From an uncultured Gammaproteobacteria bacterium (GTDB taxonomy: Bacteria; Pseudomonadota; Gammaproteobacteria; JABCZS01), in assembly GCA_963848305.1 (NCBI GenBank), contig CAWKDC010000001.1, positions 640,001 through 704,000 of the forward strand: a stretch of DNA of 64,000 bases, read 5' to 3'. How positions within the stretch are numbered: the first letter of the stretch is position 1; each line of letters opens with the position of its first letter. This document shows, piece by piece, positions 1 through 64,000 of this stretch. A program made the translations under genes and the position numbers. The notes below the pieces were generated by a model. That model worked only from the letters and a program-made list of their open reading frames with translations, was not told the DNA's origin and did not search any database.

Positions 1-60
1 AACTTGAGCAAAAACGGTAGAATCAGCCTGTCCTCATGGGTTTGAAGAAGGAGAGGCAAC

Positions 61-1029
61 ATGAATGTATTGATTGTTAAACTCACCTCCATGGGAGATC
101 TGGTTCATACCCTCCCCGCCATCACTGATGCGGTCGGCCATGTACCCGATATTCATTTTGACTGGATAGTCGACGAGTCTTTTGCTGATATCCCAGCACT
201 TCATCCACGCATTGAGCAATTGTTTAAAACGGCACATCGACGTTGGAAAAAGCAACTTTTTCACACATTCATGAGTGGGGAGCTGCTCACGCTGTTCCGT
301 ACACTGCGTCAAAAAAAATATGACATTGTGATCGATGCGCAAAATAATCTGAAAAGTGCCGTCATCACAGGGCTCGCAAAAGGGGTACGGTGTGGGATGG
401 ACAAAAACAGTGTGCGTGAAAAAGGCGCCAGTTGGGTGTGTGATAGGACGTTTGCCATACCAGTTCATCAACATGCGATTGATCGTCAACGCCAACTCTT
501 TGCAAAGGTGCTGGGTTATCCCGTGCCCAATACTCCTCCCGACTTCGGTATTTCCACAGAACAATTACCCAAACTGTCTATTGATATCCCCAAGCCTTAT
601 CTTGTCTTCATCCATAGCACCACATGGGACACTAAACATTGGCCTGAAACTTATTGGGAACAACTGATCGCCCTGGCCACTGCAGCGGGTTACCACGTTG
701 TATTGCCTTGGGGAAACGCCATCGAACAGGCCCGCGCGACGCGCTTGAGCAAAGTTAACGCCCATACGACTGTTTTGCCGCGTCTCAGTATTCGTGAACA
801 AGCCAGCATGATTTTGGGTTCAGCTGGTGCTGTCTGCGTCGACACAGGATTGGGGCATCTTACCGCTGCTTTGAACGTACCCGCGGTCCATTTGTATGGG
901 CCGACTGATCCTGCCCTGATTGGCGCAACGGGTCACCATCAAGCCCATTTAGTGGCTGAAAGTGGCTCTTTGAGCGATCTTCACCCACAAACCGTGTGGG
1001 ACGCCATGCGAGCTCAACTCAAGTCTTGA
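61..1029 (+). CDS. waaC: Lipopolysaccharide heptosyltransferase I (GT9)
   Basis: N-terminal MNVLIVKLTSMGDLVHTLPA, plus KHWPE, VDTGLGHL and LYGPTDP motifs; RBS GGAGAGG upstream. Confidence 0.93.
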   Translation: MNVLIVKLTSMGDLVHTLPAITDAVGHVPDIHFDWIVDESFADIPALHPRIEQLFKTAHRRWKKQLFHTFMSGELLTLFRTLRQKKYDIVIDAQNNLKSAVITGLAKGVRCGMDKNSVREKGASWVCDRTFAIPVHQHAIDRQRQLFAKVLGYPVPNTPPDFGISTEQLPKLSIDIPKPYLVFIHSTTWDTKHWPETYWEQLIALATAAGYHVVLPWGNAIEQARATRLSKVNAHTTVLPRLSIREQASMILGSAGAVCVDTGLGHLTAALNVPAVHLYGPTDPALIGATGHHQAHLVAESGSLSDLHPQTVWDAMRAQLKS

Positions 1030-2012
1030 TGGATTTTCCTGGCGATTTCTATCGCATCTGTCGCTGCCCCTCGTCTTAAGTTATCCGAGCACAGCCATAG
1101 TTGTAAGCCATTAGGCAAAGCTGGATCGAGTCGCATACGCCCGACAAACACATTGTCTTGTCCGACGACTTCAACAGGCGTATGATACTGATCCTCCGAT
1201 AATGTCACACTGTTCGCTCCTTTCAATATCTCGCGCAGCGCAGGCAATGTAGGCTGACGCTCAAATGAGAGTGTTAGCGCAATTGAATGCCCAATCATGA
1301 CAGGCACACGCACAGCCATGGCACTGATGGGAAATGAAGCTTTCAGCACTTTATGCACTTCATGAATGATTTTAAATTCTTCGCTGGTCATGCCATCGGC
1401 TCCAATCGACCCTACTTGCGGGATTACATTGAAGGCAATTTGACGCATGAACACGTGGGGGACAACGGGCTGGTCATTTACCACATCAGCAGTTTGACTG
1501 AAGCATTCATCCATTGCGGATTTACCGGCTCCCGACGTTGACTGATACGTTGATACATTCATATAAGTCACACCCAAAGCCTGGTGCAATGGCGCAATAA
1601 CGGTCGAAATGGGAGAAGCCAAACAGTTGGCGTGCGAATACAGTTTTTGGGATGGATTCACGAGGTGAAGATTCACGGGGGGAATGATCAGCGGGACATC
1701 TTTATCTAAACGGAAATGCGAACTTGAGTCAACAACATACGCGCCGAGGCGCAAGGCGACAGGCACCCATTCAGCAGACACATCGCTTTCAGTGCAAAAA
1801 AGCACGACATCCTGATTTGAAAGTGATTTTTCTGACAATGACTGAAGCAGGAATCGTTTGTCATCTACCACCAAAGGCAACCCAGCCGATCTTTCAGACG
1901 CAATGGGTGTGATGTCAGCGCCTGCCGACCAAGAATCCCTTAACAATTGTGCAATCACTCGACGACCGACATTCCCACTGGCACCAACGATAGCGATATG
2001 AAAAGATGACAT
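1014..2012 (-). CDS. asd: Aspartate-semialdehyde dehydrogenase
   Basis: IAIVGASGNVG, catalytic ANC, STYQSTSGAG, RVPV and DNLRRGAA motifs; start set at ATG 2012 after a GAGGAGG RBS. Confidence 0.93.
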   Translation of the reverse strand: MSSFHIAIVGASGNVGRRVIAQLLRDSWSAGADITPIASERSAGLPLVVDDKRFLLQSLSEKSLSNQDVVLFCTESDVSAEWVPVALRLGAYVVDSSSHFRLDKDVPLIIPPVNLHLVNPSQKLYSHANCLASPISTVIAPLHQALGVTYMNVSTYQSTSGAGKSAMDECFSQTADVVNDQPVVPHVFMRQIAFNVIPQVGSIGADGMTSEEFKIIHEVHKVLKASFPISAMAVRVPVMIGHSIALTLSFERQPTLPALREILKGANSVTLSEDQYHTPVEVVGQDNVFVGRMRLDPALPNGLQLWLCSDNLRRGAATDAIEIARKIHQDLS

Positions 2013-2129
2013 GAAAAAGACCTCCTCAAAAGAAATCAAAATATATCATGAATGACGGTAAGTCGGGAGAAAAGCAAATTCTGAAATCAGTGTTACACTT
2101 AACCTATTGATCCAAAGCCAAAAGGACTT

Positions 2130-3272
2130 GTGCCCGTGAATGGATTACTGACAATAGCCCTCAAATTACTTGCAAATGATCGCGGTAAATTTTTTACCCT
2201 GATCGTTGGGGTTTCTTTCGCGGTATTTTTGATGATGCAAATGACCTGTATGTTTGCTGGACTCATGCGCCGCACCGGATCTGATATCTTCAATATCAAT
2301 GCGTCCATGTGGGTCATGGATCCCTCGCTCAACTCACAAGTTGATAATATCCCCATGCCTGATTATGTCCTGGATGCTGTTCGCAGCATTAAAGGTGTTA
2401 AATACGCTGTCCCGCTCTATACAGGCAGTGGCTTGGCCAAACTCAGCACGGGTCGCTATCAAGCAGTGAGTATTCTCGGCATAGACGATGCGACCCTATT
2501 CGGCCGACCCTATATGCTAGAGGGAAATATTGTCAACATTTACAATGACGATGCTTATATTGCGATCAAGGATGCAGAATTTGACAAACTGGATGGGGCA
2601 AAAATAGGCACAACTTTTGAGATCAATGATAATCGCGGTGTCATCGTGGGGATTGGCAAAGCCTCAGTGGGAGGCCTGTTTGGTACGCCCAGTTTATACA
2701 CCACCTATCGACGCGCCATTTCGGTTTTACCACAAACACGGTTTACACAGTCTTTTATTCTCCTTGAACCCAAATCCAAAAAAGATATTGTGAATATCCA
2801 AAATGATGTTAAAGCATTGGGATATCTCGCGTTGACCCGGGATCAATTTTATCAAAAAAACAGAGATTATTATCTTTATAAAACAGGGTTAGGCACCAAC
2901 GTGATGATCATGACATTCATCAGTTTTATCGTTGGTCTTTCCATCGCGGGTCAAACCTTTTATACTTTCGTGATAGAAAATCTTCAAGAATTTGGGGCAC
3001 TTAAAGCCATTGGTGCTAAGAAAAAAGAATTAATCACCATTATATTCTTTCAATCTTCTGTCGTAGGATTTTTGGGGTATGGATTCGGCATGTTTTTATC
3101 CATGAGTGTCATTGCATTTGCAAAACTCAGGCTCGCCAATTATGCTGCATTGGTCACGCTTGAGAATATGTTCTTCACCCTCTTGATGGTGTTGGTGATT
3201 GTCGCTTTTTCGAGTTATCTCGGCATACGAAAAGTGATCACAATTGATCCATTTGATATATTCAGGGGATAA
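2130..3272 (+). CDS. ABC transporter permease, FtsX/MacB/DevC-like
   Basis: N-terminal TM helix, large periplasmic domain, three C-terminal TMs with EFGALKAIGA motif. Confidence 0.88.
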   Translation: MPVNGLLTIALKLLANDRGKFFTLIVGVSFAVFLMMQMTCMFAGLMRRTGSDIFNINASMWVMDPSLNSQVDNIPMPDYVLDAVRSIKGVKYAVPLYTGSGLAKLSTGRYQAVSILGIDDATLFGRPYMLEGNIVNIYNDDAYIAIKDAEFDKLDGAKIGTTFEINDNRGVIVGIGKASVGGLFGTPSLYTTYRRAISVLPQTRFTQSFILLEPKSKKDIVNIQNDVKALGYLALTRDQFYQKNRDYYLYKTGLGTNVMIMTFISFIVGLSIAGQTFYTFVIENLQEFGALKAIGAKKKELITIIFFQSSVVGFLGYGFGMFLSMSVIAFAKLRLANYAALVTLENMFFTLLMVLVIVAFSSYLGIRKVITIDPFDIFRG

Positions 3273-3273
3273 C

Positions 3274-3960
3274 ATGATTCTTGAAGCTCAACATATCAAA
3301 AAGTTCTTTGGCGAAGGTGACAGCATCACTTATGCGTTGCATGATGTGACCTTTGAACTCGATTATGGTGAAATGCTCTATATTATTGGCCCATCTGGCT
3401 CTGGCAAAACAACGTTATTAAGTATTATCTCCGGTATCTTAAGGCCCAATGAAGGGAGTGTGCATGTAGAAGGTAAAGACATCTGGCAACTGAGCGATGA
3501 TGATTTATCAGATTTTAGATTGTACACCATCGGCTTTGTCTTTCAGGATTTTCATTTATTCAATACGCTCACCACCAAAGAAAATGTGGCCGTCCCTTTA
3601 ATTCTTCAAAACAAAACCATGGATGTTGCTCTTGAAGAAGCTGAAAAAAGATTAAAAATTGTGGGCCTAGAAAATAGAATGAACCTAATGCCTAATAAGC
3701 TCAGCATTGGAGAACAGCAGCGAGTAGCCATTGCACGTGCGATGATCACAGAACCCGATATTTTAATTTTCGATGAGCCCACTGCTTCACTTGATGGAGA
3801 AACGGGCAAACGCATCATCTCATTTATCAAAGAAAATATATTAACGCCTAAAAGAGCCATTATCATCGTGACACACGACAATCGTATTTATGATTTTGCA
3901 ACACGCATTATCAGGGTAGAAGACGGAAGAATGAAAGAAGGATTAGGGAGTGAATCATGA
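3274..3960 (+). CDS. ABC transporter ATP-binding protein (LolD/MacB/DevA-like)
   Basis: Walker A GPSGSGKTT, signature LSIGEQQR, Walker B ILIFDEPT, H-loop VTHD. Confidence 0.93.
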   Translation: MILEAQHIKKFFGEGDSITYALHDVTFELDYGEMLYIIGPSGSGKTTLLSIISGILRPNEGSVHVEGKDIWQLSDDDLSDFRLYTIGFVFQDFHLFNTLTTKENVAVPLILQNKTMDVALEEAEKRLKIVGLENRMNLMPNKLSIGEQQRVAIARAMITEPDILIFDEPTASLDGETGKRIISFIKENILTPKRAIIIVTHDNRIYDFATRIIRVEDGRMKEGLGSES

Positions 3961-4892
3961 AAACGAATAAACTATTCATGCTGGCATCCGGCGGCATTCT
4001 CGCAGGTTTGATCAGCGTCTATTTCTACAACGAAAATATTAAACCTCAACAACCACTTGGGGTCAGCTATAATCCTTATGAGGCAGGCATTTATGCAACA
4101 GGCATCGTGGAAAGTTTTCAAAAAAATGGTTCAAATATGAATCTCTATCCTGAGGCAGCTGGCAATGTGATTGATATCAAAGTACAGGATGGAACACACG
4201 TCAAAAAAGGGGATCTGCTTCTTGTTGTTGAACATGATGAGGCGCAAGCCACTGTCAACATGGATAAGGCCACAGTCCAATTAAATAGAGACAATCTTGT
4301 CACAGTTCAACAACAATATGACAAATTGAAAAAAGCCTATGATCTCAATCCGAAATCCGTGAGCAAAAACGATTTGGATAATGCAAAAAATGCAGTCATT
4401 GCAACTAAACAGGATATCGTCGTGGCCGAAGCACTTTTAGCCACTGACGTTGCAGCACTGGAAAACTATTTCATGACATCACCAGCTGAGGGTATAATTT
4501 TGCGGGTCGTTCCTGCACTCGGCGATTATGTCTCTCCTGTTGTAGGTGCTTATGATACATATACACAAGGCAACCTTCCAGTCATTCAAATTGCGCAAGT
4601 CTCACCCTATTATCAAGTGCGAGTATTCGTAGATGAAATCTTAACACCGCAATTGCCTGACCCTTCAAAATTAGAAGCAACCCTCTTTGTGCGTGGCATG
4701 AATAATAAAGCGATTCCTTTAGAATACGTCAACACTCAACCATTCACGATTCCAAATATTGAATTATCTGATCAACGCAATGAACGTGTGGACGTTAGGG
4801 TTTTACCTATCCTATTTAAATTTGAAAAACCGAAAGATATCACGGTCTATCCTGGACAACTGGTCGATATTTACATTAAAGGTAAACCATGA
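3957..4892 (+). CDS. Periplasmic adaptor (HlyD/MFP family) of a tripartite exporter
   Basis: N-terminal anchor, lipoyl-like halves (VQDGTHVKKGD; SPAEG), coiled hairpin, ERVDVRVL...PGQLVDIYI; ATGA overlaps with both neighbours. Confidence 0.87.
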   Translation: MKTNKLFMLASGGILAGLISVYFYNENIKPQQPLGVSYNPYEAGIYATGIVESFQKNGSNMNLYPEAAGNVIDIKVQDGTHVKKGDLLLVVEHDEAQATVNMDKATVQLNRDNLVTVQQQYDKLKKAYDLNPKSVSKNDLDNAKNAVIATKQDIVVAEALLATDVAALENYFMTSPAEGIILRVVPALGDYVSPVVGAYDTYTQGNLPVIQIAQVSPYYQVRVFVDEILTPQLPDPSKLEATLFVRGMNNKAIPLEYVNTQPFTIPNIELSDQRNERVDVRVLPILFKFEKPKDITVYPGQLVDIYIKGKP

Positions 4893-6343
4893 AGACGATC
4901 ATTCAAAATACAATCTGTATTGTCAGCACACTGATGCTGAGCAGTTGTACTTTATATCAAAAACCTGATACACCGGTACCGAATTATCCCCATTCTTTTA
5001 AAGTCTCAGTGAAAGAGATCGATCCTGAACTTAAAAACAATTGGTGGGAAAATTTTAATGATAATACCCTGAATGATCTTGTGCAAAAAGCCCTTAAAAC
5101 AAATTATAGTTATCAAATTGCACTCAATAATATTAACATTGCTCAAACATATGTTGATATGAATATGACAGCACTTTTCCCACAGCTAGGTATTGATTTC
5201 GGAAGCTCACGAAACTTGGGGATTCTCAATGTTGGAAATTCTAGTTCTTCAGCACCTCAATTAATTTCGCCCTCATCTGTACCCGTTCCATTTAATTTGA
5301 GTTTCTTGGCAGCAACCGTTTCTTATGAAATTGATGTCTGGAACCAAGCTCACAACGCAGTTGATCAAGCAAAAGCAAATAAATTTAGCACAGAAGCCAA
5401 TACAAATGTAATGAGGCTTACCCTGATCAGTTCAGTTGTCAATACTTACTTTCAGATAGCAGCACTCACGCATAATATCGATAATCTCAAAAAGCAAGAA
5501 GCTGCAGCCAAGGAAATACTGGAACTCACGCGAATTCAATATGACAGTGAATTAATTGATGAGAGTAATGTTTTCCAGGCCAGCACGCAACTCGAAAATA
5601 TTAAAACGGTTTTGAATACCAATATAAAACAGCGTGATATTTTAGAATATGGTTTAGCTTATTTGGTCGGTGAATTTCCAGAAAATTACACCGTGTTACC
5701 AACTGTTAATCTTGATGAGATTAAATTAACACGATTGATACCTGCCGGTATTCCATCACAAGTGATCAGCACACGCCCTGATATTCAATCAACGGTAGGA
5801 CAAATACTGGCTTATGGTTATCTTGAAAAGCAAAGTATTGCTAATTTTTTACCCAGTTTTTCACTGTCTGCAACCTATGGTTTTGCGAGTGAGGTTTTAT
5901 CATCGCTTACACAGGGGAAAAATGAATTGTGGAATTATGGTACCAACGTGATTCAGATCATATTAGACTACCCCGCTCTGCTTGCCCAATACGAGCAATC
6001 TAAATTGCAGTATGAATCAGCTGTGTTAAACTACAAAAACACAGTTCAAAATGCATTTGTTGAAGTCAATTCTGCGCTGGTGTCTTACGAAGAAGATTTT
6101 AAAACGTTTCAATCCTACAAAATTGAAAAACACAATTCAACAGAATTACTTGGGATAGCGAAGGCTCAGTATGACGCAGGCTTGACCAATTACGTTAATT
6201 ATTTATCGAATGATTTAACCTTTCTTCAAAGCGATTACAACCTCACGAACCAACGTGTGGTTGTACTTCAGGACATTGTGCAAGCGTATAAATCAATGGG
6301 GCTGGGACTCGATGTCACCCTTTACGAACCCGGTACGCATTAA
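4889..6343 (+). CDS. Outer-membrane efflux lipoprotein (TolC/NodT/OprM family)
   Basis: Lipobox LSSC, WWENFND, SYEIDVW, RPDI, C-terminal YKSMGLG. Confidence 0.9.
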   Translation: MKTIIQNTICIVSTLMLSSCTLYQKPDTPVPNYPHSFKVSVKEIDPELKNNWWENFNDNTLNDLVQKALKTNYSYQIALNNINIAQTYVDMNMTALFPQLGIDFGSSRNLGILNVGNSSSSAPQLISPSSVPVPFNLSFLAATVSYEIDVWNQAHNAVDQAKANKFSTEANTNVMRLTLISSVVNTYFQIAALTHNIDNLKKQEAAAKEILELTRIQYDSELIDESNVFQASTQLENIKTVLNTNIKQRDILEYGLAYLVGEFPENYTVLPTVNLDEIKLTRLIPAGIPSQVISTRPDIQSTVGQILAYGYLEKQSIANFLPSFSLSATYGFASEVLSSLTQGKNELWNYGTNVIQIILDYPALLAQYEQSKLQYESAVLNYKNTVQNAFVEVNSALVSYEEDFKTFQSYKIEKHNSTELLGIAKAQYDAGLTNYVNYLSNDLTFLQSDYNLTNQRVVVLQDIVQAYKSMGLGLDVTLYEPGTH

Positions 6344-7120
6344 GTGTTCCCTCTTCAGGTAGAGAATATTATTTTTTAATTTCTGTCTTATATCAGGGTA
6401 TTTTTCCAAAAATTGATTATACTCCACCATCAACCATTCATATTCTTGAAATCTTTGACGATAATGCAGTGGGTCAGTACATCGTGGTTCCATATGTTCA
6501 TGAATAATCATTTGAACATCGGGTACCAAGCTGGGTACAAATCCAGCACTTACCAAGCGGAAAAACAGCTCAGTATCTTCAATCGTTTTCATTTTTTCAT
6601 CAAAAAAACCTATTTGATCAAGACACTCCCTCCGAAATGTGACACCTGCACTTGTTCCTATTGATAAAAAATCCTCAAATAATTCTGCAGTCCCATTATA
6701 TTCATCTCTAAAATGACGATAAAATGTTTTACTTACTCCTGCAGCATCATAACAGATATGCTTTGTTTGACAAAAACTGACACCCACTCGAGTTGGTTGC
6801 GATTCAAGGTGAACGAACGTTTTTGAAAGAAAGTTATCAGGATATTCGTCATCATCATCTAGCAAGGCAACATATTTTCCCTTTGCCAAAAATAGCGCAG
6901 CGTTTCTAGTCGATGCAGGTCCTCTTTGACTGCTCGCCTCAACGTAATGAATTCTTGGATCATTGATGAGAGAAAAAAATGTTGAATAACTAATGGTTGA
7001 GCTATCGTTGACAATAACAATGTCAAAATCAGTGAAAGTTTGTTTGAGAACACTTTGAACAGCTCGAACCAGCATATCTGGTCTGTTGTATGTCGGTATA
7101 ATTACTGTAAAAATAGGCAT
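6293..7120 (-). CDS. Glycosyltransferase family 2
   Basis: VIIPTYNR, VVNDSS-like motif, LLDDDD (DxD), EDTELFFRL. Confidence 0.92.
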   Translation of the reverse strand: MPIFTVIIPTYNRPDMLVRAVQSVLKQTFTDFDIVIVNDSSTISYSTFFSLINDPRIHYVEASSQRGPASTRNAALFLAKGKYVALLDDDDEYPDNFLSKTFVHLESQPTRVGVSFCQTKHICYDAAGVSKTFYRHFRDEYNGTAELFEDFLSIGTSAGVTFRRECLDQIGFFDEKMKTIEDTELFFRLVSAGFVPSLVPDVQMIIHEHMEPRCTDPLHYRQRFQEYEWLMVEYNQFLEKYPDIRQKLKNNILYLKREHLMRTGFVKGDIESQPH

Positions 7121-7145
7121 CGTTTCACCCTGCTCTCCAAGTAGA

Positions 7146-7191
7146 ATAATAGCAAAAATCTGATTGACAGGTCAATAAAAATATGTAACAT
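7146..7191. promoter_or_regulatory. Putative overlapping divergent sigma70 promoters around an ATTGAC-AG-GTCAAT palindrome
   Basis: + strand TTGACA (7164-7169), 16 nt, TAACAT; - strand TTGACC (7175-7170), 18 nt, TATTAT. Confidence 0.45.
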
Positions 7192-7221
7192 TCATCGTAG
7201 GTATGAATGGAGGAAAGTGCC

Positions 7222-7650
7222 ATGGATTGTTATCAAATCAAGTCTCGGGTCATCTATGAAAACATGGATCATGAGGTTATTATCATTAATTTCAATACTG
7301 GTGATTACTACTCGCTTCGCGAGACCGCGAAACTGATTTGGTCATGCATAGAAAACAATATTTCAGTCTCTCATATTATTACCGCTTTTGTACAACGCTT
7401 CCCAATTCAAATTGCTCAAATTGAACAAGATTTGAAACTATTTTTTCAACAACTCATGAATGAAAATCTCATTGAACCTTCTAGCTCAATTGATAATTCT
7501 TTTGATATTTCTATTTTACTTGATCAATCTCCTTTCAACTATTATGTGCAACCCGTTCTTCAAAAGTACTCTGACATTGATCAATTGTTATTGCTTGACC
7601 CAATCCATGATGTAGACAATACAGGCTGGCCGAATCAAGTGGAAGCTTAA
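7222..7650 (+). CDS. PqqD-family RiPP recognition element (RRE) with a C-terminal precursor-like tail
   Basis: EVIIINFNTGDYYSLRETAKLIW...DLKLFFQQLMNENLI fits the PqqD/RRE pattern; tail YYVQPVLQKYSDIDQLLLLDPIHDVDNTGWP; RBS GGAGGA before ATG 7222. Confidence 0.85.
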   Translation: MDCYQIKSRVIYENMDHEVIIINFNTGDYYSLRETAKLIWSCIENNISVSHIITAFVQRFPIQIAQIEQDLKLFFQQLMNENLIEPSSSIDNSFDISILLDQSPFNYYVQPVLQKYSDIDQLLLLDPIHDVDNTGWPNQVEA

Positions 7651-7652
7651 AA

Positions 7653-8687
7653 ATGCTCACAAATGCTGATCTGTTCCATCTACAAATCCATGCTTCATTT
7701 GAAGAATCCGCAATCGGATTACACGTCGAAGAGGCCTGCTACAGCATTGCAGGTCAAACGATTTTATTGAAGTCGTTAAACAAGAACATGCTGGACAAAT
7801 TAACCGCAGCACTTGCGCATGCAAAATTGGGTGCTTCAAATAATCCACACTTCACCATCCATATTTGGGATTCGGCATCTCTAGGTGTTCCAAACATTAA
7901 ATTTAACTGGCACGATGAGCACTCATCCTATGGGTTGCGAGGTGAGGTACGATTACATAATACTGATAACGTCTACACGATACTTGACATCCATACAGGC
8001 GCATTGATGCTTCTTAACAAAAAAACCAATCAAGGATATTATTGGATAGATAATGCCAATAGGCTTCCTTGGTGGGTCAGTGGTTCTCCGATGCAACAAC
8101 TGCTTAGCTGGTGGATGCGAGATCGAGGATTACAATTAACCCATGCTGGTGCAGTGGGTTATTCAAGTGGCGGCGTGATATTGGCAGGAAACAGCGGTGC
8201 AGGTAAATCTACTACGGCGCTGGCCTGCATGAAGTATGGGATGAAATTTGTCAGCGAAGATTATTGCTTACTCAGTGTTCAAGATCAATTGAAAGCGCAT
8301 TGTATTTATTCCTCAGCTAAACTTGAACAAAATACACTCAATTTTTTTCCTGAAATGAACGAACATATTGATAATAAAAATAGGACAGAACATGAAAAAG
8401 CTTTTTTATATCACCATCAAATTTGGCCTGATCGTATCGCTCAAGGTTTTCCAATAAAAGCAATCTTGGTTTTGAAAAGACAAAACACCACTCGTAGCTC
8501 TATTCAACCCGCTACAAAGGATGATGCCCTCAAAGCACTTGCCATCAGCACAATGTGGCAATTGACACATACGGGCATTCCAACATTTCAGTTATTGAAA
8601 AAGGCAACAGAATCTGTCCCTTGCTACTTCCTGCACTTGGGTCGTGACCTGCAGCATATCCCAGAGATCATTGGACATGTTTTATGA
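7653..8687 (+). CDS. HprK-related serine kinase (lasso/RiPP-associated type)
   Basis: LTHAGAV, P-loop GNSGAGKSTT, FVSED; lacks the canonical HprK EIRGLG signature. Confidence 0.82.
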   Translation: MLTNADLFHLQIHASFEESAIGLHVEEACYSIAGQTILLKSLNKNMLDKLTAALAHAKLGASNNPHFTIHIWDSASLGVPNIKFNWHDEHSSYGLRGEVRLHNTDNVYTILDIHTGALMLLNKKTNQGYYWIDNANRLPWWVSGSPMQQLLSWWMRDRGLQLTHAGAVGYSSGGVILAGNSGAGKSTTALACMKYGMKFVSEDYCLLSVQDQLKAHCIYSSAKLEQNTLNFFPEMNEHIDNKNRTEHEKAFLYHHQIWPDRIAQGFPIKAILVLKRQNTTRSSIQPATKDDALKALAISTMWQLTHTGIPTFQLLKKATESVPCYFLHLGRDLQHIPEIIGHVL

Positions 8688-9811
8688 ACATACTTTTTTG
8701 GACAGATCGATTTTATCCTGGCATCGGCGGCATTGAAACACAAACATTTCAATTGATTCAAGGTTTATTAACAAAAAATCATCGTTGTTTGGTTTTCGCA
8801 AATCAATATGATTTATCGCTACCCTTAAAAGAAACAGTCGACGGTATTGAAATAATCAGATACGATTTCTCACCGTTTCTTGAATGGAATATGAATGGTC
8901 GTGTTTTACTCAAGGAAGTTGAGACAGCTTTAAAAACTCTCTTTTCAACGTTTAAGCCAGATATTATCCACCTTTCTCTGTACGTTATCAGTCAAACAGG
9001 CATGTGCTTCTTGCTTTTACGAAAAATGATACCTTGTCCAGTTGTTTTTACTGTTCATGGTATACCATACACTCACGGTAAGCCCTATCATCTTTTCAAT
9101 TTTTTTCTCGAACAATCTGATCAAGTCTGTTGCGTCTCAAATTCGGTTGTTTCATTAGTTAATCAATTCGCTCCAAAAGTGTCCCATAAAACAAAGCTCA
9201 TTTACAATGGGCTTTCTCTACCTTCGGATCATCATACTCATTTACCCTATGATCCACCTGTCTTGTTATGCCTGGGAAGGCTTTCATCTGAGAAAGGATT
9301 TGACATTGCAATTAAAGCATTCTTGTATGCAAAAGCAGAATTTCCATCTGTAAAAATGATGATTGTCGGTAGTGGTTATGAAAATTCATCGCTTGAGAAA
9401 CTTGTTAATGATCTGAATCTGACTGATTCCATCATTTTTGAAGGAGCAGTGAAAGCAACTGATGTTCATTCATACATTAAGCGATCAACCATTGTATTAA
9501 TGCCATCATACTCTGAAACTTTCGGATTAGTGGCCGTTGAAGCAGCGCAGATGAAAAGGCCAGTCATTGCTTGTGCCACTGGCGGTCTTGTGGAAGTGAT
9601 TATTGATAATGAGACAGGCATATTGGTCCCACGTTATGATTATAAAGCTTTTTCACAGGCCATACTTAGACTATTAAACAACCCAGCTTTAGCCATTTAT
9701 TTAGGAGAAAATGCGTATAACCGTGCTAATCAAAAATTCTCTCTCAAGAATGTCGTCGAGAATTACGAAAGTGTATATCAAAAACTACTCACCTGTGAAG
9801 CAATACCATGA
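8684..9811 (+). CDS. Glycosyltransferase family 4 (GT-B)
   Basis: PGIGGIET, LGRLSSEKG, ETFGLVAVEA (EX7E). Confidence 0.93.
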   Translation: MNILFWTDRFYPGIGGIETQTFQLIQGLLTKNHRCLVFANQYDLSLPLKETVDGIEIIRYDFSPFLEWNMNGRVLLKEVETALKTLFSTFKPDIIHLSLYVISQTGMCFLLLRKMIPCPVVFTVHGIPYTHGKPYHLFNFFLEQSDQVCCVSNSVVSLVNQFAPKVSHKTKLIYNGLSLPSDHHTHLPYDPPVLLCLGRLSSEKGFDIAIKAFLYAKAEFPSVKMMIVGSGYENSSLEKLVNDLNLTDSIIFEGAVKATDVHSYIKRSTIVLMPSYSETFGLVAVEAAQMKRPVIACATGGLVEVIIDNETGILVPRYDYKAFSQAILRLLNNPALAIYLGENAYNRANQKFSLKNVVENYESVYQKLLTCEAIP

Positions 9812-10527
9812 ATATTAACGATTTGATCAGTGTGATTATCCCCTGTTTCAATGGAGAAAAGTACATTAACGAAGCCATTGAAAGTGTCATTTGTCAGAAA
9901 GACGTTTGTTTTGAAATCATTATTGTAGATGATGGATCAACTGATAACACTTCAAAGATAATCAAACAATATACTGAAAAGAACATCAAATTGTTATACC
10001 AGGCCAATCATGGACAAGGATATGCATTCAATAATGCAATTGGCGTTTCGAATGGAAATTATATTGCTTTTCTTGATCATGATGATTTATTTACGCCGAA
10101 CAAATTATCGCTTCAAATAAACTACATGAAAGATAATCCAGATACGCATTTGGTTTTTGGCATGATAGAACACTTCATCAGTCCTGAGTTACCTGATCAC
10201 ATCAAAACAATACGTCATTGTCCATCAGAACCATTACCAGGTATTGCGCCCTCCACAATGATGTTTAAACGAGAATGCTTTGATATCCTAGGCCCATTTA
10301 ACACCACCTTGAAAGTGGGCTCTCATATTGATTGGCTGATTCGCGCTAAAGAAAAAGGCTTTAATCAATACACTCTTCCACAAGTAGTATCACGGCGCAG
10401 AATACACGATACAAATACCAGCATCATAGAACGACACAATCATGGTCAATATATTCAAATCATCAAAGAAAAACTTGCACGAGAACGACTGAGAAATGCA
10501 CATAATGAGGTTTACCATGAAAAATGA
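9808..10527 (+). CDS. Glycosyltransferase family 2
   Basis: ISVIIPCFNGE, VDDGSTD, FLDHDD, RRRIH. Confidence 0.93.
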   Translation: MNINDLISVIIPCFNGEKYINEAIESVICQKDVCFEIIIVDDGSTDNTSKIIKQYTEKNIKLLYQANHGQGYAFNNAIGVSNGNYIAFLDHDDLFTPNKLSLQINYMKDNPDTHLVFGMIEHFISPELPDHIKTIRHCPSEPLPGIAPSTMMFKRECFDILGPFNTTLKVGSHIDWLIRAKEKGFNQYTLPQVVSRRRIHDTNTSIIERHNHGQYIQIIKEKLARERLRNAHNEVYHEK

Positions 10528-11680
10528 TGACTATTCAGGCAACTGTTGGCCTAAGGATCAACATTTATTATTGATGCAAGCCGCGCTTCTTGACGGTGAT
10601 AAGGCATTAAACGCTTGGCATCAATGGATATCTACGGTCGATATTGACAAGCTTGACTATCCATCCTATCAGATAATCCCTTTGCTCTATCATAATCTTA
10701 AAAAAATGCAGATAAGTCATCCTGCAATGAATATTTTTAAGGGCATTCATCAACGCACCTGGGTTGAGAATCAACGAATGACGATGTTGTTCTCAGATGT
10801 CGTACAACAATTAATATCTCACGGTATCGACGAGATTGTTCTCATGAAAGGCGGGGCAATGATTGCTCTCTACTACCAAGATTTTGGCATGCGACAAATG
10901 GGTGACATCGACTTTCTGGTACGCCCTGAATGTGTTCAACAAGTCATGCAATGCTTAACAGAGCTCGGTTTCAAAGGAGAAAATATCGAGCATAAAATGA
11001 ATACACAACATGCAGTTAATTTAATGTGCGATTCTGCTCCTTTCAAAGGGCTCAATATTGATCTCCATTGGAGTATGCTCTATCAAATACCTCTCCCCAA
11101 CATTGATCCGCATTGGGTGCTCGATGCCGAGAAAACCTCTTTGCATGGTGTTAAATTATTGGCGTTGTCTCCCACACATTTGTTATATCAAACCTGTATT
11201 CATGGCTCAAAATACAGCCCATTGCCGCTCACGCGCTGGGTATTAGATGCCCATACTATTTTATCTCAGAAGAAAAATGTCATTAACTGGGATGCTCTTA
11301 TCGAAAGAGTCGATTATGATCGCACAGTTTTTCCCATGCTCCAAACACTGAGTTTTTTAATCGATCATTTTGATTCCCCTGTCCCCTCACATGTTCTTGA
11401 AAGATTGCGCGCATCACCCATACTGCGCTTTGAAAGATGGCATACACGGTTCAGCCAGCATAAGTGGTTAAGTTTAACACTGATATTCCCCCGTCTCTGG
11501 CATGAGCATCAAAGAATGCTACAAGGTGCATCAACCATAAAAGCGTTGATCAATTTTCCAGTTTTTTTGCAACATAAATTTTCGTTGAACAGCGTTTGGG
11601 CACTATTCTTCTTTTTGCCAACGAAGTCAATCCAGGTTATTCAGTCGAGGATCTTTTCTTTATTTCCCCGCGCGGACTAA
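10517..11680 (+). CDS. Nucleotidyltransferase, NTP_transf_5 family
   Basis: VLMKG...YY...R.MGDIDFLV and IDLHW motifs; start ATG 10517 after GAGG. Confidence 0.85.
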   Translation: MKNDDYSGNCWPKDQHLLLMQAALLDGDKALNAWHQWISTVDIDKLDYPSYQIIPLLYHNLKKMQISHPAMNIFKGIHQRTWVENQRMTMLFSDVVQQLISHGIDEIVLMKGGAMIALYYQDFGMRQMGDIDFLVRPECVQQVMQCLTELGFKGENIEHKMNTQHAVNLMCDSAPFKGLNIDLHWSMLYQIPLPNIDPHWVLDAEKTSLHGVKLLALSPTHLLYQTCIHGSKYSPLPLTRWVLDAHTILSQKKNVINWDALIERVDYDRTVFPMLQTLSFLIDHFDSPVPSHVLERLRASPILRFERWHTRFSQHKWLSLTLIFPRLWHEHQRMLQGASTIKALINFPVFLQHKFSLNSVWALFFFLPTKSIQVIQSRIFSLFPRAD

Positions 11681-13924
11681 ACTACCTAACCCCGCCTCTA
11701 CCAATGCATTTTCAAGTAAAGCGCGTGTTTTGAGAGGATCATCCAATTGCAGTACAAATCCCAATAATGATTGTGCAACTGAGAGGGGAATATTACGTAT
11801 GACCCACTTAACCCGTGTTAAACTCATGGCGTTCATGCTCAAGGAATCGTAGCCCATGGCCAATAACAAAATAACGCTCGCTGGATCACCTGCCATTTCG
11901 CCACAGATGCTGACTGGTTTTCCCTGTGCATGTGCTCCTTCTACCACTTGAATCAATGCTTGTATGACAGCGGGGTGAAATGAATCATATAAATTAGCCA
12001 CACGTGAATTATTTCGATCCACTGCCAACATATATTGTGTCAAATCATTGCTACCAACTGATAAAAAATCGCATTCACTCGCAAATAAACTTGCTTGATA
12101 AACTGCCGATGGGACTTCTACCATAACCCCCACTTGAGGACGATCAATGAGCAGATCTTCCGATTTGACTTCATAATAAGCTTGTTCAATCAGCGCATTG
12201 GCTTCTCGAATTTCACGAACAGCACTGACCATCGGAAGCATAATGCGCAAATTATTAAGCCCACTGCTCGCACGCAACATCGCACGCACTTGTACCATAA
12301 AGATTTCAGGATGATCGAGTGTGATGCGCAAACCGCGCCATCCTAAAAATGGATTTTCTTCTGCAAAGCTAAAATAAGGTAATACTTTATCGCCGCCCAC
12401 ATCCAAGGTCCGCATGGTGACAGGACGTGGATAAAATGCTCGCAGGATTTGTTCATATATTTGACGCTGTTCTTCTTCACTGGGAAAACGTTCCCGAATC
12501 ATGAACGGGACTTCTGTCCGATAAAGTCCAACACCTTCTGCACCCACATTCAAGGAGGAAGGAATATCGGCAACCAATCCTGTATTCACCAGCAAAGGCA
12601 CATGGTGACCGTCAGGCGTGCATGCTGGTTGGTTGTGTAGCGCTTGCAATCCTTCCTGAAATGCCTTCCCTTCCTTCATAAGACGAGAAAATTCTTTGCA
12701 GACGGTCAGCGAAGGAGATAAATGCACTTTCCCATGATAACCATCAATCGCAAGTGTTTGTTTATCAATGCCGCCTAATGGTAATTCGTAGGCGCCCATA
12801 ACCGTTGGAATACCCATAGAACGTGCCAGAATGGCCACATGAGAATTCGATGATCCACGCAAACAGACGATACCGACTAATTTATCAGCGGGAACTTCTG
12901 CCAAATTGGATGCACTGATATCCTCACCCACTAGAATTGTTTGTTCATAATATACCGGCACTTCTTTTTGTTCTGCTTGCAGTTTAGACAGTATGCGCGC
13001 ACCAAGATCTTTCAAATCTGTTGAACGTTCTCGCAAATAAGCATCTTCCATCGATTCAAAATTTAAAATATGTTTTGAGATCACCTCGCGCAGCGCGGCT
13101 TGAGACCAGCATTTTTTGGTCTTGATCACCTCAATAACTTCATCACCCAACCCTGATCGTTCCAGCATGTTGATATAAGCATTGAATAATGCCTGTTCTT
13201 CTGTCGGCAAAGATTTTTTAAGCCGATCGGCAAGTTCACGCATTTCATCACGCGCTGATTGCAATGCTTCTAAAAAGTGATCGATTTCAGCATTCACATC
13301 TTCAATATGACGATCGGGGACGGCATCTAAATCTGCAAGGGGATACACACGTACTGCTGTCCCGATGGCCACACCAGGAGCACCTGCAATCCCTTGAATT
13401 TCTGACTCGCGCTTGGATTTAAAAGCACTGCCATCAATTTCGCTCTCTGTTTTGACTTGCGCAATGATCCCTCCCAGTTGTGCTGACACTGTTAATAAAA
13501 ATGCTTCTTCATTTTCATCAAACGTGCGATTGCCTGACTGTTGCGCCACCAAAATACCCAGCACTTTGCGCTGGTGGATGATGGGGACGCCCAGGAAAGC
13601 GGCATATCTTTCTTCACCGGTTTCAGGAAAATACATATAATTGGGATGATTGACAGCATCTTCAATATTGAGTAATTCTTCTCTTTCGCCAACCAAGCCC
13701 ACTAAACCCTGACCGACATCTATTTTCAACATACCGTCTATGCCAGGGTGATACCCTTTTGAGGCAATCAATGTATAGCAAGCCTCTTTTTCATTTTTGA
13801 GGAAAATCGCACATGCATCCACATGAATGGTTTCACAGACACGTCTCACCACAATACTCAACGCATCTGCAAGACCTGACGCTGCACTCATTTCTTGTGT
13901 GATACGTCGAATGAATTGGATCAT
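11660..13924 (-). CDS. ptsP: PEP-protein phosphotransferase EI-Ntr with GAF domain
   Basis: N-terminal GAF, SHVAILARS, GLYRTE, ENPFLGWRG, GSNDLTQY; downstream of rppH. Confidence 0.96.
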   Translation of the reverse strand: MIQFIRRITQEMSAASGLADALSIVVRRVCETIHVDACAIFLKNEKEACYTLIASKGYHPGIDGMLKIDVGQGLVGLVGEREELLNIEDAVNHPNYMYFPETGEERYAAFLGVPIIHQRKVLGILVAQQSGNRTFDENEEAFLLTVSAQLGGIIAQVKTESEIDGSAFKSKRESEIQGIAGAPGVAIGTAVRVYPLADLDAVPDRHIEDVNAEIDHFLEALQSARDEMRELADRLKKSLPTEEQALFNAYINMLERSGLGDEVIEVIKTKKCWSQAALREVISKHILNFESMEDAYLRERSTDLKDLGARILSKLQAEQKEVPVYYEQTILVGEDISASNLAEVPADKLVGIVCLRGSSNSHVAILARSMGIPTVMGAYELPLGGIDKQTLAIDGYHGKVHLSPSLTVCKEFSRLMKEGKAFQEGLQALHNQPACTPDGHHVPLLVNTGLVADIPSSLNVGAEGVGLYRTEVPFMIRERFPSEEEQRQIYEQILRAFYPRPVTMRTLDVGGDKVLPYFSFAEENPFLGWRGLRITLDHPEIFMVQVRAMLRASSGLNNLRIMLPMVSAVREIREANALIEQAYYEVKSEDLLIDRPQVGVMVEVPSAVYQASLFASECDFLSVGSNDLTQYMLAVDRNNSRVANLYDSFHPAVIQALIQVVEGAHAQGKPVSICGEMAGDPASVILLLAMGYDSLSMNAMSLTRVKWVIRNIPLSVAQSLLGFVLQLDDPLKTRALLENALVEAGLGSLVRAGK

Positions 13925-14403
13925 GAGGACTCTGGAAACAAAATAGGCCTAAAATAATCTAGGGTTTGCTCATACACTTCTTTTTTAAATGCCACAATGT
14001 GCTTGAGCGGGTAATCATACTCTACCCAGCGCCATTCATCGAACTCATGGTGTTCTGCATTCGTCAATGTAACATGCTCATCATCTGATAGCATGCGCAA
14101 TAAAAACCAAATTTGCTTCTGCCCCACATAGCGTTCACCTGAGCTATTCGTCTTTTCAAGCATGAATTGATACGTGACCCATTCTTCTGTTTGCGCTAAA
14201 ATCGTGACATCATCAGGATTTAAACCGACTTCTTCATGCAATTCGCGGTACATGGCCTCTTCCAAGGTTTCCCCGGGCTTTATTCCCCCTTGGGGAAATT
14301 GCCAATTATCCGTGCCTGAGCGTTTGGCAAACAACAATTGATTGTCTTTGTTGCAAATAATGATTCCCACATTGGGGCGATATCCTAGTGCATCCACTGC
14401 CAT
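13921..14403 (-). CDS. rppH: RNA pyrophosphohydrolase (Nudix)
   Basis: GYRPNVGI, WQFPQGG, Nudix box EAMYRELHEEVG, GQKQIWFLL. Confidence 0.95.
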   Translation of the reverse strand: MAVDALGYRPNVGIIICNKDNQLLFAKRSGTDNWQFPQGGIKPGETLEEAMYRELHEEVGLNPDDVTILAQTEEWVTYQFMLEKTNSSGERYVGQKQIWFLLRMLSDDEHVTLTNAEHHEFDEWRWVEYDYPLKHIVAFKKEVYEQTLDYFRPILFPESS

Positions 14404-14412
14404 ATTTGCTCC

Positions 14413-15659
14413 TTACTTTTCGTCTGAACGCGGATCTAGCTGTGTGACTTCAATTGAACTCTGTGGCACTGACACAAATGGCATTTCTTGTTCAGGCTGT
14501 TTTGGCGAGTGCAGACGTTCAATCACACAGGCAGACGCGAGCGCCAAACTCGCTATCCCAATATAAATAAAATATCCTGTTAAATCTGAAATCTGAAGAA
14601 ATGGAACCATGACCAATCGAGCACCGCAACAGAACCCACGGCATAAGCGATATAAAGTACCGCAACAGCAGATAAGACATGTTGCGGATCGATTCTATCG
14701 ATAGTGTAGGCAATGCTAATAGGATATATGAGAAACGAACTTCCCCCTAATAAGAAACATAGCACGCGCAATGCATTGATGTTGTCATAGAAGATGATCA
14801 TGAATGCGCCCACCAGCGCACACATCAATGCGCACCCAGCCAAAACGAAACGCCGATCAAACCTGTCAGATAATTTCCCTATTGGATATTGCATTATTGT
14901 GCCACCCAATATAACAGCAAACATTGCATCTGCCACTGCATTCTCGTGCCCAGCGTAAATCAAAAACTTAGGAATGAAAGCATATATGACTGATAATACC
15001 ATGCCAGATCCAATACAGCCTATCACCCCCAAAGGTGCGCGACGGGTGACGAATGTGAGCGATGCGGTTTCGGTCTTTTCAGCGTGAGGCGGTTTGAATT
15101 TGGTCAGCATCAATGGAAACACGCTGACAGCCGTGCAGCCCGCCATGATAGAAAATAGAAATGTGGCTGATGCACCTGGAATGCCCAGGAGCCACTGGCT
15201 CGAAGCTTGACCTGCATAAAAAGCCAGCATATACACACCCAGCACTTGACCACGATTGTGGGTATTGCTGAGGGCTAACAACCAGCTTTCGATAATGATA
15301 TAAAGACCTGCTAATGCGAAACCAATCACAAAACGCAGAAAAATCCACAGGTACAATTCATACCACAACCCCTGCAATAAATTCGCTGCAATACACATTG
15401 CGGCAAACACGGCATATGCCCGCACATGTTTCAGCGCAACAATGATTTTGGGGCAGAAAAATGAGCCAACAACGACCCCGAGAAACAATGAAGATGACAC
15501 AATGGCGATGGCCAAGTTACTGGCTTGATGACTGTTCATGATCACAGTGGTCAATGAAACCGTGACCCCATTGCCCAACACCAATATTAAAATACTGAGT
15601 AATGGTGCAATGAAAATGAGATAATGTGCGCGCGACATATCAATCACCTTCCTGATCAA
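14413..15659 (-). CDS. MFS transporter (YcaD-like), frameshifted near 14620
   Basis: Multiple TMs, IESWL and GKLSDRFDRR motifs; the last TM continues in ORF 14413-14616. Confidence 0.85.
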
Positions 15660-16728
15660 TCAGGGTACGGCGTACCCGAGGATTCACTGCCGTTGTTAAA
15701 GTATATGGTATGGTATTTGCAGCTTTGGCGACTTCTTCAATCGGCAAACCTTCACCCCACAATACCACATGATCGCCCCGCTTTGCATCTGGCGCATTGC
15801 GCAAATCAATCATCATTAAATCCATGGCCACACGGGCAATCGTCTGGCAGCGCTTGCCATTCACCAAGACAGGCGCGGGCATTGCCAGGTGGCGTGGATA
15901 GCCGTCAGCATAACCCATGGCGATGATACCCACAGGCATGTCTTCTGGGCATTGAATTTCGCCGCCATATCCCAAATTTTCGCCCTTCTTGCGTTGATCC
16001 ACGCGCACCAACACACTGCGCAAAGTCATCACGGGACGCAAACCCAATGAAGCAGCGCTTTTACTGAGAAATGGAGAAATGCCGTATAACATGATGCCAG
16101 GACGCACCCAATCATATTGGGTTTGTGGCCAAGCCATGATCGCCGCTGATTTTGCAAAGCTTTTTTCTTCGGGCAGATCTTTCACCACACTCTGGAATGC
16201 ATCAATTTGCTGCTGAGTGATGGGATGCTCTGGACGTTCCGGCACCACACAATGGCTCATGAGGCGAATACTTTTAACGGAGCGACAAGCTTTCAGACGA
16301 CGATAAGCTGCCATGGACTCGCTCACGGGAAACCCCAGCCGCCCCAAGCCTGTGTCAATTTTTAACCACACATCAAAAACGTGATCGTCAGGCGCATGCT
16401 CGAGCATCTCAAGGTGATCCACATGGTGAACAAGCACACTCAAGCCATATTGAAGATAGATCGGCAAATCGGCCGCATCCATTGGGCCGCACATCACGAG
16501 TATGGGCGTTTGAATCCCCGCTTCACGCAACGTCACTGCTTCGTCTAAGCGCGCCACACCAAAAGCATCTGCATCTTCCAGTGCCTTCGCACAAACAACA
16601 GCCCCATGACCATAGGCATTCGCTTTGATCATCGCCATCACACGAGAGTGGGGGGCATATTCGCGCACGCGTTTAAGGTTATGCTTTAACGCATGAATAT
16701 TGATCTCGAGCTCGGGCGTGTACATCAA
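15640..16728 (-). CDS. alr: Alanine racemase
   Basis: KANAYGHG PLP-lysine motif, KIDTG, RPGIMLYG, GYADG. Confidence 0.96.
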   Translation of the reverse strand: MMYTPELEINIHALKHNLKRVREYAPHSRVMAMIKANAYGHGAVVCAKALEDADAFGVARLDEAVTLREAGIQTPILVMCGPMDAADLPIYLQYGLSVLVHHVDHLEMLEHAPDDHVFDVWLKIDTGLGRLGFPVSESMAAYRRLKACRSVKSIRLMSHCVVPERPEHPITQQQIDAFQSVVKDLPEEKSFAKSAAIMAWPQTQYDWVRPGIMLYGISPFLSKSAASLGLRPVMTLRSVLVRVDQRKKGENLGYGGEIQCPEDMPVGIIAMGYADGYPRHLAMPAPVLVNGKRCQTIARVAMDLMMIDLRNAPDAKRGDHVVLWGEGLPIEEVAKAANTIPYTLTTAVNPRVRRTLIDQEGD

Positions 16729-18107
16729 TAAAAACCATCCTGCGAACCATTACCCGCAAAATTTTCAAACCGGCAAAATTGCCCTTTAAAACCTAACCGC
16801 ACAGTACCTGTGGGACCATTCCGTTGCTTCGCAATGATGATCTCCGCAACCCCTTTTTCGGTCGTTTCTTTATTGTACACCTCATCACGGTAAATAAAGA
16901 CAATCAAATCCGCATCTTGCTCGATGGCGCCTGATTCGCGCAAATCAGACATGACAGGCCGTTTATTGGGACGATGCTCAAGTTCACGATTCAACTGAGA
17001 CAATGCAATCACAGGCACGCGTAATTCTTTCGCCAATAATTTAAGTGATCGTGAAATCTCTGAAATTTCAGTGGTGCGATTCTCTTTGCTGCCCGGCACT
17101 TGCATCAGTTGCAGATAATCGAGGACAATCAATCCCAAATTCCCATATTCGCGCGCTGCACGGCGCGCACGTGCACGCATTTCCGCTGGGCTCAAGCCTG
17201 GAGTATCGTCGATCAACAATGAAGTGCCTGATAAAATTGAGACCGCGGAACTGAACCGTGGCCAATCTTCATCTTGCAATTTACCGGTTCTTAATCGATG
17301 TTGTTCAATTTGCCCGAGTGACGATAGCATGCGCATGGCAAGTTGTTCACCAGGCATTTCCATACTGAATACCAATGCAGTTTTTTTCTCTTTGATCACC
17401 ACATTTTCAACCATGTTCATGGCAAATGTGGTTTTACCCATGGAAGGTCGGCCAGCGACAATCAATAGATCAGACTGCTGCAAGCCTGCGGTGAGTTCGT
17501 CAAAATCGGTGTAACCAGTCGCAAGCCCTGTGACAGTGGTATCAGCGTGATACAGCATATCGATGCGTTCAACTGCTCGCGCCAACAAATTTTTAATGGG
17601 GTTCGGCTCACCTGCTCGGGTTCCTTCTTCTGCGATGCTGAAGACTTTTCGCTCTGCATCGTCAAGCAGTTCAACAGGTGTGCGCCCATTGGTGGTGAAC
17701 GCGCTTTCTGCAATCTCATTACCCACGCGGATGAGTTGCCGCATCACGGAGCGCTCATGGACAATATCTGCGTAAGCAGCCACGTTGGCTGCAGAGGGGG
17801 TATTTTTAGCCAGATCAATCAAGTAGGCAAGCCCACCGGCGTCTTCAAGTTTATTGATTTCTGCCAGGGATTCGGACAGGGTGATAACGTCAATCGGTTG
17901 GCTTTTGCTGGTCAGCAATTGCATGGCACGAAAAATCAGGCGGTGATCGAAACGGTAAAAATCTTTCTCATTCACACGCTCAACCACGCGCTCCCAGGCT
18001 TGGTTGTCCAGCATCAAACCGCCGAGAATAGACTGCTCAGCCTCAATAGAATGGGGAGGGACGCGAGCGTCCTCAAGCATTTGAGAACGCTGTGCTGGCG
18101 TTAACAT
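16725..18107 (-). CDS. dnaB: Replicative DNA helicase
   Basis: PPHSIEAEQS, GRPSMGKT, DYLQLM, SDLRESGAIEQDAD; no intein; start set at ATG 18107. Confidence 0.97.
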   Translation of the reverse strand: MLTPAQRSQMLEDARVPPHSIEAEQSILGGLMLDNQAWERVVERVNEKDFYRFDHRLIFRAMQLLTSKSQPIDVITLSESLAEINKLEDAGGLAYLIDLAKNTPSAANVAAYADIVHERSVMRQLIRVGNEIAESAFTTNGRTPVELLDDAERKVFSIAEEGTRAGEPNPIKNLLARAVERIDMLYHADTTVTGLATGYTDFDELTAGLQQSDLLIVAGRPSMGKTTFAMNMVENVVIKEKKTALVFSMEMPGEQLAMRMLSSLGQIEQHRLRTGKLQDEDWPRFSSAVSILSGTSLLIDDTPGLSPAEMRARARRAAREYGNLGLIVLDYLQLMQVPGSKENRTTEISEISRSLKLLAKELRVPVIALSQLNRELEHRPNKRPVMSDLRESGAIEQDADLIVFIYRDEVYNKETTEKGVAEIIIAKQRNGPTGTVRLGFKGQFCRFENFAGNGSQDGFY

Positions 18108-18135
18108 GGTGTGGTGCCCCTCCCTCCATTTAGAA

Positions 18136-18585
18136 TCAAGCGTCTGAGAGCACTTCCACATGAACAACGGCAGCGACTGACGGATGCAAATGAACATGAA
18201 TCTCATATTCACCGATAAAACGAATGGGGCCGTCGGGCAATGCAATTTGACTGCGTTCTACTTCAACGCCTGCTGCAATAATGGCATCAGCCAGCTCACG
18301 TGAACCCAATGAACCGAACAACTTGCCTTCCTCGCTGACGGCAGCCGTCAGTGATAAGCGCAAAGCATTCAATTTCTCAGCAAGTGCTTGCGCATGTGCC
18401 AATTTTGTAGCTTCTTGTGCAGCCAATTCTGCGCGGTGCGCTTCGAATTTTGCCAAATTGGCAGCGGTTGCAAACACAGCCTTGTGGTGGGGAACCAAGT
18501 AATTACGTGCATAACCAGGTTTCACACGCACTTTGTCGCCCAAGGAACCCAGATGGGTCACTGCTTCCAATAAAATCACTTCCAT
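18136..18585 (-). CDS. rplI: 50S ribosomal protein L9
   Basis: MEVILL...VKPGYARNYL, GKLFGS. Confidence 0.96.
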   Translation of the reverse strand: MEVILLEAVTHLGSLGDKVRVKPGYARNYLVPHHKAVFATAANLAKFEAHRAELAAQEATKLAHAQALAEKLNALRLSLTAAVSEEGKLFGSLGSRELADAIIAAGVEVERSQIALPDGPIRFIGEYEIHVHLHPSVAAVVHVEVLSDA

Positions 18586-18595
18586 CACTCTCACC

Positions 18596-19543
18596 TCATT
18601 TACTCTTAAAATTCGCTAACATGCGACGACGCAAATCTAACCCTGCATCTGCCAACGCAAGCAACACCAAACCGGGTAATATCACCGGCCCCAGTAGCAT
18701 GATGGATGCGTAAAGCAGCAGAAGAACCCACCACCCTTTTCGCTTAAAAGCCACATACCAATGAGCCACTCCAAGCCCCGCAAGCACGAGCAATCCCAAA
18801 GCCACCGCGCTCAGCTGTGAAATGATAACATATTCTGGCGATTGGGAAAGCACTTCCATGCTATTCGGCGAAAAAAAATCTGCCAGAAATGCCACGCCAA
18901 AAAAGACCGCCGCCACTTTGCTCAGCCTGATGTCTTGAAAATCCTTGGCGAAGCCACCTTTGTAATACAATGCTGACTGAAAATAGCGTGACAACAGCAG
19001 GATCATGCTCTGGAATGTAAAATACAAAAACGGCCAAAACAGCATGATCATGAAGGCTGCCTGTTCTAGCGAAATACTATAAAGACTTGATAAAGCATCA
19101 ATTTCTGTGTAACCCATGAGCTCACGGCGGTGCTCAAAGAAGGCGACCATCTTATCAAGATCATAAGGCCCTGACACCAGGTAATTGAACACGATGATAC
19201 CGGCCATGATAAAAGCGCCGGCTTCCAACGCCAGACCCAATTGGCGTGTCGTGCGCAGCACGACAGCCATCAAGCCAATAGGCGCAAAAAGTGACAGGAA
19301 TGGACCAATTGTATAGCTGGCACCGACAAAACTGTAATGCTGTTCGCTTGCGTATGCAGCCGCGAGAACAGCCACATACCCCAGATAACTGAGCAGGCCA
19401 CCCGAGCGCAAAAGCACCAAGGTCGCCAATACAATGCCAAACCAATGGGGACCCGGCAACAAGGCCAGCGCAATGGCAACAGGCATTGCCTGTGCCGGCT
19501 GGCCGATGAAGCGTTCACACCATTGGCGGAATGACATCCACAT
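18596..19543 (-). CDS. DUF2232/YybS-like membrane protein
   Basis: Multi-TM, ends LADAGLDLRRR; conserved position between rpsR and rplI. Confidence 0.75.
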   Translation of the reverse strand: MWMSFRQWCERFIGQPAQAMPVAIALALLPGPHWFGIVLATLVLLRSGGLLSYLGYVAVLAAAYASEQHYSFVGASYTIGPFLSLFAPIGLMAVVLRTTRQLGLALEAGAFIMAGIIVFNYLVSGPYDLDKMVAFFEHRRELMGYTEIDALSSLYSISLEQAAFMIMLFWPFLYFTFQSMILLLSRYFQSALYYKGGFAKDFQDIRLSKVAAVFFGVAFLADFFSPNSMEVLSQSPEYVIISQLSAVALGLLVLAGLGVAHWYVAFKRKGWWVLLLLYASIMLLGPVILPGLVLLALADAGLDLRRRMLANFKSK

Positions 19544-19785
19544 TAGTCCGTATAAGGTATCAATGCCAAATAACGGGCCAACTTGATGGCAGCAGCCATT
19601 TGACGTTGGTAAATAGCGCCAGTACCAGTAATGCGGCTAGGCACAATTTGACCACTTTCAGTGATGTAGTTTCTCAAGAGGTGAAGATCTTTGTAATCGA
19701 TTTCCACTTCTTTCGACTTGAATTTGCAGGACTTTTTACGAAAAGGCGCATTGCTGCCGCCTTGTGATCTAAAATTCTTTGCCAT
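19543..19785 (-). CDS. rpsR: 30S ribosomal protein S18
   Basis: [20 protein letters not shown]. Confidence 0.96.
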
Positions 19786-19798
19786 GATTTATTTCCCC

Positions 19799-20185
19799 TT
19801 AAACTGCTGATTGCTCACTGTTATACTCTTCACGGTGACCGCCATAACCACCGCGGTACTCTTCTTTAGCGGACTTGAGCAGGGCGGAAGGCGTTGTGAC
19901 TGCCTCATCTTTGCTGAGGATCAAACGGCGCAAGATAGCGTCGTTGAAACGGAACAGATTGTCCAGTTCAGCACGGGTGGCTTGATCGCACTCGATATTC
20001 ATGAGGATATAATGGGCTTTGTGGACCTTTTTGATGGGATAAGCCAACTGACGGCGGCCCCAGTCTTCAAAACGGTGGATTTGGCCCTTGGCGGTTTCAA
20101 TCATAGAACGGTAACGTTCAATCATGGCAGGCACTTGTTCGCTTTGGTCAGGGTGAACCAACAACACCACTTCATAGTGACGCAT
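19799..20185 (-). CDS. rpsF: 30S ribosomal protein S6
   Basis: MRHYEVV...[12 protein letters not shown]. Confidence 0.97.
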
Positions 20186-20190
20186 ATTAA

Positions 20191-20235
20191 CTTCCTCTCG
20201 GTTAAAGCCACCCGACAAGCGGTGTGGCAAGGTGA
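20191..20235 (-). promoter_or_regulatory. S6:S18 ribosomal-protein leader (autogenous control element)
   Basis: Minus strand CCTT-GCCAC...GTGGC-tttaa-CCG-a-GAGG: the outer stem pairs with the SD, and a CCG motif precedes the SD, as in the known rpsF leader. Confidence 0.65.
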
Positions 20236-20339
20236 TAAAGGGGGCATCCTACCACACTTACGGGCTAAAACCAACATATTCTTGAATGTTGGACTATACT
20301 CATGTTAGGTACCTTTTACTTAGCTAAGGAGCTACTATT

Positions 20340-20636
20340 ATGCTTATGTTTACAATGCACATTGCCTTCGCGTTGGGTCTTATCGCTCTGACCTTAGGTC
20401 TTTGCCTCAAGAAATGGTGTTGCTGCTGTAAGTCAAGCTGTGAAACCACAGGTGAAAAAGGCGGCGCGTGCGGCACGTCCAAATGCAGATGCTGGTGTGG
20501 TATGGTGATTGTGATTTTGGCTCTCTTGAGCTTGCTCTGCACCGTTCATACAGGCTACGGATATTGGAAAGCTGGCGAATTCAAAATGCCTGCCCCAATG
20601 GCCACTGAAGAAACGATCAACATGAGCGTTCAATAA
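20340..20636 (+). CDS. Small two-TM membrane protein with Cys-rich loop
   Basis: RBS AAGGAG, two hydrophobic helices flanking WCCCCKSSC...ACGTSKCRCWC; followed by a terminator. Confidence 0.75.
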   Translation: MLMFTMHIAFALGLIALTLGLCLKKWCCCCKSSCETTGEKGGACGTSKCRCWCGMVIVILALLSLLCTVHTGYGYWKAGEFKMPAPMATEETINMSVQ

Positions 20637-20655
20637 CACTCAATTTATTCATCTT

Positions 20656-20693
20656 AAAAACCCCCGATGCGGAAGTATCGGGGGTTTTTCTTT
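20656..20693. terminator. Intrinsic terminator (likely bidirectional)
   Basis: AAAAACCCCCGATGC-GGAA-GTATCGGGGGTTTTT. Confidence 0.85.
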
Positions 20694-20820
20694 GTCACAA
20701 TTCCCGACCCCTCAAAGAGTACACATATCTTCAAGTCAGCGTCGAGAATATTTATTATTGACAATAAAAATATTGATGGATATGATACCTCTTGTGCTTC
20801 TCAAAGCAGGGAGAATAATA

Positions 20821-23800
20821 ATGACAATTGTTTATAAAAATAACATATTGTATGTGGATAATGAACCCGTGATTCATGAAGGATCTGATGGCTACGCCGA
20901 CATGCAACAGTTGTGCTGGGTTCAGGTGGGCGACAAACGCATCATCAAACCCTTCACCGCACGCGTGTATGCAAAAGATCTAGAAAACCTGTGTGAAGAT
21001 GTGCGCGTGAATGGGCATCGCGTCGCGACGATCCATTCCTATTTTAAAAAATGCTATGGCGATGAAATGTCAGAGGGTGGCGTGAAAAGTGGTACCAAAG
21101 GTGGGTCATCGCATTTCATCACAGCATCGCCCAATGTCTCTCATGAAGGTATGCGGTTTGTACGTCGCGGGGATATGATCATTGCCAACAACCGTAATTC
21201 GGTTATTGGTGCATGGCAAGATTCACCGCCCAATGCGCCGTCTTTTCAAGATAAATGCCAATCCAAATTGATTAGCCCCAACGATCAGATTGAAACGGTG
21301 ACACTCTCAGTTCAACTTAATCCATATGATACAAAACCGAATCGAACACTGCCCTTTCACCGCGCACTTTCAGTATCAACGCCTGAGCAAGAATTTATCG
21401 CATACGCACATACCACGGGCGCAATTGCTGTCGATCATAAAATCACTTTTCAATTGTCTGTCCCACGGGCTGACAAAATAGAAGTACGTGAATGCTTAAA
21501 CGATCCAGCTGGCGACTTGTATAGCGTGCATCAAGGGTTCGGAAATGTGAACATGATTGTCGCTGATTTTAAAACATTTAGCTCACCGGAAAATGATCCA
21601 GCGCATATTCAAGCGGTATTTTCAGATACATGGATTTATATATTGAAAGATGGACAACCATGGCGCGAAATGAAAGGAAACCATGAAATAAATTTGATAA
21701 AAGAAGCAGGCAAAGATATTCGCACCAGCCGAATATCGACTGATCGTGGCATTTTATTCAATGTGTCTGATCAAGAGGGGAAACATGAGTATGCTTATAT
21801 TATTTCTCCTGTTCAATTTACTTGGCAACAAATGCAATCCATTCCAGCCAGAGATGCAGTCGAGATGATATTCGGAAAATACCCAGAGGAACCAGTCCCA
21901 GACACCTATTTATCGCATGAATCCGTGTTCAACTATCCTCATCCTTCAGTCGCTGTGGTTTACATGAAAGATCCAGTAGGTCACGCTAGGTATTTAGCAG
22001 ATCAGATCATTGCACTTCACGATGCTCACATGGATTTTTTATCTGAACATACAGATTTATACCATTCAGGAAAATTGGTTGGTGATGTGCTGCAAGCATT
22101 GCAGGAACATGGTGAAGACTATCGGAAACATGTTCGAGATACAGAACGGTTAGAACAGGCACGATTATATGAAGAAACGTTGAAAATATACGAAATGAAA
22201 CTTGCTGAGTTAACAGATTTGTTGAAAGCATGTGTGGAACAAGCAGAGTCAAGCCATGCCTGGCAACAAGTTGATTTGACACAAACACATCATTTGGATC
22301 AACTGTCACAAGATTGGTATCGCATGGGCATGGCATTGAATCAAACGCAGATCGGCCGTGAATGTATAGTACAATTTTTGAAAGATGAACGAAGTACTCT
22401 GAATTATCTTTTAAATGCCGTTCCCGTTGTCGCGATATCATCCAGCACCAAAGGCATTGCGATGTCTTTGCTTGAGATGCTTGCCATTCCCTCTGCGAGT
22501 TATACGGAAGGTTTTCAAAAGCTGATTGCTTGGGTCAATAAGGTTTTTAAGGGGTTTGTTGACGCGAAAATCGTTCAAACATCATTCGACGAATTATCAA
22601 AACAAAGCCGTCCACTTTCATTGCCCATTGAGGTCGACCCGCATCATTTCGTCCTCACCATCACGCCTGATCGCCGGTTAGAGACGTTGGAAAATGACAC
22701 AGCTGCCCATACCCAAAAAAACTTGCTCAACCTCGACTACCCTCACAACAAAAAACGCTCTATCATATTGAATCCGTGACAATCAATGGTATGCCCGTAC
22801 ACCGCATCGCCAATGATCTGATTAAGCATCCTATGCTACATCAAATCTTTGTGATATTAGGGAGTGCGAATGCGGTGAGCGTGATGAGGCAGATGGACAC
22901 ATCTGATATCTCGTGTCAAGAAAAGTATCTATTGATAGCGGAGTTTATTAGTGGAATCGCTGAAACATTAACCTCAATTATTGAAATATCTGCATTAAAC
23001 ATTTATGCATCACAAAAAATTGGGAAACACAAAACTGCATCATTTATGAAGCTATTGACTCGAAAATTTTCGGGTATTGGCATATTAATCTATGCCGGGA
23101 CAGACATGTATAGAGGATTAAGCGCATTAAAATCAGGTTCAACTGGACTGGCTGCTGGATATGGTGCTGGTGTTGCGTCAGGGATGTTTTCATTCACCCT
23201 TTTGTTCACTAATGCCATTGCGACCACATTCTGTCTTCTTAATATTGTTCTATTAGCAAGTTCATTGTTCTTTGGCATTCTCAGCGTCATATTGCTAACA
23301 TATTTTTATAAAAATGAATGGGAAGAATGGCTCTATCAATCACCATGGGGAGCATCTGATACGCGTGTGGCAAAGCATCAAGATTCATTATTGAGATTGT
23401 TTAAAATCTTACAGATGGTTTATGTCAGTGACGTGCGGTATCTTGACAGTTCATTGCGTCAAAAAATACCACCTAAGCGTTATGAGAAAGTGATTCGAGA
23501 ACCGATTGATGGATCGATCCCAGTATTACGAGAAATAATACCCTCCCTGCATCAGGAACTGATGCGAAGCCCTATCCTGTTAACCATCAAAATCGTTCCC
23601 GTTCCAGATGCCGTGATCTTGGGATTTTTTGCAAAAAATAAGGCATTTGATATTCTAGGAAACCCTGAAATCCTGGCACCTTTCCGATATGAAAGATTTC
23701 ACAAAACAGATAATGATCATTCGCATTATATGACCATCAATCTACCTGGAAATATTTTGCCTGCTTCAGGTGAATCGCTTAAATTAACCTTGCGTTATCT

Positions 23801-23906
23801 TCTGCCACACGGCAAAGAATACGCAATGATTGAAACACGACATTTTCAAATTGAATACGATCGTTTGAATTATGTTTACCAGACAAGGCAAGTAAACTCA
23901 ATCTAA
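20821..23906 (+). CDS. DUF4150 (PAAR-like)-VasX_N/MIX-type toxin with hydrophobic C-terminal region; split by a frameshift between 22698 and 22776
   Basis: N-terminal GDEMSEGGVKSGT...SPNV..EG...RRGD....NNRN (DUF4150 pattern); WIYILKDGQPWRE, SPVQFTW, DPVGHARYL (VasX_N-like); Gly/Ala TM cluster then EWEEWLYQSPWG in ORF 22776-23906. Confidence 0.72.
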
Positions 23907-23918
23907 GAAGATCGAGAA

Positions 23919-24056
23919 GGCCGAAGGCCTTAAAGATTCTAACCCAGGGTAAAGTGCGCGAAGCGCACTGTAACCCTGGGTAATGTATGAGAGACTTTAT
24001 TGAGCACTGAAAGTGCGAAAGAAAAGCTTATAGCACATGTAATGCGCTTCAGCGCA
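23919..24056. repeat. Multi-hairpin palindromic element (MITE/REP-like)
   Basis: GGCCGAAGGCC; ACCCAGGGT...GTGCGCGAAGCGCAC...ACCCTGGGT; GCACTGAAAGTGC; TGCGCTTCAGCGCA. Confidence 0.65.
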
Positions 24057-24087
24057 TGGGTATTGGTTGGACAATAATGGGGCAGTA

Positions 24088-25020
24088 ATGATTCAGTGGT
24101 TGATAAAAAAATATAGACTCAAATTGAAACAAAATCCAAACTATATTCGACAAAAACCCATGGGACGTGGCGCGCCCACCTGGGATGAATGGGAATATTT
24201 ACAACAATTTGATTGGTATTATGATGAATTTACATTTGAAAAGCGCTTCTCGTTTAAGGAAAGCGACTTAATCGAAAACCAAAAAAATTCTTCTCCATGC
24301 CTAACTTTCAAAAATGACAAGCTTATATTGAAAGTATTTTGTCATAATAATTTAGATGCATCAAGAAAAGTCATTGGCTCCTTTTCCGTTTTCCAATTAT
24401 TTCCAATTTTTTCGTTTGTTTTTGCAATATTATATTTCTCGGCATGGCTTTCACAGAGTGACATAAATTTTATACATCACTTTTTATCATTGTTTTTTGG
24501 TCTTCCAATTTTTATTTCTTGCTCATTGTTATTAAAAGTGGTCAAAGAATCCGCCGACATCCCCTATGCTATTTTTGACGGACATCAAAATACAATGATT
24601 ATTCGAAGTCAAGCTGGTGATGAGCACATTTCGTACGATCGGATCAGTTTTCAACTGTTGTCCATCTATGAAACCGCGTTAGGCGGTGCAATTGAAATGA
24701 ATATTTCATATGAGCATGAAGGATTACCGCCCAAGCAAATTATCACAGATATTTTTGAGACACCGCAACAAGCTCACAGTATTTTGAAAACCTATTATAC
24801 AATCTTGTCGGGTGATCCAACGATTTATGAGCAAGACTTGAAACCACATCCTGTAACATGGCGAGAATTTAATTTGCCATTTTGGCAGGCTGCAAAGGCA
24901 TATCGGGCGTCGTCCATGCGTCGGTTGATGTGTGTTTTCCCGCATTATTTATGTTTCCGCTTGATCCACGGGCATCCGATGGCAGTGTTGAGAGAGTATG
25001 AAATGGAAAAAGATTTGTAG
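24088..25020 (+). CDS. Membrane protein, putative cognate immunity protein
   Basis: AT-rich orphan with two central TM helices, directly downstream of the toxin. Confidence 0.55.
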   Translation: MIQWLIKKYRLKLKQNPNYIRQKPMGRGAPTWDEWEYLQQFDWYYDEFTFEKRFSFKESDLIENQKNSSPCLTFKNDKLILKVFCHNNLDASRKVIGSFSVFQLFPIFSFVFAILYFSAWLSQSDINFIHHFLSLFFGLPIFISCSLLLKVVKESADIPYAIFDGHQNTMIIRSQAGDEHISYDRISFQLLSIYETALGGAIEMNISYEHEGLPPKQIITDIFETPQQAHSILKTYYTILSGDPTIYEQDLKPHPVTWREFNLPFWQAAKAYRASSMRRLMCVFPHYLCFRLIHGHPMAVLREYEMEKDL

Positions 25021-25080
25021 GGGCGCATATTTTCCCCCGTGCGACACAGGCGCGTCTTCGACGCACAGGCGCCCGCGACA
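25017..25080. repeat. GTAG-type REP-like palindrome
   Basis: GTAGGGGCG... followed by GCGTCTTCGACGC hairpin, between convergent genes. Confidence 0.45.
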
Positions 25081-25092
25081 GCGGGAAAAATC

Positions 25093-25824
25093 CTACAAAA
25101 ATCTTTGCCGCATCACCTCGTACAACGCTATCCCCGTCGCAACGGATACGTTCAGGCTTTGCATTTCATTTTGCATCGGAATATATGCAAGAAAATCGCA
25201 GTGTTTTTGTGTGCCGGCACGAATGCCCTCGCCTTCGGAACCCATCACAATCGCAATCGAACCTTTCAAATCCAATTGAGACAAAGGCTTGGCTTGCTCA
25301 TTCAATACGGTGCCGACAATCCAAATGCGTTCATCTTTCATCATCTCTAGCGCGCGCGATAAATTAGTGACAGCAAATAAATCCAACTGTTCAACAGCCC
25401 CACTGGCGACTTTATGTACAATCGGTGTGATTTGCGCCTGCTTGTCTTTGGGCCAGACGACAGCCGTCACGCCAAATGCGGCGGCTGAACGCAAGCATGC
25501 GCCCAAATTATGGGGATCTTGAATCCCATCCAGGACTAAAATCAAGGGATTATCTGGTAATTTAGCCAGAAAAGTTTTGAAAGACTTTTCATCGCCAATT
25601 TTTTTATCATTCATCATCAGTGCAATGCCTTGATGATTGGCATCACGCACATGTTGATCCAACTGATTGACACGTTCTATGCGAACGCCGAATGATTGTG
25701 CCAAAGAAACCACTTCAGTTAAACGGGCATCTTTCTTATCGATTTGCACATACAATGTTTTCGCATCTTCAGGTGAAGATTTTAAACATTGAGCTACTGC
25801 GTGAAACCCATACACCCATCTCAT
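25093..25824 (-). CDS. rlmB: 23S rRNA (G2251-2'-O)-methyltransferase
   Basis: YGFHAV, HQG, DPHNLGACLRSA, GSEGEG, SLNVSVATGI; downstream of rnr. Confidence 0.96.
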   Translation of the reverse strand: MRWVYGFHAVAQCLKSSPEDAKTLYVQIDKKDARLTEVVSLAQSFGVRIERVNQLDQHVRDANHQGIALMMNDKKIGDEKSFKTFLAKLPDNPLILVLDGIQDPHNLGACLRSAAAFGVTAVVWPKDKQAQITPIVHKVASGAVEQLDLFAVTNLSRALEMMKDERIWIVGTVLNEQAKPLSQLDLKGSIAIVMGSEGEGIRAGTQKHCDFLAYIPMQNEMQSLNVSVATGIALYEVMRQRFL

Positions 25825-28026
25825 TTTTTCTTTTTCACCTTCTCAACCAATAAGAAATCAATTTTACGATCATCTAAATGCACGGCCGCGATTTTCACGG
25901 TGACTTTATCGCCGATGCGGAAAATCACACCGCTGCGATCGCCTGTTAAGCGGTGATGAATCGCATCGTATTGATAGTAATCATTATCAAGCGATGCCAC
26001 ATGTACCAGCCCTTCCACAAAAATATCCGTGAGTTCAACAAAGATACCAAAACCAGTGACCGATGTGATCATGCCTTCAAATGTTTCGCCGACGTGATCT
26101 AGCATGTATTCACATTTGAGCCAATGCGTGACATCTCGAGTGGCTTCATCGGCGCGACGTTCAGTCATGGAGCAATGTTCACCCATTTGCGCCAACATCT
26201 TTTCATCGAAATGGGCTTTATCGACATGGCCAGATAATACTTCTTTTAACGCACGATGCACAATCAAGTCTGGATAACGGCGAATCGGTGAAGTGAAGTG
26301 TGTGTAAGAATCGAATGCTAAGCCGAAATGGCCCATGTTGTCTTTCAAATACACTGCCTGTTTCATTGAGCGTAATGCGACTGTTTGTAATAACTGTTTA
26401 TCATCGCGGTCACGAATGCTTTCGATCAGTTTGGCATAATGTTTGGGCTCTGGATCGTCGCCACCACCCAACACCAAGCCAAAGGGTGCCAAAAATTGGC
26501 GTAATTCATTCAGCTTTTCAGGCAAGGGTTTTTCATGGACACGGAACAAAGCAGGCATATCATGCTCAATTAAAAAGTTGGCAACTGTCTGGTTTGCAGC
26601 CAGCATGCATTCTTCAATCAGTTTATGTGCGACATTGCGTGTGCGTGGGACGATTTTAGAAATCTTTTTATTCTCGTCAAATAATATTTGTGTTTCAACT
26701 GTTTCAAAATCGATGGCTCCACGTTTTTCACGCTGGGCCAACAAACGCTCGTACAATGCATGCAGAACGGTAATATCTTCACATAATTCAGCAGGAATAT
26801 CATGCGGCTGGTTTTCTAAAAATGCAGCGACCCGCGTGTAGGTTAAGCGTTCTTTCGAACAAATCACGCCATCATAAATCTCACTGTGTTTGATCACGCC
26901 CGCATTCGATATATCCATTTGGCACACCATCACCAAACGATCCACATACGGTTTCAATGAGCATAAACCGTTCGATAAAATTTCCGGCAACATGGGAATC
27001 ACGCGGTTGGGGAAATAAACAGAATTACCGCGTTCATAGGCGGAATGATCCAACGCCGTACCAGGCTTCACATAATATGCCACATCCGCAATTGCGACAT
27101 ATAATTGATATCCGCCTTTCGTTTTTCTGGCGTACACAGCATCGTCGAAATCTCTGGCGTCTTCACCATCAATCGTCACAAAATGCAAATCACGTAAATC
27201 TTTGCGGCCTTCATACGCTTCTTTTGGAACCGTTTCGGTTCAGATTTTTCACTTCCGCTTCAACTTCAGGATCGAATGCAAACGGCAAACCATGTGCACG
27301 TACAGCGACATCCACTTCTAACCCAGGGCCCATGTGTTCGCCCAATATTTCAATCACTTCACCCATGGCATACTTGTGTGCCGTGGGAGGATGCGTGATT
27401 TTAACGACGACGATGTCACCCGATTTGGGATGCAATGCGCCTTGATGAATCAAAATGTCTTGCGCAATTTCACGTGAGCCGGGAACGACATAAGGCACCC
27501 CCGCTTCAACCGCATAACGCCCGACCACTTGCGGGGTGTTGCGTTCCAGAATTTCAACAATTTTACCCTCATGACGGCCTTTGCGATCGGGAAAACTCTC
27601 GCGCGCAATGACGCGATCTCCATGAAATACTTGGCGCATTTCAAATGGGGATAAAAACAGATCTTTGCTGCCATCGTCAGGCACGAGAAAACCGAAACCA
27701 TCTTTATGAGCTTGCACACGGCCGGCCACGAGACGCATTTTGTCGAGCAGCCCGTAGTTGCCGCGGCGATTGACTGCCAACTGGCCATCGCGCACCATCG
27801 CACGCAAGCGACGATCCAACGCTTCTAAATCGGATTCACTGCTTAGATGCAATAACTCAGCGATTTCTTCAAAATTCTGGGGTTTCCCGACACCTTCCAA
27901 TGTCATCAAGATAAATTCACGGCTGGGGATAGGGGATTCGTATTTTTGGGCTTCCCGCTCATGATGGGGATCTTTCGATTTTTTCAACTTTTTCGACTCT
28001 TTTAACGCTTTAGACTTTCTAGGCAT
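25821..28026 (-). CDS. rnr: Ribonuclease R, frameshifted near 27240
   Basis: PIPSREFI, cold-shock domains, TIDGEDARDFDDAV, HFTSPIRRYPD, S1 domain; two ORFs join across the shift. Confidence 0.95.
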
Positions 28027-28413
28027 ACTTTGATTCGCTCCTGCGATGTTTGGCTTCCATATTTCTGGCTGCATTCTAACACAGAATGCAGTATCATTCA
28101 CCTTTTAGTATCGGCACTTAAAGAGGCCACATGTACAAGTCAACTTCATCAGAATATGCCCCTGCATCGTTTTGGCGCCGCCTGGGGGCACTTTTTTATG
28201 ATGTCTTGGCCAGCCTGGCCCTGCTCATGTTCGCCAGTGCCTTGTGGTTGCCGTTTTACGGCGGGCATGCGGTACCCCCTGGAAACCACTGGTATCAAGC
28301 TTCCTTGATTGGGGTGTTATATCTCTATTTTGGATATTCTTGGCACAAGGGGCAAACACTGGGGATGCGAGCCTGGCGGCTTTATATCACTGATTTATCT
28401 GGAAAACCTGTTT

Positions 28414-30289
28414 CAGCAGTTCCCGCCAAGCAAATGCTATTATCCAAACTCACTCTCATGATCGGTGTTTAGGAATTTAGGGCGAGCAAAAGCTTCTAAT
28501 AGAATTTAGATAAGATTATTAAAGTTATTTTTTCTGGCTCAAAAATCAAAAAATCATTCGACACTACTTACGCACGTTGATCCAACAGCTTAACTATCAA
28601 TAATGAGCTGCGCCCCATATTCTCCGCCACTGGATATAGCCGTAAATAAATCATGCCAACTTTCAATAAAGTAACACATAAAAAATGCGCGCATTCTTTC
28701 CCATAGCGACGTTCGAGACCGATATCTTTCTCGAGCTTGCTTAAAAAGATGACAGCTTAATTCTTGAACTTGATCTACAAAAAAAGCCAACAACATAAGC
28801 ATGCCAAAAATCGTGCAAAGATTTTTATATCCATGGCCAAAATTGTGTGAAAAATGATAATTTTGATTTTTGAGCGTATTAAATGCATTATTTTCTATTT
28901 TCCAGTTTGAACGTCCTCCTCTCATGATGTCATATAAATTCTCTTGCGTAATTTGAATATCGGTAACCCAGCTAAAATGTTGCACTTTCCCTTTCTTATC
29001 TGTCTCCCAATATTCCAAAAAATTAACCTTAAAATCAGGGTGGCTTCTATTAAGCGGCGCCTGATTTCTATAGCGATAACGGTGTGTTTTTCCATCTGTC
29101 GTGCTCTGACAGTATTCCGTGCAGTCAGCACCTTCAAGCCATTCAAATAAAAATTCATGATCACCTGGCTTAACACCCACAATATAACGCATATCTAAGG
29201 CATTTAAATCTCGCAAATGAGGCACATTAGAAGCCAGCGCGTCTTCAACAACAATAAATTTTAAATGTGGGTGCTCGCGTCTGGCATCAGAATATAAGCG
29301 CTTAGCTGCATTTCGTTCACAATCATTCTTTGTGCATCCATCTGTCTTTGCAATCGCTTCAGGGGCAAGTGGTAACACTATTTTTTTGTCAGGATGTACA
29401 ATAGCCGCACAAAACATATTGTGATAATAATGAACCTGCTCATCAGGCTGTGGCAGCCGATAGTGCTCCGTCAGCATCTCATGGATAAGCACATGCTCTG
29501 TCTCGAGTAAATCTCGTTTTGTTCTACCTTTTAACAGTGCGTTTAATTCAGGCAGCGCGTTCAGATCAATCATCAGCCACTGTTTCTTCCCATCTACAAA
29601 ATATAGCGTCCATTCATCCCCCCATGGAGAATCAATAGGCTTAATCAACACATAAGTATTTTTTTTGGCAGTTTTAGGGCGCTTTGATCGAATGATGACG
29701 TGACATTGACCATAGTGTTTGCTGCAACAGTTTTCACAATGCACGCTAGGCGATGAAAAAAAACCAGTCCCATCCCCAGCTAACAAATAATGTCCTTTCA
29801 GTAAATATTCAAATTCTTCCAGCGCTTTCCCACGTTGCACACATGCAAATACCCGCTTAAATGCTTGCCTAACTGCATTAGGCTCTACCTCATCACAGCG
29901 CTCTCGCATATAGGTGTCACAGGGCGCTTGTTCCACTCCAAATAATGTACGTAAATTATGTCGAGTTATTTTTTCACTTAAGCTTTCATCAAATTTCAAT
30001 AACGAAGGATATTTTAAAGAAAAAACTGCTAAACCGGACATTAGACAATCAACTAATGTAATAGGCGTGCCTCGTTCAACACGTGCATGAGGCAGATCAA
30101 TTTTCGCAAATTGATTGCGAATTATGCCGAGCAGCCCATTCGCCGATAAATATTTTTTTGGTAATTTCATTAACTAACCTTCCTTGGTATGTGCTCATGT
30201 TAGAAACACTATATTATCCAAAAAGTTTACGAAATGAAATTTAAAAATTACCTATTTATCAAGCGTTTTTTACTTGGCGGGAACTGCTG
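28414..30289 (-). mobile_element. Complete insertion sequence (DDE; ISNCY/ISDol1-like, tentative)
   Basis: 17-bp perfect TIRs CAGCAGTTCCCGCCAAG (28414-28430; 30273-30289) and 9-bp TSD AACCTGTTT (28405-28413; 30290-30298). Confidence 0.93.
28590..30170 (-). CDS. DDE transposase
   Basis: MSGLAVFSLKYPSLL, AGDGTG (D), DCE..AAKR, VEDAL (D), GRSNWKIENNAFNTLK (E). Confidence 0.9.
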   Translation of the reverse strand: MKLPKKYLSANGLLGIIRNQFAKIDLPHARVERGTPITLVDCLMSGLAVFSLKYPSLLKFDESLSEKITRHNLRTLFGVEQAPCDTYMRERCDEVEPNAVRQAFKRVFACVQRGKALEEFEYLLKGHYLLAGDGTGFFSSPSVHCENCCSKHYGQCHVIIRSKRPKTAKKNTYVLIKPIDSPWGDEWTLYFVDGKKQWLMIDLNALPELNALLKGRTKRDLLETEHVLIHEMLTEHYRLPQPDEQVHYYHNMFCAAIVHPDKKIVLPLAPEAIAKTDGCTKNDCERNAAKRLYSDARREHPHLKFIVVEDALASNVPHLRDLNALDMRYIVGVKPGDHEFLFEWLEGADCTEYCQSTTDGKTHRYRYRNQAPLNRSHPDFKVNFLEYWETDKKGKVQHFSWVTDIQITQENLYDIMRGGRSNWKIENNAFNTLKNQNYHFSHNFGHGYKNLCTIFGMLMLLAFFVDQVQELSCHLFKQARERYRSRTSLWERMRAFFMCYFIESWHDLFTAISSGGEYGAQLIIDS

Positions 30290-30389
30290 AACCTGTTTCT
30301 TTTCGTCAGACAATCCTACGATTCCTGACTGCACCCCTTAATTTATTTTATGATAAATGGTCTGGAACCATTATCTATTGGAGAAAACC

Positions 30390-30659
30390 ATGACAAAGCG
30401 CCCCGTCACCATTGTGAACAAGCTGGGGATGCATGCCCGGGCAGCCGCCAAGTTTGTGCAGGCCGCCTCGCACTTCGAGAGCTTGATTGAGGTGGAGTAT
30501 AAAGGCCGCACAGTCAACGGCAAGAGTATCATGGGTGTGATGATGCTGGCTGCCAGCCAAGGCGCCACCATCACCCTCCTTGCCCAAGGCCCTGACAGCG
30601 ACGCGGCCCTTGATGCCTTATGCGAGCTGGTCGAGGGGAAGTTTGGGGAGGGAAGCTAG
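30390..30659 (+). CDS. ptsO: HPr-family phosphocarrier (NPr)
   Basis: NKLGMHARAA (His15), GKSIMGVMMLAA (Ser46). Confidence 0.88.
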   Translation: MTKRPVTIVNKLGMHARAAAKFVQAASHFESLIEVEYKGRTVNGKSIMGVMMLAASQGATITLLAQGPDSDAALDALCELVEGKFGEGS

Positions 30660-30661
30660 GA

Positions 30662-33091
30662 TCATTTGGGGTTGTTATGATGATGCCTTGAGCCAGAGCT
30701 CACTCTTGATGGTTTAGTCGGAGTGTTATTGGGTGCCGATGGCGGTGCCGAATGCATAAAATGAACACTCGAACCTGTTGATGATGAGGGCGTTTTCGGG
30801 AGAAATGCCCGTGGTGATTGCTTATCTTGTGTGACTTCAACCTTTCCTCTTGGTTTGAACAATGTGCGCAATGTCGTCAAAGATGTGAATAATTTGTTAA
30901 TGATCGTACCCAAGGTATTAAACCAGGTGCTTGAGGCAGCACCCTTACGAGAACTTTCTTGGATTGAGCCAAATTCAATCACATCATCATAACAACGCAT
31001 AGCCGCTGTTAATTTCTCAGTACGGGTATATCCCCAATTTAACCAGCCGTAAAATTCCCGTTTATCGTTAAAGCGTTTGATACAATAACGTTGCAATTCA
31101 TCAAAGTTTTGCGCAATCGCCTGAGTGAATATCACACCATGAAAAGGTTGAAATGCACGACGCAGATCCTGCTTAAGAACAAAAATATTTTGAATATCCA
31201 GCTCATGCTGATCTTGTCTGTCTAATTTTAAAATCAATAAAGAACAGTCGGTCAAGCATTTATTGAATGCAATCAATCTTTTTCGAAAGTCAGCCTTACT
31301 CTCATTCGGCAATTGCACTGATTGCATCGGCCATAATGATTGACAAGATGCAATCATGGCCCTGACCTGCAGTAACGTTGGACTGCTATCAGGTTGCCAT
31401 GCTAGTGTGATTCTTTCGGATAAGGCCCGATATTCCTGATCGTAACTCAACACTGCTTTATTATTGCCTGTTGATTGGGCATACTGGCCCACATTCTTTT
31501 TTAACGCGAGGATTCTGTTGATATGTTCTCTCGAATCAGAAACGTTGACTATCTGAACAGCCGATTGCTGTAACAGCCTACTAAAAGAAAGCATACGCCC
31601 TGCCTGTTCGTCTTCGTTTTCTAGCGTACCATTTGGCTTGATCCATCTTTCTTGGATCGCAGGCCATAATAGCTCAAGGGCTGTGATGAGGGCTGCTTGT
31701 TGGTCAAGCGTACTGATATTGGAAACCTGATCCACCAATCCCCGCATCAATGTTGCTAAAATGATCTGATATTCATTTTTATCTTCACTGTCTACCGTTG
31801 CATTCGTTTTCATGGCAGCGAGACTATCAAGGTAACCATGTCTTTCTGAGATTTTTGAATTATATACGTCTATCTTTCCCAACATTACATCGAATGTATT
31901 TTGTTTGATTTTTGGAAAGAGCGTTTTCAAGTCATTTAAAAGCACTAACCTTGCAGCCATTCTTATCTTTATTTCTTCTTTATCGGAAATCGTTACTCTG
32001 GGAAATGCTGCAACAGCATTAGTCAATGCACCATCAAGCATCGAAGGCTCGCTTTCAATCTGATTTTTCTCTACCATGTTGTCATAATACTTTAGTGCAT
32101 CCACCAAATTTTCATCTCGCGCTTTAGCCAGCGCTGCCGTTCTCCCAAAGTTACTGCTCACATCTGAATTGCATGTGTCTCGATAATAATTTTTGAGCAA
32201 TTCAAACGTAATAGCAGAACCCACCTTCGGATAACCCATCTGTTTATAAATCTCTTCTTTGATGTCCAATATTGTTTTCAGCGGTAAAAACCGGACTTCA
32301 TTTTCATTTTTAGAACGCGCCGCCATATGTTGACAATAAGCTGCTGTCAACTGCGTTACCTCTTTTGTCAAAAACGCATTCAAGCCGATCAAGCGTGCTT
32401 TTTTGACGGCAGGAGTTTCATCAGGGGGTGCTGATTGCTCTAGATCCCACAGCTTGTTATAAAGTGCTTCATCTTTTTGATCTGGAAATAAGGCACACAT
32501 GGTGCGTAAAAATGATGAATCTTGTTGAGTACTCTCCATTTGCCACAGTGCATTGTAAACACTGTGTTTGATTAAGACGAATGTTTTATGCGTTTTAATG
32601 TTAGAAAATTGAGCCGCATCATCTAATACAGCATTGAAATCGAGTAAGCGTTGACGGTAATCAAGAGGAGTTTCATTGGGTCGTTGAGCATTTACTTCTT
32701 TCCAAAGTTTAAGATATAAACGACATTTAGTGTCATAAAGTTCTTGGTTACTTGAATCTTCATTTAATAGGCTGGTCAATTCATCATTGATATCCAGCAA
32801 AAATGCGATGAATAAATCTTGATCCGCTTCATTACGCTCTGTCGATTCTGAGCTCCAAAACCATGCTTGGTCAGTCTTTTTTGCATTGACCACATACTCA
32901 TGTTTTAAAAAAGCATCTGAAATATGGCCCTTCCAGGTTGTATCATCCTCGTCGAGCTCCTCAAAGCCTGGAAAAATATTTTGAAGCGCTTGCCGTCTGG
33001 CTGCTATTTCCGCCTTTCTCTCTTTCAAACCCTTCGCCATACCAACCCCCTGGGCAAGCTTTGTAACTTCCAAAGCTCTTGTTAACATCAT
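30662..33091 (-). CDS. Large alpha-helical hypothetical protein, effector-like
   Basis: 809-aa ORF, no recognisable family, internal imperfect repeats, S/P/T-rich tail. Confidence 0.75.
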   Translation of the reverse strand: MMLTRALEVTKLAQGVGMAKGLKERKAEIAARRQALQNIFPGFEELDEDDTTWKGHISDAFLKHEYVVNAKKTDQAWFWSSESTERNEADQDLFIAFLLDINDELTSLLNEDSSNQELYDTKCRLYLKLWKEVNAQRPNETPLDYRQRLLDFNAVLDDAAQFSNIKTHKTFVLIKHSVYNALWQMESTQQDSSFLRTMCALFPDQKDEALYNKLWDLEQSAPPDETPAVKKARLIGLNAFLTKEVTQLTAAYCQHMAARSKNENEVRFLPLKTILDIKEEIYKQMGYPKVGSAITFELLKNYYRDTCNSDVSSNFGRTAALAKARDENLVDALKYYDNMVEKNQIESEPSMLDGALTNAVAAFPRVTISDKEEIKIRMAARLVLLNDLKTLFPKIKQNTFDVMLGKIDVYNSKISERHGYLDSLAAMKTNATVDSEDKNEYQIILATLMRGLVDQVSNISTLDQQAALITALELLWPAIQERWIKPNGTLENEDEQAGRMLSFSRLLQQSAVQIVNVSDSREHINRILALKKNVGQYAQSTGNNKAVLSYDQEYRALSERITLAWQPDSSPTLLQVRAMIASCQSLWPMQSVQLPNESKADFRKRLIAFNKCLTDCSLLILKLDRQDQHELDIQNIFVLKQDLRRAFQPFHGVIFTQAIAQNFDELQRYCIKRFNDKREFYGWLNWGYTRTEKLTAAMRCYDDVIEFGSIQESSRKGAASSTWFNTLGTIINKLFTSLTTLRTLFKPRGKVEVTQDKQSPRAFLPKTPSSSTGSSVHFMHSAPPSAPNNTPTKPSRVSSGSRHHHNNPK

Positions 33092-33160
33092 AGCTCATTA
33101 TCGAAGAAGTGTACAAGCACCCCTTTTCAGCATCCTTTAAAATCATTATGATACTGAACT

Positions 33161-33943
33161 ATGAACAAGTATGAATCTGACAAACTCGCCAAACGTCTCC
33201 GCCGCCTGACCGGGCAGGCCATCGACGACTTTAACATGATTAATGCCGGTGATAAAGTCATGGTATGCCTGTCTGGAGGAAAGGATTCTTATACCTTATT
33301 GAACATCCTCCGATCGCTTAAGCCCCACGCCCCCATTGATTTTGATATCCATGTGGCCCATCTTGACCAAAAGCAGCCCGGCTATCCGGCCCATATCTTG
33401 CCCGACTACTTAGACAGTATTGGCTTGCCCTATACCATCATGGAAAGAGATACCTATAGCGTTGTTAAGCGACTGATTCCTGAAGGAAAAACCACCTGCA
33501 GCCTCTGTTCCCGCTTACGGCGTGGCAATCTGTATACCCTGGCTGAAGAAATTGGTGCGACCAAAATAGCATTGGGACATCATCGGGACGACATCATGGA
33601 GACTTTTTTCCTCAATTTATTTTTCGGCGGCACCCTGAAAGCCATGCCGCCAAAGCTCTTGAGCGACGATGGGAAGCATATCGTCATTCGTCCTCTGGCG
33701 TACTGTAAGGAAAAGGATATTGCCCGTTATGCAGAGATTCAGGCCTTTCCCATTATTCCATGCGATTTATGCGGCTCTCAGCCCAATCTTCAGCGCACTC
33801 AAATGAAGGAGATGATGAAGGGGTGGGAAAAGACACATCCCGGTCGTGTGGAAACCGTGTTTAATGCCTTGCAGCAAATTGCCCCTTCACAGCTCATGGA
33901 CAGAAACTTATTTGATTTCAATGCACTAAAAGATCTTAAATAG
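33161..33943 (+). CDS. ttcA: tRNA 2-thiocytidine(32) synthetase
   Basis: SGGKDS PP-loop, [23 protein letters not shown]. Confidence 0.96.
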
Positions 33944-34021
33944 GACTGATTTCGTACTTTATATTTCTGTATCATCTATGATATGATGTTGCTTCTCTCC
34001 TGTTTCACAAAGAGGTTCATT

Positions 34022-34624
34022 ATGTCAGTACTTGTCGGCCGCAAAGCCCCCGATTTCACCGTCCCAGCCGTTCGTAACGGTCAACTGGTAGACAACTTTC
34101 ATTTTTACGATGCCATCAAAGGCAAATACGCCTTGGTTTTCTTTTATCCCCTTGACTTCACCTTCGTGTGCCCTTCAGAATTGATCGCGCTCGACAAACG
34201 CATGGATGCTTTCCGTGAACGTAACGTTGAAGTCGTTGCCGTGTCGATCGATTCACATTACACACATCATGCGTGAACCAACACAGCCATCAATGAAGGT
34301 GGGATCGGCAAAGTGTCTTACACCATTGCTGCTGACATGGCTCACAAAATCATGCAAGCATATGGCGTTGAACATCCTGATGCGAATGTGGCTTTCCGTG
34401 CTGCATTCATCATCGACAAAAACGGCAATGTCCGCTCACAAATCGTGAATGATTTGCCGATCGGCCGTAACATCGAAGAAATTTTACGTCTGTTTGATGC
34501 CGTACAATTTCATGCTGAACACGGTGAAGTCTGCCCCGCTGGTTGGAAGCAAGGTGACGAAGGCATGAAAGCCTCTCCTGAAGGCGTGAAAAAATATCTT
34601 GCCACAAACGAAGCAAATCTGTAA
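34022..34624 (+). CDS. ahpC: 2-Cys peroxiredoxin (AhpC/TSA) with an in-frame TGA at 34274-34276
   Basis: FYPLDFTFVCPSE and GEVCPAGW; both ORFs share one frame; the TGA occupies the conserved Trp of HxAW. Confidence 0.92.
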
Positions 34625-34677
34625 TATTGATTGCAGCGAACTGAAGGATCAGTGTGGTGCAAAATAGTATTCAACTA

Positions 34678-34709
34678 GAAAGCCCCGTTACTTAACGGGG
34701 TTTTTTTTG
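34678..34709 (+). terminator. Intrinsic terminator after ahpC
   Basis: GCCCCGTTA-CT-TAACGGGGT followed by a T-tract. Confidence 0.85.
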
Positions 34710-34761
34710 CTACTTGTTTAATGGTTCGAATGGATGTCGCTGTATTTGATATTAAGGAGTT

Positions 34762-36089
34762 ATGATGAAAAAATCTTTGGTTCTACTTTCTCTCGCCTCT
34801 CTTGCTTTCTCTCCCGCTGTCCTCGCCGCTACAACAAAAAGCACAGCATCAGAAATCGCGGCGCTTCAAAAGCGTGTCGCAGAACTTGAAAAAGAAGATT
34901 TGGGATCCACACGTGCATTGGGCATTGGCAATAAAGAAGTATTTGGTATTGGTTCTGATCAATACAATGAAGTGCTCTATATTAACGACTTTGGCGTGAA
35001 CACAGATCTGAATTTATTACATCAACGCCGCTTTGTGCATCAATATTTTGGTGGGTTTGAACATGCACCCCGTATCATGTTAAGCGGTAATGTCTCCGGC
35101 ACAATTGGCGCACACAGTGAACCACTGCATATCGATCTCGGTGAAGGCGAACAATACATGAAGGCGGAGGCTGAGGTGGATGTTGTCGGTTACGCAAACG
35201 AAGATTGGCTGGCGTATTTTGAACTCAATGCGAATGCATTCGGTGATGACACAGATCTTGGTATTCAGCAAGGGTTTGTCACTTACGGTAACTTGGAAAA
35301 AGTGCCAGTTTATCTCACGATGGGTTACCAATACTTGCCTTTCGGTTCGTTCACCACCGCATTCATCACCAACACTTTAGTGCGTGACATGGGGCGCATT
35401 CAGGCGCCAGGCGCTGTCTTCGGGTATGTGTTTACACAAGATCAATTTAACTTTAACACATCACTGTTCTGGTATGATGGTCGTACACAAATCACTGATG
35501 ATCATCAGCTGAATCAATACGGTGTGAACGCACAAATGCGTCAAGAAAAATATGGCCAAAGAAAGACATGTCCGTGACGCTGGGCGTCAGCGCCGTGAAT
35601 AACATGGCAAGCTCAAATGGTATCGCAGCATTTGCAACAGATGAAGAACTTGAGTTTTACGTTCCTGCGGTAGACATTCGATTTCAATTTGACAAAGGCG
35701 ATTTCACATTCCTGAGTGAATATTTGCAAGCCGCACGCTCCTTCAGCAAGGAAGATTTCACGCAGTATACAACTGGCCATCAACCTGGCGATGTAACACC
35801 TGAGTCTGCACACTTCGAGGCAGGATACAGCTTCCCTGTGTTATCGATGAATACACAATTATCCGTTGCGTATGACCAAACACACGATGGGCTGGCATTT
35901 GAATTGCCCCGTGAACAATATGGCGCTTCATACCAGTTGGCACCGTACACGAATACCTATATTACTTTTGAATACTTGCACAAAGTGGATTATGGAACAC
36001 GTTACATGGCGACCAACGACACTGGCACTGTTCATGGAACAGGGAACCAGGATAATGAGGTGATATTGCAGGTTAATGTGTATTTCTAA
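34762..36089 (+). CDS. LbtU/DUF3573-type outer-membrane porin, frameshifted at ~35557
   Basis: Signal peptide, short coiled coil, GFVTYGNL..P.Y...G..YLPFG.F, C-terminal VNVYF; one added C at GGCC joins the two ORFs. Confidence 0.72.
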
Positions 36090-36093
36090 ACAG

Positions 36094-36300
36094 GTTGGAT
36101 CCCGGATAAACGCTTCGCGTTTTCCGGGATGACGAGATCAGAAGGACAACTCGTCATTCCGGGCGCGCTTCTTTCTTCATTTCGTCATCCCGGGCGCGCG
36201 CAGCGCGAACCCGGGATCCAGTTGGATCCCGGATAAACGCTTCGCGTTTTCCGGGATGACGAGATCAAAGAAGCAGCACATTCCCGGGATGACGAGATCA
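36094..36300. repeat. Cluster of palindromic REP/BIME-like repeats
   Basis: 47-bp unit GTTGGATCCCGGATAAACGCTTCGCGTTTTCCGGGATGACGAGATCA at 36094 and 36221; inverted unit CGTCATCCCGG...CCGGGATCC at 36183; partial copies at ~36151 and ~36283. Confidence 0.88.
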
Positions 36301-38292
36301 AAGAAACAGATAACAACGAACATCAACACCACCCACTTCAATCACAGGGGGATATGAAACGCGGCATTTATCCATCGCAAAAGGACAGCGGGGATGATAA
36401 TGACAGCCCACCGGGGGATGGCTGGGGGAAGGTAATTCACCAGTGGGCACAATCGACGTATCCAATGTCTTACCCAACGCTGGGACGGCAGCCAATAAAG
36501 CTTGTGTGTAAGGATGTTTTGGATCTGTCATGATCGTTTCGACTGATCCCCGCTCAACAATTTTGCCTAAATACATCACCGCCATTTGATCGGCCATATA
36601 TCCGACCAATGCAATATTGTGTGTGATGAAAATGTAAGCCAGATCGCGCGTCTCTTGTAAATCTTTCAACAATCTCACAATCTGCGCTTGAACAGATACA
36701 TCCAACGCGCTGGTCGGTTCATCACAAATCACCAGCTTAGGTTCAACAGACAACGCGCGTGCAATTGCAATTCGTTGACGCTGGCCACCAGAAAATTCAT
36801 GAGGATATCGATCTAGCGTATCCTCGGGCAAACCAACTTGCAATAATAATTCTTGGAGTTTACGCGCACGCATACGCGGATCACGATACATGCCTTGCGC
36901 ATCCCACCCTTCTGACAAAATCGAACGGATCGCCATGCGGGGATTCAATGAGCCATAAGGATCTTGGAAGACAACTTGAATATAACGGCGTGCGGCTTGT
37001 AAAGCCTGTTGAGACATGTCATGCATATTTTCGCCATTGAATACCACATCACCTGAGGCATAGGGGCTTAAACGCAATAATGCATTCGCCAATGATGATT
37101 TACCACAACCAGATTCACCCACAATCGCCAAAGTTTGACCAGTAGAGAGTTGAAAGCTGATATCATCGACTGCTTTGATATATCCGACGGTGCGTTTTAA
37201 AAATCCTGATTGAATGGGATAATGCATCTTCAAGTGTTTCACATCTAACAGCAATTGTTTCTTTTTTAATTTCTGCTTGACAGATTCCAACGAGATCTTG
37301 ACTTCATGCGCGATGGGCGGATTGGGTGCACTATAAAGATGGCAACGAACATCCGAACCCTCAGCATCAAGCAATGCCGGCTCCACCGTGTCGCACAAAG
37401 ACCACTTGAATGGACAACGTGGCGCGAATCGACATCCTTGAATAGGCAATGTTAAATCAGGCGCTTGCCCGGCGATGGCGACGAGTGATTCATGTCGATT
37501 GGATAAGCTCGGCAACGAGGCCAATAGTTTTTGGCTATAGGGATGTTTTGGTTGTTTAAAAAAAGCGTCTCGTGAAGCCATTTCTACAATTTGCCCCGCA
37601 TACATGACCGCAACAGTATCAGCAATTTCAGAGACAACAGCAAAATCATGTGTGATCATCAAAATCGCCATAGAGCGGTTTTGTTTGAGTGATGCAATCA
37701 AACGCAATACTTGGGCTTGAATCGTGACATCAAGTGCGGTCGTGGGTTCATCAGCTATTAATACTTGTGGGTGCGTAGATAACGCCATAGCAATCATCAC
37801 CCGTTGTTTCATCCCACCAGATAATTGATGAGGATAATCATGCATTCGAATATTGGCCTCACCAATGCCCACAGCATCCAACAATTCTACAGTTTTTTTC
37901 AGACGTTCTTTTTGGGATAATGATGTATGCAACGCCAAACATTCCATGATTTGATCGCCCACTGTCATGACAGGATTCAATGATGTCATGGGTTCCTGAA
38001 AAATCATGGCAATTTTTTTGCCGCGGATTTTTTGTAACGCGATATCAGGTAAATCCAGCAAAGACTCGTCGCACAATGAAACACAACTGTCTTGACCATA
38101 TTCGGCATCTGTGATCAATTGCATGATGGCTTGTGCCGTGAGCGATTTGCCAGAACCAGATTCGCCTACCAAACAAAATATTTCACCCTCTTGAATGGAG
38201 AAATTTAAATCCTGCAGGGCGTGCAATGTTTTCTCTTGCCTGGGAATATTCACTGTCAATTGTGAAATGGTTAACACAGGGTTACTCATCAT
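36298..38292 (-). CDS. Fused oligopeptide ABC ATPase (OppD-OppF)
   Basis: Two Walker A motifs (GESGSGKS, GESGCGKS), two signatures, two C-terminal Cys motifs. Confidence 0.93.
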   Translation of the reverse strand: MMSNPVLTISQLTVNIPRQEKTLHALQDLNFSIQEGEIFCLVGESGSGKSLTAQAIMQLITDAEYGQDSCVSLCDESLLDLPDIALQKIRGKKIAMIFQEPMTSLNPVMTVGDQIMECLALHTSLSQKERLKKTVELLDAVGIGEANIRMHDYPHQLSGGMKQRVMIAMALSTHPQVLIADEPTTALDVTIQAQVLRLIASLKQNRSMAILMITHDFAVVSEIADTVAVMYAGQIVEMASRDAFFKQPKHPYSQKLLASLPSLSNRHESLVAIAGQAPDLTLPIQGCRFAPRCPFKWSLCDTVEPALLDAEGSDVRCHLYSAPNPPIAHEVKISLESVKQKLKKKQLLLDVKHLKMHYPIQSGFLKRTVGYIKAVDDISFQLSTGQTLAIVGESGCGKSSLANALLRLSPYASGDVVFNGENMHDMSQQALQAARRYIQVVFQDPYGSLNPRMAIRSILSEGWDAQGMYRDPRMRARKLQELLLQVGLPEDTLDRYPHEFSGGQRQRIAIARALSVEPKLVICDEPTSALDVSVQAQIVRLLKDLQETRDLAYIFITHNIALVGYMADQMAVMYLGKIVERGSVETIMTDPKHPYTQALLAAVPALGKTLDTSIVPTGELPSPSHPPVGCHYHPRCPFAMDKCRVSYPPVIEVGGVDVRCYLFL

Positions 38293-39646
38293 TCACCTGC
38301 CTGCCTCGGGGATCAAATGCTTTTTGTACCACATCCGCAAACAAATTGGCCGGTAAGACCAACACCAACATGAACACAAATGCACCCAACAAAGACCACC
38401 ACACAACAGGCTCTCTCGCCAACTCTTGGCGCGCAGCATTGATCATGTTGCCCCAGCTGTAAGTGGAAGGATCTACACCCACGCCGACATACGATAACAC
38501 AGCCTCTGCCAACACCAATCCAGAAAAATCAAGTGTGATGGTGATGAAAATGATATGCATCAGGTTTGGTAAAATATGTCGTTTTAGAATATTGAGTGGT
38601 TTTGTACCCAGTGCGATGGCCGCTTTCACATAATCTTGCTCACGTAATTTTAATGTTTCACCGCGAACCAATCGACACAAGGATGTCCAGCTGGTCACAC
38701 CTAAAATTGCACACAATGCCAGCAAACGTAAATCCGCGCGCATCTCACTCGTTGAAAAATAATGCGCATTATTTTCGATCAAAATTTCCAGCATCAACAC
38801 AGAAGCTGCGATCAGTAACACATTAGGGATAGCATTGAGCACTGTATAAACATATTGAATCACGTCATCAGCCCAGCCTCTGAAATATCCCGCCAACATC
38901 CCGAACAATAAAGCCAGCGGTAATAGCACCAGCGTCGTTAAGGTACCAATAAGCACGCCCGTGCGTATGCCTTTAACGCTTTGGTAAAATACATCCTCAC
39001 CGACTTTGTCTGTGCCTAAAATATGATAGCCTTTTGAAAGACTCCAAATCATTCCAATGACGACGCAGACAAGACCCAGGGTGATAATCAACGTTGGCCA
39101 TTGGAAAGTATATTTGGTGGAGTGTATGAACTTCTGTTTAGGAACAAATATCAGCAAAACGCAACATGCCATCAGCCACACAAGGCTCCCAGCAAAAGCG
39201 CCGATAGCCAAACGTTTGGCAATGTCCCAACGCATCTCGCGCTCGCCTGATACAATGCCGGATGATACGTAATTCAGTGGTGCTTTCACCATATTGACAA
39301 GGCCTTCTGGTGTATGTACGGGTGAAGGCAAATAAGCATGTGTGGCAAAAGGATAGGAATAACTGGTTTCCATTTGATGATTCAGGGGCGACATCGCCAT
39401 ATCCAACACCGATTCAATGCGATTTTCTGCATTGGCATTTTTGAAGTGAATGGAATCAAGCCCAGTGATAGTGATAAAAAACAATAACACCACACCGGTG
39501 CTAACAGCAATTTTGGATGTGCCTACATAGTACCATGCTGCCATGACATACTTTTGTTTTGGCAATACAAATGACAGGAGCAGCGTAGCCACCAAACCCC
39601 AAAAAATTAAATCTGACCAAAACCATGTCCAATGTTCCATCATCAA
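38282..39646 (-). CDS. Oligopeptide ABC permease (OppC-like)
   Basis: LGTDKVGED, EAA loop YVKAAIALG, RHILPN. Confidence 0.9.
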   Translation of the reverse strand: MMMEHWTWFWSDLIFWGLVATLLLSFVLPKQKYVMAAWYYVGTSKIAVSTGVVLLFFITITGLDSIHFKNANAENRIESVLDMAMSPLNHQMETSYSYPFATHAYLPSPVHTPEGLVNMVKAPLNYVSSGIVSGEREMRWDIAKRLAIGAFAGSLVWLMACCVLLIFVPKQKFIHSTKYTFQWPTLIITLGLVCVVIGMIWSLSKGYHILGTDKVGEDVFYQSVKGIRTGVLIGTLTTLVLLPLALLFGMLAGYFRGWADDVIQYVYTVLNAIPNVLLIAASVLMLEILIENNAHYFSTSEMRADLRLLALCAILGVTSWTSLCRLVRGETLKLREQDYVKAAIALGTKPLNILKRHILPNLMHIIFITITLDFSGLVLAEAVLSYVGVGVDPSTYSWGNMINAARQELAREPVVWWSLLGAFVFMLVLVLPANLFADVVQKAFDPRGRQVNDE

Positions 39647-40620
39647 CTTAACCTTACCCTGGGATCAACCCACATATATGAAATGTCTGTCAGGACTAAA
39701 CCCACGATGTATAAAAAAGACCCCAAATAAACCATGCTTCTAACGATAGCGAAATCTTGGCTACGGATGGCATCAATCATATAGCTGCCCAATCCTGGTA
39801 TGCCAAAAAAGGATTCGAGCAATAAGCTGCCTAAAAATAAACCTGGGATCAACACGACCACACCCGTGAGGATCGGGATCATCGCATTCTTGAGAACATG
39901 TTTGAATAAAATCGCCATGTCAGACAAACCCTTTGCTTTTGCAGTTCTCACATAATCTTTATGTACTTCTTCTAATAATAAACTCCGATACCATCGTGCA
40001 CCGGATCCAATGCCTGCAATCACGCTGATCAAGACGGGCAATAAAATAAATTTAATGGCAATGGGCCCTTCCTGAAAACCTGAAATCGGCACCCATTTTA
40101 ATATTTTTCCGATAAAATATTGGCCAGCAATAATAAAAAACAAACTAGAAATAGACAACATGAACACAGACAGCGTCACGCCCCATCGCTCTAAATAAGA
40201 ATGCCTGAAAAACACCAAAATCAATGCAATGGCAATATTCACGGACAACCCGAATATCAAACATGGAACGGCAACATAGAAGCTTGGCCACATACGCTCT
40301 TTGATATCTTGTGTGATATCACGTCCGGCATCAGACGGACCAAAATCAAACATGAATAATTTGATGGATTTTTCAAAAAATAAAGTTTGCGTCAACTTGT
40401 TAATACCCTTTTCTTGAGAATTCAGGAAAATCGGTTTGTCGTATCCATGCGTTTCGATCCACTGCTGAACAGCTTCAGGGGTTGTGTATTTATCACCCAG
40501 TTGAATCATGGCCATGTCTCTAGGAGAATTGACGACAAAAAACAGCACGAACGTCACGAAGTTCACCCCGATCAAAATGGGGATTGCATATAATATTCTT
40601 CGGAGGATATAAGCAATCAT
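39643..40620 (-). CDS. Oligopeptide ABC permease (OppB-like)
   Basis: YILRR, DYVRTAKAKGL, DPRVR. Confidence 0.92.
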   Translation of the reverse strand: MIAYILRRILYAIPILIGVNFVTFVLFFVVNSPRDMAMIQLGDKYTTPEAVQQWIETHGYDKPIFLNSQEKGINKLTQTLFFEKSIKLFMFDFGPSDAGRDITQDIKERMWPSFYVAVPCLIFGLSVNIAIALILVFFRHSYLERWGVTLSVFMLSISSLFFIIAGQYFIGKILKWVPISGFQEGPIAIKFILLPVLISVIAGIGSGARWYRSLLLEEVHKDYVRTAKAKGLSDMAILFKHVLKNAMIPILTGVVVLIPGLFLGSLLLESFFGIPGLGSYMIDAIRSQDFAIVRSMVYLGSFLYIVGLVLTDISYMWVDPRVRLS

Positions 40621-42700
40621 GTTTTTTTAATTCTCCTCGCATGTTGTGTTCGTTCACGTTTGATGTATTCTCGAAGCACGGGTACAATCGCTCCGATCAA
40701 TATCAATAGTACTAGTAAAGCTGGCCAAAACGTAGGCCTGTTTTCGGCATTCTGCATTTTGATACGTTCTTTCGCATCAATGGTTTGATATTTCAGTGTG
40801 TTGCCCGCCATCCCACTCACCACCACGTTACCATACCAAGGTTGTTTCAATAAAATGGATTGTGGGAAATATCCCCAGACCATGGGAGCATCTTTTTGAA
40901 TAATGGCATTCATTTCTTTGATCATGTTCAGACGTTCTGGTGAGTTTTCTGTTTTACGCATGTCTTGGAACAATGCATTAAACCTTTCATTGTTATAATT
41001 GGTGCTATTCACACCACTAAAATCTTTTTTTCCATTTTGTCCATACAGTATCATGAGAAAATTTTCAGGATCAGGGTAATCTCCTATCCAGCCCAATCCA
41101 AAAAATTGTGCATAGCCCTTTTCCAATTTTTGGCGAAAACGATTGTAATCGGTCAGACGCACATTTAAATTGATACCGATTTTTGCAAATTGTTTTCGCA
41201 TCCATGAAAAGCGGGATTTCTCCCCTGGATCACCTTGGCTTGATGCATCATAATGAATGACCAAAGGTTGTCCTGTGCTGGGATCGATACCGTTGGGATA
41301 GCCTGCATCGTGCATAAGCTGCTTGGCATATGCAATCGAACGTCGCTTAAGTTGCCCATTTTTCCATTCATACACATAGGGATTGATGCCGGCTGGCGGT
41401 GCTTCATAACCGTACATGCCTGGGGGAATGAGGCTTTGTGCTGGCGTGGCACGTTCATTGAGAAAAATGCTGATATATTCTTCTGTGTCGATCGCAATCG
41501 AAATCGCTTGTCGTAACTTTTGAGCCCGTTCACTGTCCCCGCCAACCACATCATCTAACATATTAAATCCCCAATAAAAATCGGCGATTCGAATTTCAGA
41601 GAGGAGTGAAATCCCCATTTGGTCGAGTTTGGGCGTGATCGTCGCCTGCCCTCCACCGGATTGGATAGCCTGGTCATAGTTATCTGATGTCAGTCCTGAA
41701 GCATCATAATATCCCTGCAAAAATTTATTCCAGCGGGGAATGGTTTCTTTTTCCAAAGTTAGAATCGCTGTGTCTATGAATGGCATGCGCTTACCTTGAA
41801 ATAATTCGCCATGAAAATTGGGGTTTTTCTGTAAAACCATACGCCGATTCGGGTTGTTTTCGGTCAGGTAAAATGGCCGATCCCTACGGGGAACCAATCT
41901 AACACAATATTTTTTTCAACAAGAAGTGGATTACTGTAAAATGCGTCTGCCTCCCAAGGCATGGGCGCAAAGAAAGGCATCGCTAGCCAATAAGGGAATT
42001 GTAAATATTTACCGTTGATTAAAATGTGATAATGTGTATCATCGATGGCCTCTGCCCCCTCAAAAGGTAGAGCAGGATCCCAGTGTTCGTGCAATGCTTG
42101 AAGACCCACAATGTATTCTTTCATGAACCCATAAATGGGAGAATTAATCTGAGGACTGGCCAATCGCTTTATTTCATACACAAAATCATCCGCAGTCACA
42201 ACACGCGTCCCTGAGAATTCAAAATCATATAATGTTTTGATATTTTTGGTATCGGCCGTTGTTAAATGATGATAACGGTATTCGCCTTGTTCATTTTTGG
42301 CAAAAGCGGGATGAGGTTGATATTGCATACCCGGCAATATTTCAATCTCATACCGTGTGAACGCGACTTCATCATGGGCTGCATTTTTGGGTAATGGCTG
42401 TTTGTTCTTATCTAAAAAAGTAACCTTTGGCATCTGTGCAGCAGCCAAAGGGATCAACTCATAAGGGCGTTTCAGATAATCGTATTGGAGTGGAGGCTCG
42501 TAAATTTGTTCAATGATGGATGATTCGTCGCTGGAATAAACCCGAGCAGGATCTAAAAAGCGTGGCCGCTCACTGAACGATGAAAAATAAATATTACTTT
42601 CACGTTCCGTTTTGGAATAAGGGCTGTTGGGCGTACCATCACATCCTGTTAGGAGGTTTATCAGCAGTGTCATTAAGATTAAAATGTTGATGCCACGCAA
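40617..42700 (-). CDS. Peptide ABC substrate-binding lipoprotein (OppA-like), frameshifted at ~41876
   Basis: Lipobox LTGC, LDPAR, VTADDFVY, WIGDYPDPENF; one added C restores PVG.GPFYL. Confidence 0.9.
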
Positions 42701-42715
42701 TGTTCAGACTTCCTA

Positions 42716-44674
42716 TCAGTTTGGAGGTGTCACACCCCCTGCGCAATGAGGACAAATGACCTTTTTAGCATATCCCGCCACCATATCAAAATCGCGCCGT
42801 GCAATAAACTCAGAGAGCTGCGATTTTAAATTGTCATTGAAGGCTTGTTCTTCATCAGTATTGCTGAAAGTTGGCAATTTGCCAGGATGAATGGCTGAAA
42901 CACCCAGCACAGCCACACCACTCATGGTAGGAACTATCTTGAAAACAGTTTTGTCTCCAACAGGCGTCTCAAAAGCGGCCTTCAGGATTTCGTAGGGAAT
43001 GCCTTGTTGCTGACGGTTTATTTTCTCGAGTTTCTTCCAGGTATAACCATGCTCATTGGCTATAAATTCAGGAGGAGAGCCCGCTACAAAGCCTCTCATG
43101 ATGAGCTTTGCCCTGTCATCTGCCAGTATACTTGCTTTGCGAGCAATGGCTGCTTGTTGAACGGCCTCTTTAACGCTGTCGAACGGCTTCAAATGGCTTT
43201 CTGTCAATTCAGTGGTGCGTAAGACCACCGCTTCATCAGGATTGATTTGCAGCAACTCACTGTTCAACTTTTCATGAAATGCTGATTTGTCAAATGCAGC
43301 TTCAATGATTTCTGGCATCTTGCCGATACCCGTGTTCTTTGCATTGTCCTCAGTGATTGTCATCGTCGCAGGGGTCAAGCCAAACTGTTTGACCATCGCA
43401 CTGAAATCGTTGCCTGATTGGAACGCCATGTCGGACAATTGTTTGACAGCCTCGTCATAACGTTTTGTGGTTTCATTCTGATACCATTCGTCAGTCAAAG
43501 CAGTACGCACTTGATCCAGGGGTTGTGCATGCGCAGGCTGAATATCTGTGACCAAAATCAAGTGATAACCGAACGGTGTTTCGACCGGCCCAACCACTTC
43601 GCCTTTAGGGGCTGCAAAGGCAGCGTCATCAAAAGAAGGTTCGAAGGTGCCTTTCGTCGTCAACCCCAAGTCCCCGCCTTGATCAGCACTGCCCGGATCT
43701 TCAGAATTCTCTTTGGCGAGTGCAGCAAAATCCCCGCCCGCGCGAAGGCGTGCTAACAGTTCTTCTGCCTTTTTATGTTGTGTTTGACGTTCCGCATCCG
43801 TCGCATTTTCAGGAACCGCAATGAGAATATGGGCAATATGACGCGTTTCAGGGGTTGTATAGCTTTCAATACGCTCCTGATACAGGGCTTTCAACGCTTC
43901 TTCAGGAACGGGCTCTTGCTTAACAGCTGCTGCAATGCCTGCACGATCCAGCACGATATATTCAATGGTCGCTTGTGCAGGTTCAGTGAATTCAGAATGA
44001 TGCCCATTGTAGTAGGCTTCCAACTCTGTTTGATTAACCGTCACATCTTTTTCAGTGGCCTTGGCGTCTATTTCTAAATAGCCGATGTCACGGGTTTGGT
44101 AGATTAAAGCGACCGCCGTCTTCATTTCTTCAGGCAATACAATGGCACTGCCACCAATGGCTGTACTGATTTGCATCAGCGCCAGGCGTTGCTGTATCTC
44201 TCTTAAAAATTCAGGCGGGGTTTGGTTGCGACTGGACAAAAATGCACGATAACGATCCAGAGAGAACTGCCCATCTTCTTGAAATTGAGGAACGCGCGCA
44301 ATGAAGGCATCAGCCTGTTCTTTATTGACCACAAACCCTTCGCGGGCGGCAAATTGATTTAATACAGACTCCATGATGATTTGTTGTTCTGCCATGCTTT
44401 TCACACGGGCTTCATCTTCGGGTTGCATGGCCATCCCTTTGGCCGCCATAGATTGTTGGTATTCCGCCATGACAGATTGCAAATTTTTGTCTAATTGAGG
44501 TTGCGTGAATTTATCGTGCCCGACTTTGAGCACAACTTTAACGGCAGGATCGTCACTACCAAAGAATGTGTCAATGTTGGCAGTAACGCCCCATATCACA
44601 AAAACACCGGCTACCAGGATGATAACGACCCAGGCGACCCAACCGTGTGCCCACTGACGAATTTGCTGTAGCAT
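42716..44674 (-). CDS. ppiD: Periplasmic chaperone/PPIase D
   Basis: N-terminal TM, SurA-like domain, parvulin HILI...SEDPGSADQGGDLG...FGYHLI. Confidence 0.9.
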   Translation of the reverse strand: MLQQIRQWAHGWVAWVVIILVAGVFVIWGVTANIDTFFGSDDPAVKVVLKVGHDKFTQPQLDKNLQSVMAEYQQSMAAKGMAMQPEDEARVKSMAEQQIIMESVLNQFAAREGFVVNKEQADAFIARVPQFQEDGQFSLDRYRAFLSSRNQTPPEFLREIQQRLALMQISTAIGGSAIVLPEEMKTAVALIYQTRDIGYLEIDAKATEKDVTVNQTELEAYYNGHHSEFTEPAQATIEYIVLDRAGIAAAVKQEPVPEEALKALYQERIESYTTPETRHIAHILIAVPENATDAERQTQHKKAEELLARLRAGGDFAALAKENSEDPGSADQGGDLGLTTKGTFEPSFDDAAFAAPKGEVVGPVETPFGYHLILVTDIQPAHAQPLDQVRTALTDEWYQNETTKRYDEAVKQLSDMAFQSGNDFSAMVKQFGLTPATMTITEDNAKNTGIGKMPEIIEAAFDKSAFHEKLNSELLQINPDEAVVLRTTELTESHLKPFDSVKEAVQQAAIARKASILADDRAKLIMRGFVAGSPPEFIANEHGYTWKKLEKINRQQQGIPYEILKAAFETPVGDKTVFKIVPTMSGVAVLGVSAIHPGKLPTFSNTDEEQAFNDNLKSQLSEFIARRDFDMVAGYAKKVICPHCAGGVTPPN

Positions 44675-44710
44675 ACGTATCCTTACAATATGTGAAGACT
44701 AGATGGTAAG

Positions 44711-44731
44711 AAGGGCGAATAAATCGCCCTT
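44711..44731 (-). terminator. Hairpin downstream of the tRNAs
   Basis: AAGGGCGA-ATAAA-TCGCCCTT. Confidence 0.5.
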
Positions 44732-44742
44732 ACCTACACATA

Positions 44743-44819
44743 TGGCGGAGTGGACGGGACTCGAACCCGCGACCCCCGGCGTGACAGGCCGGTATTCTAA
44801 CCGACTGAACTACCACTCC
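44743..44819 (-). tRNA. tRNA-Asp (GTC)
   Basis: GGAGTGGTAGTTCAG...CTGTCAC...GGTTCGAGTCC...CCA cloverleaf. Confidence 0.97.
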
Positions 44820-44827
44820 TAAACTGT

Positions 44828-44903
44828 TGGTGGGTGGTGAGGGGTTCGAACCCCCGACATTCGCCTTGTAAGGGCGACGCTCTACCAGCTGAGCTAACCA
44901 CCC
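44828..44903 (-). tRNA. tRNA-Val (TAC)
   Basis: GGGTGGTTAGCTCAG...CTTACAA...GGTTCGAACCC...CCA. Confidence 0.97.
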
Positions 44904-44963
44904 CAAACTGTGCGGCTATTCTATCGCACTTTTTCGCCTCTGCCTAGCGTTTTTTAAAAAAAA

Positions 44964-45254
44964 CTAAGCGATTTCGGCAGAATGTTGAACCAAATCTTTA
45001 AGCGCTTTCCCAACTTTAAACTTCACAACCTTGGCTTCAGGGATTGTAATGGATACACCTGTTTGTGGATTACGTCCTTCGCGTTCAGCGCGTGTGTCTA
45101 CCACAAATTTTCCAAAATCTGGCATCACAAATTCTTCCCCATTCGAGAGTGATTCGCGAATAGCGTCGAACACAGTATCGACAACGCGCAATGCTGCTGC
45201 TTTGGTGATTGTGTTCTTTTCTGAAACGATGTTGACTAAATCTGACTTGTTCAT
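44964..45254 (-). CDS. hupB: HU family DNA-binding protein
   Basis: MNKSDLV...FGKF...REGRNPQTG..I.I...FKVGKALKD; upstream of tRNA-Val/Asp and ppiD. Confidence 0.88.
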   Translation of the reverse strand: MNKSDLVNIVSEKNTITKAAALRVVDTVFDAIRESLSNGEEFVMPDFGKFVVDTRAEREGRNPQTGVSITIPEAKVVKFKVGKALKDLVQHSAEIA

Positions 45255-45322
45255 GAATGCCCCGTGTTGTTAAAAATGAGCCGTATTTATACCCATAGGA
45301 TATTCACAAGTCAAGGGTTTTA

Positions 45323-45493
45323 TCACACTTCGATCATTTCGAAATCATCTTTCACTGCGGCGCAATCAGGGCAGCGCCAGGTGAGTGGCACATCCGCCCA
45401 TGCAGTACCGGGCGCAATCCCATCTTCAGGCCAGCCCAGAGCCTCATCGTAGATGAACCCACATAATAAGCACATATAACGTTTATTGTTCAT
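45323..45493 (-). CDS. Rubredoxin (56 aa; absent from the ORF track)
   Basis: [56 protein letters not shown], two CxxC motifs. Confidence 0.95.
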
Positions 45494-45555
45494 CACTTAT
45501 GTTTCCTCTTACTCAAAATATTGACGACAAGATTTGCTCATCATTGGTTTGGGAC

Positions 45556-46326
45556 TTAGCTATTATTTGGAATCACGCTTTCATGTTTTTCCGTCTCGCT
45601 TTTAAGTCTTTCATTCTCGCTTTTAAGTTGTTCCGTCTCGCTTTTACGTCTTTCATACTCGCTTTCAAGTTTTTCCTTCTCGCTTACAAGTTTTTCATTC
45701 TTGCTTAAGAGGCATAAGCTTTTTATGGCGCTAGGGAGACTCCTTGTGCAAATGCCAAGCAAGCTAGCAGCCAGTATCAGCACCACTTTATAGCTTGCAA
45801 AGTAGATACATTTGTCTCTACGTGAGTCACCTGAGTCGATCATATCATTGGATAACACTGGCATCGCATCTTCCACCGACAAGTTCCCTGCCACGAGGGC
45901 ATACACACACAGAGAAGTAAAGGCTAAAGCCCCTATCACTTCGGCAATTACTGAAAGTGCATGTGACCTAAGATTCCCTTTTACCTCGAACCTATAAGCT
46001 TTGTATGCAGACATGGCAAAAGCAGCACCCCCCAATAACAGCAAAGCGCCTATCACAGGGTCATTGAAACCTGCTTCAGCGGTTTTGTGGGTTAATGAAT
46101 GAAGCGCTGAAGATGACTCAGTGTGATCATAATATTGATTCACCCCAACCATCGTTGCGCCCAAGAACCCGATGACAGCAACTGCTGACTGCACATAGAA
46201 CTGTTTTGATATTGTCGTTGGCTTAACGCTGCTTGAGCTTGGCATTTGTGCCACAGCAGCTGTCTCGCCACTGGACGCCTGAGTGATATCTTCATTTATT
46301 CGAAGAAGTGTGCCATTTTCCATCAT
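45556..46326 (-). CDS. Hypothetical multi-TM protein with C-terminal heptad-repeat coiled coil
   Basis: RBS GGAGGA; about four hydrophobic helices; six 7-aa repeats xE(K/R/Q)xxSE. Confidence 0.7.
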   Translation of the reverse strand: MMENGTLLRINEDITQASSGETAAVAQMPSSSSVKPTTISKQFYVQSAVAVIGFLGATMVGVNQYYDHTESSSALHSLTHKTAEAGFNDPVIGALLLLGGAAFAMSAYKAYRFEVKGNLRSHALSVIAEVIGALAFTSLCVYALVAGNLSVEDAMPVLSNDMIDSGDSRRDKCIYFASYKVVLILAASLLGICTRSLPSAIKSLCLLSKNEKLVSEKEKLESEYERRKSETEQLKSENERLKSETEKHESVIPNNS

Positions 46327-46605
46327 ATCCTCCCGTTCAACGAACATCGAAGCATGTTACGCGACTAGTTTTGCCTTGTTTATAGCTTGTTGCCATCAAG
46401 GCGTATCATACATGATGTCCATCATACCATGCTAGAATCCCTGGGTATATTGCGACCCAAGGAGTTTGCATGTCCACTCTTTCTCTCCCCTGATATTTCA
46501 TCACTGCATACTAAATTAACGCATTCTAAATTTTAATCCTGTCCCTGTCAATCCATTTGCTTTTTTTGATACTTTTTGATACAATGACCCCGGTTTTACC
46601 CTTGT

Positions 46606-47893
46606 TTGGAGTCTACCTTGCCTACCCTGTCTGAAAAACTCTTTGAGCGCGCCTTCCACGTCATTCCAGGTGGCGTCAACTCCCCTGTGAGGGCATTCAA
46701 GTCGGTCGGAGGTACCCCCCTGTTTATCAAAAGCGCACAAGGCGCCACTATCACAGATGCAGATAACAATACTTATATCGATTATGTCGGCTCCTGGGGG
46801 CCCATGATTGCTGGACACAACCACCCCAAAGTCCTCGCTGCTGTAAAAGAGGCCATTGAACAGGGTTTGAGTTTTGGTGCGCCGACTGAGAAAGAAGTTT
46901 TACTGGCTGAAAAAATTTGTCAACTCATGCCCACAATCGAACAAGTTCGCCTGGTGAACTCAGGCACAGAAGCAACCATGAGTGCCATCCGCCTTGCCCG
47001 GGGCTTTACCAAACGTGACAAATTCATCAAATTCATCGGTGGCTACCATGGCCATGCGGACTCCTTGCTGGTGGAAGCGGGTTCAGGCGGATTGACCTTT
47101 GGCGTCCCCAGTTCTGCCGGCGTCCCTGCTGGTCATGTGAAAGATACTTTATGCGCCCCTTACAACGACCTGGATGCTGTCAAAAAACTTATCAAAGCCA
47201 ATCCCGATCAAATCGCGGCCATCATCATTGAGCCCGTGGCGGGTAATATGAATTGCATTCCCCCTGTCCCTGGATTCTTACAGGGCTTGAGGGATGTATG
47301 CGATCAACACGGCATTGTATTGATATTCGATGAAGTGATGACAGGCTTCCGTGTGGCCCTTGGCGGTGCACAAGCTTTATATGGCATCCGTCCTGATTTA
47401 ACGACCCTGGGCAAGGTGATTGGCGGAGGCATGCCTGTGGGTGCCTTTGGTGGGCGTCGTGACATCATGGCCTGCATGGCGCCGCTTGGCCGTGTATCAA
47501 GCGGGGACATTGTCAGGCAATCCAATTGGCACAGCCGCCGGCCTCGCAAACTTGAGTTTGGTAGAAGTCCCTGGCTTTTTTGATACCCTTACGGCACGTA
47601 CGCAAGCACTCTGCGATGGATTGAAAGCCGCTGCCGCTTCCAAAGGCATTGCGATGCAAACACATTCAGTGGGTGGCATGTTTGGCCTTTTCTTCACAGA
47701 TCGTCCGGCTCCTGTCTCGCTCGATGAAGTGAAACACTGTAATGTCACTCGCTTCAATCAATTTTTTCATGCGATGTTGGATAATGGCATTTATTTGGCG
47801 CCTTCAGCGTTTGAAGCCGGGTTCGTATCCTCAGCACACACGGATCATGACATTGAACGAACGATTAAAGCTGCTTTAGTTGCTTTTTCCTGA
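46606..47893 (+). CDS. hemL: Glutamate-1-semialdehyde 2,1-aminomutase, frameshifted at ~47490
   Basis: [35 protein letters not shown], then [11 protein letters not shown] in the second frame. Confidence 0.95.
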
Positions 47894-47939
47894 TTATGTG
47901 TTATAAAAAATTGTATCACCTTTTATTAAGAGGCCTACA

Positions 47940-48668
47940 ATGGCAACTAAAGCTAAATCTCCCGCAAAGAAACCTGCGACCAAAGCGGCTCCCAAGGCCA
48001 AACCTGCTGCCAAGAAAGCTGTGAAGAAACCAGCGGCAACAAAAGCCAAAACAGCCGCAAAGCCAAAGACCCCGGCCAAAAAGCCCGTTGCTGTGACAGC
48101 CAAACGCCCGGCATCTAAAACAACTGCGACCAGCACAACGACAAAATCAACCACAACTGCAAAAAAGACTGGCAAAAAATCTCCAACTGTTGCAAAATCA
48201 CCCCGCGCTGCAAAGACAACTGTTGAGGCTAATGTGATGAATAATGTGTTAGATGTCCGTGAACTTGATTTTCAACCTTACTCGCTGAAAGAAAGCGAAG
48301 AGTACATGAACGCTGCCCAACTCGAGCATTTTCGAAAAATTTTGCTGGGATGGAAGCAAGCTTTGATGGAACAAGTCGATCAAACCGTTTCTCACATGCA
48401 AAATGAACCCGGCAACTTGGCTGATCCGAATGATTGCGCCACGCGGGAAGAAGAATTTAATTTAGAACTGCGTACTCGTGATCGTGAACGTCAGCTCATC
48501 AAAAAAATTGAATCGACTTTGCAGCAAATCAAGCAAAACGAATATGGTTTTTGCACACAATGCGGCGAAGAAATCGGCGTACGCCGATTAGAAGCGCGCC
48601 CTACCGCAAGCTTATGCATTGATTGCAAAACATTGGCGGAAATTCGTGAAAAACACTACTCCAGTTAA
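47940..48668 (+). CDS. dksA: RNA polymerase-binding protein DksA with K/A/P/T-rich N-terminal extension
   Basis: EYMN..QLEHF, DPND.A, LELRTRDRERQLIKKI, CxxC...CxxC zinc finger. Confidence 0.93.
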   Translation: MATKAKSPAKKPATKAAPKAKPAAKKAVKKPAATKAKTAAKPKTPAKKPVAVTAKRPASKTTATSTTTKSTTTAKKTGKKSPTVAKSPRAAKTTVEANVMNNVLDVRELDFQPYSLKESEEYMNAAQLEHFRKILLGWKQALMEQVDQTVSHMQNEPGNLADPNDCATREEEFNLELRTRDRERQLIKKIESTLQQIKQNEYGFCTQCGEEIGVRRLEARPTASLCIDCKTLAEIREKHYSS

Positions 48669-48669
48669 G

Positions 48670-49335
48670 CTGGATGTGCTCATGGCGATTGCTGAAAGGC
48701 ACTCTGTCCGTGCTTTTCTTGATATGCCTGTCGACAAGCACCTGATCGAAACCCTCCTGGAACATGCAGGCCGTGCGCCTTCCGGCAAAAACACGCAACC
48801 GTGGCATGTGGACATCGTGATGGGGCAATCTCTGCACACCCTCTCAGACGCCCTTCTCCAGGCACGCACGACAAATATGCCGGCAAACCCGGACTATCAA
48901 TATTACACCCAAGCACAGCAAGAGCCTTATGTTAGTCGCGCATTTGCATGCGGCATGGCTTTATACGGCGCATTAGACATAGACAGGCGTGACAAGGCAA
49001 AACGCCTGGCACAGTGGAACCTGAATTACCGTTTTTTTGGCGCTCCCGTGGGGTTGATCATTCATCTCGATAAAAATTTGGCCACAGGATCCTGGATGGA
49101 TTTGGGCATGTTCATTGAAAACATCCTGATAGGCGCTGTGGGTCTAGGCTTAGGCACGTGCCCACAAGCCTCGATCGCAGAATATCCCGACATTGTGCGT
49201 CAAAGCCTGGGTATTTCTGACGCGCACAGTATTGCCTGCGGTATTGCATTGGGGTACCCTGACGAGTCTCATCCGGTGAATCAGTACCGCACAGAACGTT
49301 TACCATTGAATGGATTTACAGTGTGGCATGACTGA
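48670..49335 (+). CDS. Nitroreductase family protein
   Basis: ERHSVRAF, RAPSGKNTQPW, FFGAP, GLGTCPQ, GIALGYPD. Confidence 0.92.
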   Translation: MDVLMAIAERHSVRAFLDMPVDKHLIETLLEHAGRAPSGKNTQPWHVDIVMGQSLHTLSDALLQARTTNMPANPDYQYYTQAQQEPYVSRAFACGMALYGALDIDRRDKAKRLAQWNLNYRFFGAPVGLIIHLDKNLATGSWMDLGMFIENILIGAVGLGLGTCPQASIAEYPDIVRQSLGISDAHSIACGIALGYPDESHPVNQYRTERLPLNGFTVWHD

Positions 49336-49350
49336 TGGTATGATGCGCCC

Positions 49351-50634
49351 ATGAGTATCAAACATTTTTTCAAGCGGCTTGTAACAGGCGACGCACCCAC
49401 CGGTACGGTTAAAAAGCTCTCACGCCAACAAATTCCCGATCATGTCTTATTGGTGGTCGAAAAATTATCACGGGCAGGTTATCAAGCCTACCTTGTTGGC
49501 GGCTGCGTACGAGACTTACTCACAGGCAGCCATCCCAAAGACTTCGATGTCACCACCGATGCGACACCGCAAGAAGTGCGCCGTCTTTTCCGCAACTCAC
49601 GCTTGATAGGCAGACGTTTTTTATTGGTGCATGTGTTTTTCAAAGATGACTTGATGGTGGAAGTGGCCACTTTCCGCGGCAACCCAACGGATCACAGCCA
49701 TCAACGCTCTCTGTCGCAAGAAGGCCGAATTTTACAAGACAATGTCTTTGGCAGCATTGAAGAAGATGCCATGCGACGCGACTTCACCATCAACGCATTA
49801 TTTTACAATCCCCTGCGCGATCAGATAATGGATTACACGGTAGGCCTAGCAGACATTGAACACCGCTTGATCCGCTTGATTGGTGATCCAGAAACCCGAT
49901 ACAGAGAAGATCCCGTCCGCATGTTGCGCGCTTTGCGTTTCGCCGCAAAATTAAATTTCAAGATTGAATCCAAAACGGAAGCCCCGCTGTATCACATGGG
50001 CAAATTATTATTATCTGTGCCCCCTGCCCGCCTATTTGAAGAAACCTTGAAACTCTTCACACATGGATATGCTTTATCGGTTTTGGCACTCTTGCGTCAG
50101 TATGGCTTTGATAACATTTTATTTCCCAGCATGGCCGGCTACACAGACAAAGATTGGACTTTGATCACAGGAGGCTTGAAGGCCACTGATGAACGCTATC
50201 ATGCCCACAAAACATGCTCCTCTTCTTTTTTAATCGCTTTATTTTTATATCCCGCTTACCGAGAGCGCGTGCTGTCGCTGAGCGCAGGGAAACGCGTGGG
50301 CTATCTCTTGAAGGAAGAAGCAATTGCGCAAGTACTCCGTACAGCTTGCGCGGTGCTGTGCATTCCGAAACGGATCACGTATACGGTTCGCTCGATTTGG
50401 CATTTACAATACGCATTGATCACCGTTAAACCCAATCAAGTCGAACGCTTGGTCGCGCATCCTGAGTTCCGTCCCGCCTTTGATCTCTTGTGGTTACGCG
50501 CAAACACGAATGAACCCGAACTGATGGAATGGGCAACTTGGTGGAAAAAACATTATGGTGATAGCGTGCCCGTTCAACATGAAGCCAAAAAATTACAAAA
50601 AAGAGGCGAGTTTCGTCGCAGACAACAGGGTTGA
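49351..50634 (+). CDS. pcnB: Poly(A) polymerase I
   Basis: LVGGCVRD, KDFDV, LIGRRF.LVHV (PAP signature), RRDFTIN, EDPVRMLR. Confidence 0.94.
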   Translation: MSIKHFFKRLVTGDAPTGTVKKLSRQQIPDHVLLVVEKLSRAGYQAYLVGGCVRDLLTGSHPKDFDVTTDATPQEVRRLFRNSRLIGRRFLLVHVFFKDDLMVEVATFRGNPTDHSHQRSLSQEGRILQDNVFGSIEEDAMRRDFTINALFYNPLRDQIMDYTVGLADIEHRLIRLIGDPETRYREDPVRMLRALRFAAKLNFKIESKTEAPLYHMGKLLLSVPPARLFEETLKLFTHGYALSVLALLRQYGFDNILFPSMAGYTDKDWTLITGGLKATDERYHAHKTCSSSFLIALFLYPAYRERVLSLSAGKRVGYLLKEEAIAQVLRTACAVLCIPKRITYTVRSIWHLQYALITVKPNQVERLVAHPEFRPAFDLLWLRANTNEPELMEWATWWKKHYGDSVPVQHEAKKLQKRGEFRRRQQG

Positions 50635-50638
50635 AAGC

Positions 50639-51118
50639 ATGACGGCTCAAAAAGCATTTATCGCGCTCGGCAGCAATCTTGATCACCCAACAGCGCAGCT
50701 GGAAAAAGCGATTCACTCCATTGGTGCGATTCCACAGTGTACATTACTTCAGATTTCTCCCTTTTATCAAACCAAACCGATGGGATTTACAGCACAAGAC
50801 GACTTTATCAATGCAGTTGTTTTGGTTGAAACCTCTCTGTCCCCGCTAACATTGCTACAACATTTAATGAACATTGAGCAATCACAGGGCCGTGTGCGCA
50901 CATTTAAAAATGCGCCTCGCACGATTGATTGTGACATTGTCTTGTTTGGCAACGTTGTGATGAATACACCCGAACTGACAATACCCCACCCCGGATTAAC
51001 TGAGCGGGATTTTGTCTTAAAACCCCTGCTCGATATCGCACCTGATGCTTGCCTGCCCGATGGGCGAAAGATTGGCGTGATTTGCACACCAAGTGTCCAG
51101 CATGCTGAACCTCTATAA
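50639..51118 (+). CDS. folK: HPPK (2-amino-4-hydroxy-6-hydroxymethyldihydropteridine diphosphokinase)
   Basis: IALGSNL, FINAV, PRTIDCDI, IPHP...RDFVL. Confidence 0.95.
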   Translation: MTAQKAFIALGSNLDHPTAQLEKAIHSIGAIPQCTLLQISPFYQTKPMGFTAQDDFINAVVLVETSLSPLTLLQHLMNIEQSQGRVRTFKNAPRTIDCDIVLFGNVVMNTPELTIPHPGLTERDFVLKPLLDIAPDACLPDGRKIGVICTPSVQHAEPL

Positions 51119-51138
51119 ATGTCGTAAAAGACTGCGAT

Positions 51139-51237
51139 TTAATAAAGCAGTCCAAAAAGATATAAAGGAATCCTATAGCCCATGCCAACTTCTAAACCAT
51201 CCACTGCCAAGTATGCATTTGGTTCATCTTTCAGATG
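51139..51237 (-). pseudogene. C-terminal remnant of an AAA_14/DUF4143-type ATPase
   Basis: Translates to HLKDEPNAYLAVDGLEVGMGYRIPLYLFGLLY*, resembling that family's IPLWLFGFLY terminus; no start codon. Confidence 0.6.
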
Positions 51238-51325
51238 TTATAAAGGACTTCTAATGTCACTGTCATCTACCTATTACAAAAAACCTCAATATTTGTAATA
51301 TACAGATGACACTTTTGCAAGGATC

Positions 51326-53956
51326 CTACAATTGCTTTCGGAGGACATACAGCAATATCCCGCCATGTTCATAGTAACTGCGTTCCAACGGGGTATTTAA
51401 ACGTACATCTGCTTTAAATGTCTTTTGTGAACCATCGGGCCCATTGGCAACCACCGTGACTTCTGTCGCTTCACCGTTATTCAAGCCTTGGATATCAAAC
51501 GTTTCATTCCCCTTCAATTCCAACTCACGTGCACCTTCACCAGACTTAAATTGCAAAGGTAAAATTCCCATGCCAATCAGATTGGAACGGTGAATGCGTT
51601 CATAACTTTGTGCAATCACAGCACGTACACCCAATAATTTCGGCCCTTTCGCTGCCCAATCGCGTGAAGAACCAGAACCATATTCTTGACCAGCAATCAC
51701 GATCAAAGGCACGCCTGCTTTCTCATAACGCACGGCCGCATCAAAAATCGACATTTCAGTACCTTCAGGAAAATGGCGCGTGAAACCGCCCTCTTTCTCT
51801 ACCAATTGATTGCGCAAACGCACATTCGCAAACGTGCCGCGAACCATGACTTCGTGATTACCACGGCGAGAACCGTATGAATTAAAATCTTCAACTTTAA
51901 CGCCATGTTCCAGCAAATACGCTGCCGCAGGACTCGTTTTGGAAATAGAACCAGCTGGTGAAATATGATCAGTGGTGACGCTATCGCCGAGCAATGCCAA
52001 ACAATGCGCACCCTGGATTTCACGGATTTTAGGAACAGCTTTTGTCATGCCATCGAAATAAGGGGGTAGTTTCACATATGTGGATTTCGGCCATGCATAT
52101 AATTCACCTTTTGGCACAGGCAAACTTTTCCATTCATCATCACCATCGAACACACTGGCATACTCTTTCGAAAACATCTCAGATGTCACAAAATCACGGA
52201 TGTGTCGTGCTATATCCGCTTGTGAAGGCCAAATATCCTTCAAGAAAACATCTTGACCATGTTGGTCTTGACCAATGGGTTCATGATAAAAATCAATGTC
52301 CATGCGGCCAGCCAACGCATAAGCGACCACGAGCGGCGGTGACGCCAAATAGTTTAATCGCACTTCAGGGTGAATACGACCTTCGAAATTACGATTGCCC
52401 GACAACACAGCGGCGACATGCAAATCTTTTTGTCTGATCGTCTCACTGATCGATTCAGATAAGGCCCGAGTTACCAATACACGTTGTGCAACCGTACCCA
52501 ACCAAGTAAAAACCCAATGCTTCGAGTGATGACAATAAATGAGATTTTTTCAAATAATCGGTGACGACACGCGAGCCCGGTGCTAACGATGTTTTCACCC
52601 AGGCAGGAACCTTCAATCCTTTTTCAACGGCGCGCTTGGCAACCAAGCCAGATGCCAGCATCACCGCAGGATTGGATGTGTTGGTACAACTGGTGATTGC
52701 TGCAATCACGATCGAGCCATCCCGCAAGGCAGTACGTGACAAATGCGCTGTATCAAGTGTTGGTTTCGCTGTTTGTATCGTATTCAAGAAACTGGTTTTG
52801 GCGTCTTTCAATCCAATGCGATCTTGTGGACGTTTCGGCCGGCGATCGACGGTTCAACATCGTTCAAATGCAAATGCAATGTGTCCGTATATTGAGGTTC
52901 AGGCATACCTGTTTCACGGAATAACCCTTGTTTTTTGTAGTATGCTTCAACCAATGCAATGTGTGATTCAGAGCGACCAGACAAACGCAAGTAATTCAAT
53001 GTTTCTTTATCGACAGGAAAGAAACCGCAGGTTGCACCATACTCAGGTGCCATGTTCGCAATGGTTGCGCGATCAGCGAGTGGCAGATCATCTAGTCCAT
53101 CGCCATAAAATTCGACAAATTTATCCACCACGCCACGCTTGCGCAACATTTCAGTGACGCGCAATACCAAATCGGTGGCGGTTGCGCCTTCTGATAATTT
53201 GCCTGTTAATTTAAAACCGATCACGTCAGGAATCAACATCGCCATCGACTGTCCCAACATGGCTGCTTCTGCCTCGATACCACCCACACCCCAGCCTAAC
53301 ACCCCAAGGCCATTGATCATGGTAGTGTGCGAATCAGTGCCTACTAGCGTATCGGGATAAACCCATGTTTCATTTCCGACTTCTTGTGTGAACGCCACGC
53401 GCGCCAAATATTCGAGATTAACTTGATGACAAATACCGGTATCAGGCGGCACAACGGAAAAATTGGAAAATGATTGTTGACCCCAACGTAAAAATTGATA
53501 ACGCTCTTTATTACGCTGCATTTCATAATGATTATTCACATTGATGGCATTCAGTTCGCCATAGGCATCCACTTGCACGGAATGGTCGATCACCAATTCG
53601 GCAGGTTGCATGGGATTGATTTTTTCAGGATCACCCCCGAGAGCCTTCATCGCATCGCGCATGGCGGCCAAATCCACCACTGCAGGCACACCTGTAAAAT
53701 CTTGCATGAGCACGCGTGCAGGCATGAACGTGACTTCGCGTGTTTTATTGTTCGATGCATGATCGTTAACTGCGAGCAATGCTTGAATATCTTCTTCATG
53801 CACGTCTTCCGAAACACCCAATCGACGTGATGCATTTTCCAATAGAATACGCAATGAAATAGGCAATCGTTGTAATTGTTCGGCAGAGGCCATTTTATTC
53901 AAATTGAAAAATGTATATGTTTTCCCGTTAACCTGTAATGTGTCCCGTGTGTTCAT
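51326..53956 (-). CDS. acnA: Aconitate hydratase A, frameshifted at ~52838 and ~52464
   Basis: [55 protein letters not shown] across three ORFs. Confidence 0.96.
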
Positions 53957-53967
53957 GCATATCTCCT

Positions 53968-55671
53968 TTAGGCTTTGATGAGGGGCAAATATCGGGGTTG
54001 CCATAAAATGCTATCAACGCGTTCTGCCGCGCTGAGCTTGTCTGTCACGCGTGCCAAACCTTCATCCATGGCGACCTGTGCGACGGCCAATGCAATTTGA
54101 TACGCTGCCTCTTTTGCTTCTGTGATTGGTGCAAGCAAAGCCGCATCTGGATCATGCAACACAGGCGACAATTCTGCCAACGCTTCGCATGCCGCCCACA
54201 ACATCGCATCCGTGAGGATACGCGCACGTGTGGCCAAAATCGCCAAGCCCAAACCAGGGAAGGCCAGGGCATTATTTGCTTGAGCAATGATGCGGGTTTT
54301 GCCATTGATCTCAACTGGCTGGAACGGGCTGCCGGTGGCCACCATCACGCGACCGTCTGTCCAATGCAATAAATCGCGTGGATTGGCTTCTGCACGTTCG
54401 GTCGGATTGGATAAAGGCATGATGATAGGACGCTTCACATGCTGCGCCATTGTTTTCACAATCTTCTCGCTGAAAGCGCCAGCTGCAGCTGATGTACCAA
54501 TTAATACGGTTGGTTTGACATGGCTCACGACTTCCTCTAAAGACACATGCTCAGGGCTGCATCCCCATGCCTTCACTTCTGCGGCTGTGCGCATATAGGG
54601 ACGTTGGAAGGATTTCACTTCTTTCCCTTCCACGATCAAACCCTGGCTATTCAATAGCCAGAACTTAGAACGCGCTTCGCGCTCTGGCATGCCTGAACGG
54701 ATCAAGGCGGCCGCGATTTGATCCGCAATGCCCACACCTGCCGCTCCTGCGCCGTAAATCACAATGCGTTGATCTGCAATGGTTTGTTTTGTTGCTTTGA
54801 GTGCTGCTAAAATTGCTGCCAAACACACCACGCCAGTGCCTTGAATGTCGTCGTTAAAACTAGAGTGTTCTTCTTTGTAACGCTCCAACACAGAATGTGC
54901 GGCATCACGGCCAAAATCCTCCCAATGCAAGAAACTGTGCGGGAATTGTTTGGCCACACTTTTCACAAAACGATCGATAAAGTCATCGTACTCTTGACCA
55001 CGCAAGCGTTCATGGCGCCAGCCTAAATAAAGTGGATCATTCAACAGCGTTTGATTGTCCGTTCCCACATCCAGCATCACGGGCAATGTTTTACCGGGAT
55101 TAATGCCTGCACACAGCGTATACACCATGAGTTTTGCGACAGGGATATCCATCCCGCCGATGCCCTGATCGCCGATGCCCAACACCCCACTGCCATCTGT
55201 GGCGACAATGAGGTCGATATCCGGGTGGGTGCGGTTGGAAATCATCATGTCCATGTCATTGCGGTCGGGATAAGCAATATACAACCCTCGTGGAGCGCGG
55301 AATTCACGCGAATATTGCTTCACAGCGTTCCCAATAATCGGGGTGTAAATGATTGGCATCATTTCTTCGAGATGATCACTGACCAGTTTGTAAAAGAGAA
55401 CTTCATTTCGCTCATGTAAGTTATAAAGATAGATATGCTGACTGAGATCGACCGTGTATCGTTTGTATTGTTCATAAGCACGGGCGACTTGCTCATCAAG
55501 GGTTTCGACCCGCGCCGGCAGCTTCCCCAGCAGTCCAAAGGCACGCCGCTCCTCAGCGGTAAACGCGGTACCTTTGTTCAGCAGAGGGGTATTCATCAAT
55601 AATTTACCGGTCAGGCTGGTGACGATGGTATCGTTTTGAAAATTGAAATCCAACATCTGTTCGTTTCCCAT
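53968..55671 (-). CDS. maeA: NAD-dependent malic enzyme
   Basis: [38 protein letters not shown]. Confidence 0.93.
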
Positions 55672-55735
55672 GACTAAAGTACCGTGTATTGTATGGTAAG
55701 TAACGAATAATGGCAATGTGGACTATAATTCAGAC

Positions 55736-56595
55736 ATGAACAAATTCGTCCATCCCACAAAACACACCGTGACCTTGCCGGATCCCTTGGGCACCCACCA
55801 AATGGTTTACCATGAATGGGGCAACCCAAACAATCCTCGTGTGCTGGTCTGTATGCATGGATTAACGCGCAATGGCCGGGATTTCGACTTCCTAGCCGCT
55901 GCCCTGTGCGATCATTACCGAGTTCTTGCGCCTGACTTGATTGGCCGGGGCAAAAGTGATTGGCTGAAGGATCCTCATCTTTATACGATTGAACAATACA
56001 TAAACGATATCAGTGGTTGGATGAAACAGCTCAATTTACAAAAAGTAGATTGGATGGGGGCTTCCATGGGCGGCCTTTTGGGGATGCTATTGGCCGCAAA
56101 ACCCCACTCGACTATTCAGCGGTTAGTCCTCGATGATGTCGGCCAGTCATCCGCCAAGAGGCCATGGCAAAATTAAGCTCGGACGTACAAGCTAACCCTA
56201 CCTTTAAAAGCCTAGGCGAACTCAAAGATTTCTTGAAGCAAATCTATAGCCACACCGGAGACATGGAACCTTACCATTGGGATCACCTGCTCGCGCATGA
56301 TCATATTGCCGTGGGCGACGGTACTTATGCGCGCGCCTACGATCCACAATTATTCATGTCCTTCGCCTCGTTTAAAAATAAAGATATCACTTTCTGGCCC
56401 GTGTTCAACGCATTACGTATCCCAATTTTTGTATTACATGGGGAAAATTCCAACGTGCTTACACCAGATATTTGTGCCGAAATGAAAAAACATCAGCCGA
56501 ACATGACCGTGGTTGATTTGCCCAATATTGGCCATGCACCATCCCTCATGGATGAACGGTTCATTCAATTGGTGGTCGATTGGCTGGTTAAGTGA
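55736..56595 (+). CDS. Alpha/beta hydrolase, frameshifted at ~56144
   Basis: HGLTRNGRDF, GASMGG nucleophile elbow, GHAP; one added C gives DDVGPVIRQEAMAK. Confidence 0.9.
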
Positions 56596-56665
56596 TGTCA
56601 TCGTGCAGCCCCCTCTGAAGGGGGCAGCTGAGAATACACGACCTAGATACCGTTGAGACATATCA

Positions 56666-57142
56666 CTAAGGATTACATCCGACAGTACTGTCTTGACAAG
56701 CAGTTCCGTTTTGGTTTAACACACACTTGGTATTCACATATGATGGATAACTGCTGTTATTTCCATAGTAGTTAGTACAATTTCCAACAGACACAGCGCT
56801 GCAACCATTTTCAGCTTTGTTAGAAGGACACATAACAGGGTTGCATTGCGCGCCCTTATCACGTTTACAGAAGCAGCCAAACGTGTCGGAACCATCAAGG
56901 GCAAGTCGCGCACCGCCGCTTTGACACCGATATGATTTACCATTGTAGGAGTTATACTCATAAACGTTGTAGCAGTTTGCAACAGCGCCGCTGCAAGACG
57001 CGGCATCCGAGCCGGCTTGCACGTTGATACACTGATTAGATGTTGCTATGCTGCCAGAGCAATTTGGGTGACCGGCGTAAATAGGGTTGATGGCGACTAC
57101 TAACAGCAGAGTAGCCAGTATTTTGGTCAGTGATTTTGGCAT
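56666..57142 (-). CDS. Secreted Cys-rich protein, paralog 1 (14 Cys)
   Basis: Signal peptide MPKSLTKILATLLLVVAINPIYA, then two modules each ending in CNP. Confidence 0.8.
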   Translation of the reverse strand: MPKSLTKILATLLLVVAINPIYAGHPNCSGSIATSNQCINVQAGSDAASCSGAVANCYNVYEYNSYNGKSYRCQSGGARLALDGSDTFGCFCKRDKGAQCNPVMCPSNKAENGCSAVSVGNCTNYYGNNSSYPSYVNTKCVLNQNGTACQDSTVGCNP

Positions 57143-57263
57143 GTCATGGTTCCTGTTGCAAAAGAAGGTTGTTTATTAAAAGATAGCTCAAATAAGAAGG
57201 ATGACAACCCCCGACGTGCAAACCGGCGCGCCTACGGCGCAGGGGCGGGAATACCCGCCCCTA
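57084..57263. repeat. Direct repeat copy 1 (signal-peptide region, upstream DNA and REP-like hairpin)
   Basis: About 180 bp nearly identical to 57715-57894 (two mismatches seen); period 631 bp. Confidence 0.9.
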
Positions 57264-57296
57264 CAGGGGGCGAAGACCAAAGCCTTCGTAAGCATA

Positions 57297-57773
57297 TTAA
57301 GGAGGATTACACCCGGTAGTACTGTTTTGACAAGCAGTTCCGTTTACCTCACACTTGAGATTCACATATGGTGGATAACCGCTGATATTTTCTGCATAGT
57401 AGCCAGTGCAATCTGCAGCAGACACAGCGCTGCAACCTTGATTAGCTTTCTTAGAAGGACACATAACAGGGTTGCATCGCCCGCCGCCGGAATTACGTAG
57501 ACATGTTAACGATATCTTGTTATTAGTTAAAGCCTTTTCAGCCGCAGTATTACGTCCACACGCATATGACTTACCACCGACAGAATTGTACTCATAGTAC
57601 GTTGTACAATCAGTGCCGTAACCTGCTACGCCGCTGGTAAGAGAATACCAAATCTCTCCACAATCATTAGCAGTTGCTATGCTGCCAGAGCAATTTGGGT
57701 AACCAGCATAAGTAGGGTTGATGGCGACTACTAACAGCAGAGTAGCCAGTATTTTGGTCAGTGATTTTGGCAT
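57297..57773 (-). CDS. Secreted Cys-rich protein, paralog 2 (12 Cys)
   Basis: Near-identical signal peptide, same Cys scaffold, divergent loops. Confidence 0.8.
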   Translation of the reverse strand: MPKSLTKILATLLLVVAINPTYAGYPNCSGSIATANDCGEIWYSLTSGVAGYGTDCTTYYEYNSVGGKSYACGRNTAAEKALTNNKISLTCLRNSGGGRCNPVMCPSKKANQGCSAVSAADCTGYYAENISGYPPYVNLKCEVNGTACQNSTTGCNPP

Positions 57774-57894
57774 GTCATGGTTCCTGTTGCAAAAGGAGGT
57801 TGTTTATTAAAAGATAGCTCAAATAAGAAGGATCACAACCCCCGACGTGCAAACCGGCGCGCCTACGGCGCAGGGGCGGGAATACCCGCCCCTA
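57715..57894. repeat. Direct repeat copy 2 with REP-like AGGGGCGGG-AATA-CCCGCCCCT hairpin
   Basis: Matches copy 1; lies immediately downstream of the lon end. Confidence 0.9.
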
Positions 57895-57896
57895 TC

Positions 57897-60428
57897 CTAA
57901 TGTTTCCTGATGGTGTCTTCGTCCGATTTATCCTGATGCGCCGTCACGGCGGGTGAGACCGTTGTGTCTGAGATCGCGTGGCACAGGAGGATGCAGCAGG
58001 GCAATATCCAGCACTTGATCAATCCAACGCACAGGCACAATCTTGAGATCTTCCAAAACGTTTTTGGGGATTTCTTTCAAATCACGCTCATTTTCAATCG
58101 GGATGATCACCGTCTTGATGCCTGAGCGGCGCGCGGCCAGCAGTTTTTCTTTCAAGCCGCCAATCGGCAATACTTCGCCACGTAAGGTAATTTCACCAGT
58201 CATGGCAACATCAGCATGGACAGGAATACCCGTTAAGGCAGATACCATTGCCGTGCACATGCCAATACCTGCACTTGGACCATCTTTCGGGGTGGCACCC
58301 TCAGGCACGTGAACGTGCATGTCAAATTTTTCATAAAAATCGACTGGTACGCCCAACGCTTGCGAACGGCTGCGGATCACCGTGAAGGCAGCTTGAATGG
58401 ATTCTTGCATCACCTCGCCCAATTGCCCCGTGCGGGTGACTTTGCCCTTACCCGGTGAAGAAGCGGCTTCAATCGTGAGCATTTCACCGCCAACAGACGT
58501 CCAGGCCAACCCGTTGACTTGCCCAATGCGATCATCTTCATGCATGACGTCGAAACGGAATTTCGCTACACCTAAAAACTTTTCAAGATTATTTGGCGTA
58601 ACCGTCGTCTTCGCTTCTTTCGGTTTGATCACATTTTGCTTAACGACTTTGCGGCAAATTTTTGAAATTTCACGTTCGAGACTGCGAACACCTGCTTCAC
58701 GTGTATAATCACGGATGATTTGCTTAACGGCTGCATCAGTGACTTTGATTTCATCATCTGTCAGACCGTTGTTTTTAATTTGCTTGGGCAGCAAATAATT
58801 CAACGCAATGTTCATTTTTTCATCTTCCGTATAACCCGCCAGACGGATCACTTCCATACGATCCAATAAAGCATCAGGGATACTCAATGAATTTGAAGTG
58901 GCAATGAACATGACATCCGACAAATCGAAATCCACTTCTAAGTAGTGATCGCTGAAGGTATCATTTTGTTCCGGATCCAATACTTCCAATAAAGCAGCAG
59001 CAGGATCACCGCGGAAATCACTCGCCATTTTGTCGATTTCATCGAGCAAAAAGAGGGGATTACGCACGCCGACTTTGGCTAATTTTTGCAAAATTTTACC
59101 AGGCATGGAACCAATGTATGTCCGACGGTGACCCCGAATTTCAGCTTCATCACGCACACCACCGAGTGAAATGCGGACAAATTCACGGCCAGTAGCACGC
59201 GCAATCGATTGCCCTAGTGATGTCTTGCCCACGCCAGGAGGAGCCGTACCAAACACAAAATGGGGCTGTACTGTTTCAATTTAGTGGCATGGTGCTCTGC
59301 TTGCAATTTTTTCGAGACTTTGCCTTTTTTCTTGCTCGCCTTGGCGGACAAACTGTGTAAACGCCCTTCGACGGCCAGATGTTCAATGATCCGTTCTTTC
59401 ACTTTTTCAAGACCATAATGATCTTCATCCAAAATCTTTTCAGCAAGCGCCAAATTGTAGGTGAGCTGAGACGCCTTTTTCCATGGCACTTGCAACATCC
59501 AATCCAGGTAGTTGCGGGTGACCGTGGCTTCAGCAGACATGGGCGACATGAGTTTCAATTTACTGAGTTCTGCGAGGGCTTTGGCCTTGGCTTCCTCAGG
59601 CATACCCGCTTCTTCTATTTTACGCGCCAAAGCTTCAGCTTCATTGGGCACATCATCAAGTTCAGACAATTCTTTTTGAATCGCTTGCATTTGTTCTTTC
59701 AAGAAATATTCGCGTTGCGTTTTTTCCATCTGGCCTTTGACTTGCACACGAATACGTTTTTCAACTTCCAACAAATCCAAGGATTTTTCTAAAAAAACCA
59801 ATAATTTTTCAAGACGCTCATCAACGGCCAGTGTTTCCAAAATAGATTGCTTTTCATCGATCTTGAGAGGCATATGAGCTGAAATAGTGTCCGCTAAACG
59901 GCCCGGATCTTCAATGCTCGCAAGAGAGCTTAAGATTTCAGGAGGGATTTTTTTATTGAGTTTCACATAATTTTCGAATTCATTGAGCACAGAACGCGTG
60001 AGCACTTCTGTTTCAATGCTGTTTCCCATTTGACTCGGCAAAATTTCATATTGCGCTTCTAAATAAGTGCCATTATGAAATTGTTCTAAAACGCGCGCAC
60101 GTTCAGTGCCTTCAACCAATACTTTGAGTGTCCCATCAGGCAGTTTCAATAATTGAAGGATATTCGCGCAAGCGCCAATATCGTAGAGATCCTTCCAACG
60201 GGGCGAATCAATGGAAGGATCGCGCTGTGCGACCAGTAAAATCTGCTTATCGGCGTTCATGGCAGCGGCTAGCGCAGCCACGGATTCTTCGCGACCCACA
60301 AACAGTGGGATCACCATGTTGGGGGATACCACCACATCGCGTAGGGGGAGAACCGGCAAACGGTCAGCGTGTTGCTCTGGCGCTTGGTGAGTATCGAGTA
60401 TCGATCTATCGTCTTGTCCAAAAACCAT
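57897..60428 (-). CDS. lon: Lon protease, frameshifted at ~59245 and probably near 57970
   Basis: [43 protein letters not shown]; an alternative frame ends ...DEDTIRKH* at 57897. Confidence 0.94.
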
Positions 60429-60507
60429 GAATATCCTCCCAGTGTGATAGGGTTAACCAATAAAACCCATAGGAAATACATGGGGCAAAACACTGCAGAA
60501 TTCAAGT

Positions 60508-61788
60508 CTATGCTTCGTTGGCTTTAGGAAGTTCCTCTGGGTTTTTATAGACCAGCAAGGGTTCAGATTCACCTAAAATGACACTTTCATCAATCACGAC
60601 CTTAGAAATATGCTGGGATGAAGGAATATCGTACATCGTATCCAACAGCACATTTTCTAGAATAGAGCGTAAACCGCGCGCACCGGTTTTGCGTTGCAAG
60701 GCTTGCTTTGCAACGGCAATCAGCGCACTTTCACGGAACTCAACTTCCACCCCTTCCATGCCAAACAAATGTTGATATTGCTTTATCAAGGCATTTTTAG
60801 GTTCGGTCAAAATTTGGATCAATTGTGTTTCGTCGAGCTCAGTCAACGTGGCCACCACAGGTAAGCGCCCAATAAATTCGGGAATAAGCCCATAGCGGAT
60901 CAGATCTTCGGGTTCCACTTGTGCCAACACTTCACTGACTGTTTTTCGGTCAGACTTGCCTTTCACTTCAGCAGAAAAACCGATGCCGCCCTTCTCAGAA
61001 CGCTCCAGAATCACTTTCTCAAGGCCTGCGAACGCACCCCCACAAATGAATAATATGTTGGAGGTATCCACTTGCAAAAATTCTTGTTGTGGATGCTTGC
61101 GACCACCTTGTGGAGGAATCGCGGCCACCGTGCCTTCGATCAATTTCAATAAGGCTTGTTGAACGCCTTCCCCCGATACGTCACGGGTGATTGAAGGGTT
61201 CTCCGATTTACGGGAAATTTTATCAATTTCGTCGATGTAAACAATGCCGCGCTGTGCGCGTTCGATGTCGTAATCACATTTTTGCAGCAACTTTTGAATG
61301 ATGTTTTCAACATCTTCACCCACATACCCTGCTTCCGTGAGCGTCGTGGCGTCTGCCATGGCGAAAGGCACATTCAATAAGCGCGCCAATGTTTGCGCCA
61401 ATAAAGTTTTACCACTGCCTGTGGGGCCAATGAGCAGGATATTGCTTTTGCTCAGCTCAACTTGATCACCCGAGCCCTTTTTGCCAGACATACTCAAGCG
61501 CTTGTAATGATTGTAAACGGCCACAGCCAATACTTTCTTGGCCTTTTCTTGGCCAATGACATATTCATCCAAAGTGTCGTTGATTTCACGGGGTGTAGGC
61601 AGCTTTTGTTGGGTTTCACCATTTTTATCGGTGGTCTCTTCCACAATGATATCTGTGCACAATGCCACACATTCATCACAGATATAAACAGATGGACCCG
61701 CAATAAGTTTACGCACTTCATGTTGGCTTTTGCCGCAGAAGGAGCAGTAAAGTAATTTACCCTCTCCCTGTGTTCCTGATTTGCTCAT
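60508..61788 (-). CDS. clpX: ATP-dependent Clp protease ATPase subunit
   Basis: CSFCGK zinc finger, [15 protein letters not shown] loop. Confidence 0.98.
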
Positions 61789-61800
61789 CCAGATTCCTCG

Positions 61801-62439
61801 TTAAGCAGCAGATTCTTTATTATCACTGGCGGGTGGAACACGGCGTTCCAGCACGGAATCGATCAAACCATATTTCAACGCCTCTTGGGCGGTCATGATA
61901 TTGTCGCGATCCGTGTCCAACTTGACCTTCTCGAGGGGTTGACCGGTATGTTTCGCCAATAACACGTTTAAACTTTCACGCATGCGCAAAATTTCGCGAG
62001 CATGGATTTCAATATCACTTGCCTGCCCTTGAACACCACCCAACGGTTGATGAATCAAGATGCGTGAGTTAGGCAATGCATAACGCTGCCCTGGTGCACC
62101 ACCAGCCAATAAGAAAGCACCCATGCTGCAGGCTTGACCCATGCAATACGTGGCGACTTTAGGACGGATGAATTGCATCGTATCGTAAATGGACATGCCT
62201 GCCGTGACAGACCCACCTGGGGAGTTAATGTACAGGCTGATGTCTTTGTCAGGATTCTCAGATTCCAAGAATAACAACTGTGCGACAATCAGATTGGCCA
62301 TGTGATCTTCCACTTGACCCACCAAAAAAACCACACGTTCTTTCAAGAGACGTGAAAAAATATCGTAAGAACGTTCGCCGCGGGCGGATTGCTCCACCAC
62401 CATGGGAACCAGCGTGTTGTAGAAGTCAGACATTTTCAT
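61801..62439 (-). CDS. clpP: Clp protease proteolytic subunit
   Basis: [23 protein letters not shown]. Confidence 0.98.
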
Positions 62440-62445
62440 TTATCC

Positions 62446-63780
62446 TTAAGCGTTGGATTTCGCTTTTTCCAAAGCGCGCAATTTCTGGGGTAGCTCTTTA
62501 TAGCTTAGCGCTTCTTCGGTTTCTTGCACGCGTTCAAGCAAATGATTTACGGCTTGCTCTTCTAGAATGATAGAAGCAAGCAAGTTGCGTAAACGAGGCG
62601 TCTTGTATATGTTATCAAGCTCACCTTTAGGATCGCGGGTACGGAACGCCATTTCCATAGCGGCGCGGTACATTTTGGCTTCATCCAGTTTGATTCCTTC
62701 TTGGCGAATGTATTGCCCCAAAATCAAACTTAATTTCACACGACGCTCAGCTTCTTCGGTGTGACCGCAAGCTGCGCCTTCTTCGTGTGCGTGATCATGC
62801 TGATGTTCATGGTGTAATGCAGCCACTTCTTGATCGATCAAGCCCTTGGGCACAGACAAATCACTGTGTTGCTTCAAAAGATATTGCAACAGTTCTTCTT
62901 TCATGAAGCTGTTCAACATGCGCTTGGCATTCTCATGCAAATTCTTTTCAACATCAGCACGCAATGCATCCACCGTGCCTGCTTCGACACGAGCCACTTC
63001 TTTGATGAATTTTTCATCGATTTCTGGCAGCTCAGGCGCTTCAACAGATAAAACATCCAAATCGAAGTGAGCAGTTTTGCCTGCTAATTCATCGCGGAAA
63101 TAGTCTTCAGGGAATGGCAAATCGAATGATAACTTACCGCCTGCGACAGCACCCACCAATGCATCTTCAAAGCCAGGAATGGCCTCTTTCGAGCCGATTT
63201 GCATGGACATTTGTGCATCTTTCTCAAAAAAATCGTTTTCGCCGCTGATTTTACCCGTCAGCTTGAAATGCACGCGCATCCCTTCTTTGGCAGCGCCTTC
63301 CACCGGTGTCCAGTTGGCAGCACGTGTGCGCAAACGTTCGATGGCTTCATCGATATCACCCGAGGCAACCACTACTTTAGGTTTGCTGAGCCCAATCGGG
63401 TTTAAGCCTTTTAAGGTCACTTCAGGATAAATGTCGAAAGTGACTGAAAATTTTAAAGGTTGACCTGCTTCTGCTTTTTCAATATCCAGCACAGGACGAC
63501 CGGCCAGGATTAATTTTTCATTTTCAACGGTTTGACGAATTGAATCGTCTGTCATTTTATTGATGACTTCATAACGCGCCTGATCCGTCACCCGTTTTTT
63601 GACGTCTCCACGCAGTATAGCCTTGCCTGGACGGAATCCATCAACCTTCAATGTTTTAGACAGTTTTTTGAGCTCTTGAGTGCAAGCTGCCTCAAATACC
63701 TCAGACGGCACTGTGACCAGCAGCTTTCTTTCATGGGGACCGATTTTTTGTAGGGACATTTCCATTGAGACAGAAGACAT
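62446..63780 (-). CDS. tig: Trigger factor
   Basis: GFRPGK ribosome-binding motif, FKBP domain IPGFED, FPEDY; start ATG 63780 because the longer ORF overlaps tRNA-Leu. Confidence 0.93.
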   Translation of the reverse strand: MSSVSMEMSLQKIGPHERKLLVTVPSEVFEAACTQELKKLSKTLKVDGFRPGKAILRGDVKKRVTDQARYEVINKMTDDSIRQTVENEKLILAGRPVLDIEKAEAGQPLKFSVTFDIYPEVTLKGLNPIGLSKPKVVVASGDIDEAIERLRTRAANWTPVEGAAKEGMRVHFKLTGKISGENDFFEKDAQMSMQIGSKEAIPGFEDALVGAVAGGKLSFDLPFPEDYFRDELAGKTAHFDLDVLSVEAPELPEIDEKFIKEVARVEAGTVDALRADVEKNLHENAKRMLNSFMKEELLQYLLKQHSDLSVPKGLIDQEVAALHHEHQHDHAHEEGAACGHTEEAERRVKLSLILGQYIRQEGIKLDEAKMYRAAMEMAFRTRDPKGELDNIYKTPRLRNLLASIILEEQAVNHLLERVQETEEALSYKELPQKLRALEKAKSNA

Positions 63781-63803
63781 AACACGTACCTCTTTGACAG
63801 TGA

Positions 63804-63888
63804 TGGTGCGAAAGGAGAGACTCGAACTCTCACGGGTTTCCCCACTGGAACCTAAATCCAGCGCGTATACCAATTTCGCCACTTTCGC
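63804..63888 (-). tRNA. tRNA-Leu (TAG)
   Basis: GCGAAAGTGGCGAAATTGG...TTTAGGT..., long variable arm, ends CCA. Confidence 0.96.
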
Positions 63889-63896
63889 TTAAAATA

Positions 63897-63973
63897 TGGG
63901 GTGAGCGATGGGATTTGAACCCACGACGACCGGAATCACAATCCGGGGCTCTACCAACTGAGCTACGCCCACC
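63897..63973 (-). tRNA. tRNA-His (GTG)
   Basis: GGTGGGCGTAGCTCAG...TTGTGAT...GGTTCAAATCC...CCCCA, includes G-1. Confidence 0.96.
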
Positions 63974-63989
63974 AAACTAGTTTCAAATT

Positions 63990-64000
63990 CGCGCCCGGCA
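63990..64000 (-). tRNA. Probable 3' end of an upstream tRNA (Arg-like), truncated by the window edge
   Basis: Minus strand TGCCGGGCGCG resembles an Arg acceptor stem in the Arg-His-Leu cluster; no encoded CCA follows. Confidence 0.4.

Follow-up and report, generated by a model that had tools for sequence, protein, structure and literature searches.

A widespread cassette encoding an RRE protein with a leader-like tail, an HprK-like kinase, glycosyltransferases and a nucleotidyltransferase, found in a low-GC island of an uncultured gammaproteobacterium

The stretch of DNA analysed here (the window, 64,000 nucleotides from an uncultured gammaproteobacterium) carries a low-GC island of 9.6 kb (2130-11680) between asd and ptsP. 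The island holds the genes of an export pump and a cassette of six genes (6293-11680), as follows:

61-1029: waaC, by family match
1014-2039, minus strand: asd, flank of the island
2130-3272, plus strand: DevC/MacB-type ABC permease with FtsX and MacB periplasmic core domains (Pfam; FtsX 1.8e-11, MacB_PCD 5.4e-9)
3244-3960, plus strand: ABC ATPase of the DevA/LolD/MacB type (ABC_tran 2.8e-37)
3957-4892, plus strand: periplasmic membrane-fusion (adaptor) protein (RND_mfp 3.5e-18; HlyD_D23 and biotin-lipoyl matches weak)
4889-6343, plus strand: NodT-family outer-membrane efflux factor (outer_NodT 6e-73, 246 bits, above the cut-off of 210; OEP 1.5e-37)
6293-7120, minus strand: divergent, soluble GT2 with a DxD run (Glycos_transf_2 7.2e-26; no hydrophobic 19-mer)
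7121-7221, no strand: divergent intergenic region; both strands carry promoter-like hexamers, and the PqqD gene has its ribosome-binding site here
7222-7650, plus strand: RRE-tail protein, 142 aa (Pfam; PqqD 3.3e-13)
7653-8687, plus strand: HprK-like P-loop kinase (Pfam; Hpr_kinase_C 2.6e-5, 24.3 bits, under the 33.3-bit cut-off)
8684-9811, plus strand: GT4, GT-B fold (Glycos_transf_1 3.7e-40, Glyco_transf_4 9.5e-17)
9808-10527, plus strand: small, soluble GT2 (Glycos_transf_2 1.8e-33)
10496-11680, plus strand: NTP_transf_5 nucleotidyltransferase (NTase), polymerase-beta fold (PF14907 3.9e-32)
11660-13924, minus strand: ptsP, flank of the island (800 bits against a cut-off of 583)

The ORFs and Pfam matches bear out the six genes of the preliminary description, namely a divergent GT2 gene and a translationally coupled operon for the PqqD/RRE protein, kinase, GT4, GT2 and NTP_transf_5 enzyme; one junction is a 2-nt gap, two are ATGA overlaps and one overlaps by 32 nt. 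All six are intact, in a window where several housekeeping genes are split. The same description had reported an AT-rich insert between asd and ptsP; the low GC content holds (0.39 across 2130-11680; flanks, 0.489 and 0.473), but the extent does not, as the island begins at 2130 and holds a pump that had been overlooked. In two genomes of the same genus, asd comes after ptsP at about 0.7 kb and about 2.9 kb, and none of the island proteins was found by tblastn in the ptsP/asd stretches fetched from them. Given this and its low GC content, the island is horizontally acquired. No ORF-free space remains for a separate precursor gene, and the reported absence of one stands.

The divergent intergenic region contains the promoter-like pairs TTGACA-16-TAACAT (7164-7191, plus strand) and TTGACC-18-TATTAT (7175-7146, minus strand); over the whole region, sites of this kind show no enrichment relative to shuffles. 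Because GGAGG (7209-7213) lies 5-8 nt 5' of the ATG at 7222, this ATG is the likely start of the PqqD gene (alternative, 7207).

The encoded protein is composed of a PqqD/RRE domain of the lasso-B1 type (residues 1-85), a variable linker (86-104), a region with a leader-like motif (105-116), a highly conserved element (117-137) and a variable end (138-142). The motif is Y108-x-x-P111-x-L113 (family form [FY]xxPxL), and the 21-residue element, S117-P137 in the window, is of the DMQDLLLLDPIHEVDExGWP type. Foldseek matched the RRE to TbiB1 (5v1v, E 7.8e-6, TM 0.90 on target), and its profile likewise found TbiB1 in the PDB at 3.8e-18, with the presumed LppB chain 9x8z_B at just 5.5e-7. In the AF2 model (pLDDT 88.4), residues 113-116 form a confident strand; pLDDT is 86-98 in the blocks as far as residue 120 and 54-64 over residues 121-142. 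As judged from hydrophobic 19-mers, neither this protein nor the cassette enzymes have membrane segments.

A whole-library HMMER search matched 3897 cluster representatives at E<=1e-3, 1559 of them at E<=1e-10; the best 150 all reach approximately query residue 143. The pattern [FY]xxPxLxK[YF][TS]DMQ[DE]LLLLDPIH[ED]VDExGWP was in register in 136 of 140 proteins examined (130-190 aa long; 137 from the best 150 matches plus three others). Nothing else in the protein is as conserved as the 21-residue element, whose mean top-residue frequency is 0.81 (RRE, 0.44). Of 91 loci, 90 have a single tail motif each. In the two tandem, all-PqqD proteins examined, P0011 and P0024, a leader-like F-x-x-P/A-x-[LVIM] stretch comes after every RRE, and the DPIH..GWP element is present on one domain only; in P0018, a natural fusion of three PqqD domains and an Hpr_kinase_C domain, the motif fits only the first follow-on. 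Fusions of the borosin type also unite a RiPP component and its substrate peptide in one polypeptide, so that each molecule is used once; there the partner is a catalytic methyltransferase, whereas here it is a non-catalytic recognition domain.

The fusion of RRE and precursor proposed earlier finds a counterpart in a leader-like motif on the protein's own tail. The RRE probably binds this motif in cis, since the motif's first position, Tyr or Phe, varies together with the RRE position whose residue forms the hydrogen bond to the leader Tyr in complexes of known structure. Position 70 is D/E in 44 of 52 cases with Tyr and in 6 of 76 with Phe, and the mutual information of the two positions (0.63 bits) is the highest of 141 columns (runner-up, 0.41). 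Among 23 tree-independent pairs, 13 changed in the same direction, one in the opposite direction and nine showed no difference (sign test, p 0.0018; FastTree tree, unsupported branches included); well-supported branches alone gave just four pairs, a test without power (p 0.5). In the alignment, the window's D70 corresponds to the Asp of the 'ERD' in both TbiB1 and TfuB1; its counterpart in PbaB1 is a Gln. In the crystal structures, LppB D70 hydrogen-bonds leader Y-16 and PbaB1 Q79 bonds W-15, and discrete lasso and LPP RREs bind [Y/W]xxPx[L/V/I/F/A] (PMC13381572).

The kinase's catalytic domain is preceded by an N-terminal domain (about 150 aa) of unknown fold. Residues G179, G182, G184, K185, D203 and Y204 are invariant in 36 relatives, the family profile, in its P-loop and DD region, matches HprK/P (1jb1, E 1.8e-4), and the window kinase groups with that of a Chlamydiota MAG (support 100/98). 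The preliminary description had drawn a parallel with the HPr-rel-A system, in which a PqqD protein is reportedly the partner. Membership is not upheld: the models HprK_rel_A (TIGR04352) and HprK_rel_B (TIGR04355) also describe HprK-type P-loop kinases, but distant ones, as the window kinase scores 28.3 and 45.1 bits, respectively, far under the cut-off of 200, and the HPr-rel-A PqqD model is absent from the six NCBIfam families matching the PqqD protein.

The nucleotidyltransferase, whose gene is single-copy in the genome, retains its G-G ... D-x-D centre; K118, G119 and D137 are invariant and D139 nearly so in 19 relatives, and the AF2 model (pLDDT 89) matches MenT1, JHP933, LnuA and ANT(2'') in Foldseek. 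The GT2 encoded at 9808-10527 is of an orthologous type in most related cassettes (phmmer 1e-28 to 1e-82). In the nearest related loci, L008 and L045, the place of the window's divergent GT2 gene is taken by a GT61 gene, likewise divergent.

The cassette is widespread and conserved. The kinase gene lies directly downstream of the RRE-tail gene in 48 of the 60 metagenome loci with 600 bp or more of downstream sequence; among the 20 loci with 6.5 kb or more, all have the kinase, all have a GT, 17 have the NTase and 17 have all three, so that the co-occurrence proposed earlier as a test was indeed found. A Chlamydiota MAG and four genomes of a single proteobacterial genus show the order PqqD-tail, kinase, GTs, NTase as well, and in these, in the window and in most long metagenome loci the GTs sit between kinase and NTase. 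The kinase, one or more GTs and the NTP_transf_5 enzyme are thus strongly indicated as conserved partners of the RRE-tail protein across phyla. No description of the cassette was found in the literature searched. Among the 95 neighbouring ORFs scanned there is no Transglut_core3 match, and the lone Asn_synthase match has a clear glutamine-amidotransferase domain. The genome (92% complete) likewise has no Transglut_core3 and only two short PP-loop-type Asn_synthase matches, in agreement with the reported lack of cyclase and B2 protease. No peptidase was present among the same 95 ORFs, which speaks against a need for peptide release.

The closest known system is the LPP (linear polyphosphorylated peptide) family of Bacillota, a cyclase-less RRE, HprK and NTase RiPP family since shown experimentally (Popov et al. 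2026, PMC13381572), which makes plausible the pathway without cyclase that had been suggested for this locus. There, LppK polyphosphorylates Ser3 of a linear precursor; the chemistry of the NTase is not established, because it was inactive in the heterologous host (PMC13381572). LPP loci share with the cassette the lack of a cyclase, a B1-like RRE, a kinase of the HprK-like type, an uncharacterised NTP transferase, often an ABC exporter and glycosyltransferase-rich surroundings, a YxxPx[VL] recognition motif and an RRE helix 3 Asp contacting the motif Tyr (PMC13381572). The cassette differs from LPP in the fusion of the motif to the RRE (LPP precursors are separate, 35-200 aa), in the lack of a SipW-type signal peptidase in the operon or the genome (92% complete) and in GTs inside the conserved operon. 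It also differs in the nearly invariant sequence after the motif, which is variable in LPP, in a MacB/DevC-type pump with an outer-membrane factor, and in its Gram-negative host phyla, LPP being called restricted to Bacillota (PMC13381572).

The paeninodin and pseudomycoidin clusters also combine a B1-type RRE, an NTP transferase and an HPr-kinase homolog, which in their case modifies the precursor before folding; HprK homologs phosphorylate a Ser of lasso precursors, and PsmN, the pseudomycoidin NTP transferase, is needed for the hexose on the phosphate, its D-x-D being essential (PMC8498205, PMC6993621). Compared with these clusters, the cassette is without lasso cyclase, B2 protease and free precursor, and the window protein ends in Ala, whereas their phosphorylated residue is a C-terminal Ser.

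In our preferred reading, to which we assign a probability of roughly one half, a self-presenting RRE protein is the centre of the cassette, and kinase, NTase and GTs would phospho-glycosylate its tail. Bound in cis to its own [FY]xxPxL motif, the RRE would leave the element S117-P137 and the short variable end exposed. By analogy with paeninodin, pseudomycoidin and LPP, the kinase would phosphorylate a hydroxyl on the exposed tail, and the NTP_transf_5, GT2 and GT4 enzymes would add and extend sugars on the phosphate; on this analogy, the tail is probably decorated with both phosphate and sugars. Neither a cyclase nor a dedicated peptidase would take part, and the product, a phospho-glycosylated protein or peptide, would arise in the cytoplasm. 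The kinase's Pfam score, below the gathering cut-off, counts against this reading, and so does the inactivity of the LPP NTase. The interpretation in the preliminary description is, overall, partly supported.

It is also possible, if on balance unlikely, that the protein is an adaptor and not a substrate: a scaffold whose invariant element docks or regulates kinase, NTase and GTs, and a phosphodiester-linked glycan would be built on another acceptor (lipid carrier, LPS core or other protein) and then exported. The conservation of the element, far above that of the RRE, is as expected of a protein-protein interface. It also weighs against the preferred reading itself: RiPP cores tend to be variable, and the conserved tail resembles a docking or leader element more than a typical core. 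No Ser, Thr or Tyr of the tail is invariant among the aligned relatives. At the best candidate acceptor, position -9 (S117 in the window), 112 of 136 proteins have T or S; where D, N, A or E stands instead, the kinase is still present in all nine loci whose register is valid (four from one genus; a tenth row was excluded as a mis-registered match). A further point against a modified tail is that, past GWP, the window protein ends in NQVEA, without a hydroxyl residue; S/T occur there in 78 of 140 relatives. The neighbourhoods without peptidase, the sugar-nucleotide genes (epimerases, SDR, GlcNAc 2-epimerase) and membrane PMT_2-type transferases frequent in related loci, and the ABC-2 (Wzm/Wzt-like) transporters adjoining the Chlamydiota copy also fit an adaptor, as does the location of LPP and paeninodin clusters in capsule loci (PMC13381572). 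However, Pfam and NCBIfam reveal no priming phosphoglycosyl transferase, flippase or polymerase in the island, whose transferases are all soluble; a pure scaffold gives the leader-like motif no obvious role; and the kinase acts on an RRE-bound peptide in every characterised relative, paeninodin, pseudomycoidin and LPP (PMC8498205, PMC6993621, PMC13381572).

That the three GTs belong to ordinary LPS or exopolysaccharide synthesis and lie by chance beside an unrelated RRE/kinase/NTase trio is disfavoured and very unlikely. Although waaC is nearby and the best family matches of the GT2 and GT4 proteins are polysaccharide enzymes (all far below cut-offs), the GTs keep their place in the related loci, the cassette genes overlap and are coupled, and the whole block was not found in the stretches fetched beside ptsP and asd in the two same-genus genomes. 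A decayed lasso-peptide cluster that has lost cyclase, B2 protease and precursor gene is scarcely credible: the RRE is indeed closest to lasso B1 proteins, and kinase and NTase are known as lasso tailoring enzymes (PMC8498205), but all six genes are intact despite the split housekeeping genes, the cyclase-less layout is kept in dozens of loci from several phyla, and the 95 neighbouring ORFs scanned hold no Transglut_core3 match and no Asn_synthase match other than the one with the amidotransferase domain. Equally improbable is an anti-phage or conflict system using glycosylation, for which the acquired island and a secondary 'GT4-conflict' Pfam match of the GT4 (3.4e-13) could be cited, but this match is much weaker than the generic GT4 ones and PADLOC models match none of the six operon proteins.

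Returning to the preferred reading of a modified tail, the DevCA/MFP/NodT pump, acquired along with the cassette, may serve to export the product. MacB-type pumps are generally taken to work on periplasmic substrates, and the pump type varies among relatives (MsbA-type ABC in six loci, ABC-2 in L008 and L121, MacB/DevC in the window); both points make this export route less certain. The permease, the first gene of the island, has four hydrophobic 19-mers and matches NCBIfam devC at 2.3e-14, below the cut-off; the ATPase matches heterocyst_DevA at 1.1e-62 (211 bits, below the cut-off of 295.8) and the model of the darobactin exporter DarD at 4.8e-48. The 3' end of the NodT gene overlaps the divergent GT2 gene convergently by 51 nt.

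The preliminary description had placed six genes between asd and ptsP, and an ORF listing combined with family scans recovered all of them at the following positions:

6293–7120, minus strand: divergent GT2 glycosyltransferase (family scan)
7207 or 7222 to 7650, plus strand: PqqD/RRE protein (family scan)
7653–8687, plus strand: HprK-like kinase (weak match to Pfam Hpr_kinase_C)
8684–9811, plus strand: GT4 glycosyltransferase (family scan)
9808–10527, plus strand: GT2 glycosyltransferase (family scan)
10496–11680, plus strand: NTP_transf_5 nucleotidyltransferase, NTase (family scan)

The flanks are asd on one side and ptsP/rppH on the other. The tight coupling of the five plus-strand genes was likewise as described: one junction is a gap of 2 nt, two are ATGA overlaps, and at the fourth the genes overlap by 32 nt. 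Because a GGAGG stands 5–8 nt upstream of the ATG at 7222, the 142-aa form of the PqqD protein is the likely product. This RRE-tail protein comprises an RRE (residues 1–85), a linker (86–104), the motif Y108-x-x-P111-x-L113, a 21-residue element (117–137) and a short end (138–142). Between 6200 and 11800 there was neither a plausible small ORF nor unoccupied space for a separate short precursor gene, so that the reported lack of a free precursor gene holds: the operon has no room for one.

A search of the whole representative library with the RRE-tail protein returned 3897 representatives at E ≤ 1e-3 and 1559 at E ≤ 1e-10, and the best 150 relatives all align through approximately residue 143 of the query. 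A consensus set was made of 140 proteins of 130–190 aa (137 of the best 150 plus three others), 136 of which have in common the in-register consensus [FY]xxPxLxK[YF][TS]DMQ[DE]LLLLDPIH[ED]VDExGWP. The mean frequency of the top residue varies strongly along the protein, and the stretch beyond GWP has a median length of 8 residues.

Mean top-residue frequency by segment of the RRE-tail protein (window residues)
RRE (1–85): 0.44
Linker (86–104): 0.15
FxxPxL part (105–116): 0.47
21-residue element (117–137): 0.81
End after GWP (138–142): 0.25

In an Atlas look-up, clusters of about 150 aa were commonest in Bacteroidota and Cyanobacteriota. Matches at 1e-10 were present in 30 of 401 sampled genomes of the window's own phylum, the tail being covered in only seven, and 8 of 200 genomes matched in the phylum of the Chlamydiota metagenome-assembled genome (MAG) discussed below. 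The tail motif occurs exactly once per locus in 90 of 91 loci, invariably as part of the PqqD ORF. No free tail peptide came out of a region search that used the tail of the window protein as query. The tail profile, run against proteins of 30–74 aa, gave 85 matches, starting inside the RRE (21), in the linker (20) or at or after the motif (44); most of these look like truncated gene calls, because many sit on contigs of about 1 kb. A few (P0172, P0199 and P0243) have unrelated N-termini. In P0199 (63 aa, on a 564-bp contig), a signal-peptide-like N-terminus directly precedes the YxxP motif and the conserved element, and this protein could represent either the tail as a free, secreted peptide or an error of gene calling.

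There are also natural proteins in which two or three PqqD domains stand in tandem, and some of these are fused to the kinase; P0018 is such a fusion, with three PqqD domains and a kinase.

Tandem PqqD proteins
P0005, P0018, P0035: 781–849 aa
P0024, P0138: 392–398 aa
P0011, P0017, P0072: 276–283 aa

The RRE domain is nearest to the lasso B1 proteins whose structures have been solved with leaders, with Foldseek placing it on the TbiB1–leader complex 5v1v (E 7.8e-6, TM 0.90 on the target) and also on 6jx3, while a profile search of the PDB gave TbiB1 (3.8e-18), 9x90_B (2.7e-14), TfuB1 (7.5e-8) and 9x8z_B (5.5e-7). The motif bound by the discrete RREs of lasso peptides and of the linear polyphosphorylated peptides (LPP) of Bacillota is [Y/W]xxPx[L/V/I/F/A] (PMC13381572). 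The tail of the RRE-tail protein carries this same motif, but on the same polypeptide as the RRE. Among 128 members, RRE position 70 co-varies with the first motif residue, being D or E in 44 of the 52 proteins with Y and in 6 of the 76 with F; the mutual information, 0.63 bits, is the highest of all columns. In a FastTree phylogeny, 23 independent pairs differ in Y/F, and position 70 changes in the same way in 13 of them, in the opposite way in one and not at all in nine (p 0.0018); well-supported branches alone leave four pairs, too few for power in such a test. In alignment, window D70 corresponds to an Asp in both TbiB1 and TfuB1 and to a Gln in PbaB1. In the crystal structures, leader Y-16 is hydrogen-bonded by D70 of LppB, the LPP RRE, and W-15 by Q79 of PbaB1 (PMC13381572). 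At the level of sequence, the RRE and the tail motif are shown to co-evolve.

The tandem proteins P0011 and P0024 have a leader-like F-x-x-P/A-x-[LVIM] stretch behind every PqqD domain, and the DPIH..GWP element stands on one domain only; in the kinase fusion P0018, the motif fits only the first follow-on stretch. The AF2 model (pLDDT 88.4) contains a confident strand, 113–116, just after Y108-x-x-P111, which presumably pairs with beta-3 of the RRE. Residues 121–142 score just 54–64 and so appear not to be packed against the domain. Fold, motif and covariation together make binding of the tail by its own RRE the most likely arrangement.

The association of the RRE-tail gene with kinase, glycosyltransferase (GT) and NTase genes extends to its homologs, as expected from the preliminary description. 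Scanning metagenome contigs for the motif gave 600 pattern hits, 555 of them relatives, and 80 loci were kept; phmmer searches with proteins of the window then identified the neighbours. Sixty loci have at least 600 bp of downstream sequence, and in 48 of them the next gene downstream is the kinase; where at least 6.5 kb is available (20 loci), a kinase and a GT are present in all 20, an NTase in 17 and the complete trio likewise in 17. The kinase is not adjacent in 12 loci: in seven of them a GT or NTase gene immediately follows the PqqD-tail gene, in one the kinase is divergent, and in the remaining four no cassette gene was matched next door, three of these being short contigs. In one proteobacterial genus, four genomes have the order PqqD-tail, kinase, two or three GT2 genes and NTase. 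The window itself has the RRE, [FY]xxPxL and DPIH..GWP in one ORF, the kinase directly downstream, and GT and NTP_transf_5 genes in the operon. The synteny of the cassette is thus conserved. The small GT2 and the NTase had also been considered as a fixed pair; this was rejected, since they are adjacent in only 8 of 23 loci, an ABC exporter, epimerase or PMT_2 gene often lying between them.

A Pfam scan of 95 of the 189 unassigned neighbour ORFs, with downstream same-strand ones preferred, revealed further transferases (GT4, GT25, PMT_2 and GT61), exporters (MsbA-type ABC in six loci, an ABC-2 pair in one), epimerases, SDRs, a GlcNAc 2-epimerase, radical-SAM proteins and a sulfotransferase. Neither Transglut_core3 nor peptidase domains were found in these 95 ORFs, and the one protein of Asn_synthase type was an AsnB with a clear amidotransferase domain. 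In two control genomes, Bacteroides thetaiotaomicron and Deinococcus radiodurans, PF14907 (NTP_transf_5) and PF05402 (PqqD) both scored over their cut-offs; if the two genes adjoin in these genomes, a related cassette may be present in a tractable model organism.

The enzymes of the operon look active and cytoplasmic from their sequences. No membrane-segment-like stretch was found in the RRE protein or the enzymes, except for one buried-helix-like 19-mer in the GT4. The kinase scores 24.3 bits with Pfam Hpr_kinase_C (cut-off 33.3); in an alignment with 36 relatives, the P-loop residues G179, G182, G184 and K185 and the pair D203-Y204 are invariant, and the family profile matches HprK/P structures over the P-loop/D203-Y204 stretch (1jb1, E 1.8e-4). 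The NTase keeps K118-G119 and D137-x-D139, and its confidently predicted fold (pLDDT 89) is like that of polymerase-beta-fold nucleotidyltransferases acting on small molecules or RNA, namely MenT1, JHP933, LnuA and ANT(2''). The same kinship is described for PsmN, the pseudomycoidin NTP transferase, whose D-x-D is essential (PMC6993621).

As regards known systems, PQQ biosynthesis does not fit, with TIGR03859 at 23.3 bits against a cut-off of 46 and with a kinase, GTs and an NTase as neighbours. The likeness to the HPr-rel-A system raised earlier did not extend to membership, the kinase scoring 28.3 bits with TIGR04352 (HprK_rel_A) against a cut-off of 200; NCBIfam HprK_rel_B gave 45 bits against 200, and PADLOC had no match for the operon proteins. 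With lasso clusters, the window shares a B1-type RRE and a YxxPxL leader motif, but the motif is on the same polypeptide, and the cyclase C, B2 protease and separate precursor of lasso clusters are absent. PF00733 (Asn_synthase) had no match in the operon. The claim that cyclase and B2 protease are missing was borne out in the whole source genome (1.89 Mb, 4 contigs, 92.4% complete): Transglut_core3 (PF13471) had no matches, and PF00733 had only two short PP-loop-type matches far from the window, which span 57 and 75 positions of a 354-position profile, the ORFs being 234 and 403 aa long. This genome has a single match each for PqqD and NTP_transf_5.

The LPP clusters are closer, having an HprK-like kinase and an uncharacterised NTP transferase beside an RRE, without a cyclase, as the window does. 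In the LPP paper, the family is defined by an archaeal-type (SipW-like) signal peptidase I as leader peptidase and is restricted to Bacillota (PMC13381572), whereas the window cassette lies outside Bacillota and has no SipW-type peptidase; TIGR02228 had no matches in the source genome, and the operon contains no peptidase domain. In LPP clusters the RRE is discrete and the precursor is encoded separately, conserved in its N-terminal leader and variable in its core, whereas here RRE and motif form one ORF, and the sequence following the motif is the most conserved part of the protein. By analogy, the cassette would work like the tailoring sets of LPP and phosphorylated lasso peptides, but it is a member of neither.

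In the literature searched, no description was found of an RRE with such a C-terminal extension, nor of a kinase/GT/NTase set that accompanies an RRE carrying its recognition motif on the same chain, with the reservation that the supplementary RRE trees and co-occurrence tables of the LPP paper might list Gram-negative relatives. The same literature had no mention of NTP_transf_5, HPr-rel-A, HprK-related kinase or HPr kinase-like, used 'HprK-like kinase' only in the LPP paper, and brought HprK, RRE and glycosyltransferase together only for LPP, for pseudomycoidin and in one unrelated review.

Precedents for the chemistry exist. HprK homologs phosphorylate a precursor Ser of paeninodin-type peptides, and the addition of one or two hexoses to that phosphate requires PsmN (PMC8498205, PMC6993621). 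LppK, the LPP kinase, adds up to four phosphates to Ser3 of a linear precursor held by LppB (PMC13381572). On these precedents, and on the architecture, synteny, co-evolution and acquisition of the cassette, the following order can be proposed: the RRE-tail protein would present its own tail, the kinase would phosphorylate this tail, a glycan would be built on the phosphate by the NTase acting with the GT2 and GT4 enzymes, and the product would either leave through the co-acquired pump or remain in the cell. Phosphorylation and glycosylation of the tail are thus proposed by analogy.

A rival explanation treats the RRE-tail protein as an adaptor: the enzymes would dock on its invariant element and assemble the glycan on a different acceptor. 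It has real weight, because several observations speak for it and against the tail as acceptor. The tail has no invariant hydroxyl residue, and the window's own end after GWP is devoid of S, T and Y. In LPP, a Ser just after the leader is polyphosphorylated, and the matching position here, -9 (window S117), is S or T in 112 of 136 proteins; as a fixed phospho-acceptor it was nevertheless rejected as a rule, given that nine validly registered loci have D, N, A or E there and keep the kinase in 9/9 (a tenth non-S/T row, L121, was a mis-registered regex match and was left out). Four loci have S/T at -9 and no kinase in the sequenced DNA. Moreover, the element is too conserved for a usual RiPP core, there is no peptidase, pump types vary among relatives, and LppN, the LPP NTP transferase, was silent in a heterologous host (PMC13381572).

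The most far-reaching reading compatible with these data is that the 142-aa protein is a single-use carrier and not a chaperone: its RRE would clamp its own leader while the kinase, the polymerase-beta-fold transferase and the GTs assemble a phosphodiester-linked glycan on the invariant tail, in a protein-primed pathway spanning Bacteroidota, Cyanobacteriota, Chlamydiota and Pseudomonadota. We regard this as tentative, with a probability of roughly 0.3. Its logic would resemble the pathway of kinase, fukutin-type transferase and GT that acts on eukaryotic alpha-dystroglycan, and, if true, it would establish a new RiPP-like class in which recognition element and substrate are one polypeptide. 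Genome mining for RiPPs commonly starts from RREs, which are regarded as chaperones handing a separate precursor to enzymes; here, in a family of more than 1500 cluster representatives, recognition motif and nearly invariant tail are part of the RRE protein itself. Three things make the finding clearly interesting: the size of the family, a hypothesis that few genes suffice to test, and the prospect that a simple system of two to five genes could settle the role of NTP_transf_5, unresolved in pseudomycoidin and LPP. By analogy, the family would also extend LPP and phosphorylated-lasso chemistry into Gram-negative phyla. A 2025 survey found that 21% of PF05402 proteins exceed the size of a discrete RRE without any other domain (PMC12710340), and the family may explain part of these.

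The operon belongs to a low-GC block larger than the feature described earlier, with a GC content of 0.39 over 2130–11680 against 0.489 and 0.473 in the flanks. The block opens with four export genes:

Export gene 1: DevC/MacB-type FtsX permease
Export gene 2: DevA-type ATPase
Export gene 3: membrane-fusion protein
Export gene 4: NodT outer-membrane factor, overlapping the divergent GT2 gene tail to tail

In two genomes of the same genus, asd follows ptsP after about 0.7 kb and 2.9 kb, and tblastn found no match to island proteins in these ptsP/asd stretches; the PqqD protein was not found in two same-genus and nine same-family genomes. The kinase clusters with an uncultured Chlamydiota MAG and one metagenome contig (support 100/98), and the MAG has the order PqqD-tail, kinase, GT4, GT4, GT2, NTase, preceded by a divergent GT gene. 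Low GC, absence beside ptsP/asd and in relatives, the kinase grouping and the gene order in the MAG together identify the island as a recent horizontal acquisition, shared with environmental chlamydiae, and for the source genome the cassette is a marker of this transfer.

Near-identical DNA for 6293–11680 (up to 0.52 of sampled words) was found only in soil and wetland metagenome runs from several studies, none of them an RNA data set. The Chlamydiota locus (L008, 2196–9428) has, upstream of its cassette, genes for an inverse-autotransporter-like protein and for a protein with an RXYLT1 C-terminal domain, as well as a GT61 gene in divergent orientation, and, downstream, GT11 and GT92 genes; another locus, L045, has a GT61/RXYLT1_C fusion at the corresponding position. 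These glycosyltransferase families are mostly known from eukaryotes.

The window also contains an HPr-family phosphocarrier gene (30357–30659, plus strand) and ptsP of the EI-Ntr type (11660–13924, minus strand), and nothing ties either to the island's HprK-like kinase. Splits or truncations affect several housekeeping genes, namely RNase R (two ORFs), the aconitase AcnA (three), Lon (two), an LbtU-type siderophore porin (two), an AhpC fragment and hemL, which covers about 297 of 429 profile positions. The split or truncated genes lie at:

25821–28101, minus strand
51326–54004, minus strand
57928–60428, minus strand
34762–36089, plus strand
46606–47583, plus strand
34313–34624, plus strand

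The pattern suggests that either pseudogenes are forming in a small genome or the assembly carries indel errors; the island genes, unlike these, are all intact.

Follow-up and report, generated by a model that had tools for sequence, protein, structure and literature searches.

The closest described system to the protein family reported here is, as far as the available part of its account extends, the linear polyphosphorylated peptide (LPP) system of Bacillota with LppA/B/K/S/D/N (Popov et al., Nat Commun 2026, PMC13381572). In that part, LppK polyphosphorylates Ser3 of the LPP core, 19 residues past the leader Tyr, and accepted Ser only; the leader beyond the stretch bound by the RiPP recognition element (RRE) is proposed to contact the enzymes, and LPPs are reported to be restricted to Bacillota (PMC13381572). 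The paeninodin/pseudomycoidin clusters, as covered by the portion of the literature at hand, have in common with the present locus an HprK-like kinase (PadeK), a nucleotidyltransferase, and a discrete B1-type RRE; their chemistry comprises a Ser-O-phosphate and then a hexose on the phosphate, which in pseudomycoidin is added by the nucleotidyltransferase (PMC8498205). Unlike these clusters, the one described here has no B2 protein (PF13471), no separate precursor, and no C-terminal Ser. Beyond characterized systems, RRE-Finder recorded roughly 4,000 discrete lasso RRE matches without lasso machinery, about half of all proteins matching that RRE model, and the parts of its account available to us suggest that this orphan set may consist of false positives or of RREs belonging to uncharacterised classes (PMC7470986).

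The window, that is the whole stretch of DNA analyzed, comprises 64,000 nucleotides. It encodes an RRE protein within a cluster of six genes, preceded by exporter genes:

2130..6343, + strand: DevC/DevA-like ABC exporter, periplasmic adaptor, and NodT-family outer-membrane channel
6293..7120, - strand: divergent GT2 glycosyltransferase (Pfam Glycos_transf_2, E 7.2e-26)
7207..7650, + strand: RRE protein ORF, 147 aa, consisting of RRE, linker, cis leader-like motif, and conserved tail
7273..7473, + strand: PqqD/RRE domain, residues 23-89 (Pfam PF05402, 50.2 bits vs a cut-off of 23.4)
7474..7542, + strand: Ser/Asp-rich linker, residues 90-112 (residues 90-111 are EPSSSIDNSFDISILLDQSPFN)
7543..7560, + strand: YVQPVL, residues 113-118, a lasso/LPP-leader-like [FY]xxPxL motif
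7561..7632, + strand: hyperconserved tail, residues 119-142, 24 residues ending in GWP (QKYSDIDQLLLLDPIHDVDNTGWP)
7633..7650, + strand: variable C-terminus NQVEA and stop codon
7653..8687, + strand: HprK-like P-loop kinase, 344 aa, beginning 3 nt past the RRE gene
8684..9811, + strand: GT4 glycosyltransferase (Pfam Glycos_transf_1, E 3.7e-40), with relatives in 23 of 80 related loci
9808..10527, + strand: GT2 glycosyltransferase (Pfam Glycos_transf_2, E 1.8e-33), with relatives in 72 of the 80 loci
10496..11680, + strand: NTP_transf_5 nucleotidyltransferase (PF14907, E 3.9e-32, 112 bits), with relatives in 52 of the 80 loci

Residues are numbered throughout from the ORF start at 7207, although the true start of the RRE gene is probably 7222 (giving 142 aa), since the ATG at 7222 is preceded by GGAGGA at a distance of 7 nt and is also where the database copy P0001 (142 aa) begins. 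A sequence-only reading of this DNA had cited the string YYVQPVLQKYSDIDQLLLLDPIHDVDNTGWPNQVEA, which is found exactly in the translation of 7540..7650 (the Tyr112 codon begins at 7540 and the stop codon ends at 7650). Its layout of an RRE, a Ser/Asp-rich linker, YVQPVL, and a tail was borne out by the ORF translation and Pfam.

Set beside the LPP system, as described in the part of its report at hand, the RRE-tail family shares an RRE of the lasso type, the recognition motif YxxPx[VL], an HprK-like kinase (assigned here by family models), an NTP transferase of uncharacterised substrate, and glycosyltransferase-gene surroundings free of a lasso cyclase; on visual comparison, the two leaders match at motif positions 1, 4, 6, 9, and 12. 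LppN presumably belongs to PF14907, as does the nucleotidyltransferase here. In contrast, LPP has a separate precursor with an N-terminal YxxPxVLxHQxIxFETxxS, whereas here the motif is fused behind the RRE. After the motif, LPP precursors continue with HQxIxFETxxS and a variable core of up to ~170 aa, while the present proteins continue with a near-invariant tail, in which no Ser is invariant. An SpI (SipW-like, signal-peptidase-like) leader peptidase belongs to LPP, but none was found among the cluster genes and neighbour groups here; the MsbA-like exporter of LPP is absent from the window cluster, which has the DevCA-like exporter upstream instead; and LPP is confined to Bacillota, whereas the RRE-tail family extends across many phyla.

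RRE type and the motif in its cleft

Sequence profiles and structure comparison support by computation that the RRE domain is of the lasso-B1 type and nearest to the B1 proteins solved with their leaders. Compared with PDB sequences, the family profile matched TbiB1 (E 3.9e-18), PbaB1 (9x90_B, 2.4e-14), TfuB1 (6.3e-8), and LppB (9x8z_B, 5e-7), while true PqqD chains reached only E 0.03-0.06. The predicted structure is a winged helix-turn-helix with strands at 15-19, 23-28, and 33-38 and helices at 40-49, 54-64, and 66-85. Its top Foldseek match was TbiB1 (5v1v_A, TM 0.87 normalised to target), and it superposes on TbiB1 with leader at TM 0.87-0.89.

The cut-offs of the NCBIfam models for lasso PqqD-family chaperones were missed (NF033536, 55.3 vs 80 bits; NF033530, 27.4 vs 70), and a canonical lasso cluster was ruled out: the B2 transglutaminase-like leader peptidase PF13471 had 0 matches in the whole genome (92% complete), and the Asn-synthase-type family PF00733 only two weak ones (31.8 and 25 bits, at 201 kb on contig C1 and on contig C3), both far from the RRE locus at 647 kb on C1. 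A PQQ operon was ruled out as well. The protein has Pfam family PF05402 in common with PqqD of PQQ biosynthesis but differs in the structure-profile E values given above, in falling short of the equivalog cut-offs (TIGR03859, 23.3 vs 46 bits; NF002535, 21.8 vs 101), and in gene context, its neighbours being a kinase, glycosyltransferases, and a nucleotidyltransferase. PADLOC returned 0 matches to catalogued defence systems for the six cluster proteins.

An AlphaFold2 model based on a 133-sequence alignment had a mean pLDDT of 86.6, with 92-97 in the RRE domain. The confidence remained high beyond the domain, ten-residue blocks over 91-120 averaging 90, 90, and 96, and a strand was added at 118-121. 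From secondary structure, confidence, and covariation, this strand probably pairs with 33-38. The blocks over 121-147 dropped to 64, 52, and 60, so that the tail is modelled as flexible; as these residues are more conserved and yet have low pLDDT, conservation alone does not yield model confidence.

Covariation within the family pointed to the same contact. Among pairs at least six residues apart, 75-113 ranked first (MIp 0.45, next pair 0.24) and 38-119 fourth. Asp or Glu occupies position 75 in 45 of 53 sequences with Tyr113 vs 9 of 83 with Phe113 (uncorrected Fisher p 9e-19), the natural exchange being Tyr/Asp for Phe/Ala. On the best tree, which has weakly supported branches, 35 path-disjoint pairs differed at 113; acidic 75 went with Tyr in 26 of them and the opposite way in one, with no difference in eight, and a strict independent-pairs test retained just three pairs on well-supported branches, too few for any power. 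Residue 75 stands four before the conserved Phe79, and by alignment would be the position of LppB D70 and PbaB1 Q79, which in the available part of the LPP report hydrogen-bond the leader Tyr or Trp (PMC13381572). According to the same part, the sheet of solved RRE-leader complexes gains a strand from the leader, and LppB in the absence of its leader was insoluble (PMC13381572). As far as the TbiB1 (5V1V/5V1U), TfuB1 (6JX3), and PbaB1 (9X90) complexes could be compared, they have the same RRE fold as the present protein, and in their leader Tyr pocket, too, the hydrogen-bond partner is an acidic or polar residue four positions ahead of the Phe that divides the pocket; however, their leader is a separate chain, whereas here it follows in cis after a linker of ~22 residues. 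This linker differs in length and sequence among relatives (alignment columns 97-101 show gaps in 15 to 58 out of 139) and contains a short helix at 101-106 in the AlphaFold2 model.

Taken from model confidence and covariation, a contact between the motif and the RRE cleft is highly probable, with both a cis and a two-molecule swapped arrangement fitting the data. The earlier proposal that the RRE binds its own YxxPxL-type motif thus gained computational backing from the pLDDT of 90-96 over 91-120, the 75-113 covariation, and the B1-like nature of the domain.

The conserved tail and the question of a separate precursor

A HMMER search of 1.84 billion representatives returned 3897 relatives of the RRE protein at E<=1e-3 and 1559 at E<=1e-10, the latter (representative clusters) originating from many phyla. 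Nearly all of the best 150 relatives align over query residues ~13-144, i.e., with the tail included. Judged by these alignments, the combination of RRE, cis motif, and tail is standard across a very large family and not a peculiarity of this genome. The family tail consensus is [FY]xxPxLxK[YF][TS]DMQ[DE]LLLLDP[IV]H[ED]VDxxGWP.

Conservation was counted in 139 single-domain relatives picked by HMMER and not by pattern. Within the motif, F or Y is found at 113 in 136, P116 in 137, and L118 in 105 of them; a loose [FYW]xxPx[LIVMF] match occurs in 82 of 1491 small intergenic ORFs of related loci, so that a single such match is unremarkable and it is the conservation that lifts YVQPVL above chance. 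The region after residue 120 is the most conserved portion of the protein, with D131, G140, W141, and P142 in all 139 relatives and H134 in 138; GWP was also found in 152 of the 152 relatives collected at that stage. No Pfam or NCBIfam model covers the tail region in profile scans of both collections, the tail profile had 0 matches at E<=10 in PDB sequences, and the best ESM Atlas score was 0.76, below a useful level.

The tail contains no invariant Ser, Thr, or Tyr in these 139 sequences. Its sole semi-conserved hydroxyl residue is at position 122 (T in 80, S in 34, D in 10, other in 15). Ser, Thr, Asp, and Asn are the usual N-cap residues of helices, and the preference at 122 could therefore be structural only. 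Past GWP the sequence runs on for 3 to 22 variable residues; its final position is not conserved, and there is no terminal Ser. The suggestion of a C-terminal core peptide modified by the kinase and nucleotidyltransferase is not borne out: the segment is the most conserved region, it is devoid of an invariant Ser, Thr, or Tyr, and what lies past GWP is short, variable, and without a terminal Ser. In 13 proteins with two or three RRE copies, an [FY]xxPx[LIF]-like motif follows most copies, and DPIH..GWP occurs at most once per protein.

Could the cis motif instead be a lid that a separate precursor, encoded elsewhere or too small and variable to recognize, displaces from the cleft? The long and variable linker could allow the motif to swing out, and a profile search with the tail alignment found 281 database proteins of 21-98 aa matching the tail alone, of which a few (e.g., P0160 and P0241) lie on long contigs without an RRE remnant; P0261 is another tail-only protein on a long contig. 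However, many of the 25 short tail proteins inspected carry the last RRE helix and most of the 120 listed lie on contigs <2 kb, so that they look like cut or mis-started genes, and a word-index search with the window's own tail found no short proteins. The cluster genes of the window abut or overlap without intergenic room for a small ORF, and none is shared across the 80 loci, the largest similar group having four members, none of them leader-like. Within the whole genome the tail motif occurs once, with no second tail or leader motif. Across 160 loci, the tail is in one open frame with the RRE in 158, the frames of the other two run off the contig end, and a split form was found in 0. A metagenome scan with P0156 recovered 80 loci, all fused or cut, and in 401 cyanobacterial genomes all 28 tail matches sit in frames of 143-228 aa. 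The tight 75-113 covariation, in addition, indicates a lasting contact between motif and RRE, which argues against an autoinhibitory lid. We consider displacement by a separate precursor very improbable. That no separate precursor would be visible had been pointed out from the sequence, and both the lack of intergenic room in the cluster and the lack of a small ORF common to the 80 loci agree with it.

Neighbouring enzymes and possible roles of the tail

The kinase matches Pfam Hpr_kinase_C (E 2.6e-5) and NCBIfam HprK_rel_B (E 6.9e-12), both below cut-off, with an invariant GxxGxGKS; a weak match (E 4e-4) links it to FomB, a small-molecule kinase of the same fold. Promoter-like sites are present on both strands at 7146-7191, the counts of promoter and terminator sites being not above those of shuffles. 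The exporter region matches NCBIfam devC (E 2.3e-14) and the DevA family (E 1.1e-62), both below cut-off, besides RND_mfp (E 3.5e-18) and, above cut-off, outer_NodT (246 bits). These genes share a low-GC island with the RRE cluster (GC 0.37-0.42 vs 0.49 in the flanks), and the DevCA-like exporter possibly exports the product.

Of the 80 related loci, 75 contain the kinase, which lies directly downstream of the RRE gene in 60; among the five loci without it, two are cut contigs. One such locus, L022 of Oscillatoria sp. PCC 10802, combines the RRE-tail gene with a kinase, two GT2 enzymes, an ABC exporter, and a nucleotidyltransferase. An MsbA-type ABC exporter (ABC_membrane plus ABC_tran), as in LPP, occurs in 24. 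Gene fusions join three RREs to a kinase (P0017) and a kinase to a GT2 enzyme (two loci, L069 and L079). Neighbourhoods further contain one to four glycosyltransferases, GlcNAc 2-epimerase, sulfotransferase, PMT_2, and MsbA- or DevCA-like exporters. A leader peptidase was found neither in the 18 recurrent neighbour groups nor in the window cluster, whose six genes were all assigned by Pfam/NCBIfam to non-peptidase families.

This linkage bears on another view of the locus, namely that the tail is an ordinary C-terminal extension of a PqqD-family protein unrelated to its neighbours in a polysaccharide locus. Loci rich in glycosyltransferases occur frequently, and the proximity of genes is by itself weak evidence; furthermore, none of the matches of kinase and RRE to curated NCBIfam models reaches its cut-off. 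Against this stand the frequency and position of the kinase, the RRE-kinase and kinase-GT2 fusions, and the retention of the same gene set across many phyla, which leave such a coincidence with hardly any credibility.

We propose instead that the protein is a self-loaded RRE displaying its tail as the likely acceptor, an account that we regard as evenly poised. Its own motif (YVQPVL) would be held in the cleft normally taken by the leader of a separate precursor, with Tyr113 in the first pocket and hydrogen-bonded to Asp75, and with 118-121 adding a strand beside 33-38. This docking would fix the start of the flexible, near-invariant tail 119-142, a predicted short amphipathic helix (DMQxLLLL) followed by DPIHxVDxxGWP, and the tail would thereby be displayed to the HprK-like kinase, the NTP_transf_5 nucleotidyltransferase, and the GT2/GT4 glycosyltransferases. 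Based on gene linkage and fusions, display to the neighbouring enzymes is probable. The tail would serve as acceptor for phosphate and then sugars, the protein thus being chaperone and precursor in one, and the ABC exporter encoded nearby would carry out the finished product. Reasoning from the LPP and paeninodin/pseudomycoidin pathways, we tentatively put a covalent modification of the tail at slightly below an even chance. Candidate acceptor residues are T/S122 or the invariant D131 or H134. That kinase, nucleotidyltransferase, and glycosyltransferases build a phosphoglycan on the self-fed tail, possibly at D131 or H134 rather than at Ser, which is then exported, appears rather unlikely.

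Several observations speak against the tail as a substrate. Its conservation is far above that of a usual RiPP core, no leader peptidase is nearby, and the exporters close by are of lipid/glycolipid types (DevCA-like, MsbA-like). Thr is commoner than Ser at 122, whereas LppK took only Ser, and where LPP has its phospho-Ser, the present family has the invariant Asp131. The main rival is a role as adaptor or activator only, in which the cis leader keeps the RRE loaded and the tail acts as a docking or activating arm that is never modified, the real substrate being leaderless, i.e., a sugar, a lipid-linked glycan, or another protein. A tail near-invariant across phyla is expected of a surface fitting conserved enzymes. 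The missing invariant Ser, Thr, or Tyr, the lack of a recurring peptidase, the resemblance of the neighbourhoods to glycan factories, the weak similarity of the kinase to FomB, and the restriction of multi-RRE proteins to at most one tail point in the same direction. Engineered leader-enzyme fusions, from work on LynD and LctM, reportedly let RiPP enzymes act on leaderless substrates; an adaptor of the kind considered here would be their natural counterpart. On the other hand, the RREs characterized in the literature all present a peptide that is itself modified, and the characterized relatives of the kinase phosphorylate peptides. Docking of the tail on the kinase was not seen either: the AlphaFold2 model of the P0017 fusion (105-row mixed alignment) had a mean pLDDT of 83.9 and only 54-56 in the DPVH..GWP stretch, this low value giving no sign of docking. 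A complex prediction of kinase, ATP, and RRE protein scored 0.08 vs a mark of 0.32, which speaks neither for nor against binding. We treat the unmodified docking arm as a serious possibility, albeit well short of even.

Relation to orphan RREs and significance

An RRE fused to the motif that such domains normally bind is a widespread, unstudied design. The RRE-tail family probably forms part of the unexplained lasso-RRE set of RRE-Finder, with which it has in common lasso-type RREs without peptidase or cyclase; as far as the RRE-Finder account is available to us, it contains neither a C-terminal leader-like tail nor a kinase/nucleotidyltransferase neighbourhood (PMC7470986). Mining of ribosomal natural products independently of their class relies mainly on RREs. 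A concrete account is hereby offered for a large block of orphan lasso-type RREs, namely that they carry their own recognition sequence and are accompanied by a kinase, a nucleotidyltransferase, and glycosyltransferases. If the phosphoglycan reading were true, it would define a leader-in-cis RiPP-like class in more than fifteen phyla and account for a large share of the orphan lasso-type RREs.

The logic of LPP would thereby be extended, as a fusion, to many phyla other than Bacillota, and the RRE-tail protein would represent a natural example of a cis-supplied leader. The 75-113 covariation names specific residues, and the 24-residue tail provides a defined target. Should the tail be a substrate, new post-translational chemistry is likely; should it be a docking arm, the re-use of an RRE outside peptide maturation would be shown.

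Gene, neighborhood, and genomic setting

Translation of the open reading frame (ORF) encoding the RRE-tail protein reproduced exactly the string and coordinates quoted in the sequence-only reading and confirmed its observation of an RRE accompanied by a leader-like motif of its own. Residues are counted from the ATG at 7207. This first ATG is probably not the true start, since a Shine-Dalgarno-like GGAGGA (7210-7215) lies 7 nt ahead of the ATG at 7222, where the database copy (P0001, 142 aa) also begins; the real protein would thus comprise 142 aa. The genome holds a single PqqD domain and one occurrence each of the tail motif and the leader motif.

Features of the RRE-tail locus (nucleotide positions in the window; residues of the RRE-tail protein)
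2130-6343, upstream: ABC exporter of four genes (DevC-like permease, ATPase of the DevA family, periplasmic adaptor, outer-membrane channel of the NodT family)
6293-7120, minus strand: further GT2 glycosyltransferase, divergently transcribed
7207-7650, plus strand: RRE-tail ORF, 147 aa
Residues 23-89: PqqD/RRE domain (Pfam PF05402, 50.2 bits)
Residues 90-112: Ser/Asp-rich linker
Residues 113-118: YVQPVL
Residues 119-142: tail, QKYSDIDQLLLLDPIHDVDNTGWP, followed by five further residues
7653-8687, plus strand: HprK-like P-loop kinase
8684-9811, plus strand: GT4 glycosyltransferase
9808-10527, plus strand: GT2 glycosyltransferase
10496-11680, plus strand: NTP_transf_5 nucleotidyltransferase

The RRE-tail gene heads an operon-like row of genes without gaps. 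DevBCA-type pumps export glycolipids in cyanobacteria, and the DevC/DevA-like exporter at 2130-6343 may export the product of the cluster. Exporter and the whole RRE-kinase-glycosyltransferase-nucleotidyltransferase cluster lie in a low-GC island (2001-11700), with a GC content of 0.37-0.42 from about 2.0 to 11 kb compared with 0.49-0.50 on both sides. This low GC content, together with the failure to find the RRE-tail protein in two same-genus and nine other same-family genomes, some of them incomplete, suggests horizontal acquisition of the island. Among named genomes, the most similar loci (L005, L008, and L066) belong to chlamydial MAGs and show an identical gene order.

Elsewhere in the window, several housekeeping genes seem to be split into adjoining ORFs (25824-28101, 40620-42700, 51329-54004, and 57931-60428), namely RNase R (RNB and OB-CSD parts), an OppA-like binding protein, aconitase (N- and C-terminal parts), and Lon protease (substrate-binding and AAA-protease parts); they would be pseudogenes in a genome undergoing reduction, or else the assembly contains frameshift errors. 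A 695-aa protein (20692-22776) carries a PAAR-like toxin domain at residues 84-170 (Pfam Tox-PAAR-like, E 8.5e-13); the two ORFs that come after it (22776-23903 and 24067-25017) gave no Pfam match at E<=1e-12.

Probable contact between the RRE and its leader-like motif

Comparison of the family profile with solved structures gave the closest matches to lasso B1 proteins solved together with their leaders (TbiB1, E 3.9e-18; PbaB1, 2.4e-14; TfuB1, 6.3e-8), followed by LppB (5e-7), the RRE of the linear polyphosphorylated peptide (LPP) system, while true PqqD structures reached only E 0.03-0.06. The AlphaFold2 model (133 sequences, mean pLDDT 86.6) superposes on TbiB1 with a TM score of 0.87-0.89 and places a strand at residues 118-121, in agreement with the strand near YVQPVL anticipated by the sequence-only reading. 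Blocks 91-100, 101-110, and 111-120 reached pLDDT values of 90, 90, and 96. These are not a by-product of conservation, because the even better conserved residues 121-147 scored only 64, 52, and 60. In the LppB-LppA crystal structure, leader residues M-12 to Q-7 are reported to form such a strand (PMC13381572); counted from the Tyr, they correspond to residues 117-122 of the RRE-tail protein.

Covariation analysis of every pair with a spacing of six or more residues ranked 75-113 first (MIp 0.45; runner-up 0.24) and 38-119 fourth. Asp or Glu occupies position 75 in 45 of 53 sequences with Tyr113, compared with 9 of 83 with Phe113 (uncorrected Fisher p 9e-19), and the protein of the window carries the Tyr113/Asp75 pair. 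On the tree, the states at 113 and 75 changed about 36 and 33 times, respectively; among 35 path-disjoint nearest pairs differing at 113, the acidic residue went with Tyr in 26, showed the reverse in one, and did not differ in eight. This phylogenetic correction is indicative rather than rigorous, as the strict independent-pairs test retained only three pairs on supported branches and had no power. Residue 75 lies four residues N-terminal of the conserved Phe79, and LppB D70 and PbaB1 Q79, each four residues before the pocket-dividing Phe, are described as hydrogen-bonding the leader Tyr or Trp (PMC13381572). By sequence alignment, residue 75 would be their equivalent.

In proteins with two or three RREs, an [FY]xxPx[LIF]-like motif comes after most of the copies, and the model of one such protein, P0017, shows a short strand behind every RRE. 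The proposal that the RRE binds its own leader-like motif is thus well supported by the pLDDT of 96 at 111-120, the strand at 118-121, and the 75-113 covariation; the motif very probably contacts the RRE cleft, with binding in cis and a swap between two molecules fitting these data alike.

A widespread family with a conserved tail

Searching 1.84 billion representative proteins with HMMER yielded 3897 matches at E<=1e-3, of which 1559 also passed E<=1e-10, the best 150 being mostly 138-190 aa long and aligned across query residues of about 13-144. Tail and RRE share a single open frame in 158 of 160 genome loci, the remaining two frames running off the contig end. The second 80 of these loci were retrieved with a tail-only query; because the loci were retrieved with patterns drawn from the tail, their conservation figures are inflated, and those from 139 single-domain HMMER relatives were used instead. 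Alignment of these homologs, a check put forward along with the original proposal, revealed the tail as the best conserved region. Within the leader-like motif, F/Y113 (136/139), P116 (137/139), and L118 (105/139) prevail, followed by K120 (101/139), Y/F121 (135/139), D123 (135/139), and L127-L130 (117 to 126 each); of the terminal DPIHxVDxxGWP, D131, G140, W141, and P142 are invariant (139/139 each), accompanied by P132 (137), H134 (138), V136 (126), and D137 (111). Beyond GWP, relatives carry 3 to 22 variable residues, the last one without preference.

According to record titles, the first 80 loci cover Acidobacteriota, Chlamydiae, Cyanobacteria, Chloroflexota, Patescibacteria, Nitrospirota, Planctomycetota, Verrucomicrobiota, Bacteroidota, Actinomycetota, several proteobacterial classes, and others. 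The tail was present in 27 of 401 sampled cyanobacterial genomes, all 28 matches lying in frames of 143-228 aa. A divergent form occurs in cyanobacterial genomes of 1.7-2.5 Mb (G174, G248, G276, G290, G316, G324, G348, G354, G372, G382, G418, and G440), in open frames of 157-190 aa; here the tail profile matches only at positions of about 12-39, leaving the leader-like start unmatched. Two genomes (G042 and G045) harbor three or four tail-bearing gene copies at separate sites. Three short database proteins, P0160 (45 aa), P0241 (46 aa), and P0261 (53 aa), located on contigs measuring 27-89 kb, comprise hardly anything beyond the leader-like motif and tail and show no RRE remnant; they may represent precursor-like genes that stand alone, or else remnants mis-called as genes.

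A kinase relative was found in 75 of the 80 loci, beginning directly behind the tail in 60; two of the five exceptions (L010, L011, L028, L036, and L074) end less than 1 kb downstream (L011 and L036). GT2 enzymes accompany 72 loci, NTP_transf_5 proteins 52, GT4 enzymes at least 23, and MsbA-type ABC exporters 24, with sulfotransferase, GlcNAc 2-epimerase, PMT_2, and radical SAM genes as occasional neighbors; no peptidase was found among the recurrent neighbors. Natural fusions of three RREs with the kinase (P0004, P0017, and P0034; 781-849 aa) and of kinase with GT2 (L069:9272-11113 and L079:3814-5595) tie RRE, kinase, and GT2 into one pathway, to which GT2 belongs because it shares a polypeptide with the kinase. 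Linkage and fusions make it likely that the tail is displayed to the kinase, nucleotidyltransferase, and glycosyltransferases. That the tail is an unrelated extension is highly improbable given this linkage and these fusions.

The claim that a separate precursor ORF is missing was borne out. The cluster has no free intergenic space, every small ORF overlapping a larger gene, and no shared leader-like small ORF was found across the 80 loci, where the largest group of similar ORFs had four members, none leader-like; the loose form of the motif turned up in 82 of 1491 small ORFs, about as often as expected of so permissive a pattern. A B2-type peptidase domain was not found in the genome, and its two Asn-synthase matches are weak and distant from the locus. 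A role of the motif as an autoinhibitory lid that gives way to some precursor missed here is very unlikely in view of this search.

Possible roles of the tail and related systems

The stretch 122-130 resembles an amphipathic helix with a cap, showing helical turns at 123-125 and 127-129 in the AlphaFold2 model and T, S, or D, the usual helix N-cap residues, at position 122 in 124 of 139 relatives. DPIHxVDxxGWP had no match in Pfam, NCBIfam, or PDB sequences and is flexible in models of the protein alone and of a natural fusion to the kinase. Multi-RRE proteins include P0010, P0016, P0023, P0137, and others besides P0004, P0017, and P0034. Since each protein has at most one DPIH..GWP tail, even with three RREs, this module is a unit separable from the motif that the RRE binds.

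Among described systems, the LPP family comes closest. It is reported to combine LppB, a discrete RRE, with a separately encoded precursor that bears YxxPxVLxHQxIxFETxxS and a variable core, an HprK-like kinase polyphosphorylating core Ser3, a leader peptidase of the SpI type, an exporter resembling MsbA, and an NTP transferase inactive in the heterologous host, to be located in capsule loci, and to be restricted to Bacillota (Popov et al. 2026, PMC13381572). In paeninodin/pseudomycoidin-type lasso clusters, a kinase is described to phosphorylate the Ser at the C-terminus and a nucleotidyltransferase to attach hexose to the phosphate (PMC8498205). The RRE-tail family shares enzyme set and recognition logic and departs from what is known in four respects: motif and RRE form one polypeptide, the place of the variable core is taken by an invariant tail, no peptidase accompanies it, and many phyla are covered.

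On this background, we tentatively favor, at slightly less than even chances, that the tail is covalently modified and the protein is a fused precursor: all studied RREs present peptides that get modified, the studied kinase relatives act on peptides, and no other precursor was found. Against a substrate role stand the lack of any invariant hydroxyl residue, Thr being commoner than Ser at 122 while LppK is reported to accept Ser only (PMC13381572), an invariant Asp at the position matching the LPP phospho-Ser, the extreme tail conservation, the absence of a peptidase, and exporters of lipid or glycolipid types. These points leave a quite possible second reading, in which the tail is an arm that docks to or activates enzymes working on a leaderless, perhaps non-peptide substrate.

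RRE-Finder is described as having noted, and left open, about 4,000 RREs of the lasso type that lack lasso machinery (PMC7470986), and a 2025 survey reports 21% of PF05402 proteins to exceed discrete-RRE size without a second Pfam domain (PMC12710340). Our literature search, covering few subscription journals, found no description of an RRE-leader fusion with such neighbors. The cis-leader design is the rule in this very large, undescribed family, which is of interest for both RiPP and glycoconjugate research.
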